This document shows positions 1 to 57,603 of a DNA stretch of 57,603 bases, one piece after another. The stretch is from a virus. Taxonomy: Duplodnaviria; Caudoviricetes. The translations under genes and the position numbers were made by a program. The notes beneath the pieces were generated by a model. It was not told where the DNA came from, did no database searches, and was given only the letters and a program-made list of their open reading frames with translations. Location: positions 1 to 57,603 of IMG/VR virus record IMGVR_UViG_3300032319_001187; one strand, written 5' to 3'. Within the stretch, counting starts at the first letter, position 1. Each line of letters starts with the position of its first letter.

Positions 1-882
1 ATATCCGTTTTCAATAGCTTCTTTTGTGCTTAAAGTTTTAACGACAGGGCCAGTTATAGCCTCAAGGAGTTTTTGGGTTCCGTCGTTTCTCACATGTGTG
101 CCTGTAAAAAAGAGCCGGTAGGGCGTGTCTTTTAAGACCCCGTGGCACACTTCTTCTAGGGTAGAAGCGGGAAGGGTGTGCGCCTCATCGGCTAGCAAAA
201 CTTGTGCCGAAGCAATCTCGTCATGCTCTTTAGTGCCGGGTTTTAAGTTGGTAAGAGATTTTGAAATTGCTACAATAAATTTTTTGCCAAGCCTTTTCTT
301 TCCGTCCCCCAGGGCGCCCACGCTATCTTTACCAAAGTGAGCTTCAAAGCCTTTTAAAATCTCGTTGAAAATAGAAGCCGAGGGGGTCATAATGACTGTT
401 TTTAGTCCTAACTCCCTGGCTAGTTTCATTATAATTGCTGTTTTGCCGCCGCCGGTACAGATTGTGACGGTACCGTGTTTGGCTTCCAAAAGCTTTTCTA
501 CCGACTCTTTTTGATAGGGGTGTAGCTCAAAGGGAAGAGGAGAATACCATCGCTGCGGCTTGGGGGATTGATAGCTAACCTTTGTAATAACATTGATGTC
601 AAATCCCTTTTTTTGAAGATAATGAATCGAACCAGGCCTTATTTTGATAAGGCCGTCCCCAAACTCCTCATATAGGCGGTGATTGACTTTGGCCTGAAGA
701 TCGTTAGCAGCCTTCTTCCAGCCAACAGGGTCGGAGTTTCGCCATCGAACATTCTTTAAATGACGGCGGAGCATCATGGCGTTTCCCGTGTGGGTATAGA
801 CCAAATACTCTTTTGCCGCTTGCAATTCAGCGTCAGATCCTGATAAAATGGCTTCAGTAGGGCTTTCTATAATGACTTTCAT
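1..882 (-). CDS. Superfamily 2 DNA helicase (UvsW-like), runs off the left edge of the window
   Basis: Manual translation from ATG at 882 (MKVIIESPTEAIL...) shows Q-motif LHPYQ, Walker A CTGGGKT and motif II LLADEAH. No stop inside the window, so it is absent from the ORF track. Confidence 0.88.
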   Translation of the reverse strand, partial: MKVIIESPTEAILSGSDAELQAAKEYLVYTHTGNAMMLRRHLKNVRWRNSDPVGWKKAANDLQAKVNHRLYEEFGDGLIKIRPGSIHYLQKKGFDINVITKVSYQSPKPQRWYSPLPFELHPYQKESVEKLLEAKHGTVTICTGGGKTAIIMKLARELGLKTVIMTPSASIFNEILKGFEAHFGKDSVGALGDGKKRLGKKFIVAISKSLTNLKPGTKEHDEIASAQVLLADEAHTLPASTLEEVCHGVLKDTPYRLFFTGTHVRNDGTQKLLEAITGPVVKTLSTKEAIENGY

Positions 883-920
883 TGCTATTTAAATAATATC
901 ATGATATACAGGTTATGCAA
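882..920. promoter_or_regulatory. Overlapping divergent sigma70-like promoters for the helicase and chaperonin genes
   Basis: Plus strand TTGCTA-17-TATACA; minus strand TTGCAT-16-TATTAT. The two overlap on the palindrome ATATCATGATAT (896-907). Confidence 0.45.
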
Positions 921-937
921 GCTTAAGGAGAAAAAAG

Positions 938-2704
938 ATGATTAGAAAAGTTAAGACTTCTGCTAAAATTTTTGAATCTGATCCCGCCCGTCTACGCCGA
1001 CTTGTTTTGTCAACTATGGATAAAATTGCCCGAATTGTGGGCGCTACGCTTGGCCCCGGCGGCAGAAACGTTTTGGTTGAAAGTGACTATCCCGGCATTC
1101 CTAACAAAAATACCAAAGACGGCGTTACCGTGTTTAGCAGTCTTGGGTCTTCTGGCTCCTACGAGCACCTAATCATTGAGCAAGCTCGAGACGCGGCTCG
1201 CCGAACGGCAACAGAGGCTGGCGACGGAACCACTACGGCCACCATTCTTTCTAATGCTCTTGTTCAAAACCTTTACACTTTTACTGATCGAGACAAAAAA
1301 TACAGCCCACAAAAGGCAGCTCGAGAAATGTCAAAAATTGTGCGCGAACGCCTTGTCCCGATGATTAGGGGGAGGGCGATCAAGATTGACATGGAAAATC
1401 GCGAGCTTCTTCGAATGGTTGCAAAGGTGTCCGCCAACGGGGACGAAGACATGGCAAACGCCGTCATTCAGGCGTTTGAGCTAATTGGCTATGGCGACAG
1501 CTCACATGTCACAATTAAAGAGCTAAGCGGTCCTTACGGGTATGAAGTTGGCCTTATTGAAGGCTTTCCTGTGGCTATGGGATACGAAGAATCAATTGGT
1601 AAATTTCATACAGCTTTTATCAACGACCAAGGAAACCAGCGCTGCTATCTTGAGAAGCCCCTGTTCCTCCTTTTTGACGGTCAGATTATTGACCTTGTCA
1701 TGATTCAAGAAGTGCTTGAGCGGATTGGTCAAGAATACGCAAACGGAAACTCCGACTTTAAAAATCTAATCATTTTTGCTCACGGCTTTAGCGAGAATGT
1801 GTTGACTAATCTTGCCTACAACTTTGCAAACCCAAACACAATCAATGTTGTGCCAATGGTTACGCCTATGGCGCAGTTTAAGAATTCTCAGCTTCACTTC
1901 CTAAACGACCTGGCCGCATTTACTGGGGCTAAGGTTTTTAGTATGACTAACAAGGTTAATGAAGCTCAGCCTTCTGATCTTGGCCGTAATATGGAAACTT
2001 TTGAAGCCTATCGTTTTCGCAGCACCGTTGTTGGGAACTCTGACTCGGTCAACATTGAGGTGCGAGCTGACGAGCTTAAAAAGATGAAATCAAACTCCGA
2101 AAGCACCGCTGAAAAAATTTGGCTTGAAGAGCGTCTTGGCAAGCTAACCAACGGGATTGCAAAGCTTACTATTTATGGCGGCAGCAGCGGGGAGCTTAAA
2201 GAGGCTCATGACCGCTGTGAAGACGCTGTTTGTGCGGTCAGGAGCGCTATATCTAAAGGAGCCCTTCCTGGCGGTTGCAGAACCTTGATTGATCTTGCAA
2301 CTGACCTCCAAATGGACGAAAGCGCGGGACCTGTAGCTCATAACGTTCTTGTCCCTGCTCTTATGGCGCCGGCTTACCGCCTGCTTGAAAACGCTGGGTA
2401 CACCAGCGAAGAAATCTCTCAAATTATTGAAGGTTTGATTATAGACCCAAATGTGGTTTATGATATTGAAAACCACGTCTTTGGGAGAGCTGAAGAGCTG
2501 GGTATTTTTGACTCAGCCCCTGCGGTTGAGGAGGCGCTTAAAAACGCAACCTCAATTGCAACCGTTATGGGCACTATTGGTGGAGTTGTAGCCTATCCTA
2601 GGGACGATAAGTTTGAACGCGAAGAAGCGGCGGCAGAGCAAGAGTTTGAAAAAGCAACCGCTTCGCCAGAGCTTTATATTAACGAAGCTAATGCTAGGCC
2701 CTGA
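938..2704 (+). CDS. groEL: Phage-encoded GroEL-like chaperonin (Cpn60/TCP-1 family)
   Basis: TLGPGGRNV, TKDGVTV, AGDGTTTATIL, EDAVCAVRSA, LPGGC; 588 aa; AAGGAG RBS. Confidence 0.95.
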   Translation: MIRKVKTSAKIFESDPARLRRLVLSTMDKIARIVGATLGPGGRNVLVESDYPGIPNKNTKDGVTVFSSLGSSGSYEHLIIEQARDAARRTATEAGDGTTTATILSNALVQNLYTFTDRDKKYSPQKAAREMSKIVRERLVPMIRGRAIKIDMENRELLRMVAKVSANGDEDMANAVIQAFELIGYGDSSHVTIKELSGPYGYEVGLIEGFPVAMGYEESIGKFHTAFINDQGNQRCYLEKPLFLLFDGQIIDLVMIQEVLERIGQEYANGNSDFKNLIIFAHGFSENVLTNLAYNFANPNTINVVPMVTPMAQFKNSQLHFLNDLAAFTGAKVFSMTNKVNEAQPSDLGRNMETFEAYRFRSTVVGNSDSVNIEVRADELKKMKSNSESTAEKIWLEERLGKLTNGIAKLTIYGGSSGELKEAHDRCEDAVCAVRSAISKGALPGGCRTLIDLATDLQMDESAGPVAHNVLVPALMAPAYRLLENAGYTSEEISQIIEGLIIDPNVVYDIENHVFGRAEELGIFDSAPAVEEALKNATSIATVMGTIGGVVAYPRDDKFEREEAAAEQEFEKATASPELYINEANARP

Positions 2705-2712
2705 GGTAAAGG

Positions 2713-4554
2713 TTGACTTTAGAAGAGCTTAAAACTCAAAACCTTCTTAAACCGTTAAGCTCCGCTGAAGAAATGCGGGGCTGGGTAAGTCTTTACCTTG
2801 GGATTGAGCTTCCTTTTGACACAATTGACCCCGACTCTACTAGTAACCCTATAGACGCAATGTGGTCTGTTTATTGCGCGGTAAGGGACAACAAAGGAGA
2901 GCATACGCCGGGGTATATTTTCTTGTCGGCTCGAGAGGCGTTTAAGACTTTAGGGGCATCTATCCTTGAAATCTTGATCATGCTACATTTTCAATCGTCA
3001 ATTGGTCACATGGCGGCTATTCAAAGCCAATCAGACCAGGCGATGCGTTACATTGACGCGCACTTGCGAAAATTAGACCCAATGATTAAGGCGAACGGAT
3101 GGCTAAAATCGTCTGAGTCAAAAACGTTTGTTCAGTATAATACGCCCGAAGGCAATAAACCGTACATTATCTTGGTTATTTGTACCCTACAGGGCGCAAA
3201 CGCACTTCACCCAAACATCTTGTTTATTGACGAAATTGACGTTGTTAGGGACCCACTAGCTTACGAAGAAGCCAAGCTAATTCCCGCTATGGAAAGAGGG
3301 CGGTTCCCTTTAACTATTGGTCTTTCTACTCGCAAATTCGCCTTCGGCATGATGGCAAAAGAAGTTGAAAATGCCCCCAAAAGCGGTACCGAAATTAAAC
3401 GGTGGAATATTTTGGACATTGCAGAGCGGTGTCCTAAAAGCCGTCACGAGCCTGACCCGGACGGCAAAAAGATGGTGGCTTATGTGGCCAAATCCTTGCC
3501 TCTTCAAAAGATTACAGAAGACGAATTTGAAGCCCTTCAAGAGTCTAGGAAAGAAGCCTTTGAGCGAGTTGAAGCACACCCTGGCTGCATGAAATGTCCT
3601 CTCTTGCCTGTTTGTAAGGGTAATCTTGCTAACAAACCTAAAACCGCAAAGCAGGGTCTTTATCGTCCAATTGGGGCAATCATTAACAGTTTTAAAAAGA
3701 TTAGCCCAGACATGGCCGAAGCACAGCTTATGTGCTGGAAGCCGTCGTCTAAAGGGCTAGTCTATCCCCGCTTTGACGCCTCTTTTGAGGGAAACATTAA
3801 AACCGTTGATGTGGCCTATCAAATGATCACGGGGGAAGCCCCGCCAACCAACCTGTCTTTAGACCAATTTGTGGCTAAGGGTAAAGAGCTTGGGGGAGCT
3901 GTTCATGCCGGCGTTGACTGGGGATATACCCATGAGGCTACGATTGTTATTGTTATGAGCCTTCAGGGAATATCCTTTGTTCTGGAAACCTTTGGTGCGC
4001 CCGGACTAGAGCTTCAAGATTTTACCGAAGAAGCTATTAAGTACAAGGAAAGATTTGGAATTATTAGGTTTTGGTGCGACCAAGCTAACCCCGGCAACAT
4101 TAAGACCTTTAACAAAAAGGGCCTTATTTCACCGGATTTCAAAAAAGACGTGATGGCCGGAATCGAAGCGGTTCGAGGCCAAGTTATTGATTCTACTGGA
4201 AAAAGACGGTTTTTTGTTCTTCAAACCGAATCAAATCAAAAGCTCTTGCAAGGTTTTAGAGTCCACCATTTTATTTTGGACGCGGCAGGGAACCCAACCA
4301 AAAACCCTGACGACGAAGAGTTTGCCGACGTTATGGACGCCTTGCGGTATATTGGGCAAAACCTGTATACTACCCAGGGGTCAAAACCTGTTATTGGGTC
4401 TGCCGTTCCAATGTCGAGCCAAGACCTCAATTATACCAGGCCCTTACATGAGGCTGGAGAAGCGTTAAAAGATGTAATAAACCAAAAAATGTCAGAAAAT
4501 GGGGACCTTACGACTAAGTCCTCTAAAAACAAAAGGATTGTCTGGAGCGGCTAG
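2713..4554 (+). CDS. terL: Terminase large subunit
   Basis: Deviant Walker A (SAREAFKT), Walker B ILFIDEID, coupling motif LST, RNase H-like nuclease motifs GVDWG, WCD and DVMDALRY. Sits upstream of portal; TTG start with GAGG RBS. Confidence 0.88.
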   Translation: MTLEELKTQNLLKPLSSAEEMRGWVSLYLGIELPFDTIDPDSTSNPIDAMWSVYCAVRDNKGEHTPGYIFLSAREAFKTLGASILEILIMLHFQSSIGHMAAIQSQSDQAMRYIDAHLRKLDPMIKANGWLKSSESKTFVQYNTPEGNKPYIILVICTLQGANALHPNILFIDEIDVVRDPLAYEEAKLIPAMERGRFPLTIGLSTRKFAFGMMAKEVENAPKSGTEIKRWNILDIAERCPKSRHEPDPDGKKMVAYVAKSLPLQKITEDEFEALQESRKEAFERVEAHPGCMKCPLLPVCKGNLANKPKTAKQGLYRPIGAIINSFKKISPDMAEAQLMCWKPSSKGLVYPRFDASFEGNIKTVDVAYQMITGEAPPTNLSLDQFVAKGKELGGAVHAGVDWGYTHEATIVIVMSLQGISFVLETFGAPGLELQDFTEEAIKYKERFGIIRFWCDQANPGNIKTFNKKGLISPDFKKDVMAGIEAVRGQVIDSTGKRRFFVLQTESNQKLLQGFRVHHFILDAAGNPTKNPDDEEFADVMDALRYIGQNLYTTQGSKPVIGSAVPMSSQDLNYTRPLHEAGEALKDVINQKMSENGDLTTKSSKNKRIVWSG

Positions 4555-4558
4555 CCGA

Positions 4559-4568
4559 CAATCTTTAA
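4559..4568 (+). promoter_or_regulatory. Candidate late-promoter motif CAATCTTTAA
   Basis: Intergenic copy of a motif that recurs upstream of about 10 late genes on both strands. Confidence 0.6.
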
Positions 4569-4588
4569 TATAGGCGACAGAGGGGCAA

Positions 4589-5530
4589 ATGAGCAAATTC
4601 AACCTTTTAGTACATATTCAGGCTTACGAAGATTCAAATCCAAGCAATAATCCTTCGCGAAACTACGTTAAGTGGCTTCGAGAAATGCAGGGCATTTCTG
4701 GCGATAAGCCTCAAAGCCTTGAGTTTTCATTGGCCCCTGGTGAAAGCAAAAGTCTTTTTAACGGCTCTAGAACCTTGGCTCATGGTGGAACAACTGAGTA
4801 TAGTATTGACTTAAAAGCCGGGACAACTAATACCTATATTCTTTCTAATCCAGCCGGGCAGGCTCCTAATTTTAGAACCCCTCGTACCGTTTTGGCAGAT
4901 AACACCACCGAAATTACCGTAACTCAAAACGGGTCGGTACTTAGTTTTGAAGCTACTAATGGTACCCTTCCAGCTTTTGTTGCTGGGGGTGCGGTTGTTG
5001 GGGATACCGTTTATATTAACGGACCTTTTGCCCTAAACAACCAAGGCTACTTTACAATTATTTCTTTGACCGCAACTAAAATTAGTGTAAAGAATGAGGG
5101 CGGACAAGCAGAGGGCCCTATCACGCTGACCGGAGCTTCTGATATTGAGATTTTTTCTGCGGCGGGAGTTCAGGCGGGAGATAAGCTTGTTGTTTCAGGA
5201 GGTTTTTCTCCGGTCTCTAGAGCTACTTACGAAATTACTCAAGTTAGAGCAAATGAGCTTGAATTCTATTCTTCAGAAGCCCTTCCGGCAGAAATAGTTA
5301 CAACTACTGCTTTAAGCGTTTATTACTCTTCAAGGCAGTTTGTTTATCTTGAGGCTTCCGACAAATTAGACCTTACGATCAACGGCTCTGCTGCCGGTAA
5401 GGTGGAACCGTTTATTGAGGCTAGCTCTAAAAAGCCTGGCCTGTTCATGATAAAATCAACCATGTGGAGTATGTCGGTACAAAATAACGGACTTGAAACC
5501 GTAACCGTTTACGTCACGTCTATTGAGTAA
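4589..5530 (+). CDS. Hypothetical virion structural protein (beta-rich)
   Basis: 313 aa, G/T/S-rich, lies between terminase and portal; RBS GAGGGG. Confidence 0.6.
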   Translation: MSKFNLLVHIQAYEDSNPSNNPSRNYVKWLREMQGISGDKPQSLEFSLAPGESKSLFNGSRTLAHGGTTEYSIDLKAGTTNTYILSNPAGQAPNFRTPRTVLADNTTEITVTQNGSVLSFEATNGTLPAFVAGGAVVGDTVYINGPFALNNQGYFTIISLTATKISVKNEGGQAEGPITLTGASDIEIFSAAGVQAGDKLVVSGGFSPVSRATYEITQVRANELEFYSSEALPAEIVTTTALSVYYSSRQFVYLEASDKLDLTINGSAAGKVEPFIEASSKKPGLFMIKSTMWSMSVQNNGLETVTVYVTSIE

Positions 5531-5535
5531 AAAAT

Positions 5536-7356
5536 ATGGCTGATGACAAAAAGAAAAAAGTCGTATTCTCTGTGGGCGGAGAAATCTCAGAAAAAGCCGC
5601 CAAAGAGTCTGGCTTAGAAAAAATTGAAGGCGGAACCTACGGCACGAATTACTTTGTAAATTCGAGCGCAAGTGGTAGCGCCAAAAAGAAGGCGCCAAGG
5701 CTTGCTTTTTCAGAAAAACCAAACGACTCAAACAACTATGCCGGCATTTATAAGATTAAGTCGGCTCTTCTTCCTGATTACGTTTTAAAGCAAATTCGTG
5801 TTCAAAACCACCTGATTGCGTCTATTCTTCGCGCACGCGGCAATACAATGGCCATGTTTGGCCATGTTAAAAAAGACCGCTTTGACATTGGCGTTGAAAT
5901 TAAAGTTAAACCTGAATTTGAAGATGTCATTAAAACCGATCAAATGATCAAAATTAAAGACAGAATCTCAAAGACAGAAAAGATTTTAATCAACTGCGGG
6001 CACACCGAAGGCCTCAATCATGATGAAAGAATGTCTCTTTCCGACTTCTTTTATCTTCAGGCTCAAAACGGGTTAACCTTTGGTCGATTTGCTACAGAAG
6101 TTGTTTATAACCAGGAATCTCACGAGCACGACAAGGCCAAGCGATTTAATCGGTTTAGACCCGCAGACGCCGGTACAATGGCTCCGGCTTTTAAAAAAGC
6201 AGACTCAGGTCAAATTGGTGCAGCGGTTAGAAAAGAAGCTATTGAGACCCTCAAGCAAGTTTCTAAAAGCTTAAACCTCAAGCTTGATTTTGGCAAGCTC
6301 GAGCAGCAAGAGTATTCTTGGATTCAGGTCATTGACGGCCAGCCTAAGCAGGCGTTTACGCCTGAAGAAATGATTGTTTACAACCTTTATCCGTCTACCG
6401 ACGTCGAGCATCGTGGGTATCCCGTTTCTCCTATTGATACCTGCATTAGCTCTATTACAACCCACCTTAGTATCGATGCTTATAACAAGCTTTACTTTCA
6501 AAACGGTCGAGCTGCAAAAGGGATGTTGGTTTTAAATAGCGCGGACATCGACCAAACAACGGTTGATGCTATTAAGAAAGACTTTTACGCTTCTATCAAC
6601 AGCGTTAATAACAGCTTCCGCGTGCCTATTTTTGGTATGGGACCCGAAGACAGTGTTCAATGGGTTAACATGATGTCGAATGCTGGAGAGGGCGAGTTCC
6701 AGTTTCTCTACGACCAAGTTGCTCGCAACATCCTGTCTACCTTTAACATGTCTCCTGACGAGCTTCCTGGCTACGGGCATCTTTCTCGAGGCACCAACTC
6801 ACAAACTCTTAGCGAAAGCGGCAACGAGTTTAAACTAACCGCCGCTCGGGATACTGGTCTTCGTCCTCTAATCTTAAAGTTTCAAGCTTTTTTAAACGAG
6901 CACCTGCTCCCTTTAATTGATCCCGAGCTTGCTCAAATCTGCCATATTCAGCTTTCTGGTTTAGACGCTCAAAGTCGAGAACAAGAATCGCTACGCCTTC
7001 AACAAGACATGCCCATCCACATGAACATGGATGAGGTTTTGACAGACGTGGACAAACAGCCCCTCGGTCACCGTTTGGCTGGTCAAATTCCTTTTAACGA
7101 ACGCTGGCAAATTCTTGCCGACAAGTATTTGGACGTAGGCCAAATTGGCGAGGTTTTCCTTAGAGACCCTACCGCCTATCTTGACCGTACCCTTAAGTTT
7201 AAACGAGACCCATTTTGGATGCAGCACATGAGCGGCGTTTTAATGCAAGCGTCGCCAGAAACGGTTAAAGCTTTTTATGCTCAAAAGTCATGGAACTACA
7301 ATATGGAGCTTTTAAAGCTCATGATTGAAGACGAGCTAGAACAGGACGAGGAATAA
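5536..7356 (+). CDS. Portal protein
   Basis: 606 aa; GYPVSPI, YNKLYFQNG..KGML, EFQFL, FNMSPDELPG are typical of large-myovirus portals; gene order fits. Confidence 0.88.
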   Translation: MADDKKKKVVFSVGGEISEKAAKESGLEKIEGGTYGTNYFVNSSASGSAKKKAPRLAFSEKPNDSNNYAGIYKIKSALLPDYVLKQIRVQNHLIASILRARGNTMAMFGHVKKDRFDIGVEIKVKPEFEDVIKTDQMIKIKDRISKTEKILINCGHTEGLNHDERMSLSDFFYLQAQNGLTFGRFATEVVYNQESHEHDKAKRFNRFRPADAGTMAPAFKKADSGQIGAAVRKEAIETLKQVSKSLNLKLDFGKLEQQEYSWIQVIDGQPKQAFTPEEMIVYNLYPSTDVEHRGYPVSPIDTCISSITTHLSIDAYNKLYFQNGRAAKGMLVLNSADIDQTTVDAIKKDFYASINSVNNSFRVPIFGMGPEDSVQWVNMMSNAGEGEFQFLYDQVARNILSTFNMSPDELPGYGHLSRGTNSQTLSESGNEFKLTAARDTGLRPLILKFQAFLNEHLLPLIDPELAQICHIQLSGLDAQSREQESLRLQQDMPIHMNMDEVLTDVDKQPLGHRLAGQIPFNERWQILADKYLDVGQIGEVFLRDPTAYLDRTLKFKRDPFWMQHMSGVLMQASPETVKAFYAQKSWNYNMELLKLMIEDELEQDEE

Positions 7357-7357
7357 T

Positions 7358-7909
7358 ATGGCGGATATTGATTACAAAGCAAAATACTATGCCCTAAGAG
7401 ACAAGCTTATCCGAGTCATGGATTTTTCTTATCGTGAAGGCTATGAAGCCGGCGCAAAAGAGGCTCAGATGAATAGCTTGATGCAGCAACAGCAACAACA
7501 AGCAGCTATGGCTCAACAGCAAGCCCAAATGATGGGTGGCGAGCAAGAACAAGAGATGCCGCAAGAAGCTGGCCAAGAAGCTACTCCCGAGGCTGGGCCT
7601 AGCGAAGACATGGACGAGTACATTCAAGAGCTTGAAAGCCTTGTGTCTAAAGGTGAAATTTCTTCTGACGATCTTAAAAAGTCCCTTGAAAAAATTAAAG
7701 CTCATAGCGTTAAACTAAAACGTCCAAAGCCGCTCAGAAAGCTTTCGGCTCAAGTATCAAAAAACATGCCGCAATCAGGAAAAGAAGCTCTTACAAAACA
7801 ACATATGATTGTTGAAAACGTTTTGAAGAAATGGGAAGAAGAGTCTCAACAAGCCATTTCTGATATGGGCCGTCTTATTGGGGTTGATACTATTGTAAAA
7901 AAGGGGTAG
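7358..7909 (+). CDS. Hypothetical protein, Gln-rich and acidic, probably head-associated
   Basis: 183 aa, tightly coupled to portal, GAGG RBS. Confidence 0.65.
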   Translation: MADIDYKAKYYALRDKLIRVMDFSYREGYEAGAKEAQMNSLMQQQQQQAAMAQQQAQMMGGEQEQEMPQEAGQEATPEAGPSEDMDEYIQELESLVSKGEISSDDLKKSLEKIKAHSVKLKRPKPLRKLSAQVSKNMPQSGKEALTKQHMIVENVLKKWEEESQQAISDMGRLIGVDTIVKKG

Positions 7910-7912
7910 CCC

Positions 7913-9868
7913 ATGAATGGGATTAGCTCTTACACAAAAGACGCTCTAGCCGCTATTGTCGAGGCTCTTTTTGACCGTATGACAATGCGTTTGTTAGGTA
8001 ATATTCCACAGCTTAAAAACAAAAAGCTGATGGTTTTTGACACCAACCCCACGCTTACTTTAGCGCATCTTTTTGTTCAGTCTATGGGCGGGCCGTCTGT
8101 AGGAGCAAAAGAGTCTGAAGTAATGAAAAACCTGCTTTCAACGGCCTACGGTTATATTGACGCTCTTAAAAGCTCAACCAAAACCAAGCTCGCTGAGCGA
8201 ATTGACGCTCTTGTAAAAGAAGCCAAGGCCAAAGGCGATCTTCCTTTAGACAGTGACTTAAAAAACGCCATTGCAAAAGAACTTATGGCGGCAGGAAATC
8301 ATTTTAAAACTATTTCTGAAGCCGAAGCAACCAAGGCAAGAAACCTAGGCAAGGCGGTCAATATTGCTCAAGTGGCCTCCTCTCAAGGAGTTGAAGACCC
8401 TACTGTTTTGTTTGTCGTGATTAAAGACAATGTGACTTGCTCAGAATGTGTTCGACTCCACTTGCTAGCTGACAAGAAAACCCCCCGTCTTTGGAAGCTA
8501 AGTGAGCTTGGCTTTACCTACCATAAAAAGGGGGAGGATAACGCCAAAATCAACGGACTTCATCCTCATTGTTTTACCGGAGACACTAAACTTTACACTA
8601 AAGAAGGCATTTTTTCTTTAGAAGAACTTTTTGTTTTACAAAAATCTCTAGCAGTTACCGTTGACAAAAGAATTGTAAATAGAAAAAACCCCGCGAATCA
8701 GTTTGGAAACCCAGTTTTAGGAGATGTTTGGCTAGAAAGGCACGAGCAAGGAGCTAAATTTTTAGAAGCCACTCCCGTATATGATACCGGAATTCAAGAA
8801 TGTTTTGAAATTGAGCTGGAGTCTGGACAAACCCTAAAAGTTTCTGAAGGCCACGAAATGTGGGTTGATGACAACAGTATGGGAAAAAAAATTAAAGCAA
8901 AAGATTTACAGATAGGTGACAAAATTCCTTTGCTTTCGGGAGAATCCGGCTTTGGTTTAGATAGTTTTGAAGATATTGCGGAGCTTATGGGAAACCTTAT
9001 GGGCGACGGATCTATAGGCGCTAGTGCCCAATGGAATTTTTTTGGAGCAGATATTTCTTACGGCGAAGTTTTGCTTGGTAAGGCAAGAAAAGTTTTATCT
9101 AACTACTCTAATGCGGCTGTTAAAAAAATAGCTACGGAACTAACAATTAAAGATCCCAACTCAAAATACAAAGTTTCCAAGGCTTCTTTTAGTAGCGGCG
9201 TGCTTTCAAAAATATTTAAAGAAGAGTTTGGCCTATCAAAAACTCCAAGAAGGGTGCCAAAAAGACTGTGGAAAGCAGATAAAGCTACGGTTTCTGCTTT
9301 TTTAAGAGGTCTTTTTGCGGCTGATGGCCATTCTGAAACAAACCCTTCGATTGTAATTGCTCAAAACGACCTAGAGTTTTTAAAAGAAATTCAAATGCTT
9401 TTATCAAACTACGGCATAGTTTCAAGAATTTTTGATCACGGAAAAGAAGAAATTAAAAAAAATATTACATATGCAAATGGCGATGCTCATGAAACAACAA
9501 GAAAACCTTGCTGGAGGCTTTGCGTTGGAGGACAAGAGCAAGTAGAAAAATTTGCTCAAGAAATTGGAATGGGCGTGCCTTTAAAACAAGAAAAACTGTT
9601 AAAGCATTTAGCTGACTCCAAAAAAGAAAACAAAAAAAGGTTTTCTTGGAGGACGGCAAGGGTAAAGGCTATAAAACCAATTGGAAAAATTCAAACATAT
9701 TGTTTGACGGAACCGATGACGAATACGGTAACAGCTAATGGAATTGTAACTGGAAATTGTCGTTGTACCCTTAGTTATCTTAGCCCCGGATTTGGATTTA
9801 AAGATGGGATCGCTACCTTTATTTCTTTAGGCCATGACGAATACAAAAAGCAAAGGGGCGAATCATGA
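7913..9868 (+). CDS. MuF-like head morphogenesis protein precursor containing an intein (spliced product ~255 aa)
   Basis: TCSEC, and HPH|CRC is rebuilt on removing the intein, matching the MuF HPxCRC signature. Follows the portal. Confidence 0.82.
   Translation: MNGISSYTKDALAAIVEALFDRMTMRLLGNIPQLKNKKLMVFDTNPTLTLAHLFVQSMGGPSVGAKESEVMKNLLSTAYGYIDALKSSTKTKLAERIDALVKEAKAKGDLPLDSDLKNAIAKELMAAGNHFKTISEAEATKARNLGKAVNIAQVASSQGVEDPTVLFVVIKDNVTCSECVRLHLLADKKTPRLWKLSELGFTYHKKGEDNAKINGLHPHCFTGDTKLYTKEGIFSLEELFVLQKSLAVTVDKRIVNRKNPANQFGNPVLGDVWLERHEQGAKFLEATPVYDTGIQECFEIELESGQTLKVSEGHEMWVDDNSMGKKIKAKDLQIGDKIPLLSGESGFGLDSFEDIAELMGNLMGDGSIGASAQWNFFGADISYGEVLLGKARKVLSNYSNAAVKKIATELTIKDPNSKYKVSKASFSSGVLSKIFKEEFGLSKTPRRVPKRLWKADKATVSAFLRGLFAADGHSETNPSIVIAQNDLEFLKEIQMLLSNYGIVSRIFDHGKEEIKKNITYANGDAHETTRKPCWRLCVGGQEQVEKFAQEIGMGVPLKQEKLLKHLADSKKENKKRFSWRTARVKAIKPIGKIQTYCLTEPMTNTVTANGIVTGNCRCTLSYLSPGFGFKDGIATFISLGHDEYKKQRGES
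8570..9757 (+). mobile_element. Intein with LAGLIDADG homing endonuclease (396 aa)
   Basis: Starts CFTGDT; block B VSEGH; LAGLIDADG motifs LMGNLMGDGS and FLRGLFAADGH; ends IVTGN followed by Cys+1. DNA is visibly more AT-rich than the flanks. Confidence 0.93.
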
Positions 9869-10356
9869 TTGATTGGAATGACCCTAAATCAAAAATTTCA
9901 AAGTACTTTACCGTTAAGGAAGCTCTTTGGCTTTCCGAGCTAAACCGTTTAGCCGGACTTCCTGAAGACGATCTTACAGATGAGAAAAAAGCAAACCTAC
10001 AAAAAACCTTTGCTTGGATGGACAAAGTTAGGGAATGGATTGGAAAACCTATTAAGGTTACAATTGCGTTTAGGTCCCTGTCTTATCACCTTGATCTTTA
10101 TCGCAGGATTAATGAAAAACGCAAGGCACAGGGACAGCCGGAGCTAAGGGTTCCTATGAAATCCTCTCATCTTTTTGGGAACGCGGTAGATTTTGTTGTG
10201 ATTGGGATGGATTGCGATTCCGTTCGCCAAAAGATTTTAGACGAAAAGAAGCTAGAAGAGTGGAATCTTCGAATGGAAGACAATGGCAAAGGCGCTAACT
10301 GGGTTCATTTAGATGACAGAGCTGTTGGCCCCGGCGGAAGGTTTTTTAAACCTTAA
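9865..10356 (+). CDS. Peptidase M15A-like cell-wall hydrolase (candidate endolysin)
   Basis: SKYFTVKE, SSHLFGNAVDF (SxHxxGxAxD) and WVHLD zinc ligands. Confidence 0.85.
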   Translation: MIDWNDPKSKISKYFTVKEALWLSELNRLAGLPEDDLTDEKKANLQKTFAWMDKVREWIGKPIKVTIAFRSLSYHLDLYRRINEKRKAQGQPELRVPMKSSHLFGNAVDFVVIGMDCDSVRQKILDEKKLEEWNLRMEDNGKGANWVHLDDRAVGPGGRFFKP

Positions 10357-11261
10357 GACTCTTTTTTGTCCTTACCCATTAGATTGGCAAGAATTTCTTC
10401 GGACTTTTTTACTTTTTTGTAAAAAAGAAGTTTGGCTAGGGCTTTAGCGTGGGGACCTTTTAGTCCAAACTTTTCTTTGATCATATTGATCAAATGCTCT
10501 GCCCCGCTAAAATTATCTAGAGCTTCTCCCCCAACTTTCTTCATTTCCTTAATCAGAAGTTCTTTTGATAAAGCATTTGTCTGAGAGAGGGTGTTTGGAG
10601 CGCCTTGAAGGGTCTTCTTTAAAGGCTTAATTTTTTTTGACTCAGCGGCCTTTTCCATAATCAGAACCTGCTCTTGCTCTTCTGACTTAAAAATGGAAGA
10701 GCCTTTAAAAAAGCGTTCTTTTGCCGGAGGCGCTTCTTCTTGAGGTTCTGGCCTATCTAGCTGTTCTGCAACGGCTTTTTTGTTGCATGGGGCAATTGTA
10801 AGCGTTACTTTTCTAGCAATAGAGTGAGTAATTTCGTTATTTTTCTTTTCAAGCTTTGAGCCCTCAATAGAAAAATTGATCATGTTTTTTGTTTCAGCGC
10901 CTTCTTTGCGTTTTTGGGCGTCGTAACGAAGCATTGCAGCAATTTCTTGGGCCTGTTGATGGCCAACGCCGTCTAAAAGCTCCCCTACAATATAGAGAAA
11001 AGGGGCCTGGCATTTGTCCCAAAAGTACTTTTGGTGCGCATCTTCACAATCTGTTTCGTTAAAAATCTTCTTGGCCTTAATAATCTTTCCCACGGTTTGG
11101 GAGGGGGTGTCATTCTTATGCTCGTAATTAAGCGTTCCTTCGCCACGCTCAAGGGAGGAAATATCAATTCCCTTAACAATGAGTCTTTCGCCGCTTGAAT
11201 CCAGGTGTTCTGTAGCGGCGCAACCGTGAATTAATGTTCCTGAGCTAGGCGGTTTGTTCAT
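10353..11261 (-). CDS. Prohead (capsid maturation) protease, HK97/herpes-like fold
   Basis: G.AATEHLDSSGE, LNYEH..VGKI, FSIEG, VTLT..PCNKKA; adjacent to scaffold and capsid genes. Confidence 0.8.
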   Translation of the reverse strand: MNKPPSSGTLIHGCAATEHLDSSGERLIVKGIDISSLERGEGTLNYEHKNDTPSQTVGKIIKAKKIFNETDCEDAHQKYFWDKCQAPFLYIVGELLDGVGHQQAQEIAAMLRYDAQKRKEGAETKNMINFSIEGSKLEKKNNEITHSIARKVTLTIAPCNKKAVAEQLDRPEPQEEAPPAKERFFKGSSIFKSEEQEQVLIMEKAAESKKIKPLKKTLQGAPNTLSQTNALSKELLIKEMKKVGGEALDNFSGAEHLINMIKEKFGLKGPHAKALAKLLFYKKVKKSEEILANLMGKDKKES

Positions 11262-11278
11262 TTTAAGACCTTCTGTTG

Positions 11279-11287
11279 TAAAGATTG
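11279..11287 (-). promoter_or_regulatory. Candidate late-promoter motif CAATCTTTA upstream of the protease gene
   Basis: Minus-strand copy 17 nt upstream of the ATG at 11261. Confidence 0.6.
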
Positions 11288-11464
11288 TCTATCACAAAGA
11301 AGGCTTTAAATTTCAGCACTTTATTGAAAAAAAAGAGTTAAGTGTTTGTAATCATTATACTATGTGTAAAAACGGCAATAATAATAATATAAGGGCACAC
11401 TTTTGTCAAAAAAGTTACGCCTTTTATCTATTAACAAATAGAACCCTTATAAGGAGTCAAAAAA

Positions 11465-11938
11465 ATGGGATTTAAAAGCACTGCAAAAGCTGAGGCGCTA
11501 ATTCGCGACCTCCAAGAAAAACTAGACCTTCGTACTGCGGGATCTGGCTCGGGTCGTGTTAACGGCTCACGTAAGCTAAGAGATAGCGCAGATTGGCCAG
11601 CAATTATTCTTTCTCGTAGCGCCAACGAAGCCGCAGGTCAGCCTGCTATCGGCCTTCGTATTCGTGGCGTTGACGCTGTTTCAAAGGATATCTTTGGCGG
11701 ATCAATCGTAGCAGCAGCACCCCACGTTGCTGAAATTGCTTACGAACTTGACGCCTCTGGAAAGCCTCGTGCAAGCGCTCTCGACCTCGCTAAGGTGATG
11801 GTTGAGTATGCTCGCCTTGGTTGCCGTATTCAAGTTAAGGAGCTTGCTAACGGTACTGCCGTTACTCTCGCTAACATGGACGCCGCTTCTGCCGCTGAGG
11901 ACATCGATTGGTTGCAATGGCCTTCTAAGGGCGTTTAA
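11465..11938 (+). CDS. Hypothetical virion (head) protein
   Basis: 157 aa, AAGGAG RBS, codon usage like the capsid gene, first gene of the capsid operon. Confidence 0.7.
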   Translation: MGFKSTAKAEALIRDLQEKLDLRTAGSGSGRVNGSRKLRDSADWPAIILSRSANEAAGQPAIGLRIRGVDAVSKDIFGGSIVAAAPHVAEIAYELDASGKPRASALDLAKVMVEYARLGCRIQVKELANGTAVTLANMDAASAAEDIDWLQWPSKGV

Positions 11939-11964
11939 TAATTTACGCCTAAGGAGGTACAGTC

Positions 11965-12732
11965 ATGAATCTGACTCAAGAGCAATACGACAAACTTCTT
12001 GCCGATGTAGAGAAAGAGTTTTCTACTCTTCTTGCTAAGGCAGAAGAGCAAGCTGCTCAGCCTCTTGCCAAAGCCGAAGAAGCTAAAAGCGAAGAAGTTA
12101 AGGAAGAAATTAAATCCGAAGCTTCGGAGCAACAGCTAGAAAAGGCCGAAGACAAAGAGGAAGAGAAAAAAGAAGAAAAAGAAGAAGAGAAGAAAGACGA
12201 AGAGAAAAAAGAAGACGGCGAGCATTGCGACTATGACGACGAAGACAAGGAAGAAATGCACAAAATGTATCATTCCATGTCTAAGGGTGAACTAAAAGCT
12301 CATAAAGACACAGTCGAAAAATGCTGGATGGCTAAATGTGGTGAAATGCAAGTAATGAAGTCTGAAGAGCAATCTAAGACCGAAACTCTTGCTAAGCCAG
12401 AAGAAGCCAACAAGGAAGTCGAACTTCTTAAGTCTGAGTCTGAATCTCTTAAGAAAGAGAACGAGTCTCTTAAGAAAAACATCGAGCAGCTTACTGCCGC
12501 GATGACTTCTTTTATTACCAAAAAGGCCCCGGAACGTAAAGCCGTGACCGACATTGGCTTCATTGCAAAAAGCGAAGAATCCAAAGAAGAAACACTTTCA
12601 AAGGCAGAAATCGATAAGATTTTGTCAAAGAAGGCAACCGATCAGTCTTTGTCGAAGGGCGACCGAGATCTGATCAAAAACTACTACCTCAGCGGCGCAC
12701 CAGTTGAAACTGTTCGCCACCTGTTGAAGTAA
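11965..12732 (+). CDS. Capsid scaffolding protein
   Basis: E/K-rich coiled coil directly upstream of the capsid gene, with many LxK-[AS]-E motifs; AAGGAGG RBS. Confidence 0.75.
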   Translation: MNLTQEQYDKLLADVEKEFSTLLAKAEEQAAQPLAKAEEAKSEEVKEEIKSEASEQQLEKAEDKEEEKKEEKEEEKKDEEKKEDGEHCDYDDEDKEEMHKMYHSMSKGELKAHKDTVEKCWMAKCGEMQVMKSEEQSKTETLAKPEEANKEVELLKSESESLKKENESLKKNIEQLTAAMTSFITKKAPERKAVTDIGFIAKSEESKEETLSKAEIDKILSKKATDQSLSKGDRDLIKNYYLSGAPVETVRHLLK

Positions 12733-12757
12733 ACCAGAATAGTTAAGGAGCAAAAAA

Positions 12758-14143
12758 ATGGTTGAACAACTACAATCACTACTGAAAGCCCTGGAGGCAG
12801 GTAGCTACAACGCTGCTCCGAGCCAATTGGCTCAGGGTGCGGCGCTTCAGGTAGAAGATCTATCTCCAGTCATGCAAGTCGTTACTTTTGAAGACAAACA
12901 CATCAAGCTTCAAAAGTCACTCCAAGCAAAAGACTCTAAGTCTCAGCTTGTCCAATTTAATCGCCAGCTAGACTACGGTATCTTTGGCGGTTCCGCTCAA
13001 TATGAAGGCGGAGTCGGCGAAGAAGACACCTCAAGCTACGTCCGTGCGGTAGTGCCAATGGCCTACTACAGCACCGTTCGTCGCGTAACGGTTGCTGCGA
13101 ACATGATCGGTGCATTCGACGGCGTTAAAGCCGAAGAACGCGCTTCCGATGACGCTGCGAAGAAACTCGCTGCCGATATCGAATTCGATCTGTTCCACGG
13201 TCAGGCGCACTTCTCAAACGCTGGTGCGTTTGATGGTAACCCTGCTGTTATGGCGCAGCTTCCTAACATGATTGGTTTGGATGTCCAAATCCGTCAGTCG
13301 GACGCTCAGTCTAACGCTCAGGACCTCATGTTTGCTGAGTACGGTTCGGACCAATCTGTGGTTCTCCCCGTTCACGGCACCATGACCCAGTCAATCATTG
13401 AAGACGCGGCTGTCCGCTCGGCGATGAACATGGGCGCTGCTGACAAGCTTATGCTTGATCCAATCAGCATGGCTGCTTACAACAAGATCGCTCACGCTAA
13501 GGAACGTATCGTTCTCGCAGGCTCTCCTCAGGAAGCTTCGGGCGCGAACCTCCGCCAACAGTGGACTTCTTCGGCTATCGTTTCTCTCGAGCCTAGCCGT
13601 TTCCTCTCTGGTAAGACCAAGCCCGCTCGTAGCCGTGCTGGCGCCGCTGCAGCCCCTGCTGCTCCTGCGGTTGCTGACGCTGGCGCTGCTGGTTCACTTC
13701 TCTCTGCTGCTGCTTACGCTTATGTCGTAACGGCTGTTAACGAGCGCGGTGAGTCTGAGCGTTCTGCTTCGGCCTCTGTTACCCCTGCTGCCGCTGGCAA
13801 CAAGGTAACCGTGACCATCACTGCTGTGTCTGGCGCTAAGTACTACAACGTGTATCGTTCTGAAGCTGGTGGAGCTGCTGCTTCCGCCAAGTTCATCGGA
13901 CGTATCGCGCAAGGTGCTGGTAACCCAGTATTCACCGACCTTGGAGCTAAACTCCCTGGTTTCGTGACTGGCTACCTCCTCCAGATGGATACCTTCGGTC
14001 TTCATCAGATGGCTCCGTACAGCAAGTTGAAGCTGGCTATCAGCGACCTCTCGTTGCCTGAAGCGCACTTCCGTTTCCTCTGCTTGGCTGGTTACCAGCC
14101 CCGCAAGAACGTGGTGCTTGACGACATCAAGGGTCAGCTATAA
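12758..14143 (+). CDS. Major capsid protein (Herelleviridae/Twort-like) with an Fn3-like insertion
   Basis: 461 aa; N-terminal LLKALEAG...GAALQVEDLS; IEFDLFHG; Fn3-like YVVTAVNERGES...YYNVYRS; strong codon bias; followed by a terminator. Confidence 0.88.
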   Translation: MVEQLQSLLKALEAGSYNAAPSQLAQGAALQVEDLSPVMQVVTFEDKHIKLQKSLQAKDSKSQLVQFNRQLDYGIFGGSAQYEGGVGEEDTSSYVRAVVPMAYYSTVRRVTVAANMIGAFDGVKAEERASDDAAKKLAADIEFDLFHGQAHFSNAGAFDGNPAVMAQLPNMIGLDVQIRQSDAQSNAQDLMFAEYGSDQSVVLPVHGTMTQSIIEDAAVRSAMNMGAADKLMLDPISMAAYNKIAHAKERIVLAGSPQEASGANLRQQWTSSAIVSLEPSRFLSGKTKPARSRAGAAAAPAAPAVADAGAAGSLLSAAAYAYVVTAVNERGESERSASASVTPAAAGNKVTVTITAVSGAKYYNVYRSEAGGAAASAKFIGRIAQGAGNPVFTDLGAKLPGFVTGYLLQMDTFGLHQMAPYSKLKLAISDLSLPEAHFRFLCLAGYQPRKNVVLDDIKGQL

Positions 14144-14154
14144 TTTGTTAACCT

Positions 14155-14192
14155 AGGGGTGGGTAAAGCCTGGCTTTACTCGCCCCTTTTTT
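14155..14192 (+). terminator. Rho-independent terminator after the capsid gene
   Basis: GGGGTGGGTAAAGC-CTG-GCTTTACTCGCCCC followed by T6. Confidence 0.85.
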
Positions 14193-14208
14193 AGAAAGGA
14201 TACTTATT

Positions 14209-14505
14209 ATGGCACTTTCAGAAGATACCAAGAAACGACTTGTTATTGCTCTCACCGACGAAGCTGCTGGCCAAGAATTGGCCGATGCTGTTGATGCTGG
14301 TAGTAACCCAAAAGCGGCTACCGTAGCTGCTATTGGAACTACCGTCAACCTCCCTGCTGTTGCGGCTACTTTTGCTACTCTAGCCGACGCTAGGTCTGCA
14401 GTTGAAGCTCAACGCGCTGGCGCAGAGCCTCGTCTTGATGCTGTCGAGGCAAAAATTGACGCCATCCTTGCGGCTCTTAAGGCCGCAGGTTTGATGGCTT
14501 CTTAA
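14209..14505 (+). CDS. Small head decoration/head fibre-like protein
   Basis: 98 aa, Ala-rich, C-terminal KIDAILAALKAAGLMAS typical of head-fibre/decoration proteins. Confidence 0.6.
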   Translation: MALSEDTKKRLVIALTDEAAGQELADAVDAGSNPKAATVAAIGTTVNLPAVAATFATLADARSAVEAQRAGAEPRLDAVEAKIDAILAALKAAGLMAS

Positions 14506-14531
14506 TCCCCCAAATAGCTTCGGCTGTTTGT

Positions 14532-14568
14532 GCAAGGGCTCCTGGAAACGGGGGCCCTTTGCTTTTTT
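14532..14568 (+). terminator. Rho-independent terminator with GAAA tetraloop
   Basis: GCAAGGGCTCCTG-GAAA-CGGGGGCCCTTTGC-T6, preceded by a cTTCGg hairpin at 14511-14530. Confidence 0.85.
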
Positions 14569-15205
14569 ATAGCTTCAACTCTGACGCTAAAAACCTAGCA
14601 GAAAACTCAAGGTCTTTTAAGTCCCCTCGGTTGTCAATTGTAATATCAAAATCAGCGTTATCAAGATCTCTTTCACTTGGGTCAGAAGAGGGGGAGGAGT
14701 TAAATCGCTCTATTCTAACAGTAACTAGGTTTTGGTCGTTTTTTTCTGCAAACTCAACAATTTGCGTCATTTCTGAACCGTAACGCATATCGGTTAGAAC
14801 AACTTTTTCGTTTTTTGCAATTGTTTGTAAGGCCCTTTGTACCCAATACCTTGAATTTACTGATCTTTTTATAGAACCTTCTAAAATAGCCAAGGCTCGA
14901 GGGGTCCAAAAAGATGCCTGTCCAAGTTCTGGAACCTGCCCAGAAGCGGTTCTAAATTCTTTGTATAAAAAGTTTGTTATCATTTGAGAAAACCCGTCTT
15001 GGGGGTCAACTGGAAGATCAAGGATTGCCCGTTCTTTTTGGCTTGAATCATCAAGACTTTTGCGGCTAATCCCGTATTGTTCTGACACCATGTCCTTTAA
15101 AACGTCGGCAAAGGCCACCCGTCTAAATCCGTGGTTTTCTATCAAAAACTTTGCTAGGGTGTCTTTTCCAGAACCCTTCCAGCCTGAAAGCGCTATAATT
15201 GCCAT
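14567..15205 (-). CDS. Deoxynucleoside monophosphate kinase
   Basis: IIALSGWKGSGKDT P-loop, FADVLK, TPR, TDMRY..E, SE..LD. Confidence 0.88.
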   Translation of the reverse strand: MAIIALSGWKGSGKDTLAKFLIENHGFRRVAFADVLKDMVSEQYGISRKSLDDSSQKERAILDLPVDPQDGFSQMITNFLYKEFRTASGQVPELGQASFWTPRALAILEGSIKRSVNSRYWVQRALQTIAKNEKVVLTDMRYGSEMTQIVEFAEKNDQNLVTVRIERFNSSPSSDPSERDLDNADFDITIDNRGDLKDLEFSARFLASELKL

Positions 15206-15244
15206 AAATAAAATAACCTCCGTAGCTTAAGTTAAACGTCAGCC

Positions 15245-15304
15245 TCCGTTTTATGATAATATCATCCGTTTTATGATAATATCATCCGTTTTATGATAAT
15301 ATCA
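15245..15304. repeat. Three perfect tandem copies of the 20-bp unit TCCGTTTTATGATAATATCA
   Basis: Units at 15245, 15265 and 15285; each contains the inverted repeat TGATA-A-TATCA. Confidence 0.95.
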
Positions 15305-15324
15305 CAGTAGAAACCTAGAAGCAA
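15296..15324 (-). promoter_or_regulatory. Sigma70-like promoter of the dNMP kinase gene
   Basis: TTGCTT-17 nt-TATTAT with extended -10 TG. Confidence 0.6.
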
Positions 15325-15369
15325 GGGGTTTACGGCAATCTTAAACAGAGAAGCACAAGGAGTCGTAAA

Positions 15370-15756
15370 GTGAGATTATACGCCAAACCCATTAAGAATT
15401 ACGCAAACATAAACCAGTTTGATTACGCCTCTGAGTGGACTATTCGCCAAGGCGAGGCAAACACTTTGCATTTTCAGCTTGTAGATGCCGATCAAGATAA
15501 CCTAAGATATCTTACTTCGGACGGAACCGCTACCGTTCAAGTCACGTTTCCGGCTGTTAATTCGGCTAACATTATTTCAAAAGCCGCTGCTCAAGTAAGC
15601 TCTTTAGACCGCTCTATTTGGTCGGTTTCTTTGCTTTCTACTGAAATTCCTGCTTCTGGAAACGTTCAAATTGCGGTTACCGAAAACGGTTCAACCCGAC
15701 GTTTTAGTCTTTTGCAGGGGCTTATTGTTGAGCTGATTAATGCTGGGGGCTGTTAA
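15370..15756 (+). CDS. Hypothetical virion protein (beta-sandwich-like)
   Basis: 128 aa, GTG start with AAGGAG, preceded by CAATCTTAAA at 15336. Confidence 0.6.
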   Translation: MRLYAKPIKNYANINQFDYASEWTIRQGEANTLHFQLVDADQDNLRYLTSDGTATVQVTFPAVNSANIISKAAAQVSSLDRSIWSVSLLSTEIPASGNVQIAVTENGSTRRFSLLQGLIVELINAGGC

Positions 15757-16589
15757 TGAGCGACTACACAAAGGGTACAAAAGGTTTTGACACTACAATT
15801 TACCCCGTACACGCAAATGGGACCTCCGGTTTACTCAAGCGTGTAGAGCCTCTTCTTACCCCAGCAAAGCTTAAAAGCCGTTATCTTAAGGGAATCATAG
15901 AAAGGCTTCCTGCCGGAGTGACTTTTAGCGACGAAGAACTTAAGGACCGAATTAACCTGGCTACAAACGAGCTTGAGCTTTTGCTTGGCGTGCCTGTATT
16001 TGCAGAACAGTTTAGAGAAAAACCAGCTTTTGATTACAACCTTTACAAAAGTTTTATTCACATTCGGGCACAACAGGGTCCAATTATTACAATCGAAGAC
16101 CTCGCTATTGTTTCGGCAAACAAACAAAACATCTTTAGAATCCCCGCCGACTGGGTTGAGACGGCAAACTTTCACGAAAGACTAATCAACGTTATTCCCT
16201 TGCTTGCGGCTTACGGCGTAAACACCATTGAGGGCGCGGTTGGTAATGCGGGTATTGCGTTTCTTACCGTTTTAGGCGGCCTTGGCTGGGTTCCCGCCTA
16301 TTGGCAAATTACTTATACAGCCGGGGTGTGCGCAAGTGCCGGCCAGGTTCCAATCCCTGTAAACGAGCTAATTGGATGCATTGCAACAATTAACTTACTT
16401 AGTACGGTTGCGCCAAACAACGCTAATACCTCTGTAAGCCTTAGTCAAGACGGGATCGGGCAATCGAGTAGCAACCCAGGGCCACAAATTTTTGTGCAAA
16501 GAATTCAAGAGCTAGAAGCTAAAAAACAAGCTCTAATTGGACAACTCAAACGAGTCTTCTCTCGTAAGGTGTTCTTGTCAAATATTTAG
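15756..16589 (+). CDS. Head-tail adaptor/neck protein (putative)
   Basis: 277 aa; ITYTAG...IP, SLSQDGIGQS patterns of myovirus head-completion proteins; downstream of capsid. Confidence 0.6.
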   Translation: MSDYTKGTKGFDTTIYPVHANGTSGLLKRVEPLLTPAKLKSRYLKGIIERLPAGVTFSDEELKDRINLATNELELLLGVPVFAEQFREKPAFDYNLYKSFIHIRAQQGPIITIEDLAIVSANKQNIFRIPADWVETANFHERLINVIPLLAAYGVNTIEGAVGNAGIAFLTVLGGLGWVPAYWQITYTAGVCASAGQVPIPVNELIGCIATINLLSTVAPNNANTSVSLSQDGIGQSSSNPGPQIFVQRIQELEAKKQALIGQLKRVFSRKVFLSNI

Positions 16590-16598
16590 GAGCGGACT

Positions 16599-19181
16599 GT
16601 GAAAGAGCTAATTCAAAGACCACACATCATCCTATCAGTAGAAAACCCTGTAGACCCAAGCAAAGCTAAGCGTCCTGTCTCTCATGACGTTGCTTTGAAG
16701 GCGCTCGAAAGAGCCGGTAAAGGGAAAGTAGTTGCTCTTAAGGGCAGCTTTGATAACAAACCAGAACAGTCTATTTTAATTTCTGATCCTGATGAAACGC
16801 AAACCGCCCTTGCCAGGAAGCTTGCTTCTGATACAGGGCAGCATTCTTATATTGAAAGCGATGGATACAGCCATAAAATGATTTCTGGCGAGGGGCCTCA
16901 TGCCGGTGAAGTTATTCATGGCAAGGGAACTACTTTTTATTCCGAAAAGCCCAAGGACATGTACTCTACACTTCCAGACGGCACTCACTTTATTCATAAC
17001 TTTAATTTTGAAAAATCAGAAAAACCTTTTCACGGTTACAATCCTAAAAAACACGCCAAAACCGGCGGTCTAAACGACAAGGAAAGAAAAAGGATTAATC
17101 GAGAAGAAGGCCGGAATTTAAAGCGCCCTCAGCCAGAAGGTGGCGCTCGCAAAAAAAGCTTTTGCGCTCGAATGTCTGGCGTTAAGGGCCCTACGTCAAA
17201 AGGCGGTAAGCTTACCCCAAAAGGCGCTGCTCTTAAACGCTGGAAATGCAGTAAGTCCGAAGAGCACATTCCTGGCGGTATTGCCTCTAAAGAAGATATT
17301 AAAAAGCTGCCAAAAGACCTTTTAGATCAGGGTACAAAAGTTGAAATGGAGCATACCTCTGATCCTAATATTGCAAGAGAAATTGCTGCCGACCATCTAA
17401 TGGAAGATCGCCATTATTATAGCAAGCTTTCTGAACTAGAAAAGTCTAAAAACGTGCGCGAACAACGCGCTAAGGTTTTTGGTACTGACCCTAACGCCCC
17501 TCGCACCTCTGAACGTCGCATGAAAATGATGCAGCGCATTCGAGATTACGCAGAAAAAAAATACGGCCTTCCTTTGGTCACTGCTTCTGGAAAGCGCGAC
17601 GAATCAGGAGAAGTTCGAGATGAAGGTTATCAAAAACCTTATGACGTGTTTACCCCTAAAGGGGTTGCTCAGGAAAAAAAATATCTTGAGCAATTAAAAG
17701 AACAAGGTGAAAAAAGAACCGACCCAAAGCCAGACTGGCGTTCAGGCCAGCTTGAGACCCAGCCCTCTCCTGATGCTGCCGTACATGAATTGGCTCACCT
17801 AGATCTAGCCCCCGAAAGCATGACTGCCCCAGAGTTTCAATCTGAAATGGATCGTCGATGGGGCGAATCTCAATCTAAATATGGTCACATGCAGCAAAAG
17901 CGTACTCAAGGTGAAATTCAGCCAATGGCCGTTGAAAATCCTATCAGGCGCGAGCTTGGTCTTCCTGCAAACAGGGCGACTAAGCCGGTCAAAGAGCAAG
18001 AGTACGCTTTAGACGACCCTTCTCAGCCCAGGTTTGTTGAAGGCCTTGACCCTAAGGGCCGTAAAGCTTTTTACGATCGCCAATCAAGGCTTCAGTCTCC
18101 AGAAACTAGGGAACGAAGAGAGGCCGTTTCTAGTGGAACTTTAAAGTTTCATCCAGAGCGCGGCTGGTATAAAGCTACAGATCCAAACGCTCTTATCAGT
18201 TTAAGAGCACAAGGAAAGCCTGAAGAGGCTGTTTCTAGACAAAAAGAGCGCTATGGTTTAAAAGATAAAAAGATGGCAGCAAGCGAGGAGCCATTGATGA
18301 AACCTTATCACTCAGAAGCACAGCGCCGCTGGGCCCATACCTCTGCTGGTACCAAGGCTTTGGGCGGCAAAAAAGCCGTTAAAGAATGGGACGAGTCTTC
18401 TCGTGGGTTAAAACTGCCAGAAAAGGCTGTCAAATCGGTTCCTGATGCTTGCGATTGCGATTTGGAAAAGGGAACAATTGGGCCAAAATGCAAAGAAAGA
18501 TTTAAATCTTATCAGTCTTCTTTGAATAAAAAAGATCGTTGTTGGGAGGGGTACGAGCCTACGCCAGGTAAAAAGCCTTATTCAAAAGGATCTTGCCGAC
18601 CAATCAAAAAAGGAGAGATCAAAAAAGCGTGGACTCTTTCTGTAAATAAAAATCCTGACCCATCAAAACAAAGTATCAATTTTTCTCACCCAGAACACGG
18701 CACAGTTTCTGTTATAAAACAAAGTGGGATGTACCATGTGCGCCACAATGGAGGAATAGCCGGTATGATGGGTCACAAAGGTGTTTATCCAGACCTAAAG
18801 TCCGCTGTTGCACATGCTAACAACTATACCAAGGGTGTTGAATCGGGCAAGATTCAAGGAAAAACATCAATGAATATGCCCAGCCTACCGGGAAGCAGCT
18901 CATTGGGTAAATCCGATCCAGGTTCTTGGACGCATAAAGGATACACGTTTTCAGAAACAACTCACCCTAAAACTCCGGCGGGGCATAAAGCTTATTCTTT
19001 AACCCATCAACAAAGTGGTAAAACCGATATCCTTTTTGCTCGCTCCCCAGAAGAAGTGGGCAAACATATTGATAGGGTTACCTGGAAGCCTAAGTGGTTT
19101 CAAGAGGAATCTGACACTAAAAAAAATGTGGGGTCAGCTCCGGGCAGAGACCCAATGAGCCCTTTTAATAAGAAAGGCTAA
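16599..19181 (+). CDS. Modular polyprotein 1: SAM-lyase-like domain, SFCARM module, MEH/DHL module, HExxH domain and small modules
   Basis: ILSVENP...GSF..PEQS...GQHS; RKKSFCARMSG...ALKRWKC; GTKVEMEHT...IAADHL.ED..YYSKL; VHELAH; PYHSEAQRRW; CWEGY...GSC. Modules are separated by xxK-[SAG] linkers. Confidence 0.75.
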   Translation: MKELIQRPHIILSVENPVDPSKAKRPVSHDVALKALERAGKGKVVALKGSFDNKPEQSILISDPDETQTALARKLASDTGQHSYIESDGYSHKMISGEGPHAGEVIHGKGTTFYSEKPKDMYSTLPDGTHFIHNFNFEKSEKPFHGYNPKKHAKTGGLNDKERKRINREEGRNLKRPQPEGGARKKSFCARMSGVKGPTSKGGKLTPKGAALKRWKCSKSEEHIPGGIASKEDIKKLPKDLLDQGTKVEMEHTSDPNIAREIAADHLMEDRHYYSKLSELEKSKNVREQRAKVFGTDPNAPRTSERRMKMMQRIRDYAEKKYGLPLVTASGKRDESGEVRDEGYQKPYDVFTPKGVAQEKKYLEQLKEQGEKRTDPKPDWRSGQLETQPSPDAAVHELAHLDLAPESMTAPEFQSEMDRRWGESQSKYGHMQQKRTQGEIQPMAVENPIRRELGLPANRATKPVKEQEYALDDPSQPRFVEGLDPKGRKAFYDRQSRLQSPETRERREAVSSGTLKFHPERGWYKATDPNALISLRAQGKPEEAVSRQKERYGLKDKKMAASEEPLMKPYHSEAQRRWAHTSAGTKALGGKKAVKEWDESSRGLKLPEKAVKSVPDACDCDLEKGTIGPKCKERFKSYQSSLNKKDRCWEGYEPTPGKKPYSKGSCRPIKKGEIKKAWTLSVNKNPDPSKQSINFSHPEHGTVSVIKQSGMYHVRHNGGIAGMMGHKGVYPDLKSAVAHANNYTKGVESGKIQGKTSMNMPSLPGSSSLGKSDPGSWTHKGYTFSETTHPKTPAGHKAYSLTHQQSGKTDILFARSPEEVGKHIDRVTWKPKWFQEESDTKKNVGSAPGRDPMSPFNKKG

Positions 19182-19182
19182 T

Positions 19183-21651
19183 ATGAGCTGGCTTGGGCTT
19201 AAGAAAGCTTTTAAAAAAAGTCTTGCTTTGAAAAAGGCTCCTATAGCCTATCATGGCAGCACTCAAGCTTTTGAAGAGCACACTCGCCCAAAAAAAGACC
19301 CTAAGGCCACTCTGAACTATGGCCCTGGCATTTATTACGCTACGGACCCAGAAGAGGCCTCTTCTTACGCCGAGCCTCAAATTGCTCGGGTTGATACGCA
19401 TGCGCAAGCTTTTTCTGAGGTTCAAAAAGATCCTCAATATAAAATCTATAGAGATAAAGTGGCTCAAAAATTTGGTCTTTCAAGCTCTACGGACACCCGG
19501 CATAAAAATTGGGAAAAGTTTGCAGATCATATGTTTGAGTACGACAAGCAAAAAGTCGCAGAAAAGTTGGGCTTAACACCAAACGTTCGTAGAGCAGACG
19601 TTCAAGTTAAAAATCCTTTTAATCCGCACGATCCAAAGCACGCTATTAAGGTCTATCAGACTCTAGGCCACGAGCCAAACATGTTTAGGCTCAAAAACGA
19701 AGCGGCTGTGGGCGCCAATTTATATCATCATATTGCTCACGAAATCCCTGCTTGGGGTGATATGAAATGGGGAGAGCGAACCTGGCACTTAAACAGGGCA
19801 ATTAAGCGAGCGGGCTTTGATGGTATTCATGATCAAAAACTAGGTCATATTATTGCTTTCAGTCCAAAACAAGTTAAACCGGCTTTTGGTTCAGAAAAAG
19901 CTCCCAAAAAGATGGCGGCAAGCGAGCTAGACAAAGCCGTTCGCGGTCCCCGCAAAGGCCACACTATTGCCCAGCTTGAAAGACTTAAAGAAATGGGTTG
20001 GCATAACCCAGACACAGGGACTGAGATTAGTGAGGGAGAAGGCGAAGTCCATCTTATGCAGCTTAGGCAGCAAAAAGCAGACAAGCAGCTTAAGCAAATG
20101 ATCAAGCCTAAAAAGCCAAAACCTTCTACCGATAAACCCGAGGATTGGTTTGGCTCTAGTGAAAAAATGAAAAAGGGCGTTGCTCGCCGTTTGTTTCCAT
20201 TTAATCCACAAAAGGTGCCTGAAACTGAACGCGCCGATGTAAATGAGTGGCAGACCTATGGAAACGAGCCTGCGCCTGACCTTGATTATTACAGAGATCC
20301 TCAAACAGCTCGGGAAGAGCTTGACCCAATAAATCCTCACGCAAAACAAAGAGCGCTTTTAAAGCTTGCCTCCTATACTAAAACTAGAAAGAACCCATCA
20401 ACCGGTGAAAGAGAGTTCCTTCTTCATCGCGGAGTTCTTGGTCACGAACACGATTACGTTACTGAAGGCGACAACTATAGCTATAATGCACAGCGAAGCT
20501 CTTGGACGCCTCGTTATGATAAGGCTAGATCATTTACTACAACGTCGGGCCACTCCTCAAATGAAAATATGGAATATCCCGAAGAAGAGAGTCGCCCAGG
20601 ACAAGTTATTTCTGCTTGGATTCCTGAGTCCAAAATTGTTCATACTCCTTATATGTACGGAGGAGTTTCTAGTCCGCACAGTCGAGGAGAAAACGATTAT
20701 AGAAAAGAACACGAAATTATTGTAGCACCCCACAAAGGGAAAATGGTGCCGCATATGGAGGCCTTTCCTCCTCAAATGCCAACTCGCGCCAATCGAATTG
20801 CCGAGCTTTCGCATCAGGCAAAAAAAAGAGCTGAACAAAGACAAGCTATTGAAACCAAAATGAAGCAGCCGCTTCAGCCTAAATTTCCTAAAAAACCTAA
20901 AAAGACTGACCCAAATCAGCTCGAGCTTCCCTTGGCGGCTTCTGAGTCTTATTTGTCCTTGTTAGGGTTAAAGAAAAAAGAAAGTTTATATAAAAATTTA
21001 CAAAAAGCAGTAGCTTCTTCTACCGCTCCTGCCGTTAAAATAAACCCCGAGCACGGCAAGATTATTGCTAACGCATATGAAAACATGAAGCATGATCCAA
21101 ATCACCCTGAGGTTAAAGCGGCATACGGGGCGCTGGTTGATGAGACTAAGAAACAATTTAAGGACATGCTAAACCAGGGGTTAAAAATATCAAAAATAAC
21201 AGATCCAAAACACAATCCATACCCAACATCGAAGCATTTACATGCCGATGTTGATAAGGGGCACATGTGGCTGTTCCCCACCGAACTCGGCTTCGGTAGT
21301 GAGGCAGATATGCCTAAAGACCACCCCATGCTTCAGCCTACGGAGTTCATGCACGAGGGTAAGCCTCTTCTTGCTAACGATGTATTCCGACTCGTTCACG
21401 ACAGTATCCATCATAAATTAAGGAATGGTTTTGGTCCAAAAGGGGAGCACGAAAGTTTCCTAGAGCACAAAAAAACATACAGTCCTCTGGCCCAAAAAGC
21501 TTTGGCCACAGAAACAATGGGTCAAAATTCATATGTAAATTTTTCTAGTGAAATCGGGCACTTAAATCAAGAAAAACCCGGCAGCGCATATGCCCCCCAA
21601 AAGGCCGGTCTATTGCCCAGTGATATAATCAATGGGAGGTGGCATGAATAA
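19183..21651 (+). CDS. Modular polyprotein 2: two ADP-ribosyltransferase-like domains plus an FRxxHD domain
   Basis: YHGS...GPGIYYATDPEEASSYA...KNPF...GFDGI...IAFSPKQVK; LHRG...SSWT...EHEIIV; NDVFRLVHD...ETMGQNS. Confidence 0.78.
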   Translation: MSWLGLKKAFKKSLALKKAPIAYHGSTQAFEEHTRPKKDPKATLNYGPGIYYATDPEEASSYAEPQIARVDTHAQAFSEVQKDPQYKIYRDKVAQKFGLSSSTDTRHKNWEKFADHMFEYDKQKVAEKLGLTPNVRRADVQVKNPFNPHDPKHAIKVYQTLGHEPNMFRLKNEAAVGANLYHHIAHEIPAWGDMKWGERTWHLNRAIKRAGFDGIHDQKLGHIIAFSPKQVKPAFGSEKAPKKMAASELDKAVRGPRKGHTIAQLERLKEMGWHNPDTGTEISEGEGEVHLMQLRQQKADKQLKQMIKPKKPKPSTDKPEDWFGSSEKMKKGVARRLFPFNPQKVPETERADVNEWQTYGNEPAPDLDYYRDPQTAREELDPINPHAKQRALLKLASYTKTRKNPSTGEREFLLHRGVLGHEHDYVTEGDNYSYNAQRSSWTPRYDKARSFTTTSGHSSNENMEYPEEESRPGQVISAWIPESKIVHTPYMYGGVSSPHSRGENDYRKEHEIIVAPHKGKMVPHMEAFPPQMPTRANRIAELSHQAKKRAEQRQAIETKMKQPLQPKFPKKPKKTDPNQLELPLAASESYLSLLGLKKKESLYKNLQKAVASSTAPAVKINPEHGKIIANAYENMKHDPNHPEVKAAYGALVDETKKQFKDMLNQGLKISKITDPKHNPYPTSKHLHADVDKGHMWLFPTELGFGSEADMPKDHPMLQPTEFMHEGKPLLANDVFRLVHDSIHHKLRNGFGPKGEHESFLEHKKTYSPLAQKALATETMGQNSYVNFSSEIGHLNQEKPGSAYAPQKAGLLPSDIINGRWHE

Positions 21652-22417
21652 TTTTAAAAAAACAAGCCCTAAAAAGATTCAAAAACACACAAAAGAGACC
21701 GCAGCAGCAGATGCCTTGAAATATAAAACCAAAAGAGAGTGGTGCGAAAATGACGCTGGCAGCTATTTGGCTTCTTTGAAAAATAACTGGATTGACGATC
21801 TTTGTAAGCACATGAACAACAAGAGAAAGAAAGCTCCTACTTTTGAAGAAATAAAATCAGCAGCTTTACTGTATAATAGCAGAGGGGAGTGGGATAAAAA
21901 AGATAGAAGAACTTACAATCAAGCAAGAAAAATCAACTGTCTTGATCAAGTTTGCCAGCACATGCTGGGCGGAGGGAGATCTGGTCCAGAGTCTGAAATT
22001 TTAAACATGGTTAAAACAAAATTTCCTTCTGTTATGTCTAAAATGTTTAAAAATGAAGATCCTAGGTTTCCTTTAAAAAGATACGAATTAGATTTTTATA
22101 TTCCAGAATTAAAGCTAGGAATAGAATTTGACGGAAAATATTGGCATTCATTTAAAGTTCTTTCTAAAAGAAAAAATTTAACAAAAGAACAGGCTCGCAC
22201 CTATCATGAAGATAAAGATAGCTTTTTTGAAACATTAGGCATAAAAGTTTTTCACATAAAAGAAGAAGATTGGTATTTAAATAAAGATTTTATAAAAACA
22301 AATCTATCGCATTTTCTTGGGCTAGGAACTGCTATGAATAGAGCTAGGCGCGCAAGAAGGCAGTGGGAAGAAACAATAAAAGAAATTCGAGAAGAACTGG
22401 GGTCTCTAAATGTCTAA
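21644..22417 (+). CDS. Free-standing PD-(D/E)xK (Vsr/DUF559-like) endonuclease, probable homing endonuclease
   Basis: YELDFYIPELKLGIEFDGKYWH, two N-terminal ~50-aa repeats ending CxHM, AT-rich DNA. Start placed at ATG 21644 after GGAGG. Confidence 0.8.
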   Translation: MNNFKKTSPKKIQKHTKETAAADALKYKTKREWCENDAGSYLASLKNNWIDDLCKHMNNKRKKAPTFEEIKSAALLYNSRGEWDKKDRRTYNQARKINCLDQVCQHMLGGGRSGPESEILNMVKTKFPSVMSKMFKNEDPRFPLKRYELDFYIPELKLGIEFDGKYWHSFKVLSKRKNLTKEQARTYHEDKDSFFETLGIKVFHIKEEDWYLNKDFIKTNLSHFLGLGTAMNRARRARRQWEETIKEIREELGSLNV

Positions 22418-25055
22418 ACTTCACAGACTTCACAGAATTTTAACTGCTGAGTATCAACAAGAGCTTAAAGAACTTATTAAGCCTGACAACGTGGGTGGCA
22501 CAACCAAGCCGTCTTCTATTGAGAAAATGTCTCGGCCCAGAATCACTTTTCCTGGGCTTCCTCAAGTTACAACTCGTCCCGACCAAGAAGTTCAATCTAT
22601 TGAAACGGCTAGGCAAAAAGAGCTTTTTGGCAGAAAAGCGGCAGCCGATATTAAAGATCAAACAGCCCCCGTATATCAGCTTGGCAGTAAAACAAGTGAG
22701 CGACTTGTAAGCAGAAAACAAGAAAGAGAAAAAGAAGCCAAAAGAATCGCCGGTAAATTTGATCGACGAACCCTTGGCATAAATGTTGACACAAAGCATG
22801 GCCCTAAATCTGCGGCTATAGCTGGCAAGCTTAGATCAAAATACGAAGAAGGCGATAGCGAATACGAATCTAAAATGGCGGAACACAAGCAAAAAAGAGC
22901 TGCTGCTATTAAAGAACATAACAAAAAAGTAGACGAGTGGAGCGCAAAAGCCCAAGAGATTAGGGCTAAAATGCAGCAAGCCTCCACTCCTGAAGAGCGA
23001 AATGCTGTAATGAACGAGTTCATTGAGCACAAAGCCGTCGTTCCAAAGTTTAAAGCCCCAAAAGCCCCTTCTAAAAAACGCAAAGCAACAACCGACTTGT
23101 CCCCTGAACAGGCGGCGTTAAGAGGAAAAGCAACCAGCGCAACCATTGAGCATGAAGGGTTTCATCATATCTTTGATGACATTGGACATAAATATGGCCC
23201 AGTGGCTGCCGCAAATGCAAGAAAAAAGATATTAGAGCAGCATAATTTAGACACTTTAGGAGAAGTCGGCACGTTTATTAGTACTCGGCTTGGGTACAAC
23301 CCTAAGTCTAGTCATTTTACGGAAGAAGTTTTAGCTCACTCCAGAGACATTCTTGTCAACCCAAGAAAACGCGAGGCCTTTAAACAGTTTTTGGGATCGG
23401 AAAAAGCCGACCAACACATTAAAAATTTAAAGCAAGGCCATCAAAGAGCATATGAGGCGGCAAAAAAACTTACTTTGGCAGATATTATGCCGGCAGAAGC
23501 TTCTGTTCAGGAGCCTAAAAAAATGGCGGCTTCCGAGCTTGCTAAGGCTCCTGTTGAAAATGAAGAAACTGTAAAACTATACCATATAACCGACAAAGCG
23601 CGTTTTAAATTAAACCCAAACTACGCGCCGGAAGATAACGCGGTTGCAATACAAGATCGTTCGGGTCGCAAAGGAATTTATGCGGCACCTAGCGTTGAAG
23701 AGTGGGTCAACGGCCATGGTTATGCTCGGCCATTTGTTGCCGAACTGCATGTGCCAAAATCGCTCTTGTCTGACAAAAGCGTTGGTGGCCGATGGGGTCG
23801 TGAAAAATTTATACCAGCCGAGCATTTTGACAAAATTAAAGTACACCGCGTCATTCCAATTGACGCTCATGCTCGAGAAACCTATGGCTCACATGGCTGG
23901 TTTGAGGGTGAGTCCGGCGAAGAGTTTGATACTGGCAAGCCTATTACTACTAAAGAAACCTATCCTTTTAAAGGCTACCATTATAGTGGAAAAGACGCTC
24001 GAGAAATGTTACCGGACGAAGTTAAGCAAATTAAGCAGCGTTTTGCGCAAGGTTACAAAACACGTTTTGGTAAATCCGAACTCCGCAAAGCTCCAATTGA
24101 AAACGTAGATACTTCCATAGGTCGGGAAGTACCCGAACATCCTATGAAAGAGCGGTATGAGTATTCGGCTAAGTCTACCGAAGTTGCGCCTGGGATTTAT
24201 CATCACGCTCTTTTTAGCAATAGAAATCAAGAAGCCCTGCACATGCTAAGCGATCATTCAGACCCCTTTTACCCTAAAGCGACAATATACTCCCAACTAT
24301 TAGGAGATGCCGAAAAGTTCACCGGGGCCCCTCTTATGGTACAGCTTAGCCAAGTTCATCCTGAGCACAAGGGTAAGGGGCATGGAAAAGCCCTTTACGA
24401 GTTTGCTTTGGCCCATCACGGAGCCCTCCACTCCGACGAGCTAGTAAGCCCTCAAGCAGAAGACGTTTATCGTCATCTTGCAGACAAGGGGGCTCAAGTA
24501 AAATTTGGCGAGCCAGACACAAGAGAGCGGCACAAAGCAAGAATAATGCCAGGTTTTAAACCTTCTTCGGCAAAACTTGCGGCAAGTGAAAAAATGGGTT
24601 ATAGTAAAAAAATGGAGAAGGTAACTTTAGAACACTATAGCTCTGTTTCTGGAATTAAAGAAATTGATCCTGCCCACCAAGGGGCCGGTGCCGATGCCAG
24701 AACAAAAGGGCGGTCGTCCGAACATCCCCATAGTTTTTACTATCGCAAAGGCACGGCGCTTCCGCCAGAAGACGCGCACATTCATCAAAGCGCTGCTAGC
24801 CGTTACGAAATCGATATCCCGGACGATGCAAAGCTTTATGATTTAAGCACGGACCCAGAAAAACATATTGAATCTTTGCGACAAGAGTCTGTGTCTAGAG
24901 CTGTTAATCCCGGCGCCGTGTCTATGGACGATATTCACGGAAAGCTAAAAGGGTTAGGTTATCATGGGTTTTATGCTTCTCTACACCCAAGCCTTTCAAA
25001 CGTTGTGGGCTTGTATCATTCCACGCCTGTTTCTAGAGAGGAGAAACTAAAATGA
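22410..25055 (+). CDS. Modular polyprotein 3: HExxH domain, ART-like domain, GNAT acetyltransferase, C-terminal ART-like domain
   Basis: HEGFH; LYHIT...GIYAAP...ELHVP...EKFIP; VHPEHKGKGHGKALY; LEHYS...IDP..QG.G...SFYY...GYHGF; AASE and LxKA linkers. Confidence 0.78.
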   Translation: MSKLHRLHRILTAEYQQELKELIKPDNVGGTTKPSSIEKMSRPRITFPGLPQVTTRPDQEVQSIETARQKELFGRKAAADIKDQTAPVYQLGSKTSERLVSRKQEREKEAKRIAGKFDRRTLGINVDTKHGPKSAAIAGKLRSKYEEGDSEYESKMAEHKQKRAAAIKEHNKKVDEWSAKAQEIRAKMQQASTPEERNAVMNEFIEHKAVVPKFKAPKAPSKKRKATTDLSPEQAALRGKATSATIEHEGFHHIFDDIGHKYGPVAAANARKKILEQHNLDTLGEVGTFISTRLGYNPKSSHFTEEVLAHSRDILVNPRKREAFKQFLGSEKADQHIKNLKQGHQRAYEAAKKLTLADIMPAEASVQEPKKMAASELAKAPVENEETVKLYHITDKARFKLNPNYAPEDNAVAIQDRSGRKGIYAAPSVEEWVNGHGYARPFVAELHVPKSLLSDKSVGGRWGREKFIPAEHFDKIKVHRVIPIDAHARETYGSHGWFEGESGEEFDTGKPITTKETYPFKGYHYSGKDAREMLPDEVKQIKQRFAQGYKTRFGKSELRKAPIENVDTSIGREVPEHPMKERYEYSAKSTEVAPGIYHHALFSNRNQEALHMLSDHSDPFYPKATIYSQLLGDAEKFTGAPLMVQLSQVHPEHKGKGHGKALYEFALAHHGALHSDELVSPQAEDVYRHLADKGAQVKFGEPDTRERHKARIMPGFKPSSAKLAASEKMGYSKKMEKVTLEHYSSVSGIKEIDPAHQGAGADARTKGRSSEHPHSFYYRKGTALPPEDAHIHQSAASRYEIDIPDDAKLYDLSTDPEKHIESLRQESVSRAVNPGAVSMDDIHGKLKGLGYHGFYASLHPSLSNVVGLYHSTPVSREEKLK

Positions 25056-26134
25056 AACTTTCTTTTGAAGAAATGTTTAAGTCCGAAGACCACAAATCTT
25101 TGGCGGCTAAGGGCTTGATGTTAGGCTATCCGGTAAAAGTTCAAGGCAAAACCCACCGCTCAGACGGGATTGCCCACCATGTAACTGTTAAGTTTTTTGA
25201 GGGAGAACACGCAGACCCTGAAAAGGCCCACATTGCGGCTATGAAGCTTCCTCTTCAGTCTATTGACGCAACTAAAACTCATGTTAAACCCTTAGTTTTT
25301 CCAACTCGATTTGGAACAACGGTTCATGTCTTGGGGCTTCATGGCCCCGGTGTAGACCACGTTGTCCAAAGCCACGAGGCCCTTGCTTCTATGGGAATTC
25401 CTGACCGGTTTAAATTTATGCCGCACGTTACCGTAGATAAAGAAATCCATGAAATGGCAAGCAAAAACCCAGAGGCCACTGCAGCGGATCTCGGTTTAGA
25501 ATTTGGGGAGCCCGAGTTAAAGTTGGGGCCAGAAAAACTTCATGCTTATAGCAAGATGAAAAAGTCTGTAAGGGGCGCTCTAACCGCCTTGGGGATTGCG
25601 GCGGCGGTAGCCGGCGGCCCAACCGACATAAAAGAAAAACCCATCCAACCCCCTACGCAAGCTCAACATAGAAATGCAGTTAAGCATAGATTTTTGTCTT
25701 CTGTTCAAGAGGTTGAATCGCGTAGCGGAAAAGACACGGAGCATGCAAGTATTGAAAGTGGTCCCTTAAAGGGGCAAAGAGCTTATGGAAAATATGGGCT
25801 TATGCCTATCACAATCCAAGAAACTGTAAAAAGCCATCCCGACTTAAAGCGTCAGTATGGTAAGATTTTAAATCTTAACCATCAGCAGGTTCATGGCTAC
25901 ATGAAAGCCCATCCCCATCTTGAAGATGAAGTTGCGGGTAGACACACCGACCGCCTTATACACGTTTTTAACGGTGACGTAGATTCTATGGCCATGGCAT
26001 GGCTAAACGGCATTGCCGGGACAGTCCGGGCTAAGCAAAACGGCAAAAACCTTAAAGACCATTGGTACGTTAAAAGAATTCGAGCGGCATCTGGTAAGCC
26101 TTTGGAATCACAAAAGAAGTCTAAGATCAAGTAA
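25052..26134 (+). CDS. Modular polyprotein 4: 2H phosphoesterase (Acb1/T4 57B-like) fused to a lysozyme/transglycosylase-like domain
   Basis: Two HxT motifs (HHVTV, PHVTV); MKKS linker; then VES..G...AYGKYGLMP.T...AWLNG. Confidence 0.78.
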   Translation: MKLSFEEMFKSEDHKSLAAKGLMLGYPVKVQGKTHRSDGIAHHVTVKFFEGEHADPEKAHIAAMKLPLQSIDATKTHVKPLVFPTRFGTTVHVLGLHGPGVDHVVQSHEALASMGIPDRFKFMPHVTVDKEIHEMASKNPEATAADLGLEFGEPELKLGPEKLHAYSKMKKSVRGALTALGIAAAVAGGPTDIKEKPIQPPTQAQHRNAVKHRFLSSVQEVESRSGKDTEHASIESGPLKGQRAYGKYGLMPITIQETVKSHPDLKRQYGKILNLNHQQVHGYMKAHPHLEDEVAGRHTDRLIHVFNGDVDSMAMAWLNGIAGTVRAKQNGKNLKDHWYVKRIRAASGKPLESQKKSKIK

Positions 26135-26155
26135 TCTTTAGAGAAAGAGGTTTTT

Positions 26156-26698
26156 ATGGACGTTAAGCCGTCAGAAATTGAAGAAGTAAAAGTTATTGGA
26201 AACATTGAGGGCAAACCCGTAAAGCTAATTAAAACCGCCGGAGGTTTTTGGATGGCTATTGGAGCCCCTCGAGGAAAAGCCAAGGAAGAGGCTTTGGCTG
26301 CCGGCTCTCACCCCGCTATCGTTAAGTATAACGTTCAAAAACAACACTCCGATTATCAGCCCGTTCTTGAAAAAAGCGAAACGGAACCCGAAACAGATGT
26401 AACTGGTTTAAGCGAACTTCTCCCTAAAACCTCGAGAGACCAGGGTTTTGATCTTTACAGTCTTAAAAAAGGTAATGAAATTAACTACGTAGTTACTAAA
26501 TTTGGCTCTGAGGCCATTGCCTTTCGTGCCACAATTGTAGACGACGCTGTTGTTATGGCAAAAGCCAATAAGCCGTCTCAAGAGCCCATACAAGGTCTTG
26601 GCGCTGCAATTACACAGGCTCTTGTTCGGGACGCAATTGATTTGAAAAAAAGCGAAATCGTACACGGCTCTATTAAGCTTAAGGTTAAGGCTAAATAA
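26156..26698 (+). CDS. Hypothetical protein (late)
   Basis: 180 aa, GAGG RBS, TAATCTTTA upstream, LEKSE and LKKSE motifs. Confidence 0.65.
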   Translation: MDVKPSEIEEVKVIGNIEGKPVKLIKTAGGFWMAIGAPRGKAKEEALAAGSHPAIVKYNVQKQHSDYQPVLEKSETEPETDVTGLSELLPKTSRDQGFDLYSLKKGNEINYVVTKFGSEAIAFRATIVDDAVVMAKANKPSQEPIQGLGAAITQALVRDAIDLKKSEIVHGSIKLKVKAK

Positions 26699-26699
26699 C

Positions 26700-27077
26700 A
26701 TGTGTATCCAAATCCAGCAACAGGATGTTTCTTTTGAATATGATGAAAACGAGTGTTTTTACGAGCAAATGAAAAAAGCGGATTTGGTCAAAATAAAGTA
26801 CGCAAAAGAAGATTCTCAAAAAATAAGCAATTTTGTTGAAAGACTAGAAGACGGCCTTTCAAAAGGAGTAATCCCCTTAATTGCTATTGATGTTGATTAT
26901 GATAGCTATTTAAAAGGCTATGCAATCAAGAAAAAACTTGGGATTCTTGCAAGACATTCTGAAATTAACAAGCTGATTAACCTCTTGGTTCTTTCTCAGT
27001 TTACGCTTGACTCAAAACTGAAAAGCCTCCACGAGGAAATTGTAAGGATTTCTAACTATGCCAAAAAGGAAGCCTAG
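26700..27077 (+). CDS. Hypothetical protein
   Basis: 125 aa, contiguous in the operon. Confidence 0.55.
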   Translation: MCIQIQQQDVSFEYDENECFYEQMKKADLVKIKYAKEDSQKISNFVERLEDGLSKGVIPLIAIDVDYDSYLKGYAIKKKLGILARHSEINKLINLLVLSQFTLDSKLKSLHEEIVRISNYAKKEA

Positions 27078-27975
27078 AGGCCACCAGCTAGATACGATTA
27101 GTAGAATTGGAGATCTGGCCCAGCATTCGTTTGATCTATCAAAACAAGATCAATTTGTTACTTCTTTAGGCATTCAGTTTGTCCATTATAAAGCTATGCC
27201 CTCACCAATTGGCCTTAAAGAACGGGGGGACTACCGCCGCAGCGACGCCCTAGACACAATCAGCTCTAACGGGATGCTTTATACTAAGGCAGGTTGCTTT
27301 ACCGCAACTATGTCGGATAACTCCCGGTCACAGTCTAGAAGTGACGGCGGCATTTTGGACCCTTCAACCTCTCGAATTATTCTTCCTCGGTTCTACGATA
27401 AGAACGAGGAAGTAGCTGCCGGAAATCGTATTTACATGGCTCCCGGAGACCGAGTTTATATTTCGGACCCTAATGCCGACGTACTTGTCTCTAACTATCA
27501 AAGGATGACTTATGAAGCCGACCAAGACAACCGGCCTATGTTCCCAATTGTTAAAGTCGAGATGATCACAGACAGCAGGAATCAAAGCTATCAAGAAGGG
27601 GTAGATTTTGAAATTACCTGCGCGGGAGACATTAGGTGGCTTTCGGGAGGCTCAACCCCAGGAATTGACCTCGACACCAAAGAGGGTAGGGTTTACTCCG
27701 TCAGGTACCTTTATAAGGCCTTTTGGTATATTGTCAGCCTTCCCAAAGAGGTTCGGATGACAAATGTAACTACTGGTGGCGTCCGTTCTCCAGAAAGAAT
27801 GCCCTATCATGCTGTTCTTCAAAGAGAATACGTTTATCAGCAACAAATTAACGGCGGCAAAAACCAGCCTCAAGACCAAAAAACTGACCGAACAAGGGAA
27901 GACCCCCAAGACGGCATTGACCCAGCAAACCCTCAAATCAAGGTCAATATGGACCTATTTGATGAGGAATCTTAG
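27058..27975 (+). CDS. Neck/head-closure protein (putative)
   Basis: 305 aa; GDRVY, YQEGVDFEI, YSVRY...WYIV patterns seen in large-myovirus neck proteins. Confidence 0.55.
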   Translation: MPKRKPRGHQLDTISRIGDLAQHSFDLSKQDQFVTSLGIQFVHYKAMPSPIGLKERGDYRRSDALDTISSNGMLYTKAGCFTATMSDNSRSQSRSDGGILDPSTSRIILPRFYDKNEEVAAGNRIYMAPGDRVYISDPNADVLVSNYQRMTYEADQDNRPMFPIVKVEMITDSRNQSYQEGVDFEITCAGDIRWLSGGSTPGIDLDTKEGRVYSVRYLYKAFWYIVSLPKEVRMTNVTTGGVRSPERMPYHAVLQREYVYQQQINGGKNQPQDQKTDRTREDPQDGIDPANPQIKVNMDLFDEES

Positions 27976-28004
27976 AGACAATCTTAATAAGGTAGAGGTA
28001 TACC

Positions 28005-28427
28005 ATGGCAACCCCAAAACGTAGAAATTCTTATATCGGCACGGTTGACCCCAGTTCAATCGCCACTAACACCTATAACGACGCGGTAGGCGCCCAAAAA
28101 AACATGGAAGCTGGCCACCACCTTTTGCCAATTCCGGCTGGGGGCGCGTTTACATGTGATGCAACAACTGCTAGGGCTATTGAAAAAGGAAAAACCTTGG
28201 CCATTTATAACACAACCAGTACGCTTTATTCTGCAACTCTCGGCGATTCTGCCGCTATGGCTTCTTTGGCTCCTGGAGCTACTGATGCCAGCGGAAATGT
28301 GGGCATTCCTTGTATGGGCAATAATTGGACTTACATTGCCAACTATGACCGCCAGTTTGTAAGAACAAGCAACGCCGCTCTTTTGGTGTTTATTGTAAAA
28401 GATGAGTCAAACGTAATTCTCGAGTAA
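28005..28427 (+). CDS. Hypothetical virion protein
   Basis: 140 aa, GAGG RBS, CAATCTTAA at 27979. Confidence 0.6.
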   Translation: MATPKRRNSYIGTVDPSSIATNTYNDAVGAQKNMEAGHHLLPIPAGGAFTCDATTARAIEKGKTLAIYNTTSTLYSATLGDSAAMASLAPGATDASGNVGIPCMGNNWTYIANYDRQFVRTSNAALLVFIVKDESNVILE

Positions 28428-28431
28428 CAAA

Positions 28432-29337
28432 ATGGCAAAATGGTCAGACCCAGCAGAAAAATTTCTTCTGAAGGCTCTCGGCCAAGAGGGGCTAGAAGCG
28501 CTAGAGAAGTTTGAGCTGGTTAAAGAAAAAACGCAGACCGTTCTAGATCATGAAGAGATTAGAACGGCCCTACAAATTGTGCCCCGCACAATTTTGAGCA
28601 TGCTTTATCATGAGCTTGCTCCTATGCCCGATCATTCTAATAAAGAAATAAAGCTCCCTGTTGAACCCGAAGCAGTTCTTAGTGTCACAAAAATGGCAAA
28701 AGACGTTTATTCTGGTTCTATCCAGCAAAGGGGTAAAATTGTATCTAAGTTTCAGCACAGAAGCTTGCCGGGAGTTGGTCTAATTATAATGACCGCCTTT
28801 GAGCTTTACGAACAAAAAGATATAGCCGAGCTTTCTAGTCAGCCAACATCTTCTCCTACCATTGATCAAATACAAAAAATAATCGACGAAAGGCTTCAGC
28901 TTCAGTCGATGATATCTAATTTAGTAGACAAAAGAATCTCCCAAAGAGAGGCGATGGAAAGGTTGATTTCCATCAGACTAAATCAGATGTTTGAAGAACA
29001 CAAAAAAGCAGAAGAAATTGTGGCAGACAAAAAAGAAGAGCCTGTTAAGCCAGAAAAAAAGCTTAAGACATTTCTTGATAAAGTTAAAAACAAAAAACCT
29101 CAAGAAATTGTTATAAAAATGGAAAAAGGTGAAAGTTTTTCCTGCCCAGACTGCGGTAAAAAGATCTTTGATCAAGGCGCTTTCTCTGGATGTATTTGTT
29201 ATGGTGACGACAGAGGCAAAGCTGTTTACTTAAAAAAGACAGAGGGCGGCGTGTCTATTAGGTTCTCTAAAGGGTGGGACCAAGAAAACATTGAAATGCT
29301 GCTAGATACCCTAAAGAAAAGGAACGGCGGAGGTTGA
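28432..29337 (+). CDS. Hypothetical protein with C-terminal zinc ribbon
   Basis: 301 aa; CPDCG...CIC. Confidence 0.65.
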   Translation: MAKWSDPAEKFLLKALGQEGLEALEKFELVKEKTQTVLDHEEIRTALQIVPRTILSMLYHELAPMPDHSNKEIKLPVEPEAVLSVTKMAKDVYSGSIQQRGKIVSKFQHRSLPGVGLIIMTAFELYEQKDIAELSSQPTSSPTIDQIQKIIDERLQLQSMISNLVDKRISQREAMERLISIRLNQMFEEHKKAEEIVADKKEEPVKPEKKLKTFLDKVKNKKPQEIVIKMEKGESFSCPDCGKKIFDQGAFSGCICYGDDRGKAVYLKKTEGGVSIRFSKGWDQENIEMLLDTLKKRNGGG

Positions 29338-29338
29338 T

Positions 29339-30691
29339 ATGGCGCATTTTTTTGCAGCCTTAGATGGCGACAATGCAGGAAGTCATGTAGGTCAAGCGGT
29401 TCTTCACGACGACGTAGAAGCTTTGGCTGATATTTCTAGCCGAATTGATTCGGCAAATCAAGCTGTTAAACAGTGGGTAGAAGCTCACGGCGGCAAAATG
29501 ATTAGCTTTGGCGGTGACGAATCTACTTTTATGATCGAGGCAGAAAGCCTTGAGGCTCTTGGAGACATGATTGAAGAGCTAAGGGATCAATACCAACAAG
29601 TTAGCGGTTTTACTGTCACTGCCGGTATTGGAGAGTCTTTAAGCCAAGCTGGAAAAGCGTTGATGGCAGGTAAGCTTGTCGGCAAAGACATGGTCATGGA
29701 ATATAACGACCATGTTGAAGCTATTCTTGAAGAAGCCCACAATCATGCTGGTGCGGGCGAAGGAACAGAAGAAGAAGAAAAGCTCGATGAAGCTTATTTG
29801 GGCGACCTTTTTGGGGACGAAGACGGCGCTGAAATGGAGCCAAAAGAATCTATAGAACCGGGTTATCTTCATGATGAAGGTGAAGAAGAACCCGGCGATG
29901 AAGGTCAAGAAGAAGAGCATGGCGACGAAGAACAACCTGCTTCCCACGAGCATTTTGACGGTGAAGAGCACTATCTTGAAGGTGAAGACGAAGATGAAGA
30001 GCAGTCTGCCGAAATGCTTGATGGCGATGAAGAAGGATCGCAAGATTTGCAAGAACAGCCTTCCGAAAGCTCTTTTGGCGATTTAGAAGGTGTAGCCGGA
30101 GACGCCGACGTTCATTCCCCAATTGGGCAGGAGATAGCGCCCGAACATGTTGTTCACGGGGAAGACTCTGAAGATGAGGAGTCGCTAAATTTCCAAGACG
30201 CTAAAAACATGATGGCAGAGCCTTCCGAAGAAGCGCCTGAGTCTAATTTTGAAAACGAAGAGCCTATTCAAATTGCCGGCGCAGTGGACCAGGAATCTGA
30301 AGAGCCAAAAATGGACGAGGAATTGTCCACCGAAGAGGAAGCAAAGGCCAATGAAAATGCTCAAGAGGCTAGTCCAGAGGGCGAAGAAGAAGTCAATCCA
30401 GAAATGGAAGCGTTTGGCCAAATGGTTGATGAGGGCGTTCAAGAAGATGATGAGGCGCTTAAAAATAGGATAGCTCAAGCTCTTGCTAAGTTTAAAGAGC
30501 AGAAACCTGTCCTTGAGGCCGCTGCATCTCAAGCGCCGGAGCTTTACGAAGCAAGCCTTGAGATACTTAAAGTCATGATTGATATGGCAAGGCGGCTTTT
30601 TCCTCCGCAAGAGGAAGATCAACCCGAACAAGTTGAAGTTCCATCAGGATCAGCACCTTCTGAGGAGGCGCCCAAAGACCCAAAAATCTAA
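29339..30691 (+). CDS. mCpol-like (minimal CRISPR polymerase, GGDEF/Cas10-palm-related) nucleotide cyclase domain with a long acidic tail
   Basis: N-terminal ~120 aa: ALDGDNAG...GGKMISFGGDE...TVTAGIG.SLSQA.KAL..GKL.GKD; the remainder is extremely D/E-rich; GGAGG RBS. Confidence 0.78.
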   Translation: MAHFFAALDGDNAGSHVGQAVLHDDVEALADISSRIDSANQAVKQWVEAHGGKMISFGGDESTFMIEAESLEALGDMIEELRDQYQQVSGFTVTAGIGESLSQAGKALMAGKLVGKDMVMEYNDHVEAILEEAHNHAGAGEGTEEEEKLDEAYLGDLFGDEDGAEMEPKESIEPGYLHDEGEEEPGDEGQEEEHGDEEQPASHEHFDGEEHYLEGEDEDEEQSAEMLDGDEEGSQDLQEQPSESSFGDLEGVAGDADVHSPIGQEIAPEHVVHGEDSEDEESLNFQDAKNMMAEPSEEAPESNFENEEPIQIAGAVDQESEEPKMDEELSTEEEAKANENAQEASPEGEEEVNPEMEAFGQMVDEGVQEDDEALKNRIAQALAKFKEQKPVLEAAASQAPELYEASLEILKVMIDMARRLFPPQEEDQPEQVEVPSGSAPSEEAPKDPKI

Positions 30692-30723
30692 GGTCGGTGG
30701 GGAAGAGCGTGCGCCTTCCGACC
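30662..30723 (+). other. Candidate programmed -1 ribosomal frameshift signal
   Basis: GAGGAGG (30662-30668), then 10 nt, then C_CCA_AAA heptamer (30679-30685) in frame, then 6 nt, then stem GGTCGG/CCGACC. The -1 frame is open into ORF 30697-30891. Confidence 0.65.
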
Positions 30724-30891
30724 AAACGCACTACAAGGCACGTTGCAAAGCCACAAATCCCCGAAGGGGCTGTTAATCTTAAAGGTTATCAAAAGGTAAT
30801 AGACAACCAAACGGGGCGCGTTAGGTACGTGGATAGAAAAAAAGGCGTCATTTTGGATGCCGGTGGAGATCCGACAACGGAAAGAGATTAA
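30697..30891 (+). CDS. Basic 64-aa ORF, probably the -1 frameshift extension of the upstream gene
   Basis: GTG start lacks a well-placed RBS and lies inside a stem-loop; stop overlaps the next ATG. Confidence 0.55.
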   Translation: MGKSVRLPTKRTTRHVAKPQIPEGAVNLKGYQKVIDNQTGRVRYVDRKKGVILDAGGDPTTERD

Positions 30892-31643
30892 TGAACAACC
30901 TTAAGTTTACTATCAACGCAGAAGAAATGGCGGCTGCTTTCGGCGAAATGAAGCAGGCTGTTGAGACTGCTTTGACTAAAGGCGTTCAATCTCTTGCCAG
31001 CATGACTCATCAAAAAACGATTGAGCTTGCAAATGCTAAACTTAAGAGTACCAGAAAGATTTACACCGACAATCTATCGTTTGAGCAAGTTGCTCCGTCT
31101 ATTTGGGTTGTAAGCCTGTCTGAACCAGCCTTGTGGATTGAAGAAGGCCGCAAAGCAGGAAGCATGGTTGATGACCTTTTGCGCAAAGGAGCAAAAACTA
31201 GCAAAGACGGAAACCGTTATAAGGCAATCCCTTTTGAGCATAGCAAGCCAAGCTCCCAACAAACGTCCGGCCAAAAAGACCTTGTTGCTCTTATCAAGTC
31301 TACATTAAAAACATACGGCCTTGGTGTAAAAAAAATTGAGTATGACCAAAAAGGAAGTCCTAGGGTTGGTCGGTTACATAGTTTTAATATCAACAGTCCC
31401 TTTCCAAGCCCAAGAGCCTCTACTCCCGCCCTATTTGGGCTAACAGTTTATCAGTCTAAAACGCCCGGTGGAAATGTTCGTCGAGATGTTATGACGTTTA
31501 GGATGGTTAGCGATAAGCACAAGGGAAACAAGTGGATTCATCCAGGCAGAGATGCCGATAAGTTTATGGACGCCGCTTTGGCCTGGGCTGAAAAAGAATG
31601 GGAACAAAATGTCCTTCCTAGCATCCTTAAGGAGTTCGAATGA
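30891..31643 (+). CDS. Neck/tail-completion protein (putative)
   Basis: 250 aa; WIEEG, FRMVSDK...WIHPG patterns of large-myovirus neck proteins. Confidence 0.55.
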   Translation: MNNLKFTINAEEMAAAFGEMKQAVETALTKGVQSLASMTHQKTIELANAKLKSTRKIYTDNLSFEQVAPSIWVVSLSEPALWIEEGRKAGSMVDDLLRKGAKTSKDGNRYKAIPFEHSKPSSQQTSGQKDLVALIKSTLKTYGLGVKKIEYDQKGSPRVGRLHSFNINSPFPSPRASTPALFGLTVYQSKTPGGNVRRDVMTFRMVSDKHKGNKWIHPGRDADKFMDAALAWAEKEWEQNVLPSILKEFE

Positions 31644-32626
31644 TCTTCGCCGGGGATGTAGTTATCAAACTAGCCATTCAACAGGGCCTTGAGGATCTTA
31701 GAAAAAATCCTTGGCTCTTGGACGATATTTTGGGTCAATTTTCTTCTGAACCGGCTATGGCCTCAGTTTATGGAAAAAAAGAAATTGACGCCGCAAAAGA
31801 ATGGTTTTTAAACAACAAAATTGATATTTACATGCGCTATAGACTAGACAAGGATCAGTTTCCTTGCATCACGATTGCGCTGGGTAGTTCAAGTGAACTA
31901 GACGAAATGAAGCATATGGCAGACCAATCTACAGAGGTTGTTACGCTTATGCCAAACGATATTAACAAGCCTATTTCTTTTGTCGTAAAACCTTTTACCC
32001 CTAGCTCTTACGATGATGATCTAGGTGAATTGGTAGCCCCAGCCTCTGTCTCTTTGCGCCAAGTTAGGCCAGGTATGATTTTGGTTGACCCCGACACCGG
32101 CAACGGCTGGGTCATTAGGGATGTGAAAAACAAAATAATTGAAATTGATTCAGGTCTTGGTGTCAGCGCAAAAAGATTTGCGGTTGTTCCTCAATATCAA
32201 ATTTATAAAGCTAGGCGCGAGCATAGTTTTTTTCAAGAATCTTATAGTATAGGGTGTCATGTTCATGGAGACACCGCCCCTCTTCTTTGGCTGCATGCTA
32301 TCGTTGTTTATTCCTTACTTAGATACAGAGAAAGCCTTCTTGAGGCCAGGTCTTTTACTCAGTCCAGTATCAGTAGTTCGGACCTAGTCCCCAACAACGA
32401 TTTTGGTGGTCCGGGCGGAGAGAACGTTTTTTCTCGGTATATTACCTTGACCGGAATGGTTGAAAACACCTGGCTTAAAACCCCAACTAGGGTAATAGAA
32501 GGCATTGATATTGTTGAGAAACAAGAGGGCGATGTCCTTAAATCTGGCATCAAAATATTAAGCAATCTAAACTCTCCCGAAGATCTTGATACTGAAGACG
32601 ATTCTTGGACCACGATTAAAGAGTAG
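31640..32626 (+). CDS. Tail terminator/completion-like protein (putative)
   Basis: 328 aa; FPCITIALG, YSIGCH, VFSRYITL; upstream of the sheath gene. Confidence 0.5.
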   Translation: MIFAGDVVIKLAIQQGLEDLRKNPWLLDDILGQFSSEPAMASVYGKKEIDAAKEWFLNNKIDIYMRYRLDKDQFPCITIALGSSSELDEMKHMADQSTEVVTLMPNDINKPISFVVKPFTPSSYDDDLGELVAPASVSLRQVRPGMILVDPDTGNGWVIRDVKNKIIEIDSGLGVSAKRFAVVPQYQIYKARREHSFFQESYSIGCHVHGDTAPLLWLHAIVVYSLLRYRESLLEARSFTQSSISSSDLVPNNDFGGPGGENVFSRYITLTGMVENTWLKTPTRVIEGIDIVEKQEGDVLKSGIKILSNLNSPEDLDTEDDSWTTIKE

Positions 32627-32639
32627 CAATCTTAAATAT

Positions 32640-33083
32640 ATGAACGGCAATAAAGATCTAAAAACTGACCTTAGGAAAGCGATTGCAAAGGCTATTGCCA
32701 AAGCCTATCGCGCAGGCAACCCTATGGCCAGAGAAATTGTTGGGAGCGATAAAACTGCACAAAAAATTGTTAACGACATTGCCGACCCCAACAAACATGC
32801 TGACGTTCCCCCAAAAGAGGTCCCAGCAAATGCGGAGGCTGTTTTACATAAGGACGTTTTGAACCCCGCTCAAAGACAGCAAAGAGCTGTGCAGTCTCAA
32901 AAAGAGGCTCAGGCAAAAGCTGCCCTTGGACAAAGGGACGAAAAACTTCCTTCTAAGTCGGGGCAAATCGGTTATCTAAGAAGCCATCAAGGAAATGTTG
33001 TTGCCCTTTCTGAGAACGCCCCAGAAAAAGGCGTTGGAAAGCTTAAAAAGTTTATGGAAGGGGTTAAGGCTAAAAAGAGATAA
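32640..33083 (+). CDS. Hypothetical basic protein
   Basis: ATG at 32640 directly after CAATCTTAAATAT; C-terminal KLKKFM motif. Confidence 0.6.
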   Translation: MNGNKDLKTDLRKAIAKAIAKAYRAGNPMAREIVGSDKTAQKIVNDIADPNKHADVPPKEVPANAEAVLHKDVLNPAQRQQRAVQSQKEAQAKAALGQRDEKLPSKSGQIGYLRSHQGNVVALSENAPEKGVGKLKKFMEGVKAKKR

Positions 33084-33143
33084 TACTTTGATATTATTGA
33101 CATTTTTTATTTTAGCCAATCTTTAGGGTATAGGAGCTTTATC

Positions 33144-33554
33144 GTGAGCAAAAAAGAATACACACCGATTGAAGTAGCCAAATCAGTTTTGAAAAAGACT
33201 GAAGAAATGATTAAGTCTTGGAAATCTATGGCCAAAGCTGCCAAAGACTATCCAAAAGCTTTGGCTGCAGAAAACATTAAAGAGCACATGAAGCATAAAG
33301 AAGAGCACCCTGGCGGCGCAAAACAAGCCGTTGCAATTGGTATTGAACAAGCTCGTCACGGTGAACACGAAGCTAAAAAATCCGAAATGGAAAAAAGCGC
33401 TGAGGTAAATAAAAGCCCTGCTCAAGCGGCTCAGCTAAAAGGCGTTTCTGTGCCTAAACCCCCTCAAATGCCTAAGCAGCAGGCTATGAAATCTCCTCGC
33501 CCTTTGAAGCAGTTTATGCAAAAAAGAGAAGGCAAAAAGGGCGGGTCCAAATAA
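33144..33554 (+). CDS. Hypothetical basic protein
   Basis: 136 aa, AGGAG RBS, KQAVAI module, MAKA and MEKS motifs, C-terminal LKQFM. Confidence 0.65.
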   Translation: MSKKEYTPIEVAKSVLKKTEEMIKSWKSMAKAAKDYPKALAAENIKEHMKHKEEHPGGAKQAVAIGIEQARHGEHEAKKSEMEKSAEVNKSPAQAAQLKGVSVPKPPQMPKQQAMKSPRPLKQFMQKREGKKGGSK

Positions 33555-33832
33555 TGGCTAGACCTAAAAACCCTGAGAAAAAGGATCGAGTTGAAGAAAT
33601 GAGAGAAAAAATTCAGGAAGCTCAAAAAATTGAACGACCTGGTCAGGCTCTGACTGAAATAGACGAGTCTAAAAGCCGTCTTATGTTTAATGATTTTTGG
33701 GCTTCAGAAAGAAAAAGCTTTGGTCAGCCCAGAGAAATTGAAGAGATTTTGTGGGCACACCTCAAAGCAATCAAGTGTGATCGCCCAGAGAAGTTTGAAG
33801 AAGGGATTGCTCACTTCGGGCTTAAAAGGTAA
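33554..33832 (+). CDS. Hypothetical protein
   Basis: 92 aa, coupled to the upstream gene, directly before the sheath gene. Confidence 0.65.
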   Translation: MARPKNPEKKDRVEEMREKIQEAQKIERPGQALTEIDESKSRLMFNDFWASERKSFGQPREIEEILWAHLKAIKCDRPEKFEEGIAHFGLKR

Positions 33833-33846
33833 GGGAGTAAAATAAC

Positions 33847-35994
33847 ATGTCGCAAAGATTAACCACCTCATTTATTAATACGAATATTCCTGGGGCATAC
33901 CCAAATGTTCAGGTACAGTCTACGCCTGTTGGTATTAGTACCACTGGCGTTGTTGCTATTATCGGAGAGGCCGAAGGCGGAGAAAGCTATTCTAATGAAT
34001 CTCTTAAGGATAACTTTTTTACCTCTGATCAGCTTGATAAGGTTGCTGCCAAGTACGTTAAGGGTCCAATTGTAGATGCAATGCGGGCCCTCAGCGCCCC
34101 TTCTGCGGACGCTAACATTAACGGAGCTGCTTCTCGCGTTTACGTTTTAAAAACAAACGCCGGCGCAAAAGCAAGTGCTGTAGTTGATACTGACTATGGG
34201 ACGCTTAGCGCTCAAAACTACGGAACTGACGGAAACAAAGTCAAATACCGAATTGTTGCGTCTCAACTTGAATCCGCTCCTAGCATCACTGGAACTACAA
34301 TTCCTGCGTTTGGCGCGGCTTTGAACTCTGCGGTGTTTAAAATTCGCCTTAACGGTGCAGCCGAACAAACTATCACCCTTAGTTCAACTCCTGCTAACCA
34401 CGCTGACGTTGCTACCTTAGTTACCGAACTAAACGGCTTGCTTCCTTCCGACGTGCGTGCAGCGGCTGGAGCGGCAGCTAGTACCTTGAAGCTCTATGTT
34501 ATTGTTGACAGCGCCAATTATCGTAAAGGTTTTGGTAAAGCTCTTGAGCTAATTGATAGCACTCCAGGTAACTTGGCCAAACTTGGCCACGTTGCCGGTC
34601 TTGTTAAAAGCTCGGCTGAGTCTGCAGTTGAAGTTCAAATCACTCGTTCCGACATCAATCTAAACGAAGCACTTAACGCCGCTGGCGAAATTGCTCTTGA
34701 AATTGGTTATGTTGGAACCACGGCTACTTTGAGCATTGTTGCCAACACGCTTACCACCACGGTGACCGGCGGATCAGGTGCAGCTCTAAGCATTGATATT
34801 TCTCAGTTTCAAACCGTTAAAGATTTGGCTGATTTTATCTCTTCTAAGGCCGGGTATACCGCGATTGCTTCCGCTGCAGGGGCTCAAGCCAAGCCTTCTT
34901 CCCTGGACAAGGTTTCTGTTGTTGGCATCTGTTCGACTGGCGCTTCATTGCGTCCAGGCCGTGTCAAGAAGTCTTTGGCTAACTTTAAATCCGCTATTGC
35001 AAAAAGTGCGGCAGTTAGCTTCTCGGCCTCTGACATTGACGGTCTTCCCGCCCCAATGGCTTCTCCGGCATTCTTGTCGGGTGGAGCAAAAGGCGCAACT
35101 CTTGCTGTTGATATTGTCAATGCCCTGCTAAAACTAGAGGCTGCTCAAGTCAACTTTGTTGTTCCGCTGTTCAGCCGAGATGCGACCGACGATATCTCTG
35201 AAGCGCTCACTGAATCTAGTTCAACTTATACAATTGACGCTGTCCATGCTGCGGTTAAGAGCCATTGTTTGAAAATGAGCACCCCGGCTCTTAAACGGCA
35301 CCGTCTTGCAATCCTTTCTTACTCCGGCGCTTTTGCTGATGTTCAAGATAAGGCGCAAGCTTTGGCAAACTACCGCATGAGCATGACCTTCCAAAAGGTC
35401 AGCCAAGTTGACTCTTCTGGCGTAGTAAAAAGCTTCTTGCCTTGGTATGGAGCTTGTGTTGCTGCAGGGATGCAAGCGGCTGGATTCTATAAAGGTATTA
35501 CCAATAAGTTTGCTAACCTTATCAGCTTTGAAGATCCTTCAGGGTTTGATAGCGGCAGCCCTGGCGACGTTGGTACTGGCCTTGATTCAGGTCTCTTGAT
35601 TCTCCAGCGCCTCACCGCCGGTACGATTTGGGTATCCGACCAAACCACTTATGGGTTTGATACTAACTTTGTATATAACAGCTTGCAAGCCTCTTACCTT
35701 GCCGATATTGTAGCAATTGACCTTGCAGACAGTTATCAACGAGCTTTCGTTGGTCAAAGCTTGGCCGATGTTGACGTTGGAACGGCAAAGAGCTTCATGG
35801 CTGCAAAAATGGACAGTTATAAACGACTTAAGTTGATCTCGTCTAGCGACGATGCTCCGCTTGGGTATAAAAACGACAAATACAGAATCAACGGCCCGAT
35901 TCTTGAAGTAAGCGTTGAGATTAAGCTTAGCACTACGATTTACTTCATTCCGATTAACATCGAAATCAGCCAGATTCAACAGGCGTCAGAGTAA
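33847..35994 (+). CDS. Contractile tail sheath protein
   Basis: 715 aa; N-terminal IPGAY...AIIGEAEGG; LSGG..G; C-terminal IYFIPINI; followed by the tube gene. Confidence 0.9.
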   Translation: MSQRLTTSFINTNIPGAYPNVQVQSTPVGISTTGVVAIIGEAEGGESYSNESLKDNFFTSDQLDKVAAKYVKGPIVDAMRALSAPSADANINGAASRVYVLKTNAGAKASAVVDTDYGTLSAQNYGTDGNKVKYRIVASQLESAPSITGTTIPAFGAALNSAVFKIRLNGAAEQTITLSSTPANHADVATLVTELNGLLPSDVRAAAGAAASTLKLYVIVDSANYRKGFGKALELIDSTPGNLAKLGHVAGLVKSSAESAVEVQITRSDINLNEALNAAGEIALEIGYVGTTATLSIVANTLTTTVTGGSGAALSIDISQFQTVKDLADFISSKAGYTAIASAAGAQAKPSSLDKVSVVGICSTGASLRPGRVKKSLANFKSAIAKSAAVSFSASDIDGLPAPMASPAFLSGGAKGATLAVDIVNALLKLEAAQVNFVVPLFSRDATDDISEALTESSSTYTIDAVHAAVKSHCLKMSTPALKRHRLAILSYSGAFADVQDKAQALANYRMSMTFQKVSQVDSSGVVKSFLPWYGACVAAGMQAAGFYKGITNKFANLISFEDPSGFDSGSPGDVGTGLDSGLLILQRLTAGTIWVSDQTTYGFDTNFVYNSLQASYLADIVAIDLADSYQRAFVGQSLADVDVGTAKSFMAAKMDSYKRLKLISSSDDAPLGYKNDKYRINGPILEVSVEIKLSTTIYFIPINIEISQIQQASE

Positions 35995-36011
35995 TAGAAG
36001 GAGTATAGAAA

Positions 36012-36461
36012 ATGGCAACTAAAGTCTTTACTGGCGGTAGAGCCAAACTATTCGTAGACAACCAGCTTGTTGGGATCTTTGAATCAGTAAACTACGGAGC
36101 TAACGTAGGGGTTGAACCTATTCATATCTTGGGGCGCTATTCGGCGGCTGAGATTACCCAAACCTCTTATGAGGCTGTTTCGGTTCAGTGCTCTGGTTTC
36201 AGAGTAATTGATCAAGGCGCCCATATTCTCCCTAAGTTCCCTAAGCTTCAGAATCTTCTGCAGCTTGAAACTGTGACCCTAGCTATTACCGATCGTCAAA
36301 CCGGAAAAACCGTTATGACGGTCACCGGTTGCGTTCCAACCTCTTATAGCACCGGGGCACAAAGCCGTGGAACTAGCCGTATTCAAATTACGTATACGGG
36401 TCTTAAGCTTACGGACGAATCAGGAGATCAGGGCGAAGCAAATTCGACCGATCTTCCTTAA
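36012..36461 (+). CDS. Tail tube protein
   Basis: 149 aa directly after the sheath; TGGRAKL, EPIHILG..E, TITD..TG...GC. Confidence 0.82.
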   Translation: MATKVFTGGRAKLFVDNQLVGIFESVNYGANVGVEPIHILGRYSAAEITQTSYEAVSVQCSGFRVIDQGAHILPKFPKLQNLLQLETVTLAITDRQTGKTVMTVTGCVPTSYSTGAQSRGTSRIQITYTGLKLTDESGDQGEANSTDLP

Positions 36462-36484
36462 GATTTTTAACCAGCTTAAAAATG

Positions 36485-36520
36485 GCGAAGGGCTCCTGGA
36501 AACAGGGGCCCTTTGCTTTT
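36485..36520 (+). terminator. Rho-independent terminator, near-identical to the one at 14532
   Basis: GCGAAGGGCTCCTG-GAAA-CAGGGGCCCTTTGC-TTTT. Confidence 0.85.
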
Positions 36521-36597
36521 GCGGCAATCTTAAGTATGAGGGCAAGGGCTCTTTGTTATTGGGTAACTAATAGCAGGTTAGGAACAGGAAAAGATCA

Positions 36598-37158
36598 ATG
36601 TTTACCGAAAGAAAGCTTCTTGGGGTATCCCCCCGTCCGCTTACAGCAAATGGAACTGCTTACGGTCTTGTCACCGTAGCAAACAGTGCTGGCCTATTTG
36701 TTAAACAGCAGGTTATCCTTTCTAACAATTCAACAAGCGTAGTTTGTGAAATTAAACGCTTCATTTCAGATACCCAGTTCTATGTGGGCCCCAAAGGCGG
36801 GATTGACCAAAGACAGGACTTAAGCGCCTTTACCCTTGCTACTTCCCCTCAAGTTTCAGCTATCGAACAAGACCGTCAAAACATTCGCCCGGATGACTTT
36901 GAGCGAGCTGTTTACGTAGAAGAGCCCGTTGTTGCTAAGCGGGTTATTCCCGTTGACTCCAGGGGCAAATACTATGACAGCTCAAACCCTGCTCCTGTTT
37001 ATATTTCTGATAAAGCTATTTATGACAAAATTGTCATTACTCGAGATCTTGATAAAGATATCTCAAAGGTTGAGTACAAACTTGATGGCGTTACTCAGGA
37101 TCAATATGATCTAGTCTATGACATTGACAAAGACCTTGTCGAGGTTAACAGATCATGA
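36598..37158 (+). CDS. Hypothetical virion protein
   Basis: 186 aa, CAATCTTAA upstream at 36525. Confidence 0.6.
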   Translation: MFTERKLLGVSPRPLTANGTAYGLVTVANSAGLFVKQQVILSNNSTSVVCEIKRFISDTQFYVGPKGGIDQRQDLSAFTLATSPQVSAIEQDRQNIRPDDFERAVYVEEPVVAKRVIPVDSRGKYYDSSNPAPVYISDKAIYDKIVITRDLDKDISKVEYKLDGVTQDQYDLVYDIDKDLVEVNRS

Positions 37159-37367
37159 GCAAAATAAAAGACAGATTAAAATTTGAATTTAACCCAATTA
37201 CTAAGCAGCTTGATTTGGTTTCTGAATTCAACGCTGACCGTCTAGTAACACATAGCCGCAACGTAGCTGACAACCCCATGCAGATGTATGACCCTGTTTT
37301 AGGGATGCATTTTGATGTTGACGCACAGCTTGTTTACGATGAAAACGGAAACGTGGTGACTGTATGA
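37155..37367 (+). CDS. Hypothetical protein
   Basis: 70 aa, ATGA overlaps on both sides, GAGG RBS, FNPITKQLDLV motif. Confidence 0.6.
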   Translation: MSKIKDRLKFEFNPITKQLDLVSEFNADRLVTHSRNVADNPMQMYDPVLGMHFDVDAQLVYDENGNVVTV

Positions 37368-38047
37368 GCATGCATAAGAAGCTTACAGGCACCGATTTAC
37401 ATGCACCGAGTAATAACCTGGTTGAAAACCAAACGGGCGTTACCATTGCGGCTATAAGGGCCGTAAAGTTTGTTGGGGCTGGAGTATACCCTAGAATTGA
37501 GCTAACTAATAATAGCAGCGACGTCGTAAGAGGCATTACTCAAGCCGAGATTACTAATGGGGCTATTGGCTATATAACCTCGCTAGGTCTTATGTACAAC
37601 GTAAATACTGCGGCTTACTCGGTAGGAACAAAGCTTTATGCGGGTGCTAGCGGCGTTTTAACAAACATGGCTTCGGGCCTTCCTGTTGCTTATGTTCTTA
37701 AATCAAATGCTACAACCGGCATTCTTTACGTTGCCAATACTGGGGTAACTTCGGACGATATTGCGGCCACTTCTTTTCCTACGCAGGCTCAAATCAGGCT
37801 TATGTGGTCAATTGCCTATCCTTTTGCATATGCCGAATATAGCTATAATGGAACTGGCGATATTGTAGATTATAATATTTGGAGTGATAACACTAAAACG
37901 ATTCACGTTTTTAACAAACATTTTAGCTATTTGCCAAATGGCGATTTAACTCAAATTTTTACAACGTTTTATTTAACGGGAGATACTTTGACTAGAGATA
38001 TTACTTATGACCTCAACGGTCAAATGATTAATACTCAGGATTCTTAA
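37364..38047 (+). CDS. Hypothetical virion/fibre-associated protein
   Basis: 227 aa, beta-rich, C-terminal YxYxxxGD-like repeats. Confidence 0.6.
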   Translation: MSMHKKLTGTDLHAPSNNLVENQTGVTIAAIRAVKFVGAGVYPRIELTNNSSDVVRGITQAEITNGAIGYITSLGLMYNVNTAAYSVGTKLYAGASGVLTNMASGLPVAYVLKSNATTGILYVANTGVTSDDIAATSFPTQAQIRLMWSIAYPFAYAEYSYNGTGDIVDYNIWSDNTKTIHVFNKHFSYLPNGDLTQIFTTFYLTGDTLTRDITYDLNGQMINTQDS

Positions 38048-38056
38048 GAGGTAGTT

Positions 38057-41000
38057 ATGAAGACAAGCTTAGTAAATTTGCAAGCATCTGTAGGAACAAC
38101 TTACGACAAGACTCGTACATCGATGCTTGGTCGCCCATTTCAAAAAACAATTAGTGGACAACAAGCAATCGGTCCTGCTTTGACAAGCTTTCTTGACACT
38201 CAAACTGTTGCAGGTATTGCGCCACAATTTGTATTTTATGTACCATCACAAAACTTGCTGTTTTGTTCTACAAACGGTACTGGTGTTACTCAAACAATAG
38301 CAGTTTTTAATTTTAATAGAAATACGGGCGCAAGCTCCTACATTGGTCGTGTGATTCTACGTTTGGGTGATGGTGTTGCTGCCACAACTCATACTATTCG
38401 AGGATTTTCTGCATGGAGTGACGGCACTAACGTTAGATTAATTCTTGGAAGTGCTGCAGTAGCTGCAGCTTATGGTGGAGTATATGTTGCATATTGTACC
38501 CTTTCACAGTTTACACCAAGCGGAACAACAATTTGGGCGGCATCTGGACCGGGACAAAATGCCGTATACAATTTAACTCCTACAGACTATTACGGTCCAA
38601 ACGCTGGTACAGGACTTCAAAACAGTCTCTGGGGCGTAGCTTACCCATACTTATCCCCAAGTGGGGCAATTAATACCAAAGTTTACTCTATCTGTAATAC
38701 AGTAGCCGCTCCAGTAGTATTTGGGTTTGATCTTGCTACAACTCCTGATGTGTCTGGTCAAATTATTTCTGGCGTAAACTGTGTAGCAAATACTGTCTAT
38801 GCAAATACTCACTCTGCAGCATCCCCAAACGGTTGCTATTTCAACTCTGCAACTTTACCTGGCTATCAATTTACCACTGGTGCTAACGAAATAGTTGTTT
38901 TGCTGAACGGAGCAGCAACAGTGCCAACCGGAACAAGTATTGTTGCTTGGAACCCCGGTTCTGCACAGACTGCAACAACCAATCTTGCTCTTCGAGATGC
39001 TCAACGTCAATATTCATTAACCTCTCTTGCTCTTCCAACTTCATATAACTTTACAGTTACAGCAACGACTCAAATCGTATATGCCGGAACTCAATATACC
39101 AATAACGCTCAAACATTTACAGTTCCGACGCAAAACGCAGCCGCTGTAACTGCGATTAGTACGGTAGGGACAGGTGCTCCAGCCGCTTCAGGGAACTTAT
39201 CACTTGTAGCAAACCAGCGTCTTTTTACCATCACAGCACTTGCATCGCCTATTGTACAAGGTGCGGTCTATGCTCACAACGGTAACAACTATACACTGAA
39301 CGCATCACAACCAACCGGAGCAACATTCTTAGTTGCAACTGAGTCAGGAGTTCCTCTTGCTTCTGGAACTTTAACACTTTCAAGTGGTACTGGTCCTGCA
39401 ACAATTGCTTTTTCTGCACAGAGTACCGCTGTGGGTCAAACTACTATAGCATTTTCAGCTAACACATCAGTTAACGGTATTGTTGCTTCAGGCGCAACTC
39501 CTGCGACCTACACGAATACTTATAGTGGTCAAACATTTACATTCAACCTTGTGCAAAACGCTGTATCTGGCACAACCTCACTTGTTGCGCCAATGAACTT
39601 AAATACAAACGCAACCAACATTCAAGTCCCTGAATCTCTTGGTGTGCTTGTAAGAACAAGTGCGGCAAGCACTGGTCCTGCTACAATCACTTATACTGCA
39701 TCCTCTGCTGGTAATTTTTTCTTTAACCTTGCAACAATTGCAGCAGTAACAACACTTCTTGTTCCTACATCTACGTCTACCGGCTTTACCGTGATGCGAG
39801 CAAACGGGATGAGCATGAACCAATTTATTGGAAGAACTCCAGTTACGGGTTTTTCTCCTGCTCTTACCGGAACACTTTTAACCAGCAATGTTTTAAATTA
39901 TGCTCGTCCACAATCTGTACCACAAAACCCAGCACTAAACGACACTGATTGCCTTGCCACTGCAACAAGTACTAACTTATATTTAGGAAGGGTTTCTGAA
40001 CTATTTCCAGTTTCAACCACAGGTAATACCACTATTGCTTCTATTACGGTAACAGGTATCTCTTCGACTTCAGGTATTGCGATTGGTATGGCGGTAGTTG
40101 GTCCAGCAATTCCAGCAGGTACAACAGTTGCGACCGTGGGTGTCGGTACAATAACTTTGTCACAAGCAGCTAACTCGACTACTACTGGTTCGGCTTTAAG
40201 TTTTGGTACAAATAACTGGACATCATTATCGACTTCAAATGCTCTCGGAACTGGTATTGATATGGTTGCTCCTACCGTCGCATTTGCACGTTATGGGGCA
40301 AGCAATACTGGTAATGACGTTGATCGTTTTGTTTATTCTACCGGAACATCGTCTATTGTTATAAAGTCATTACAAAATAACGTAATTCAAGAATTTATCG
40401 GAGGTACATCAGTTCAGTATTATGAAACCCTCAACCTTTCAACAGTATCAACTGGGGTTGCTGCCCTTACCGGACTTGAATGCCGAGGCGGTTGGCTTTT
40501 TATGGTTAACGGAACAACTATTGGACAGCGTGGTATTGTGTGTGCTGATATTTGGTCTGATCATAGTTATGGTAACAGTGCTTTAATTTCTGCAATTCAG
40601 TATATTGCTCCGGGTAGCGTGTTTAAATACGTAAATACGCTTGAACAACTTTTTGATCGTACTGCATCCAGCTATTTCTGGATTAGGTCTGCATTAACTG
40701 CAAGCGATGCAGCTTTCAACACGGCACAAATTCCAACCCCTGCTTCGCCCGGAAACTGGACTTTGATCAATACAGCTCAAGACCTTCAAAACGTAACAAT
40801 CGGACCTTATTTTCAAATTTGTATTACTTATATAACACTTGATCTAGCAGATCAAACCCCTGCTCAAATTAGTGATATTGCCTATACCTATATCTTACCC
40901 GGAGAAGCAAGTTCTAACTGGGCACCTAGCGTTGACAATTCTTCTCAATCTGGAAACTCACCGATGTATATTGCGTGGAGATTACAGATTCCATATTCTG

Positions 41001-41227
41001 CTTCAGTTCCAACTTTGTATGTTAGGGGTTACGATGATTCTGGTAATCTTGTAGCTTCTTATAATACTTCAGCAAATGCTTCAAGTTTTCAGTATACAAC
41101 TAACAACGGTACAAGTTGGACCTCACTTGGAACTATTCCAAACGTGGCTTTAACTACTGAAGTTAGAGTTACTGTGTCTTCGCCTCCTGTAACCAACAGG
41201 ATTAACTGGAGCATATCGGAAAGCTAA
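38057..41227 (+). CDS. Large Thr/Ser/Ala/Gly-rich virion protein, candidate fibre or receptor-binding protein
   Basis: 1056 aa, very few charged residues, beta-repeat character, GAGG RBS. Confidence 0.65.
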   Translation: MKTSLVNLQASVGTTYDKTRTSMLGRPFQKTISGQQAIGPALTSFLDTQTVAGIAPQFVFYVPSQNLLFCSTNGTGVTQTIAVFNFNRNTGASSYIGRVILRLGDGVAATTHTIRGFSAWSDGTNVRLILGSAAVAAAYGGVYVAYCTLSQFTPSGTTIWAASGPGQNAVYNLTPTDYYGPNAGTGLQNSLWGVAYPYLSPSGAINTKVYSICNTVAAPVVFGFDLATTPDVSGQIISGVNCVANTVYANTHSAASPNGCYFNSATLPGYQFTTGANEIVVLLNGAATVPTGTSIVAWNPGSAQTATTNLALRDAQRQYSLTSLALPTSYNFTVTATTQIVYAGTQYTNNAQTFTVPTQNAAAVTAISTVGTGAPAASGNLSLVANQRLFTITALASPIVQGAVYAHNGNNYTLNASQPTGATFLVATESGVPLASGTLTLSSGTGPATIAFSAQSTAVGQTTIAFSANTSVNGIVASGATPATYTNTYSGQTFTFNLVQNAVSGTTSLVAPMNLNTNATNIQVPESLGVLVRTSAASTGPATITYTASSAGNFFFNLATIAAVTTLLVPTSTSTGFTVMRANGMSMNQFIGRTPVTGFSPALTGTLLTSNVLNYARPQSVPQNPALNDTDCLATATSTNLYLGRVSELFPVSTTGNTTIASITVTGISSTSGIAIGMAVVGPAIPAGTTVATVGVGTITLSQAANSTTTGSALSFGTNNWTSLSTSNALGTGIDMVAPTVAFARYGASNTGNDVDRFVYSTGTSSIVIKSLQNNVIQEFIGGTSVQYYETLNLSTVSTGVAALTGLECRGGWLFMVNGTTIGQRGIVCADIWSDHSYGNSALISAIQYIAPGSVFKYVNTLEQLFDRTASSYFWIRSALTASDAAFNTAQIPTPASPGNWTLINTAQDLQNVTIGPYFQICITYITLDLADQTPAQISDIAYTYILPGEASSNWAPSVDNSSQSGNSPMYIAWRLQIPYSASVPTLYVRGYDDSGNLVASYNTSANASSFQYTTNNGTSWTSLGTIPNVALTTEVRVTVSSPPVTNRINWSISES

Positions 41228-41230
41228 TAT

Positions 41231-42886
41231 ATGCCTAACCCATCAATTTACTTCTTAGGAAGTTCAATAGTACAGAAGCCCGCTCCAGCGGCTTTACCGT
41301 CTTTTGTTGCGCCTACCTTTGCCGGTATTGTTGGGTTAATTCAAAACCTAGACGGGTCCCTTTCAGCTAATTGGGCGCCTGCCAGTTTGGTTCCAAATCC
41401 TCCGGTTAGGTATGAGGTTTACATTCAAGCCAATACCTCAGTGGGACTGTTTAATACTTTCAATCTTCAAAATGTAACTCAAAATATTAATTCTCGCATG
41501 TTTACCGACTCTACGGGTAACGTATTATCTATTGGTACCACCTACCACGTAGGTATAAGAGCCGTAGACGCTTATGGTAATAGAGAAACTAATACGGCAA
41601 GTTTAAATCAAACTATTACTAATGCCAATTTTAATACGTTGGCTGGGGCTGTTTGGGATGTTATTAGAACTACCAAGAGCACACCTGGTACCTTTGGCGA
41701 GGCCCTTACGGCTCGAGTTGATGTTGATGTATCAACCCGTTCTACTCAAACTAGCGTAAACGCTCTTGATACAAAGCTTGGCTCTCCCGCTACGACTACT
41801 GTATCTGGGGATATTGCTGCAGTTCAGACTAAGCTTGGCACTCCTGCAGGGGTTTCTGTATCCGCAGATATTGCGGGCGTTAAATCTGTGTCCGACCTAA
41901 TAAAAATAGATACGACTTCTATCGATACAAAGGTGGACGTGACGCTATCAACCAGGGCATCACAAAGCAGCCTAAACTCTTTGGATACGAAGATTGGAAC
42001 TCCAAGCACCGCTTCTGTAGTTGGCGACATTGCTACCAGAGCTTCTCAAACCTCTGTTAATGCTATCCCGACCAACCCCTTGCTTACCACTGATTCCAGG
42101 CTTGATAATCTTGACGCAACAATTAGTTCAAGAGCAAGCCAGTCTCAAGTTGCCTCAATTCAAAACAATACAAGCTTTGTTGGAATTGTCCCAGCACCTA
42201 TCGTGTTGCCAGAAACGGGAACAAAAACCTACCCAATCTACGTCAGGCTTTTCAACGAAGCGGGTTCGCCAGCCGATCCAGATTCAAACGAAATGTATCT
42301 AGAAATAAAAGACTCGGCGGGGGCCACGGTTGTTGCTTCTATTCTAATGACAAGAAGTGGACTAGGCCAATATACTTATAATTACGTGGTTAACAATACA
42401 GACACTGAAAGACCGCTATTCTTTTTCTTTAATTACACAGAAAATAGCGTGGCCTTTAATCAGGTTAGAACTACTGAAGTGGTTGAGTTTGAATCTAAAC
42501 TTGACACTCTTCTTGCTCGCCTCACTCCGGCCAGAGCTACCAACCTGGATAACCTTGACGCGGCGGTTTCAAGTCGGTCATCGCAAACGTCCGTTACAGC
42601 TATTGATACCAAGCTTGGCACCCCTGCCACAGCCTCTGTGTCTGGCGACATTGCCACTAAATCGTCGCAAACTTCTGTTACGGCGATTGACACTAAACTT
42701 GGTACTCCTGCTACGGCCTCAGTGTCTGGTGACATTGTCGATCTTAAAACTGACATTGGCAACGTACCTACCGCTGCCGAAAACGCTGACGCTGTTTGGG
42801 ATGAAGACGTTAACGCTCACGCCACTGGGACGACCACGGCTAGAACGCTTAAAGATGCCAAGATCTTTAGTCAAATTGACTTGTAA
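41231..42886 (+). CDS. Fibre-like protein with an Fn3-like N-domain and DTKLGTPA...SGDIA repeats
   Basis: ANWAPA...YEVY...YHVGIRAVDAYGNRE (Fn3-like); five DTK(L/I)G(S/T)P-type repeats; AVWD motifs. Confidence 0.7.
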   Translation: MPNPSIYFLGSSIVQKPAPAALPSFVAPTFAGIVGLIQNLDGSLSANWAPASLVPNPPVRYEVYIQANTSVGLFNTFNLQNVTQNINSRMFTDSTGNVLSIGTTYHVGIRAVDAYGNRETNTASLNQTITNANFNTLAGAVWDVIRTTKSTPGTFGEALTARVDVDVSTRSTQTSVNALDTKLGSPATTTVSGDIAAVQTKLGTPAGVSVSADIAGVKSVSDLIKIDTTSIDTKVDVTLSTRASQSSLNSLDTKIGTPSTASVVGDIATRASQTSVNAIPTNPLLTTDSRLDNLDATISSRASQSQVASIQNNTSFVGIVPAPIVLPETGTKTYPIYVRLFNEAGSPADPDSNEMYLEIKDSAGATVVASILMTRSGLGQYTYNYVVNNTDTERPLFFFFNYTENSVAFNQVRTTEVVEFESKLDTLLARLTPARATNLDNLDAAVSSRSSQTSVTAIDTKLGTPATASVSGDIATKSSQTSVTAIDTKLGTPATASVSGDIVDLKTDIGNVPTAAENADAVWDEDVNAHATGTTTARTLKDAKIFSQIDL

Positions 42887-42897
42887 GGAATACCGCT

Positions 42898-43002
42898 ATG
42901 AGGCTTTCAAGCGATTCTGAAATTTATGTAATTGTCGCCACAAATATTGATACAAAATCAACAAACGTAAGCGTTGGAATGCAGTGGCGCGAAATATACT
43001 AA
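42898..43002 (+). CDS. 34-aa small ORF (MRLSSDSEIYVIVATNIDTKSTNVSVGMQWREIY)
   Basis: Read manually; AAGGA RBS; fills the gap up to the convergent gene. Confidence 0.4.
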   Translation: MRLSSDSEIYVIVATNIDTKSTNVSVGMQWREIY

Positions 43003-43392
43003 TTAACGAAGCTGCCCAGCTCCCCAAACAGCGGCGCTCATAACCAGAACGCCTAGGCCAAAGTAAAGAATCTGGTTTGTGCTTCGAAGTGATTCATAAG
43101 ATTGAATCTTGTCGTTCATTTTTAGCGTTGAGTCCATCCAAAGATTAACGCGCTCTTCTTGTTTTGTTAGGGCTAGGTCTTTAAGCTCAATTGTTTTGTT
43201 TAGCTCTTCAACTTGTTGTTTCCTAAGGTCAAGCTCTTTGTTGTTTTTGCCAACCTGAATGTGGCAATCTCGAGCGTAAGTGTACGAGCCGTCCTGGTTT
43301 TCTTTGATATCCCTATTCCACACACAATCTGCGTATGAAACCGGGCTTGTAAGAAGACTCAGCACAATGAGTGAAATAATTTTTTGTTTCAT
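43003..43392 (-). CDS. Secreted/membrane coiled-coil protein, candidate spanin component
   Basis: N-terminal signal peptide, coiled coil, C-terminal hydrophobic helix. Confidence 0.5.
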   Translation of the reverse strand: MKQKIISLIVLSLLTSPVSYADCVWNRDIKENQDGSYTYARDCHIQVGKNNKELDLRKQQVEELNKTIELKDLALTKQEERVNLWMDSTLKMNDKIQSYESLRSTNQILYFGLGVLVMSAAVWGAGQLR

Positions 43393-44021
43393 TGCTCACT
43401 CTCCAACAGCTTCTCGCAGGTATCTGCCTTTTCAATTGAGGTTAGACGCCTTTCTTCGGCATAAGCCAAAGTAAAAAAAGCGCCAGGCTCCACCACTGGT
43501 GACATAATGCTTTGAATAAGGTATTCCCCTTTGACAAAGTCTGATTTTGCAACTACGCCAAAAACAGGGATTTGAATGCCCATTTCTTTTGGAAACAGCC
43601 TTTTTGCCTCATTCAAATCAAAAAAAACGCACTGCTCTTCCTTTAGCCTAGGAACATGGTTGATGAAAGCAAAGTAAAGCTCTAGACCAACAACAAAAGC
43701 GCCAATAAGAGCTGCCAAAGCGCCCAACTTGATACTGCCCTTTTTGTGCCAATCCGCGTCGTCATCTTTTTGGGCTTGATCGGCTTGAGCCCCAAGGCTA
43801 TCGGCCTTTTCTTTATGTGCATTTGCCTCAACGTTAGCTTTGTCCTGTTCAGCCTTCAACGCTTCATCTTTTTGTTTTGTTTCAGTTACTAGCTTGTCGG
43901 CGGACCCAGCGATCATTTTCAAAAGAAGATCCTTAAACAAGATCAACAAAAGCAAGGGGGCGGCAATAACTATTACTAACGAAAACAATAGTTTATTTTT
44001 TTCGTAAAGTTCTTTCAACAT
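43389..44021 (-). CDS. Membrane protein with coiled coil, candidate i-spanin-like
   Basis: N-terminal TM, coiled coil, second TM. Start could alternatively be 44036. Confidence 0.5.
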   Translation of the reverse strand: MLKELYEKNKLLFSLVIVIAAPLLLLILFKDLLLKMIAGSADKLVTETKQKDEALKAEQDKANVEANAHKEKADSLGAQADQAQKDDDADWHKKGSIKLGALAALIGAFVVGLELYFAFINHVPRLKEEQCVFFDLNEAKRLFPKEMGIQIPVFGVVAKSDFVKGEYLIQSIMSPVVEPGAFFTLAYAEERRLTSIEKADTCEKLLESEQ

Positions 44022-44022
44022 G

Positions 44023-44370
44023 TTATTGCCCTTCATTTCCTTCTAGTTTTTCTTTTACTTTATCACTGTTTACTACTGTGTCACCAAGCTGGATGTCCTT
44101 GCCATTCCCTTGAAACTTGCGGCCTAGGTAGGCCGACAAGGTTACGCCTAAAAGCCAAAGAACGTTATTATAGTCAATGGTGCCCACCAGGTTTACCGCT
44201 TTTCCACCAAGGAGAAGAATAGCGACGCCAAAGGAAACGACAACCATAGTCAGGGTAGCTGAGCCTTTACCCGTTTTTGGGTCCCTAACCATGGGTACAG
44301 GAATGCCGTCTTTGTTTGCTGACGAGGCTAATTCCTTTAGTTTTTCTACCAAAGCTTCCGCAATATTCAT
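44023..44370 (-). CDS. Two-TM membrane protein, candidate holin
   Basis: RDPKTGKGSATLT followed by two hydrophobic helices and a charged tail (YLGRK); GAGGAG RBS before ATG 44370. Confidence 0.55.
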   Translation of the reverse strand: MNIAEALVEKLKELASSANKDGIPVPMVRDPKTGKGSATLTMVVVSFGVAILLLGGKAVNLVGTIDYNNVLWLLGVTLSAYLGRKFQGNGKDIQLGDTVVNSDKVKEKLEGNEGQ

Positions 44371-44563
44371 GCCAACCGTCTCCTCAGGACACACGTATCC
44401 TTAATAATGTCATTATTAGTATCGATATTAGGTATCGGTACATATTAAAGATGTAGAATTAAGAAGTATAAGAAGAAATATCATAAAGAAGAAGAAGAAG
44501 AAAGTAAAAAAGAGAGAAAAAGTGAAAAAAAGTGAAAAAAAGTGATTTTTTTTCAAAAAATGG

Positions 44564-44592
44564 TTGACCTAGGAGCTAAAGCATAGGATACT
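44564..44592 (+). promoter_or_regulatory. Early-type promoter TTGACC-17-GATACT
   Basis: Same GATACT -10 as the repeated minus-strand promoters; A-tracts upstream; AGGAG RBS downstream. Confidence 0.7.
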
Positions 44593-44611
44593 GGTCTCAG
44601 GAGAATAACTT

Positions 44612-44854
44612 ATGTACACCAACTTTAATTTAATCATGGTTGACCTGCACACCTTCTCTTTTGAAGCAAACAATAAAATTGTCATTACAGCAACGCTTCC
44701 CCAGGTGATCTCGGTCATGGTTCACACCTTTGACTTTGACATTGAAGAAATTGAATTTGCTGTTATGGACATGGTTGAAAAAGAAAACGACATTGCCAAC
44801 TTTGGCATTTTTAACCATGGATTTATTTATTCTTCAAAAAGAAAGGTCGCCTAA
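44612..44854 (+). CDS. Hypothetical protein
   Basis: 80 aa, AGGAG RBS. Confidence 0.65.
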   Translation: MYTNFNLIMVDLHTFSFEANNKIVITATLPQVISVMVHTFDFDIEEIEFAVMDMVEKENDIANFGIFNHGFIYSSKRKVA

Positions 44855-44855
44855 C

Positions 44856-45044
44856 ATGTGCGATTGTGATCTTCAAATCAAAATGGTTGAAGAGCTGTGC
44901 CAAAACTGCCTTACTGAATTCAATAGCTGGATGGAATTTCACGAAAAAAACTTGACTGAAAATATCTACTTTGATACTCTGTTTTCAGGAGACAATTATG
45001 AAGATTACGAAAGAGTCACAAATGGTTTTAAAGTTCAAAACTGA
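44856..45044 (+). CDS. Hypothetical small Cys-containing protein
   Basis: MCDC...CQNC; start reassigned to ATG 44856. Confidence 0.45.
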   Translation: MCDCDLQIKMVEELCQNCLTEFNSWMEFHEKNLTENIYFDTLFSGDNYEDYERVTNGFKVQN

Positions 45045-45192
45045 TCTTGATGATAGCATTGAGCTTGAGATTGAAACCAATACCGCCGGAAAGGTTAAGG
45101 TATCAATTAGGGCCCAATATTTTGCCGACGTTTCAAAAGAAGAGGCAATTGCCGCCCTTGAGGGCATGCTCGCCGAACTTAAAAAGCACTAG
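44998..45192 (+). CDS. Hypothetical protein
   Basis: 64 aa, AGGAG RBS before ATG 44998. Confidence 0.6.
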   Translation: MKITKESQMVLKFKTDLDDSIELEIETNTAGKVKVSIRAQYFADVSKEEAIAALEGMLAELKKH

Positions 45193-45200
45193 GAGAAACT

Positions 45201-45494
45201 ATGGACGATAGACAAAAACGATTCTTTGAACTTGTAACCCGCTACGAAGCTTTGAATAAAGAACGCAAGCAGATTTGGACTGAGCTTGAGCTTGTAATGG
45301 CTGCCATTGGCGTAGGGACCTACCTACAAGACACTGATCTTACCGTTTATAAGATCACCCAGCCTACAGGGACTTACGTCGAATTTAAAAAGGTCGGCTA
45401 CGACCGGACGGCCAAGGCCGACGAAAGCCGTGGAACACTCTCTAAAACAGAGGCCGAAACCGCCGGCTTTGCGGTATTCAGAAAGGCAAAATAG
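45201..45494 (+). CDS. Hypothetical protein
   Basis: 97 aa, AGGAG RBS. Confidence 0.7.
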   Translation: MDDRQKRFFELVTRYEALNKERKQIWTELELVMAAIGVGTYLQDTDLTVYKITQPTGTYVEFKKVGYDRTAKADESRGTLSKTEAETAGFAVFRKAK

Positions 45495-45495
45495 T

Positions 45496-45846
45496 ATGTT
45501 GAAACTAAAAGTACACAGCGAAGTAGGTATTGGGGCTCTCCAGATTTTGGCACAAACGAAGGGAGATACGCCTATTCGCTCTCAGGACCTTGCAGAACGG
45601 CTTAACACCTCTCGAGGGCTCGTGGAGCAGGTTATGACTCGTTTGACTCGTAATAAGCTGGCAGGCCGCCGTAAAGGGCCTAAAGGCGGCTACTTGCATA
45701 TTCCAGGCAGGGTTACCGTTGGGGACGTAATGAAGGCTATGGATGACCCTGTGCTAGCCACCACAACCCAGGACACGAACAGCGCGTTGGGCTCTTTTTA
45801 TACTAGAGTGCTTAACGCCACTACGGAAACGGTTGTAAAAGAATAG
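45496..45846 (+). CDS. Rrf2-family winged-helix transcriptional regulator
   Basis: ALQILA...SQDLAERLNTS...EQVMTRL...RKGPKGGY...TVGDV; no Cys. Confidence 0.82.
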   Translation: MLKLKVHSEVGIGALQILAQTKGDTPIRSQDLAERLNTSRGLVEQVMTRLTRNKLAGRRKGPKGGYLHIPGRVTVGDVMKAMDDPVLATTTQDTNSALGSFYTRVLNATTETVVKE

Positions 45847-46227
45847 TTATTTGTCGCTGAGCATCTTCGTGAGAAGCCCTAAAATTTGGGTGTGTTGAAG
45901 TCTAACTTCCTCACGAAGATGCTCAACTTTATCGCCCAAATTCCTGATTTCACTGTTATAAGTGTCTTTTATGTGGGCAATATCCTTCTGGAACCCAGCT
46001 TCCATCGACGCCATGTCTTTTTGAAGGATTTCTAATTTTGCGGACATTAGTCGCATTTCGGCCTTTAGGTCGTCTTCCGCCCCAAGCTTTACAACCTCAA
46101 TCCGCTGCTCAATTTCCGTGTTGAATTCTTTCTTAACCTTTTGAAAAGTAAGAAGAATTGATCCAATAGCACCAAGAGCTATTAGTACAGGTCCAAAATA
46201 AGCTGATTCTATCATACCGATTTCCAT
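45847..46227 (-). CDS. Membrane-anchored coiled-coil protein (late)
   Basis: N-terminal TM plus coiled coil; CAATCTTTA motif upstream on the minus strand (46242-46250). Confidence 0.6.
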   Translation of the reverse strand: MEIGMIESAYFGPVLIALGAIGSILLTFQKVKKEFNTEIEQRIEVVKLGAEDDLKAEMRLMSAKLEILQKDMASMEAGFQKDIAHIKDTYNSEIRNLGDKVEHLREEVRLQHTQILGLLTKMLSDK

Positions 46228-46285
46228 GTTATGCCCTAAAATAAAGATTGCCTAAAACCCATGATATAGGACTAAAGAGGTCTTT

Positions 46286-46900
46286 ATGGAAATTACAGAT
46301 AGCGATATTGTGATTGAAGGCGCAAATGCCGTTTTTGACTTGAACATTACCGCGCCAATTGGCGGTACGTACATGGGAACCTTTAAGTTTAGATGCACCC
46401 TATCCCCCCTTCAAATCATTGATGCCGATCGAGATTACCGCGATTTAATTGGAAACCAGCCCTCAATGGTTGCTGAGACGGCAGATAACCTTGCTTTCTC
46501 TCTTTCTCAGCTTAAACAAAGAATCGTCTTAGCGCCTTCTTTTTGGACCGAAAACTCAGGCCGTTTCCCAGGGGGTGGAGTTAAGGACCTTGAAGTTATT
46601 TCTAAAGTTCTTGAGGCCGCCTTTTTAGCAGAAAATAAATACCGCAGGCTTTTACAGGAAAAACATGAGTCCGCCGTTAAACGCTTACAGTCGGCTATAG
46701 AGCGCAAGAAAGAACTCGAGAAGACGGAAGCCCAATTGGCCGAAATGGACAAGGCAGACAGGGATGACAGAACCCAGGAATCGATGCTAGACCCCGAATT
46801 TCAGGAAGCGGCAAAGATCCCCACAGAAGACCCCCTAAAGGCCCTTCAGTCTCTTCCAGAAGAGAAACCCTCCAAACCACAAAAACGAGGCCGCAAGTGA
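46286..46900 (+). CDS. Hypothetical protein, possible tail assembly chaperone
   Basis: 204 aa, GAGG RBS; GTFKF...L..RIV.APSFW pattern. Function is inferred only. Confidence 0.5.
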   Translation: MEITDSDIVIEGANAVFDLNITAPIGGTYMGTFKFRCTLSPLQIIDADRDYRDLIGNQPSMVAETADNLAFSLSQLKQRIVLAPSFWTENSGRFPGGGVKDLEVISKVLEAAFLAENKYRRLLQEKHESAVKRLQSAIERKKELEKTEAQLAEMDKADRDDRTQESMLDPEFQEAAKIPTEDPLKALQSLPEEKPSKPQKRGRK

Positions 46901-46989
46901 AGCTTACCGTTAAAACCCTTACCCTTGCCGCAATTGTAGCCACGATTGCAAATGTCCTCATTGCAGTAAAGGCGCTTTTTCACCTATGA
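46897..46989 (+). CDS. 30-aa hydrophobic peptide (MKLTVKTLTLAAIVATIANVLIAVKALFHL)
   Basis: Read manually; GTGA overlap upstream, ATGA overlap downstream, GAGG RBS. Confidence 0.5.
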   Translation: MKLTVKTLTLAAIVATIANVLIAVKALFHL

Positions 46990-47375
46990 CCAACCTAGAC
47001 CAAATTTACACAATTGCAATCTCAAATGTAGTCCAAAATTCCAGTCAAGATTACATTTATCGCAAGCTTACTCGAGCCTACAGCAACAAGTTTAACATGT
47101 CTCTTCAAGAGACCAGAGCACTACCGATTGAAGAGGTTGCTTTGGACCTTTATGAATCCTATTTTGAAGAGCTTGACGAAGAAGAGCTAGACGAGGCAAT
47201 TGAACGCCTCATGAGCCCGGATTATGAAAACGACGAAGAGGCTTCAATCCAGGAATTCATAAAACAAGCTGAGACAGAAGAAGCTACCAAGAGGGCTAAG
47301 AAGGAAGTTAAGAAAGCTTCCTCATCACAACCCGAGGAACAACCTGTTTCAAAAACTTACGACATTGCCGAATAG
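46986..47375 (+). CDS. Hypothetical acidic protein
   Basis: 129 aa. Confidence 0.6.
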   Translation: MTNLDQIYTIAISNVVQNSSQDYIYRKLTRAYSNKFNMSLQETRALPIEEVALDLYESYFEELDEEELDEAIERLMSPDYENDEEASIQEFIKQAETEEATKRAKKEVKKASSSQPEEQPVSKTYDIAE

Positions 47376-47597
47376 TTAGGCTGCTTTTTTCTGGAAGAGG
47401 CGGCGAATATCAGCGTTTTTGGCCACTTGAGCAAGATTTTCTACATCAAGCAAAGAATAAAGGCTAATCAAACGCCCCAGGATTTCATATTGCTCAAAAT
47501 TAGGAACGCCGTTTTTGTGAGCAATTTTTATTTCGTTTCTGACATCGTTGATAGCTTTTAAGATTTCAACTTGGTCTGAGAGTCTTCGGTTGTTCAT
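47376..47597 (-). CDS. Hypothetical early protein
   Basis: 73 aa, AGGAG RBS, own promoter cassette. Confidence 0.65.
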   Translation of the reverse strand: MNNRRLSDQVEILKAINDVRNEIKIAHKNGVPNFEQYEILGRLISLYSLLDVENLAQVAKNADIRRLFQKKAA

Positions 47598-47618
47598 ATT
47601 GAACTCCTATCTGTAATC

Positions 47619-47647
47619 AGTATCTCAAACCATATTAAAAACGTCAA
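47619..47647 (-). promoter_or_regulatory. Repeated early promoter TTGACG-17-GATACT
   Basis: Near-identical to the cassettes at 49350-49378 and 50075-50103. Confidence 0.8.
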
Positions 47648-47657
47648 GAACTATTTT

Positions 47658-47734
47658 TGGTCCGCCCCCAGGGGATTGAACCCTGCTCTAAACCGCTTAT
47701 AAGACGGTCCCTGACCACCAGCCAGCCGGGGCGG
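47658..47734 (-). tRNA. tRNA-Ile (anticodon UAU) with encoded CCA
   Basis: Acceptor CCGCCCC/GGGGCGG, discriminator A, CCA; D stem CTGG/TCAG; anticodon stem ACCGT/GCGGT with loop CTTATAA; T arm CAGGG-TTCAATC-CCCTG. Confidence 0.85.
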
Positions 47735-47782
47735 ACATACAAATCAGGACAAAAAAGTATTGTTTTAAATATTAAAGCAAAA

Positions 47783-48301
47783 TTAGAAAGATAGATCGTA
47801 TTCTGTGTCATTGTGCTCCAAAACCGGAACACAATTATTGCAGTTGAAATATCTATTGGCAGAGGGGTGCCCGCATCTAGCTAGTTTTGTAACCTCATTT
47901 AATGGCTTGTCCAGGTTGTTGCAAAACTCACAGAAACCCGTTTGACTTGCCCTTTCCATGGCAATTGAGCAAACCTGGCACTTGTGGACCTTTTTTGGTT
48001 TTTCAGGTTTTTTAGAGAAAAAGTTCTTTACATTCTTTTTAAAGGCGCCAATGTCCTCGGGAGCAATTTCATATTTCTCAAAAAAGTCTTCCGCAGTCAG
48101 ATTGGGGATCTTGGCCAGCCCCGTCATTTTAACATTACCTTTACGGTTCTTCACTAGTCCAAGTCGGCTCAGGTCCGCTGCCGCGTTCTTGAGAGTACTG
48201 ATATTGACATTAAATTTGTCAGCATATTCTTTACATTTGACCGGTGTATATTTTAGGTTAATAAAAATCCGGTAAGCAATGATTGTTTTAACTGCGGTCA
48301 C
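47783..48301 (-). CDS. Putative DNA-binding protein (winged HTH plus Cys-rich C-terminus)
   Basis: EYADKFNVNISTLKNAAADLSRLGLV; CQVC, CEFC, CGH, CNNC. Confidence 0.65.
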   Translation of the reverse strand: MTAVKTIIAYRIFINLKYTPVKCKEYADKFNVNISTLKNAAADLSRLGLVKNRKGNVKMTGLAKIPNLTAEDFFEKYEIAPEDIGAFKKNVKNFFSKKPEKPKKVHKCQVCSIAMERASQTGFCEFCNNLDKPLNEVTKLARCGHPSANRYFNCNNCVPVLEHNDTEYDLSF

Positions 48302-48429
48302 AGATCACCTCGAGCTTCCGCTCCTTCAACTGACTCCTTAACGAATTGATCCGCTTCATCATGGTCAAGGCCCATGTCAAATGCCCGGTTGTATGCTGCG
48401 TCAATAAATGCTTGTCTTTCTTTACTCAT
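48298..48429 (-). CDS. 43-aa hypothetical protein
   Basis: Read manually (MSKERQAFIDAAYNRAF...); AGGAG RBS; GTGA overlap with the next gene. Confidence 0.55.
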   Translation of the reverse strand: MSKERQAFIDAAYNRAFDMGLDHDEADQFVKESVEGAEARGDL

Positions 48430-48471
48430 ATTGATCTCCTAACCAAACACTCTCAAACTTTGTAAAAACAA

Positions 48472-48927
48472 TCAAGAGCCTTTTTTTGATCTTAGCTCTT
48501 TTTTGTAAGTATCTAAAAACGATGGATAACAAGAGCCTAGCATCTCAGGGTACATAATGCTTTTGGGACATCCTCCATCTTTTATCAATTCTGAATCATG
48601 ATCTAAATTCATTGCGCAATGACCAAGCTCATGATAAATTAACTCCTCTTTCTCGCTTTCACTGCTCGAGTCCCAAAACTCTTTGTCAATTAAAACAGAC
48701 CTTTCTTTCCATCCAACCTCGCAAACCCCAACAATGTTGCCTTTTAGATCAGAAAAGTTCATGTCTATACCATCAGCGCTTACTTCAATCTCAGCCTCAA
48801 ACCGGCTAATGTAAGGGATAAAAGCCTCATCCACCACTGTAACCCGATTGGGATCAACCTTACCGCAACTTGCAAGCATAAGTAAGATTGAAGTAACGCT
48901 TGACTTTACAATCATTTTAAACCTCAT
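48472..48927 (-). CDS. Lipoprotein zinc metalloprotease (metzincin-like)
   Basis: Lipobox LASC; HELGHCAMNLDH and Met-turn SIM. Confidence 0.8.
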   Translation of the reverse strand: MRFKMIVKSSVTSILLMLASCGKVDPNRVTVVDEAFIPYISRFEAEIEVSADGIDMNFSDLKGNIVGVCEVGWKERSVLIDKEFWDSSSESEKEELIYHELGHCAMNLDHDSELIKDGGCPKSIMYPEMLGSCYPSFLDTYKKELRSKKGS

Positions 48928-49328
48928 TAATCCCACTGTTTCTCAAACATGTACCAGTGATCGCAGTCAGCCGCCGACCGAACAGCCTCTGCTGCCAAAA
49001 CATCGACCATGTACCCAGTTGTAGGCAGCATAAACATTAACTCAAGAGCTTTAGCCTCACCTTCGGTCATCATTCCGGGACCCCGCTTTTCAATCACGCG
49101 GCGCTCAAGACACATGATCATAGCCTGGTAAACTTGCTCAGAGTCTTTCCAGCGATGGCCATGGGTTTTTACCTGGTCCATACCAAAGAAGTTACCATGG
49201 CGCTCACCACAAGTTTTAACGAACAACTCTTCGCTATACCCGGTAAACTTCTGGATTTGAATCCCAATAGCCACCAGGGCTTTCTCTTTGAACTCTTTGC
49301 TGAAGCTTTCCGATCTTGAGGTATACAT
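48927..49328 (-). CDS. Hypothetical early protein
   Basis: 133 aa, AGGAG RBS, own promoter cassette. Confidence 0.65.
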   Translation of the reverse strand: MYTSRSESFSKEFKEKALVAIGIQIQKFTGYSEELFVKTCGERHGNFFGMDQVKTHGHRWKDSEQVYQAMIMCLERRVIEKRGPGMMTEGEAKALELMFMLPTTGYMVDVLAAEAVRSAADCDHWYMFEKQWD

Positions 49329-49349
49329 ATTGATCTCCTATCTGTAACC

Positions 49350-49378
49350 AGTATCTCAAACCCCATTAAAAGAGTCAA
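49350..49378 (-). promoter_or_regulatory. Repeated early promoter TTGACT-17-GATACT
   Basis: Member of the repeated promoter cassette family. Confidence 0.8.
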
Positions 49379-49557
49379 GAACTATTTTGAGGCAAACTGC
49401 AATATCCTGCATCAATCAGTTGCGTAGCCGTCCTGCCATAAAACCCCTGGAGCTTCCAGGCCATGCCAGTGTCGATAAGTTCTTGAAAGAACTCAACAAC
49501 TTCATCTTCTGCCATCTCTCCGTTTTCAAATGCCATCATCTTATCAATGCTAACCAT
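49375..49557 (-). CDS. Hypothetical phage protein
   Basis: FQELIDTGMAWKLQGFYGRTA; GGAGG RBS before ATG 49557. Confidence 0.7.
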   Translation of the reverse strand: MVSIDKMMAFENGEMAEDEVVEFFQELIDTGMAWKLQGFYGRTATQLIDAGYCSLPQNSS

Positions 49558-49558
49558 A

Positions 49559-49777
49559 TTATTTTCCTCCAAACACCAGGTCAAAAAAATCACCCATCTT
49601 TTCATCAACGCATATTTCGAAGTCCAATCGCCCCTCGCGCTGACACACTGTTTCGAAGTATTTCTTTAGCCCTTCGGTGTCTATTTGAATCTTATGAATA
49701 ACCTCACCGTTAACGTTAACCTGGTGCGGCCCACAAGAAACTCCTAAAAACAAAAGGGCGATAAGTAAAATTCTCAT
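49559..49777 (-). CDS. Small lipoprotein
   Basis: Signal peptide with GVSC lipobox. Confidence 0.6.
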   Translation of the reverse strand: MRILLIALLFLGVSCGPHQVNVNGEVIHKIQIDTEGLKKYFETVCQREGRLDFEICVDEKMGDFFDLVFGGK

Positions 49778-49783
49778 AAATCC

Positions 49784-50056
49784 TCACGCAACCTTATAGG
49801 TTTCGCCACCTACAGTGACTTCAACAAGGGTGTCCGTGTTGATCATTCTGTAGGCATTCTTTTGAACATCAAATACAGGGACCAGGTCGTACTCCTTAGG
49901 ATCAAAAGCAAGCTCCCCGCCCTTTAGGTGCTTGGTAACACCGAGGCGGCAATTCATCTTGCGAAGGGTGCCATCCTTCTTGATAAAGGATACGGTAAAG
50001 ATCTTACCGCTTGTGGACTGGATTAGCTTAACTGCGTTCTTGATATCGATTTTCAT
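49784..50056 (-). CDS. Small SH3/Sm-like beta-barrel phage protein (WYL_2-like)
   Basis: FTVSFIKKDGTLRKM...VFDVQKNAYRMI. Confidence 0.65.
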   Translation of the reverse strand: MKIDIKNAVKLIQSTSGKIFTVSFIKKDGTLRKMNCRLGVTKHLKGGELAFDPKEYDLVPVFDVQKNAYRMINTDTLVEVTVGGETYKVA

Positions 50057-50074
50057 ATTATCTCCTACACAAAC

Positions 50075-50103
50075 AGTATCTCAAACCCCATTAAAAGAGT
50101 CAA
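50075..50103 (-). promoter_or_regulatory. Repeated early promoter TTGACT-17-GATACT
   Basis: Identical 29-bp core to 49350-49378. Confidence 0.8.
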
Positions 50104-50130
50104 GGATTATTTTCAACAATCTTTAAGGTA

Positions 50131-50325
50131 AGACCACAAAAGGGGTATCCCAGCCTTGTGATGAACCCTTGTGACCCTAGAGACCTTTCGCCTTAGCGCT
50201 GGATGCGGGCAAGTAGGCAAAGGGAAGCTATGCCACCTCAATGACGCTGAATGGCCAGCGCCGGCAGTTATAGCGAGTCTAAATTAGCTTGGCATGGGGC
50301 CAGGATAGGCTAAATTGAGGAATTA
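50131..50325 (+). ncRNA. Candidate structured non-coding RNA
   Basis: GC-rich, no credible ORF, several complementary segments, CAATCTTTAA motif directly upstream (50117). Confidence 0.4.
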
Positions 50326-50482
50326 GATCAAATATAACGTATTTTGTTACTATTAGACGACGGTATATACCTGATATCTAAAGGGAACAAGAATATAAGC
50401 CCTGACGACGCCATAAAAGACCCATCTTTTATGTTCTCAAGTTGTCGGGATTTCTTACGTCTTTACAAATCTTTACAAGCCT

Positions 50483-50611
50483 TTACATCCCGCCGCCAAG
50501 GTACCTGTAGACAATCTCCCAGGTATTTTGAGTTTCTTCCCCAGAGAGGGTTTCTTGAGGCTTTTCAGCCGACTCTTCATTTGTCTTGACTTCTTTGATT
50601 TGGTCGCTCAT
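50483..50611 (-). CDS. 42-aa hypothetical protein
   Basis: Read manually (MSDQIKEVKTNEES...YLGGGM); ATGA overlap with the ppa stop. Confidence 0.5.
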   Translation of the reverse strand: MSDQIKEVKTNEESAEKPQETLSGEETQNTWEIVYRYLGGGM

Positions 50612-51039
50612 TTGGTTACCCTCACAATTTCCTCGCCGGCCTGTTCTGCTCCCAAGACTTCCCCTATCTCGAGCCCGTCCTTATAGTTTTGAAGGTACCA
50701 AAGGGTTTCTTGGGTGAACTCGGTTAGGTTAATTTGGCTGCGGCTAAAAGAGTCGTCCTTGACATAAGCTAAGACCTTGTCGTCTTGCTTGCCGCCATCC
50801 TTACATTTGATTATCCCAACAATCTCTATCGAGACCGTCGTAAGAGCAGGAAGAGGCTCAACAGCAGCGATAAAAACATCTAATGGGTCTCCGTCATCGG
50901 CTAGGGTGTTCACAATATACCCGTAGTTTGAGGTAACAGGTTTCTTTACGGGTCGGTCTAGGATTAAACCGCCAGAAGCTTTATCAACTTCATACTTGTA
51001 CCGGGTGCCCATAGGCATCTCAACGATTGCTCTTAGCAT
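50608..51039 (-). CDS. ppa: Family I inorganic pyrophosphatase
   Basis: VEMP.G.RYKYE, NYGYI.NT, DDGDPLDV, D.G.QDDKV, YK. Confidence 0.92.
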   Translation of the reverse strand: MLRAIVEMPMGTRYKYEVDKASGGLILDRPVKKPVTSNYGYIVNTLADDGDPLDVFIAAVEPLPALTTVSIEIVGIIKCKDGGKQDDKVLAYVKDDSFSRSQINLTEFTQETLWYLQNYKDGLEIGEVLGAEQAGEEIVRVTK

Positions 51040-51289
51040 TTAGTCTTTTCTCCTGTTTACGCAGCTCTTTGGCCATTCCGAGCGCCATGAGAACAACATG
51101 AAACCGCCGATCTTCCCGCTTTTCAATAATTGTCCTGATTTTTTCAAATCGGTTAAACAAGACAATCCGCTTCCACAAGGGGAATAGGGTTAGGCGATCC
51201 TTGCCAGTTTTGACCCTATTCCCCGCCTTAACGGCAAGCTCCCAGGTTTTAGCTAAGAGTTGCTGTCCTTCTTTGAGTTGATTTTTCAT
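51020..51289 (-). CDS. Hypothetical protein
   Basis: 89 aa, basic, within the operon. Confidence 0.55.
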   Translation of the reverse strand: MKNQLKEGQQLLAKTWELAVKAGNRVKTGKDRLTLFPLWKRIVLFNRFEKIRTIIEKREDRRFHVVLMALGMAKELRKQEKRLNAKSNR

Positions 51290-51300
51290 AACTTAATTTA

Positions 51301-51819
51301 TCACAGCGAGGTTACTTCGCCCAAGTAAGCAACCGAGAAAGGCCCGCTTACAATAACCTTGATCACAAGCTTTCCGTCGTTCATTGACAACCGAAGCTCG
51401 GTGAGAAGGGCCCCCGACAAAAGGGAGTTGTCAGAGTCCTTTTTCAGGTTATGCGATGCCGGAACATAGGTAATGGTTTGGCGATTAAAAACAGTTCCAT
51501 TGGCCGGAGCTGTTTGCCCAACGCTGCTCACCGGAATAAGGGCGGGTGAGTTGTCGGCGTTCTTTACGATGAGGCGCATAGAACGAATGTTGACCGTACC
51601 TTGAGCGTCCTCGTATACATCAGCCCAACCGCCATCAGGAAGGGAGTAGTAACCCTCAAAACTAACCGGAGCCGGCGCATCTTGCCCTGGCTCGCCTTGA
51701 TCTCCTTGAACTCCCTGATCCCCCTGGGCGCCGGCAGGACCAGCCGGACCCATAGGACCTTGACCGCAACCAACCAAAGCCATGCTTACCAGAACCATCA
51801 TCAGACTTACGCTTTTCAT
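51301..51819 (-). CDS. Lipoprotein with short collagen-like repeat
   Basis: Lipobox LVGC followed by ~10 Gly-X-Y triplets; AAGGAG RBS. Confidence 0.8.
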   Translation of the reverse strand: MKSVSLMMVLVSMALVGCGQGPMGPAGPAGAQGDQGVQGDQGEPGQDAPAPVSFEGYYSLPDGGWADVYEDAQGTVNIRSMRLIVKNADNSPALIPVSSVGQTAPANGTVFNRQTITYVPASHNLKKDSDNSLLSGALLTELRLSMNDGKLVIKVIVSGPFSVAYLGEVTSL

Positions 51820-51838
51820 TCTTATTCTCCTTAGGTTA

Positions 51839-52198
51839 TTACCTGACTTTTACAGTACACCATTTACCATCAGAAGTAAAGTGAATTTTTTCAATCCCGC
51901 TTTCTTCTAGTGCTTCCATACAGCTTTGACAAGGCAAGCTTAGCCTTGGCATACCGTCCTTCCCTTCACGGTAAATATAAATCTGAGCCCCAACAGCTTC
52001 ATCTTGACATTGGATCAAGGCCGCGATCTCGGCATGAAGATGCTTAAAGGGGTGGGGGGACTCCGGGTGAGTCTTGTAACGATTCCAGCCAACGCCTAAA
52101 ACTCTACTTCCCTTTGTAATTACGGCCCCAAGCCTATGGGTGGGGTGTTCTGAGCGAAAGCTAGCTTTTTTAGCGGCGGCAAGATAACGCTGCCTCAT
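51839..52198 (-). CDS. Zinc-dependent cytidine/deoxycytidylate deaminase-family protein
   Basis: LGAVI, GWN, HAEIAAL, PCQSC. Confidence 0.88.
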   Translation of the reverse strand: MRQRYLAAAKKASFRSEHPTHRLGAVITKGSRVLGVGWNRYKTHPESPHPFKHLHAEIAALIQCQDEAVGAQIYIYREGKDGMPRLSLPCQSCMEALEESGIEKIHFTSDGKWCTVKVR

Positions 52199-52205
52199 AA
52201 TATCC

Positions 52206-52403
52206 TCAACGATTGTTTTCTGATTCCCAAACAGACTCTTCTCGAAAAAGCACGGGGTCTTTTACAACGGGAGGTTTCATTCCAGCCCGCTCGAGAGCCG
52301 CAAGTACCCGCTCAGCATCGTCCAGGTCAATGGTGCGATAAAGCGGGTGCAACACGTCGTTAACAACCTCCATAATTAATTCAACTGCTTGACTTCTTTT
52401 CAT
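52206..52403 (-). CDS. Hypothetical protein
   Basis: 65 aa; LERAGMKPP motif. Confidence 0.6.
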   Translation of the reverse strand: MKRSQAVELIMEVVNDVLHPLYRTIDLDDAERVLAALERAGMKPPVVKDPVLFREESVWESENNR

Positions 52404-53031
52404 AGTTATTTTCCTTGTTTTTTTTGTTTTGTCTTTCTTGCCCTTCAGCTTTTAATATTTTAATTAACTTAGCAATTTGATTGTCCCAAGCAACGTCCTT
52501 AGCAGCGACCCAAGCAGCGTCCCTAGCAGCGGCCCCAGCAGCGTCCCTAGCAGCGGCCCTAGCAGCGACCCAAGCAGCGACCCAAGCAACGTCCTTAGCA
52601 GCGGCCCCAGCATCGGCTTTAGCAGCGGCCCCAGCAGCGATCCCAGCAACGTCCCAAGCAGCGTCCCTAGCAGCGTCCCCAGCAGCGTCCCTAGCAGCGG
52701 CCAGTTCTTCTTTTGTAGCTGAACCATTTACAAATCTTTCAGCAACATCCAAAGCATTGATACTTCTTTGATCGTTCATTAAGTACTGAACTTGTCTTGC
52801 GCACCAAACAGCAAACAGACGCAGTGTACGTTCGTTTGTTATTTCATCCCGACATACCACCCACAGTCTATCCTTTGCTGGAATTTGTTTGTTTTCAAGA
52901 ATATCTATAGCCGTGCCGCGCCAACTTTCTTTCAAATATCTTGACGGGTTATAACAAGGCTGCCAGTCGCGAATATCATAGATGCCAAAGTATCTTAAGC
53001 CGGATTTTTTACCAATTTTTAGTTTCTTCAT
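52381..53031 (-). CDS. Phage protein with RLFAVWCAR domain (Imm-5-like) and Ala-rich tetrapeptide repeats
   Basis: LRLFAVWCARQV...AERF..G.AT.EELAAAR, then AARD/AAWD/AAGA repeats. Confidence 0.7.
   Translation of the reverse strand: MKKLKIGKKSGLRYFGIYDIRDWQPCYNPSRYLKESWRGTAIDILENKQIPAKDRLWVVCRDEITNERTLRLFAVWCARQVQYLMNDQRSINALDVAERFVNGSATKEELAAARDAAGDAARDAAWDVAGIAAGAAAKADAGAAAKDVAWVAAWVAARAAARDAAGAAARDAAWVAAKDVAWDNQIAKLIKILKAEGQERQNKKNKENNYEKKSSS
52486..52701 (-). repeat. Degenerate 12-bp tandem repeat encoding A-A-(R/W/G/K)-(D/A/V)
   Basis: Recurring AGCAGCGTCCCT / AGCAGCGGCCCC / AGCAGCGACCCA units. Confidence 0.85.
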
Positions 53032-53247
53032 TTATTTCTCCAAAGCATCAACCATATCTTGTAAAGATGCAATCAGAATCTTTGCTTGGTTTACAGTTAG
53101 GCACGAGCCAACGGTTGTATACTTAACCTCGCTGTTTTCGTACCCTTTGCGCTCAACAAACAGCCAAAGCTTTTTATCGCCACTGTTACCTGATTCGGTC
53201 ACTCGAACGCCGTTATCGTAAATGTCTGTAAATTCGTACCGCCTCAT
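53032..53247 (-). CDS. Hypothetical protein
   Basis: Start reassigned to ATG 53247 after GGAGG. Confidence 0.6.
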   Translation of the reverse strand: MRRYEFTDIYDNGVRVTESGNSGDKKLWLFVERKGYENSEVKYTTVGSCLTVNQAKILIASLQDMVDALEK

Positions 53248-53257
53248 ACAACCTCCA

Positions 53258-53461
53258 TTAATCGCAATTAGAATACCGGCGAAGCTCAGCTCGAAACGTA
53301 TCGTCTTTTTCCTCTCGGCTGACAACTTGAGTCGAGTAACCAGCGGGAAGGTATTCCCGAAGGTATCTTTCAATCGCAGCGTCCAAGCCTTCTTTGCTTT
53401 CTGCCACAATTACCGTCGTTGTAAACGTTGAGCCTCTGTTTTCTTTTACTTCAGTCTTCAT
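53258..53461 (-). CDS. Hypothetical protein, probably leaderless
   Basis: 67 aa; promoter -10 lies 6 nt before the ATG. Confidence 0.6.
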   Translation of the reverse strand: MKTEVKENRGSTFTTTVIVAESKEGLDAAIERYLREYLPAGYSTQVVSREEKDDTFRAELRRYSNCD

Positions 53462-53467
53462 ATAACT

Positions 53468-53496
53468 AGATTACTTTGGTCACCTTTCTCTGTCAA
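53468..53496 (-). promoter_or_regulatory. Sigma70-like promoter TTGACA-17-TAATCT
   Basis: Perfect -35 and 17-nt spacer. Confidence 0.7.
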
Positions 53497-54125
53497 GATA
53501 AATTTATAACAACCGCTTTTCTTCCTGCGTTTCTATAATTCTCATTTAAAATCGATACGTTACATACAATGCCATAGCCAATATCTACCGTTCCCCTGCC
53601 CTCATGGATATGGCCGCAGATAGTAACGTGAGGTTGCACCCTATCCATAGCCTCAAGTAACGCTGTACTTCCTAAGCTAACAGGAGGCACTTGACAAACA
53701 TCCAAATAACCGTTAGGCGGTCCATGGGTGATCAGGACGTTCAGCTTGTCGGGAATCCCAGCAAATCTTCTAGCTAAACCCGCCTCGGTGTCCATGAATG
53801 CCCAATTTAAGAAGATAGGAGTCCATGGCGTTCCATAGAAAGTTTTGCCGTCAATTGTAACGCTCTCATCGATTAGCAAAGTAGCCCCAACTGCCGCAAG
53901 CTCTTCCCTGGCCAGTACAGGATTAGCTTCAACCCACTTGTCGTGGTTACCTGGGACAATCAAGGTACGCTTAAACTTAGGGGTAACTGTGTTAAGCCAG
54001 CCAAGAAAGTCTAGCATCTCACGATAGTTTCCAGCCCCAAGAAAGTCTCCCGCATGGATAAGAACATCCCCATCAGGGAGGTCTGGCTTATAGCCGTGAG
54101 TGTCGCTAATCGCTACTATCTTCAT
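53493..54125 (-). CDS. Calcineurin-like metallophosphoesterase
   Basis: SDTH, HAGD, PGNHD, THGPP, CGHIHE; start reassigned to MKIVAISD. Confidence 0.92.
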   Translation of the reverse strand: MKIVAISDTHGYKPDLPDGDVLIHAGDFLGAGNYREMLDFLGWLNTVTPKFKRTLIVPGNHDKWVEANPVLAREELAAVGATLLIDESVTIDGKTFYGTPWTPIFLNWAFMDTEAGLARRFAGIPDKLNVLITHGPPNGYLDVCQVPPVSLGSTALLEAMDRVQPHVTICGHIHEGRGTVDIGYGIVCNVSILNENYRNAGRKAVVINLS

Positions 54126-54357
54126 TCGGAAACCTCGGCAAAATAATGTTCCTCTCGTTTTGTTTGGTAACGTCGTGGCACGAAAGCTTTGATTTTCTTC
54201 CCTGAACGCAACCATACATAAACACGTTCAAGCCATAAAAGTCTGTAGCCTCTTCTATGGCCTCAAGCCTTTTTGTTGCCTGGTCGCTAATGACCGTGAC
54301 GCCAATCAGGAATCCAATAACTGTACCCGATAAGGTATAAAGAACGCCCTTAATCAC
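54106..54357 (-). CDS. Hypothetical membrane protein
   Basis: 83 aa, N-terminal TM. Confidence 0.5.
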   Translation of the reverse strand: MIKGVLYTLSGTVIGFLIGVTVISDQATKRLEAIEEATDFYGLNVFMYGCVQGRKSKLSCHDVTKQNERNIILPRFPNEDSSD

Positions 54358-54568
54358 GTTTTTGTACCCGCTTGGGTATAGATTTAGCCTTCTTCTTTGG
54401 CTTTGACTTTAAAGCGTCAAGCTCATCTCGAAGAGCACGATTTAGATCTGCTACCATCTCTTGCTCAGACAAATTGTACCGTAGAGCCTTGTTCGCAGAA
54501 TCAAGCGCTTCTTTAGTTTCTTCAAGCTCTTTTAGAACCTTTAGGTATTTTGATTTTAAAACTAGCAT
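54350..54568 (-). CDS. Hypothetical coiled-coil protein
   Basis: AAGGAG RBS before ATG 54568; the upstream GL-repeat extension in the ORF track is an artefact of the repeat. Confidence 0.65.
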   Translation of the reverse strand: MLVLKSKYLKVLKELEETKEALDSANKALRYNLSEQEMVADLNRALRDELDALKSKPKKKAKSIPKRVQKRD

Positions 54569-54578
54569 AATATCTCCT

Positions 54579-54794
54579 TTAATTAGACCCAGACCTAGAC
54601 CAAGACCTAGACCAAGACCTAGACCAAGACCGAGACCCAGACCTAGACCAAGACCAAGACCCAGACCTAGACAAAGACCTAGACAAAGACCCAGAACCAG
54701 ACCCAGACCCAGACCTAGACCTAGACCTAGACCGAGACCTAGACCTAGACCGAGACCCAGACCCAAACCATTTTTGTTTTAAACTTCGTTTCAT
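54579..54794 (-). CDS. Ser-(Arg/Gly/Trp) dipeptide-repeat peptide, copy 2
   Basis: MKRSLKQKW followed by (TCT NGG)n; ATGA coupling. Confidence 0.55.
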   Translation of the reverse strand: MKRSLKQKWFGSGSRSRSRSRSRSRSRSGSGSGSGSLSRSLSRSGSWSWSRSGSRSWSRSWSRSWSRSGSN

Positions 54795-54984
54795 GATTTA
54801 TTTGTTTCACAAAAAGATTCAATAGACCTAGACCAAGACCTAGACCAAGACCAAGACCCAGACCCAGACCTAGACAAAGACCTAGACAAAGACCCAGAAC
54901 CAGACCCAGACCCAGACCAAGACCAAGACCCAGACCAAGACCAAGACCTAGACAAAGACCCAGAACCAGACCCAGACCCAGACC
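54585..54984. repeat. Two tracts of AGACCN hexamer repeats within a 215-bp-period tandem duplication
   Basis: Identical 62-bp segments at 54767-54828 and 54982-55043, each adjoining a hexamer tract. Confidence 0.92.
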
Positions 54985-55009
54985 ATTTTTGTTTTAAACT
55001 TCGTTTCAT
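54791..55009 (-). CDS. Ser-(Arg/Gly/Trp) dipeptide-repeat peptide, copy 1 (chimeric end SIESFCETNKS)
   Basis: Same N-terminus as copy 2; C-terminus duplicated from the upstream gene. Confidence 0.55.
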   Translation of the reverse strand: MKRSLKQKWSGSGSGSGSLSRSWSWSGSWSWSGSGSGSGSLSRSLSRSGSGSWSWSRSWSRSIESFCETNKS

Positions 55010-55275
55010 GATTTATTTGTTTCACAAAAAGATTCAATAGACCCAGTTTGAACATATAAAGAATGTGGTAACTTTTGAACATCTTTAAATGATTTCGATT
55101 CAAAAGCACCTGTCTCATAAACAATACTTGCATCCTCTAAAAGAACACAAGTTTGATTAACTCCAGATAGGGTACCGCTGTAAATGTAATTCATACAGAA
55201 CAACATTACTTTCTTACCCATAAGAGCAATTAATCCTTCGCCTTCAACTTCGGTCACAGTTACAATTTTCTTCAT
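55006..55275 (-). CDS. Small Sm/LSm-like beta-barrel phage protein
   Basis: LMGKKVMLFCMNYIYSGTLSGVN...VLLEDA.IVYETG; AAGGA RBS. Confidence 0.6.
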   Translation of the reverse strand: MKKIVTVTEVEGEGLIALMGKKVMLFCMNYIYSGTLSGVNQTCVLLEDASIVYETGAFESKSFKDVQKLPHSLYVQTGSIESFCETNKS

Positions 55276-55296
55276 TTTATTTTTCCTTTTTTTGTT

Positions 55297-55328
55297 AAAA
55301 AAGAAGAGAGCCGTCCCTTGCTCTCTTC
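55297..55328 (-). terminator. Rho-independent terminator after DUF932
   Basis: GAAGAGAGC-loop-GCTCTCTTC-T6 on the minus strand. Confidence 0.8.
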
Positions 55329-55338
55329 AATCTATTAT

Positions 55339-56301
55339 TTAAGCTATAGCAAGCTCCATTGCTGCGTCAAGGGCTTTTTTGTTCAGGGCTGCACCCTGAC
55401 CAAACCACAGATTATCCAACCGAGTATCTTCTTCACGTCCGCGATTATATTGAAGATATTCAGAAATTGCGTTGTAGGCCGCCCAGTAAGTACCGCGAAT
55501 CTCAGGCATATCGTTGCCACGACCCTTCTCAAAGAGAGGTTGAATCTCATTGATCAGGCGCTTGCCAGAGATAGCCACTACACCAGCCAGGTCTTCAGCC
55601 TTGCCAAGCTTTTCCTTACCAAACACCAACTTGACGTACTTCTCGAGGTCTTGCTGGTTGATCTCCTTGCTTGCCAGGAGCCGATATTGCTGCGCCGTAG
55701 CTTCAAACTCAGAATCGGCAAGGTTCATCACGTTACGGATCTCCTCCAGATTTGACACCACGTTGCGAGTGTGGCGAACGCGGATCAGCTTGGAAGCAGC
55801 CGAGTTATGAGCCAGTTGCATTGTGTTGTTGCAAACTACGCGAATCGGGGTAAAGCCCACGCGAACAGCAAGGGTACCGTCGTGGCTATTTGATAGAAGA
55901 ACGTACTTGTTCACAATGTCATTGCCTTTAACAACCATAGGGTCACGGTTGATCTTGGCGAGGACGAATACTCGTTTACCTTGACGCAGGCTTCCAGCCG
56001 TCTCAATGGTAGCTTCGCCAGTCTCAATGAATGGGGCAAAGAACGAGAAAGCGTTCTGATTTTGAAGGGGCTCGTAATTAGGGCCAACAACGCCCAGAAT
56101 GCTTTGGTCAGAGCTACGACGAGTAAGCTTTGCTTCCAGGGTTTCACCAGCGCCACTGAACACGGGTTCAGTAGTCACTTGCCAGTTAAGACCAGCAGCG
56201 ACGATAGCGTCGTCAAGGCTGGGCGCCGTTACAAAGCGGTGGCCAAGCTTGTGCCAAGGGACATCTCCAACATACATCATTTGTTCGACTTCGTGGGCCA
56301 T
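55339..56301 (-). CDS. DUF932 family protein (phage/plasmid-like, TIGR03299-type)
   Basis: PWHKLG, YEPLQN, ETAGSL..G.RVF, NSHDGT, TPIRVVCNNT, RHT, WAAYNA.SEY. Confidence 0.9.
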   Translation of the reverse strand: MAHEVEQMMYVGDVPWHKLGHRFVTAPSLDDAIVAAGLNWQVTTEPVFSGAGETLEAKLTRRSSDQSILGVVGPNYEPLQNQNAFSFFAPFIETGEATIETAGSLRQGKRVFVLAKINRDPMVVKGNDIVNKYVLLSNSHDGTLAVRVGFTPIRVVCNNTMQLAHNSAASKLIRVRHTRNVVSNLEEIRNVMNLADSEFEATAQQYRLLASKEINQQDLEKYVKLVFGKEKLGKAEDLAGVVAISGKRLINEIQPLFEKGRGNDMPEIRGTYWAAYNAISEYLQYNRGREEDTRLDNLWFGQGAALNKKALDAAMELAIA

Positions 56302-56331
56302 TTTGTACCTCCTATTGTTAAGTACAAAAAT

Positions 56332-56360
56332 AGGATAACAGGCCCCAAAACGAATGTCAA
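56332..56360 (-). promoter_or_regulatory. Sigma70-like promoter TTGACA-17-TATCCT with extended -10
   Basis: Upstream of DUF932. Confidence 0.7.
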
Positions 56361-56406
56361 AACTTATTTTTGGCTCAGCTTGAATATAAACGAGCTAATC
56401 AGATTT

Positions 56407-56658
56407 CTACCACTGAATAGAGATAAAAATACTCGGAGCAAGGTAATTGGAGTCTATTGAGGTTGTATAACCAAGCTCATTTAGTTTTGACTTGATTTCT
56501 TCCGCCCTTTTGTTATGGCGAGAGGAAAGGAGGGTGTGGGTATTAGTAAATCCAAGCTTAGAAATGCTTTCAATGTGCTCGAGCACTCCCTTAAGCGTCT
56601 GTGGGTCCCTTGCCTTGCGGCTGATCTTAGCTGCTTCTTTTGCGGTTAAAACTTTCAT
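56407..56658 (-). CDS. Hypothetical phage protein
   Basis: LTAKEA...I.....LG...L.ELGY...ISIQW pattern; AGGAG RBS. Confidence 0.65.
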   Translation of the reverse strand: MKVLTAKEAAKISRKARDPQTLKGVLEHIESISKLGFTNTHTLLSSRHNKRAEEIKSKLNELGYTTSIDSNYLAPSIFISIQW

Positions 56659-56819
56659 GACACTGCTCCTAAAATGGTACGAATAAGCTTTAGCACAGCC
56701 TGAATCTCATCGTGTGCCAAATACCCAATTGCCACCCCAATTGTTAGCGGGGCTTTTGATACGATTACACCAATACCGTCTTTAACTTTGCTCAGTAGAG
56801 CCAGTAGTTTTTCCTTCAT
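56655..56819 (-). CDS. Small membrane protein
   Basis: AAGGAG RBS before ATG 56819; hydrophobic core. Confidence 0.55.
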   Translation of the reverse strand: MKEKLLALLSKVKDGIGVIVSKAPLTIGVAIGYLAHDEIQAVLKLIRTILGAVS

Positions 56820-57063
56820 TGTCTTTCTCCTTTTCAATATATTCTATCAGCTTTGGGGCCAGGTAAATAGCCATGGCTACGAAAGAGCCGTCATCATAAT
56901 GCCAATAGGTGGGGCTATTTCTATCGTGCTTTGATAGCGACGGCCTGGGCTTTTTCATGTCAACATAAAATGGGATGTTGGCTCCAAATTCCCAATGAGA
57001 AGTGTCAACTTTACCCATTAATTCTTTAAATTTCTCAATAGCTTCTTGTAGTTTTTTATCCAT
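56782..57063 (-). CDS. Hypothetical protein
   Basis: 93 aa, within the operon. Confidence 0.55.
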   Translation of the reverse strand: MDKKLQEAIEKFKELMGKVDTSHWEFGANIPFYVDMKKPRPSLSKHDRNSPTYWHYDDGSFVAMAIYLAPKLIEYIEKEKDNEGKTTGSTEQS

Positions 57064-57065
57064 AA

Positions 57066-57275
57066 TTATTCTTCTTTTCCAAACAGCTTTTGCGGCTCAA
57101 CCCATTCCTTTAGGCTAAGCTCGAGCTTCACGATCCCGCACTGCTTCCAGCAAGATCTTTTCTCCTTAAGCTCCTCAACGGAAGAATAAAGAGGCATAGA
57201 ACCCTCGAGGTCAAAGGCTTCGCCAATTTCATGCTGCCAATCAACGCCACATGAATAGAGGGTTATTGTTTTCAT
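57066..57275 (-). CDS. Hypothetical phage protein
   Basis: CGVDWQHEIGEA...YSSVEELK...C..CGIV; GGAG RBS. Confidence 0.65.
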   Translation of the reverse strand: MKTITLYSCGVDWQHEIGEAFDLEGSMPLYSSVEELKEKRSCWKQCGIVKLELSLKEWVEPQKLFGKEE

Positions 57276-57287
57276 ATATTCTCCAAT

Positions 57288-57509
57288 TTAAAATTCATCT
57301 TTCTCACCTTCTTCTACCTCTTTGTCGTAGCGTTGTTTGGTTAAGAAAAACATTATTGTTGCGGCTACAACCCAAACTATAACGTACACGGTAACATTTT
57401 TTCTACCAGCTTGAAGCTTATCTGTTATGTCGTAGCCAGCATGGGCTAAAAATATGTAACAAGCCGCATAGAATAAGTCTAGTAATAGTCTAACCAAATG
57501 TTCTTTCAT
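57288..57509 (-). CDS. Two-TM membrane protein
   Basis: 73 aa, two hydrophobic segments. Confidence 0.55.
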   Translation of the reverse strand: MKEHLVRLLLDLFYAACYIFLAHAGYDITDKLQAGRKNVTVYVIVWVVAATIMFFLTKQRYDKEVEEGEKDEF

Positions 57510-57589
57510 TTTTTATCAACCATAAGAACGATTGCAGTTAAAACCGCCCCAACAACTACAGCAAATAAATAAAAGCTAGTTAATGTCAT
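57506..57589 (-). CDS. 27-aa hydrophobic peptide
   Basis: Read manually (MTLTSFYLFAVVVGAVLTAIVLMVDKK); GGAGG RBS; ATGA overlap. Confidence 0.45.
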   Translation of the reverse strand: MTLTSFYLFAVVVGAVLTAIVLMVDKK

Positions 57590-57603
57590 TTTCCCTCCAG
57601 CGC

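Follow-up and report, generated by a model that had tools for sequence, protein, structure and literature searches.

Why does a phage keep, inside its block of head genes, long proteins that each chain together unrelated enzyme domains, and what becomes of those proteins? We examined this question in the window, the whole stretch of 57,603 nucleotides analysed here, which is a 57.6-kb piece of an uncultured Mx1/SPO1-like myovirus. The original prediction had described four co-oriented mosaic genes within 16599-26134 and had read them as precursors that the maturation protease cuts into separate effectors. The four genes are indeed there, all on the plus strand and abutting or overlapping. The best explanation of the region is a hypervariable slot for cargo within the head-gene block, and we give a probability of roughly 60% to the reading that its products are polyvalent cargo which is packaged into the head and cleaved by the prohead protease. 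The genes concerned are the following.

10353..11261, minus strand: prohead (head maturation) protease, 302 aa; phrog_1028, E 4.9e-8
11965..12732, plus strand: scaffolding protein, 255 aa, between the protease and capsid genes
12758..14143, plus strand: major capsid protein; phrog_752, E 1.3e-45; 54% identical to the Mx1 capsid protein
15756..16589, plus strand: conserved structural gene opening the slot, 277 aa; phrog_772, E 1.6e-11
16599..19181, plus strand: cargo polyprotein 1 (P0001), 860 aa
19183..21651, plus strand: cargo polyprotein 2 (P0002), 822 aa; module limits from homology breakpoints only
21632..22417, plus strand: free-standing homing endonuclease, 261 aa; phrog_3339, E 4.7e-22, and phrog_559, E 2.5e-15
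22410..25055, plus strand: cargo polyprotein 3 (P0004), 881 aa
25052..26134, plus strand: conserved core cargo gene (P0005), 360 aa
26156..26698, plus strand: conserved neighbour closing the slot, 180 aa, with LEKSE mid-protein

The slot lies inside the head and virion-structural gene block, directly after a homolog of SPO1 gp6.3 (15756..16589; 24% identity, E 4e-9; 34% identity to the Mx1 homolog), the gene that served as the anchor for fetching the related genomes L003-L005. The homing endonuclease, an ORF missing from the earlier gene list, is an insertion into the cargo operon and not cargo; it is 37% identical to the endonuclease that heads the slot in L004. P0005 is the sole slot gene common to L003 (377 aa), L005 (353 aa), L004 and Mx1, its counterpart forming the C-terminal part of a 490-aa protein in L004 and lying inside a 1479-aa protein in Mx1. 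Each cargo protein divides into modules and linkers as follows (residue numbers).

P0001 modules: SAM-lyase-like 1-136; DUF6321 141-217; DUF5661 233-282; HExxH module 284-556; DUF6321-like 565-672; beta module 677-768; tail 772-860
P0001 linkers: FEKSE 137-141; CSKSEE 217-222; LEKSK 280-284; KKMAASE 557-563; IKKGEIKKA 669-677
P0002 modules: leader 1-19; ART-PolyVal 20-237; small module 253-325; R-S-ExE ART 333-520; K/P-rich spacer; FRxxHD module 614-822
P0002 linkers: KKMAASELDKA 242-252; MKKG 329-332; LAASE 584-588; LQKA 606-609
P0004 modules: helical leader 1-34; HExxH module 41-365; ART-like 385-540; GNAT 562-718; ART-like (MbcT-like) 736-881
P0004 linkers: IEKM 37-40; KKMAASELAKA 370-380; FGKSELRKA 553-561; KLAASE 722-727
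P0005 modules: leader MKLSFEEMFK-SE 1-12; 2H phosphoesterase-like 12-165; MKKS 169-172; hydrophobic segment 176-189; SLT-like transglycosylase 213-350

Most of the domain assignments made earlier hold, to varying degrees. The SAM-lyase-like call is supported both by the homologs P0091 and P0093, which exceed the Pfam S-AdoMet_lyase cutoff in the region aligned to P0001 (36% identity), and by two phage SAM lyases at VIA ranks 1-2 (7ock_L, Z 7.2; 6zm9_A, Z 6.3). DUF6321 and DUF5661 have Pfam matches in the cargo, and the first ART of P0002 (22-237) reaches 33.6 bits in Pfam against a cutoff of 31.2. In the second (333-520), R416, S440, E509 and E511 each reach 90% conservation or more across 51 sequences, with DRAT and ADPrib_exo_Tox as Atlas leads; the FRxxHD module that ends P0002 is conserved as well. 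The third and fourth ART-like modules, both in P0004, have conserved H/Y/E residues and a comparison to MbcT at Z 6.9, and as ARTs they are weak. The GNAT module likewise has a weak Pfam match, with GNAT folds as the top structure comparisons, and the BFVD fold matches of P0004 include proteins named 'PolyVal ADP-Ribosyltransferase' and 'Large polyvalent protein associated domain'. In P0005 the 2H module has two HxT motifs with H43 and H125 invariant, and residues 213-350 can be aligned with P0056 335-472 (E 1.5e-9), a homolog in which Pfam places SLT at 335-457. The figure of 'more than a dozen separate effectors' overestimates the products, since disorder is predicted for several mini-modules (DUF6321, P0001 717-860), which may not be enzymes.

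The linkers coincide with module borders and with flexible segments. Around the 15 internal sites, homology breakpoints lying no more than 8 aa away to either side make up a mean share of 0.098, against 0.022 under the null, and none of 10,000 shuffles reaches the observed value; among relatives, 283 of 415 internal module starts have the motif in a 30-aa start window, compared with 18% of random windows. Both figures describe a biased sample, as modules of the window itself served as queries for collecting the homologs. What lies upstream in these sets varies widely: the HExxH module has 25 clusters among 81 neighbours, and the C-terminal module of P0002 has 43 among 102. Nine of the 12 sites previously listed as domain boundaries (FEKSE, LEKS, IKKA, LDKA, MKKG, LQKA, LAKA, LRKA, MKKS) have a breakpoint peak no more than about 10 residues away. 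For LEKG and LGKS, both in stretches of low pLDDT, there are almost no homolog data; LKKA (P0002 residue 16) belongs to an N-terminal leader; and the pattern also occurs inside modules, as VDKG (P0002 690) and VPKS (P0004 448). In P0001 and P0004 each breakpoint-supported linker falls in a low-pLDDT segment between confident domains: AlphaFold is confident at 1-133 and 280-555 of P0001 and low at 134-253, 562-565, 593-643, 671-677 and 717-860, and it is confident at 41-365, 588-720 and 734-881 of P0004 and low at 27-40, 370-426, 437-533, 546-577 and 721-733.

Could these linkers be mere flexible joints that permit domain shuffling, in proteins that act as late cytoplasmic enzymes or uncut structural components and are neither cleaved nor injected? 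They are K/P/E-rich and predicted to be disordered, and the loose motif [LIMFV]xK[SAG], which the boundary claim had relied on, is not enriched: it occurs 19 times in 2923 aa of cargo (6.5 per 1000) and five times in a 651-aa intein protein (7.7 per 1000), so its count alone is at chance level, compared with nine in the 255-aa scaffold. Stricter patterns argue the other way. The form [ML]AASE has five copies in the six-frame translation of the whole window, all within the three large cargo genes, and across 359 related proteins (300,597 aa) the LAASE-type linker pattern occurs 160 times in 111 proteins, whereas its reversed or permuted versions occur just 2, 1 and 1 times. For hydrophobic-x-K-[SAG]-[ED] the relatives contain 703 copies versus 263 of the reverse, and controls of equal composition are rarer by factors from 2.7 (strict motif) to about 100 (LAASE). 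Among the AASE copies in the window the codons for Ser and Ala vary, which indicates that conservation acts on the peptide and that the copies are not a recent DNA repeat usable by recombination. An SLT domain with a hydrophobic segment, as in P0005, is moreover typical of ejected proteins such as T7 gp16. Overall, we regard flexible joints as quite an unlikely explanation. The K-[LM]-A-A-S-E form, a stronger linker than those listed before, had been overlooked.

The motif that cargo shares with scaffold and capsid is xxK-[SAG]; its extension mostly differs. Among the scaffold sites of the window, 9/9 read K-[SA]-E, whereas seven cargo junction sites read K-[AGS]-[V/P] (LDKAV, LAKAP, LRKAP, LQKAV, MKKGV, MKKSV, LKKAP), and the strict scaffold-type site with an acidic +2 is rare in the cargo (5 in 2923 aa, 0 in P0002). 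Most junction sites lack the acidic +2, a point in favor of joints, and cleavage at the K-[AGS]-[V/P] sites may be poor, absent or due to something else. A logo of 45 scaffold sites has L at -2 in 53%, S (64%) or A (31%) at +1 and E at +2 in 91%.

The enzyme proposed to act on such sites is the prohead protease. The product of 10353-11261 gave no sequence match in Pfam or PDB, but it is 29.5% identical (E 2e-6) to the SPO1 gp3.2 head maturation protease and 39% to the putative prohead protease of Mx1; 6/6 aligned homologs match phrog_1028, coverage is 80% or higher in each of the 36 phage records retrieved by tblastn, and H48 and S131 are invariant. Its protease domain spans about residues 1-175, followed by a C-terminal tail with FKSEE and MEKA motifs and a segment resembling the capsid N-arm. 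All nine scaffold copies of the motif are the strict hydrophobic-x-K-[SA]-E, with similar density in the scaffolds of Mx1, L003, L004 and L005, and a manual count gave 11 hydrophobic-x-K-S sites in the SPO1 scaffold. The capsid N-terminal leader ends LLK-ALE (residues 8-13), with K-A-[LM]-E-A-G at the capsid N-terminus in 5/5 relatives and the SPO1 gp6.1 site at K23/A24. The leaders in P0005 and in L003 (MDYFLELLK-AE) resemble the capsid leader MVEQLQSLLK-AL, and among 256 relatives that lack a protease domain at the N-terminus, 30 have the strict motif within residues 1-21, compared with an expectation of about 10.

The decisive evidence is the fusion of prohead protease to cargo in 77 relatives. 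The protease domain occurs in 77 relative proteins of at least 530 aa, N-terminal in all but one, and the tails carry DUF6321, DUF5661, GNAT, NUDIX, GGDEF and PI3/4-kinase domains; in L028, L006 and L003 the protease is joined to modules homologous to P0001 147-563, P0001 638-765 and P0004 722-870. Fusion of the same modules to a protease internal to the procapsid makes a purely cytoplasmic life unlikely, which also counts against the flexible-joint explanation. Slots range from 353 to about 2900 aa among relatives, with modules exchanged at linkers.

Another possibility is that the slot encodes polyvalent proteins such as Iyer et al. described in 2017, which are packaged whole or self-processed by their HExxH (zincin-like) peptidase modules, be it ahead of delivery, in its course or afterwards, with the prohead protease uninvolved. 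P0001 and P0004 each carry such a module, the P0001 type being the commonest in the family (111 proteins), and the motifs H396/E397/H400 (116 sequences) and H248/E249/H252 (31 sequences) are at least 90% conserved, as are downstream acidic residues. In the accessible text, Iyer et al. propose that embedded MPTase domains process polyvalent proteins by autoproteolysis and cite N4 vRNAP as packaged uncut (PMC5512222). However, neither HExxH module matches Pfam MPTase-PolyVal, and the VIA comparison gave no zincin fold and no clear assignment, its best matches being YfcM (Z 6.0) and coiled coils; P0002 and P0005 share the linkers but have no HExxH module; and it is in scaffolds, substrates of the prohead protease, that the motif reaches its highest density. 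Two relatives that are 100% complete, and Mx1, lack both HExxH types (the positive control matched 4/4), yet in these genomes the motifs persist in scaffold, cargo and protease tail, and of the proteases found only the prohead protease is common to them and the window. We consider this possibility unlikely, though somewhat less so than flexible joints.

Cleavage by the prohead protease remains the reading we prefer, and from the combined evidence we infer the following course. The slot genes would encode polyvalent precursors in which self-contained enzyme modules (SAM lyase, ADP-ribosyltransferases, GNAT, 2H phosphoesterase, HExxH and an SLT transglycosylase with a hydrophobic segment) are chained by short conserved linkers. 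Entry into the procapsid would occur in many relatives by direct fusion to the prohead protease and here probably by short N-terminal leaders that resemble the capsid leader. Inside, the serine protease would cut after the Lys of hydrophobic-x-K-[S/A/G], and also at or beside K-[L/M]-A-A-S-E, the same enzyme also degrading the scaffold and trimming the capsid protein. A cut between K and [SAG] is suggested by analogy with HK97 and SPO1-like capsid processing; a literature search found no paper on Mx1 virions. The freed modules would remain in the head, exit with the DNA and act ahead of any phage gene expression, the SLT part helping to cross the wall and the enzymes targeting host takeover or defence. 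In this form the earlier proposal of modular precursors cut at linkers by the maturation protease is strengthened by the fusions, the AASE linker, the leaders, the motifs in genomes without HExxH modules and the slot turnover, while K-[AGS]-[V/P] and K-[SA]-E may not be equivalent sites.

The cargo might also be packaged and cut in this way but serve mainly a structural or mechanical role, as an inner body or ejectosome that organizes DNA and opens the envelope, with host takeover of the T4 Alt kind and not counter-defence. The only slot gene kept in all relatives is the one for 2H, hydrophobic segment and SLT; DUF6321 and other basic mini-modules are predicted to be disordered; and phiKZ-like phages pack protease-cut ejection proteins in large amounts, according to the text available for SPN3US (PMC10052503). 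Against this, the variable part consists of enzymes with relatives in defence or host control (phage SAM lyases, ARTs and, in related slots, NUDIX or GGDEF), and extreme module turnover among close relatives is what an arms race predicts. We find a mainly structural role the least probable of the three alternatives.

Known systems offer partial parallels. The internal proteins and Alt of T4 carry a capsid targeting sequence that is removed by the gp21 prohead protease. As proposed for the slot, this is head cargo with a short N-terminal leader ending at a prohead-protease site, a single protease acts on scaffold and capsid alike, and an ART injected with the DNA is part of the cargo. T4 cargo, however, is single-domain and cut once after Glu, whereas slot cargo is multi-module with internal sites and likely cut after Lys, by a protease of the SPO1 gp3.2 type that is itself the carrier in slot relatives. 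The antirestriction system Dar of P1, comprising DarA, DarB and Hdf, resembles the proposed slot cargo in consisting of large, head-packaged, proteolytically processed proteins encoded near head genes, but these belong to other families, are incorporated through an ordered Dar dependence and, in the accessible descriptions, come with no modular linker system.

The polyvalent proteins of Iyer, Burroughs, Anantharaman and Aravind (2017) share with the slot many unrelated conflict-type domains per polypeptide, including ART-PolyVal, HExxH and lysozyme/transglycosylase, as well as phage structural-gene neighbourhoods and predicted delivery with the DNA (PMC5512222). They differ in that the slot has a linker grammar also present in scaffold and capsid protein, in relatives cargo fused to the prohead protease, and motifs that are retained in genomes where the searched-for HExxH modules are missing; in the main text of that paper 'linker' is absent and 'prohead' appears solely in the reference list (PMC5512222). 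As is proposed for the slot, in phiKZ and SPN3US many head-internal proteins are processed at a short motif by the prohead protease (gp175/gp245), which also cleaves off a C-terminal piece of itself, and the cell receives the cargo by ejection (PMC10052503). Of 14 mapped sites in SPN3US, 13 serve to remove N-terminal propeptides, most of which exit the head, and the word 'polyprotein' is absent from the available text (PMC10052503), whereas in the slot folded enzyme modules lie between sites, and the motif is a different one. MuF-domain polymorphic toxins place a head-morphogenesis protein N-terminal to variable C-terminal effectors, with capsid delivery possible (PMC5576092), and a cluster of Phage_Mu_F plus ART is among the structural neighbours that the Atlas gives for the P0002 ART; their carrier is MuF and not a protease, each protein has one toxin domain, and the accessible text describes no protease-site linker grammar (PMC5576092).

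The gene that closes the slot may extend the set of substrates. Homologs of the 26156..26698 product in L003, L004, L005 and Mx1 each have hydrophobic-x-K-S-E at the matching place, and the protein is possibly a further protease substrate.

The original prediction held that four co-oriented genes at 16599-26134 encode polyproteins that the head maturation protease cuts at xxK-[SAG] motifs into counter-defence cargo injected with the DNA. Our re-analysis recovers the four genes, of 860, 822, 881 and 360 aa, and corrects the count of ORFs to five, as a 261-aa homing endonuclease lies between the second and the third. Start and stop codons in the cargo region abut or overlap, as in an operon. The relevant features are:

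10353-11261, minus strand: protease ORF
16599-19181, plus strand: P0001, cargo polyprotein
19183-21651, plus strand: P0002, cargo polyprotein
21632-22417, plus strand: free-standing homing endonuclease
22410-25055, plus strand: P0004, cargo gene
25052-26134, plus strand: P0005, cargo gene
26156-26698, plus strand: conserved 180-aa gene

The endonuclease interrupts the cargo operon, and a 37% identical relative heads the same position in L004, a related phage locus (10838-11821); such homing endonucleases may help to move adjacent cargo modules between phages. The locus finding is real and exceeds its first description. We put the probability that the cargo precursors are loaded into the head and cut there by the prohead protease at roughly 60%; cleavage, packaging and ejection are what the sequences would imply, and a counter-defence role is suggested by analogy with family-level knowledge of SAM lyases, ADP-ribosyltransferases (ARTs) and 2H enzymes.

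Homology breakpoints and two AlphaFold models divide each cargo protein into 4-7 modules, and some modules also exist as stand-alone proteins (for example P0190, 302 aa, equivalent to P0001 284-562). Most of the domain labels originally assigned are borne out by homologs, Pfam, conserved residues or fold matches. Whole-protein Pfam and PHROGs searches left most cargo modules without a name, with Pfam naming only a few (DUF6321, DUF5661, ART-PolyVal and a weak GNAT), and Foldseek comparison of the P0001 and P0004 models with the PDB gave no match at E 0.001 or better. The SAM-lyase-like module of P0001 (1-136) is 36-42% identical to modules of four relatives. P0001 itself gives nothing at E <0.1 against Pfam S-AdoMet_lyase (PF23780); P0091 (29.4 bits) and P0093 (30.0 bits), two homologs whose alignments to P0001 4-140 have E 1e-23 to 1e-26, exceed the 28-bit cutoff of that family in the aligned part. 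When the P0001 model was searched with VIA against 48,161 chains, the first two ranks were phage SAM lyases (7ock_L, Z 7.2, rmsd 4.8, 120 aligned; 6zm9_A, Z 6.3, rmsd 4.2, 91 aligned), and 7ock_L is also the top Foldseek match of the model (E 0.03). By sequence and modelled fold, P0001 1-136 is a predicted member of the phage S-adenosylmethionine lyase family.

P0002 22-237 matches Pfam ART-PolyVal with 33.6 bits (cutoff 31.2). ARTs of the R-S-ExE type are marked by an Arg, a Ser-x-Ser region and a Glu-x-Glu. The ART module at P0002 333-520 carries this set, consistent with a putative ADP-ribosyltransferase: R416, S440, E509 and E511 each reach a conservation of at least 90% (n = 51 sequences). 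Its Atlas neighbours (DRAT, ADPrib_exo_Tox and Mod_ADP_RT, at 0.89-0.91) are leads only, and an Atlas search with P0002 610-822 returned solely unnamed viral clusters. P0004 736-881 aligns to the ART-fold toxin MbcT (Z 6.9). The putative GNAT module of P0004 reaches Z 7.5-7.9 in VIA against GNAT-like domains of ICL2 and Rv1916; its top Foldseek matches are GNATs at a weak E of 0.037 or worse, and Pfam Acetyltransf_7 is likewise weak (E 0.0059, below cutoff). The HExxH motif is kept in at least 90% of 116 sequences of one module type and of 31 of the other, together with conserved acidic residues downstream. A zincin-like MPTase domain would combine HExxH and a downstream Glu with a zincin fold. 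Neither type has a Pfam MPTase match, and no zincin or other convincing fold appeared among the VIA wide and Foldseek matches, where the queries were the whole 860- and 881-residue models and one domain filled each list.

2H phosphoesterases carry two H-x-T/S-x motifs on a duplicated lobe. P0005 has two HxT motifs, HVTVKF and HVTVDK, with H43 and H125 invariant in 5/5 sequences, and is by this motif pattern a putative 2H phosphoesterase. The top PDB profile match of this part, PH0099 (1vdx), which we take to be a 2'-5' RNA ligase, covers both motifs at an E of only 0.11, and comparing P0005 and P0002 with PDB chains by phmmer gave nothing below E 0.7. Downstream, P0005 213-350 aligns to residues 335-472 of the homolog P0056 (29% identity, E 1.5e-9), on which Pfam SLT (PF01464) reaches 24.4 bits (cutoff 21.3); P0005 itself has no Pfam match. 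Through this homolog, P0005 213-350 is a predicted SLT lytic transglycosylase domain. SLT domains have a catalytic Glu-Ser, and a [VIL]-E-S motif is found in P0005, in the related loci L003, L004 and L005, and in Mx1. DUF6321, present twice in P0001 (141-217 and 565-672), is predicted to be disordered and recurs very widely at the C-terminus of small ORFs on viral contigs that are otherwise unrelated (L009-L027, 58-68% identity). Some of the 'mini-modules', being predicted as disordered, may be basic filler or DNA-binding segments.

The loose motif [LIMFV]xK[SAG] occurs 19 times in 2923 aa of cargo, no denser than in an unrelated 651-aa protein of the same window, and we therefore reject an enrichment of the motif in the cargo. 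An acidic residue at +2, the strict form, accompanies 5/19 cargo sites versus 9/9 sites in the scaffold (255 aa). At seven junctions of the window the site is K-[AGS]-[V/P], unlike the K-[SA]-E of the scaffold, and these sites may represent a slower or different class; the motif class as such is common to cargo, scaffold and capsid protein. What distinguishes the cargo motifs is their position. We defined breakpoints as the starts and stops of local alignments between the four cargo proteins and 282 homologs plus the ORFs of related loci. These peak at residues 138, 219, 280, 564 and 670 of P0001, 239-255, 325 and 615 of P0002, 35, 378, 556 and 735 of P0004, and 168 of P0005. The 15 internal motif sites hold 4.5x more breakpoints than random positions, a value reached in 0/10,000 shuffles. 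In the AlphaFold models of P0001 and P0004 (mean pLDDT 66 and 73), every supported linker is a low-confidence, non-regular stretch between confident domains. Two pattern hits, P0002 690 and P0004 448, fall within modules, and two sites of the original prediction, LEKG and LGKS, are in low-pLDDT stretches that hardly any homolog covers.

Translated in six frames, the whole window contains five copies of a second, stronger linker, K-[LM]-A-A-S-E, which the original prediction did not name; 5/5 lie in the three giant genes, and the scaffold has nothing equivalent. In the form KKMAASEL-x-KA, which three copies take, the AASE linker runs into the xxK-[SAG] motif, so the two often make up a single unit. 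Ala and Ser codons vary among the copies; it is therefore the peptide that is conserved, and recent DNA repeats are rejected on the same ground. Former start codons of fused genes were also rejected as an origin of KKMAASE, since relatives mostly have Leu (131 L vs 27 M). Of 359 related proteins, 111 contain the linker form, with 160 copies in all; reversed or permuted patterns occur 1-2 times.

The cargo genes occupy a slot that we define as the interval from the gp6.3 homolog to a conserved 167-180-aa gene, and its content differs widely among relatives.

Content of the slot in the window and in related phages
Locus: content
L003: one 377-aa gene
L005: one 353-aa gene
L004: endonuclease + 490-aa gene
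Mx1: 1479 + 619 aa
Window: ~2900 aa of cargo

The common core of the slot is the 2H/hydrophobic/SLT gene. In L004 the SAM-lyase module is fused directly to this core gene at LEKSE, in L028 it is linked to the C-terminal module of P0002, and L007 has the P0001 modules in a different order. The upstream neighbours of module starts are many and diverse. The homolog sets are a biased sample, since modules of this window served to retrieve them. Within these sets, of 415 internal module starts in ten module families, 283 show the motif within a 30-residue window placed there, compared with 18% of random windows, and HMMER relates at least 4,804 cluster representatives to P0001. Read from these arrangements, modules recombine freely among relatives. 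In every relative, the gene that closes the slot (180 aa in the window) encodes hydrophobic-x-K-S-E about midway, and its product may be a further protease substrate or a cargo-loading factor.

The IMG/VR record (57,603 bases, completeness estimate 36%) encodes a capsid protein that shares 54% identity with its counterpart in Myxococcus phage Mx1 (169.6 kb) and ~26% with the capsid proteins of SPO1-like Bacillus phages. Its head-gene order matches Mx1 and SPO1 (portal region, protease, scaffold, capsid protein, small genes, gp6.3 homolog, more virion genes); a search for near-identical DNA found no named phage that matches 12758-26134. The protease ORF matches PHROG 'head maturation protease' families, with phrog_1028 matched by 6/6 aligned homologs. 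By tblastn, 36 phage records match at a coverage of at least 80% of the domain each, among them SPO1 gp3.2 (29.5% identity, E 2e-6) and annotated prohead serine proteases; over the 36/36 records, homology to SPO1 gp3.2 and other annotated prohead proteases spans at least 88% of the domain. H48 and S131 are invariant. The protease has no Pfam or PDB sequence match, and a domain profile against the PDB and six members against Pfam gave nothing meaningful. Taken together, the matches point to a prohead protease gene within the head module of the window.

Several features of this module are observations in their own right. The protease is encoded on the minus strand among plus-strand head genes, as it is in L003 and L004, whereas the Mx1 gene is co-oriented. 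At 7913-9868 (plus strand), a 651-aa head-region protein is split by an intein that carries a LAGLIDADG endonuclease (Pfam LAGLIDADG_3, E 1.3e-16; Intein_splicing, E 1.7e-6), and the true portal may be the 606-aa ORF at 5536-7356. Between the capsid and neck genes, on the opposite strand, lies a deoxynucleoside monophosphate kinase gene (14567-15205, minus strand; phrog_139, E 2.7e-37), in the place of which Mx1 has thymidylate synthase and a kinase. The first protease strand (window ~11190-11230, minus strand) reads G-I-A-A-S-E..D-S-S-G-E in most relatives, with the A-A-S-E core of the linker K-L-A-A-S-E, and 37 of 197 hits of the AASE linker pattern are this strand in 37 homologs.

The key new evidence for a link to this protease comes from protease-cargo fusions. 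The protease domain forms the N-terminus of a long protein in L028 (731 aa), L006 (865 aa), L003 (500 aa) and Mx1 (1239 aa), whose tails have the same kinds of modules and KSE/KAE and KLAASE linkers, with parts homologous to P0001 147-563, P0001 638-765 and P0004 722-870. A dedicated search found 77 fusions of at least 530 aa, the protease being N-terminal in 76/77, with tail domains that include DUF6321, DUF5661, GNAT, NUDIX, GGDEF and PI3/4-kinase. A conserved F-K-S-E-E ... I-L-E-K segment directly follows the protease domain, also in the window's protease. Prohead proteases act within the procapsid and cut themselves (HK97, T4, phiKZ), so anything fused to one would reach the head interior and be exposed to it. 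A segment like the mature capsid start (A-G-x-x-N-A-A-P-S-Q-L..G-A-A-L) recurs in the C-terminal protease tails of the window (10353-10730), L003, L028, L006, Mx1 and SPO1 gp3.2, and could be a capsid-mimicking tether.

The cargo encodes candidate peptidases of its own, and the precursors might instead be cut by the embedded HExxH modules, as self-processing in this phage. Genomes without these peptidases should then also be without sites. Mx1 and two 100%-complete relatives lack both HExxH module types, while the same query matched 4/4 positive controls. Those genomes keep the motifs though their cargo and protease tails are without HExxH, bar one chance-looking match in Mx1. This argues against the HExxH modules as the general cutter, although self-processing may still occur in this particular phage. 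The expected substrates of the prohead protease carry related sites. The scaffolds of all five relatives are dense in the motif, and the capsid N-terminus K-A-[LM]-E-A-G is conserved, with K23/A24 as its counterpart in SPO1, whose scaffold has 11 hydrophobic-x-K-S sites by our own count. In HK97, cleavage of the capsid protein follows a Lys in a hydrophobic-x-K-S context, and ~23 residues are removed from SPO1-like capsid proteins; by this analogy with HK97 and SPO1, the cut would fall after Lys. Our literature search found no experimental N-terminus of a SPO1-like capsid protein. P0005 and its L003 homolog begin with a leader resembling the capsid leader, and a strict motif lies within residues 1-21 in 30/256 relatives against ~10 expected, a roughly three-fold excess; P0001 begins directly with the SAM-lyase domain.

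Two to fifteen unrelated globular domains per phage or plasmid polypeptide define the polyvalent proteins (Iyer et al. 2017), and the cargo proteins fall within this range. They belong to that class by domain mosaic, the hallmark domain ART-PolyVal and fold neighbours, and the BFVD matches of P0004 include PolyVal ART and LPD proteins. The main text of Iyer et al. 2017 (PMC5512222) does not contain 'linker' and has 'prohead' solely in its references; its supplements may already list such architectures. The mechanism proposed here resembles that of the T4 internal proteins and Alt or the phiKZ/SPN3US ejection proteins; on that model the cargo would occur in virions as cleaved fragments and be ejected into the host. 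What appears to be new is a linker grammar common to cargo, scaffold and capsid protein, the predicted multi-module precursors with folded enzymes between sites, and an apparently widespread use of the protease itself as carrier. A literature search returned no description of any of these, nothing on Mx1 virions, DUF5661 or DUF6321, and, apart from Iyer 2017 and one unrelated preprint, nothing that connects polyvalent proteins with a prohead protease.

Phages commonly encode polyvalent proteins, whose capsid loading and disassembly have been an open question since 2017. The locus and its relatives offer a testable answer, with a defined linker, a named protease, natural protease-cargo fusions and a cultured relative, Mx1. 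We tentatively propose, as a conjecture that may well prove too broad, that the Mx1/SPO1-like prohead protease could be a general device for loading and releasing cargo. A domain placed behind the protease or a ~10-residue capsid-like leader, and bracketed by K-L-A-A-S-E or hydrophobic-x-K-[SAG], would enter the procapsid, be cut free and be injected. Modules swapped at linkers would form a plug-and-play pre-expression arsenal in thousands of phages, and scaffold-type (K-[SA]-E) and junction-type (K-[AGS]-[VP], KLAASE) sites would be cut at different rates, ordering scaffold removal and cargo release. If true, candidate capsid cargo could be read from the sequence of uncultured phages and effector modules catalogued by cutting at linkers, and linker plus leader might serve to package proteins of choice into phage heads in the laboratory. 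Distant from the head genes, a 215-aa protein (43389-44036, minus strand) with hydrophobic segments has three strict motifs in its C-terminal part.
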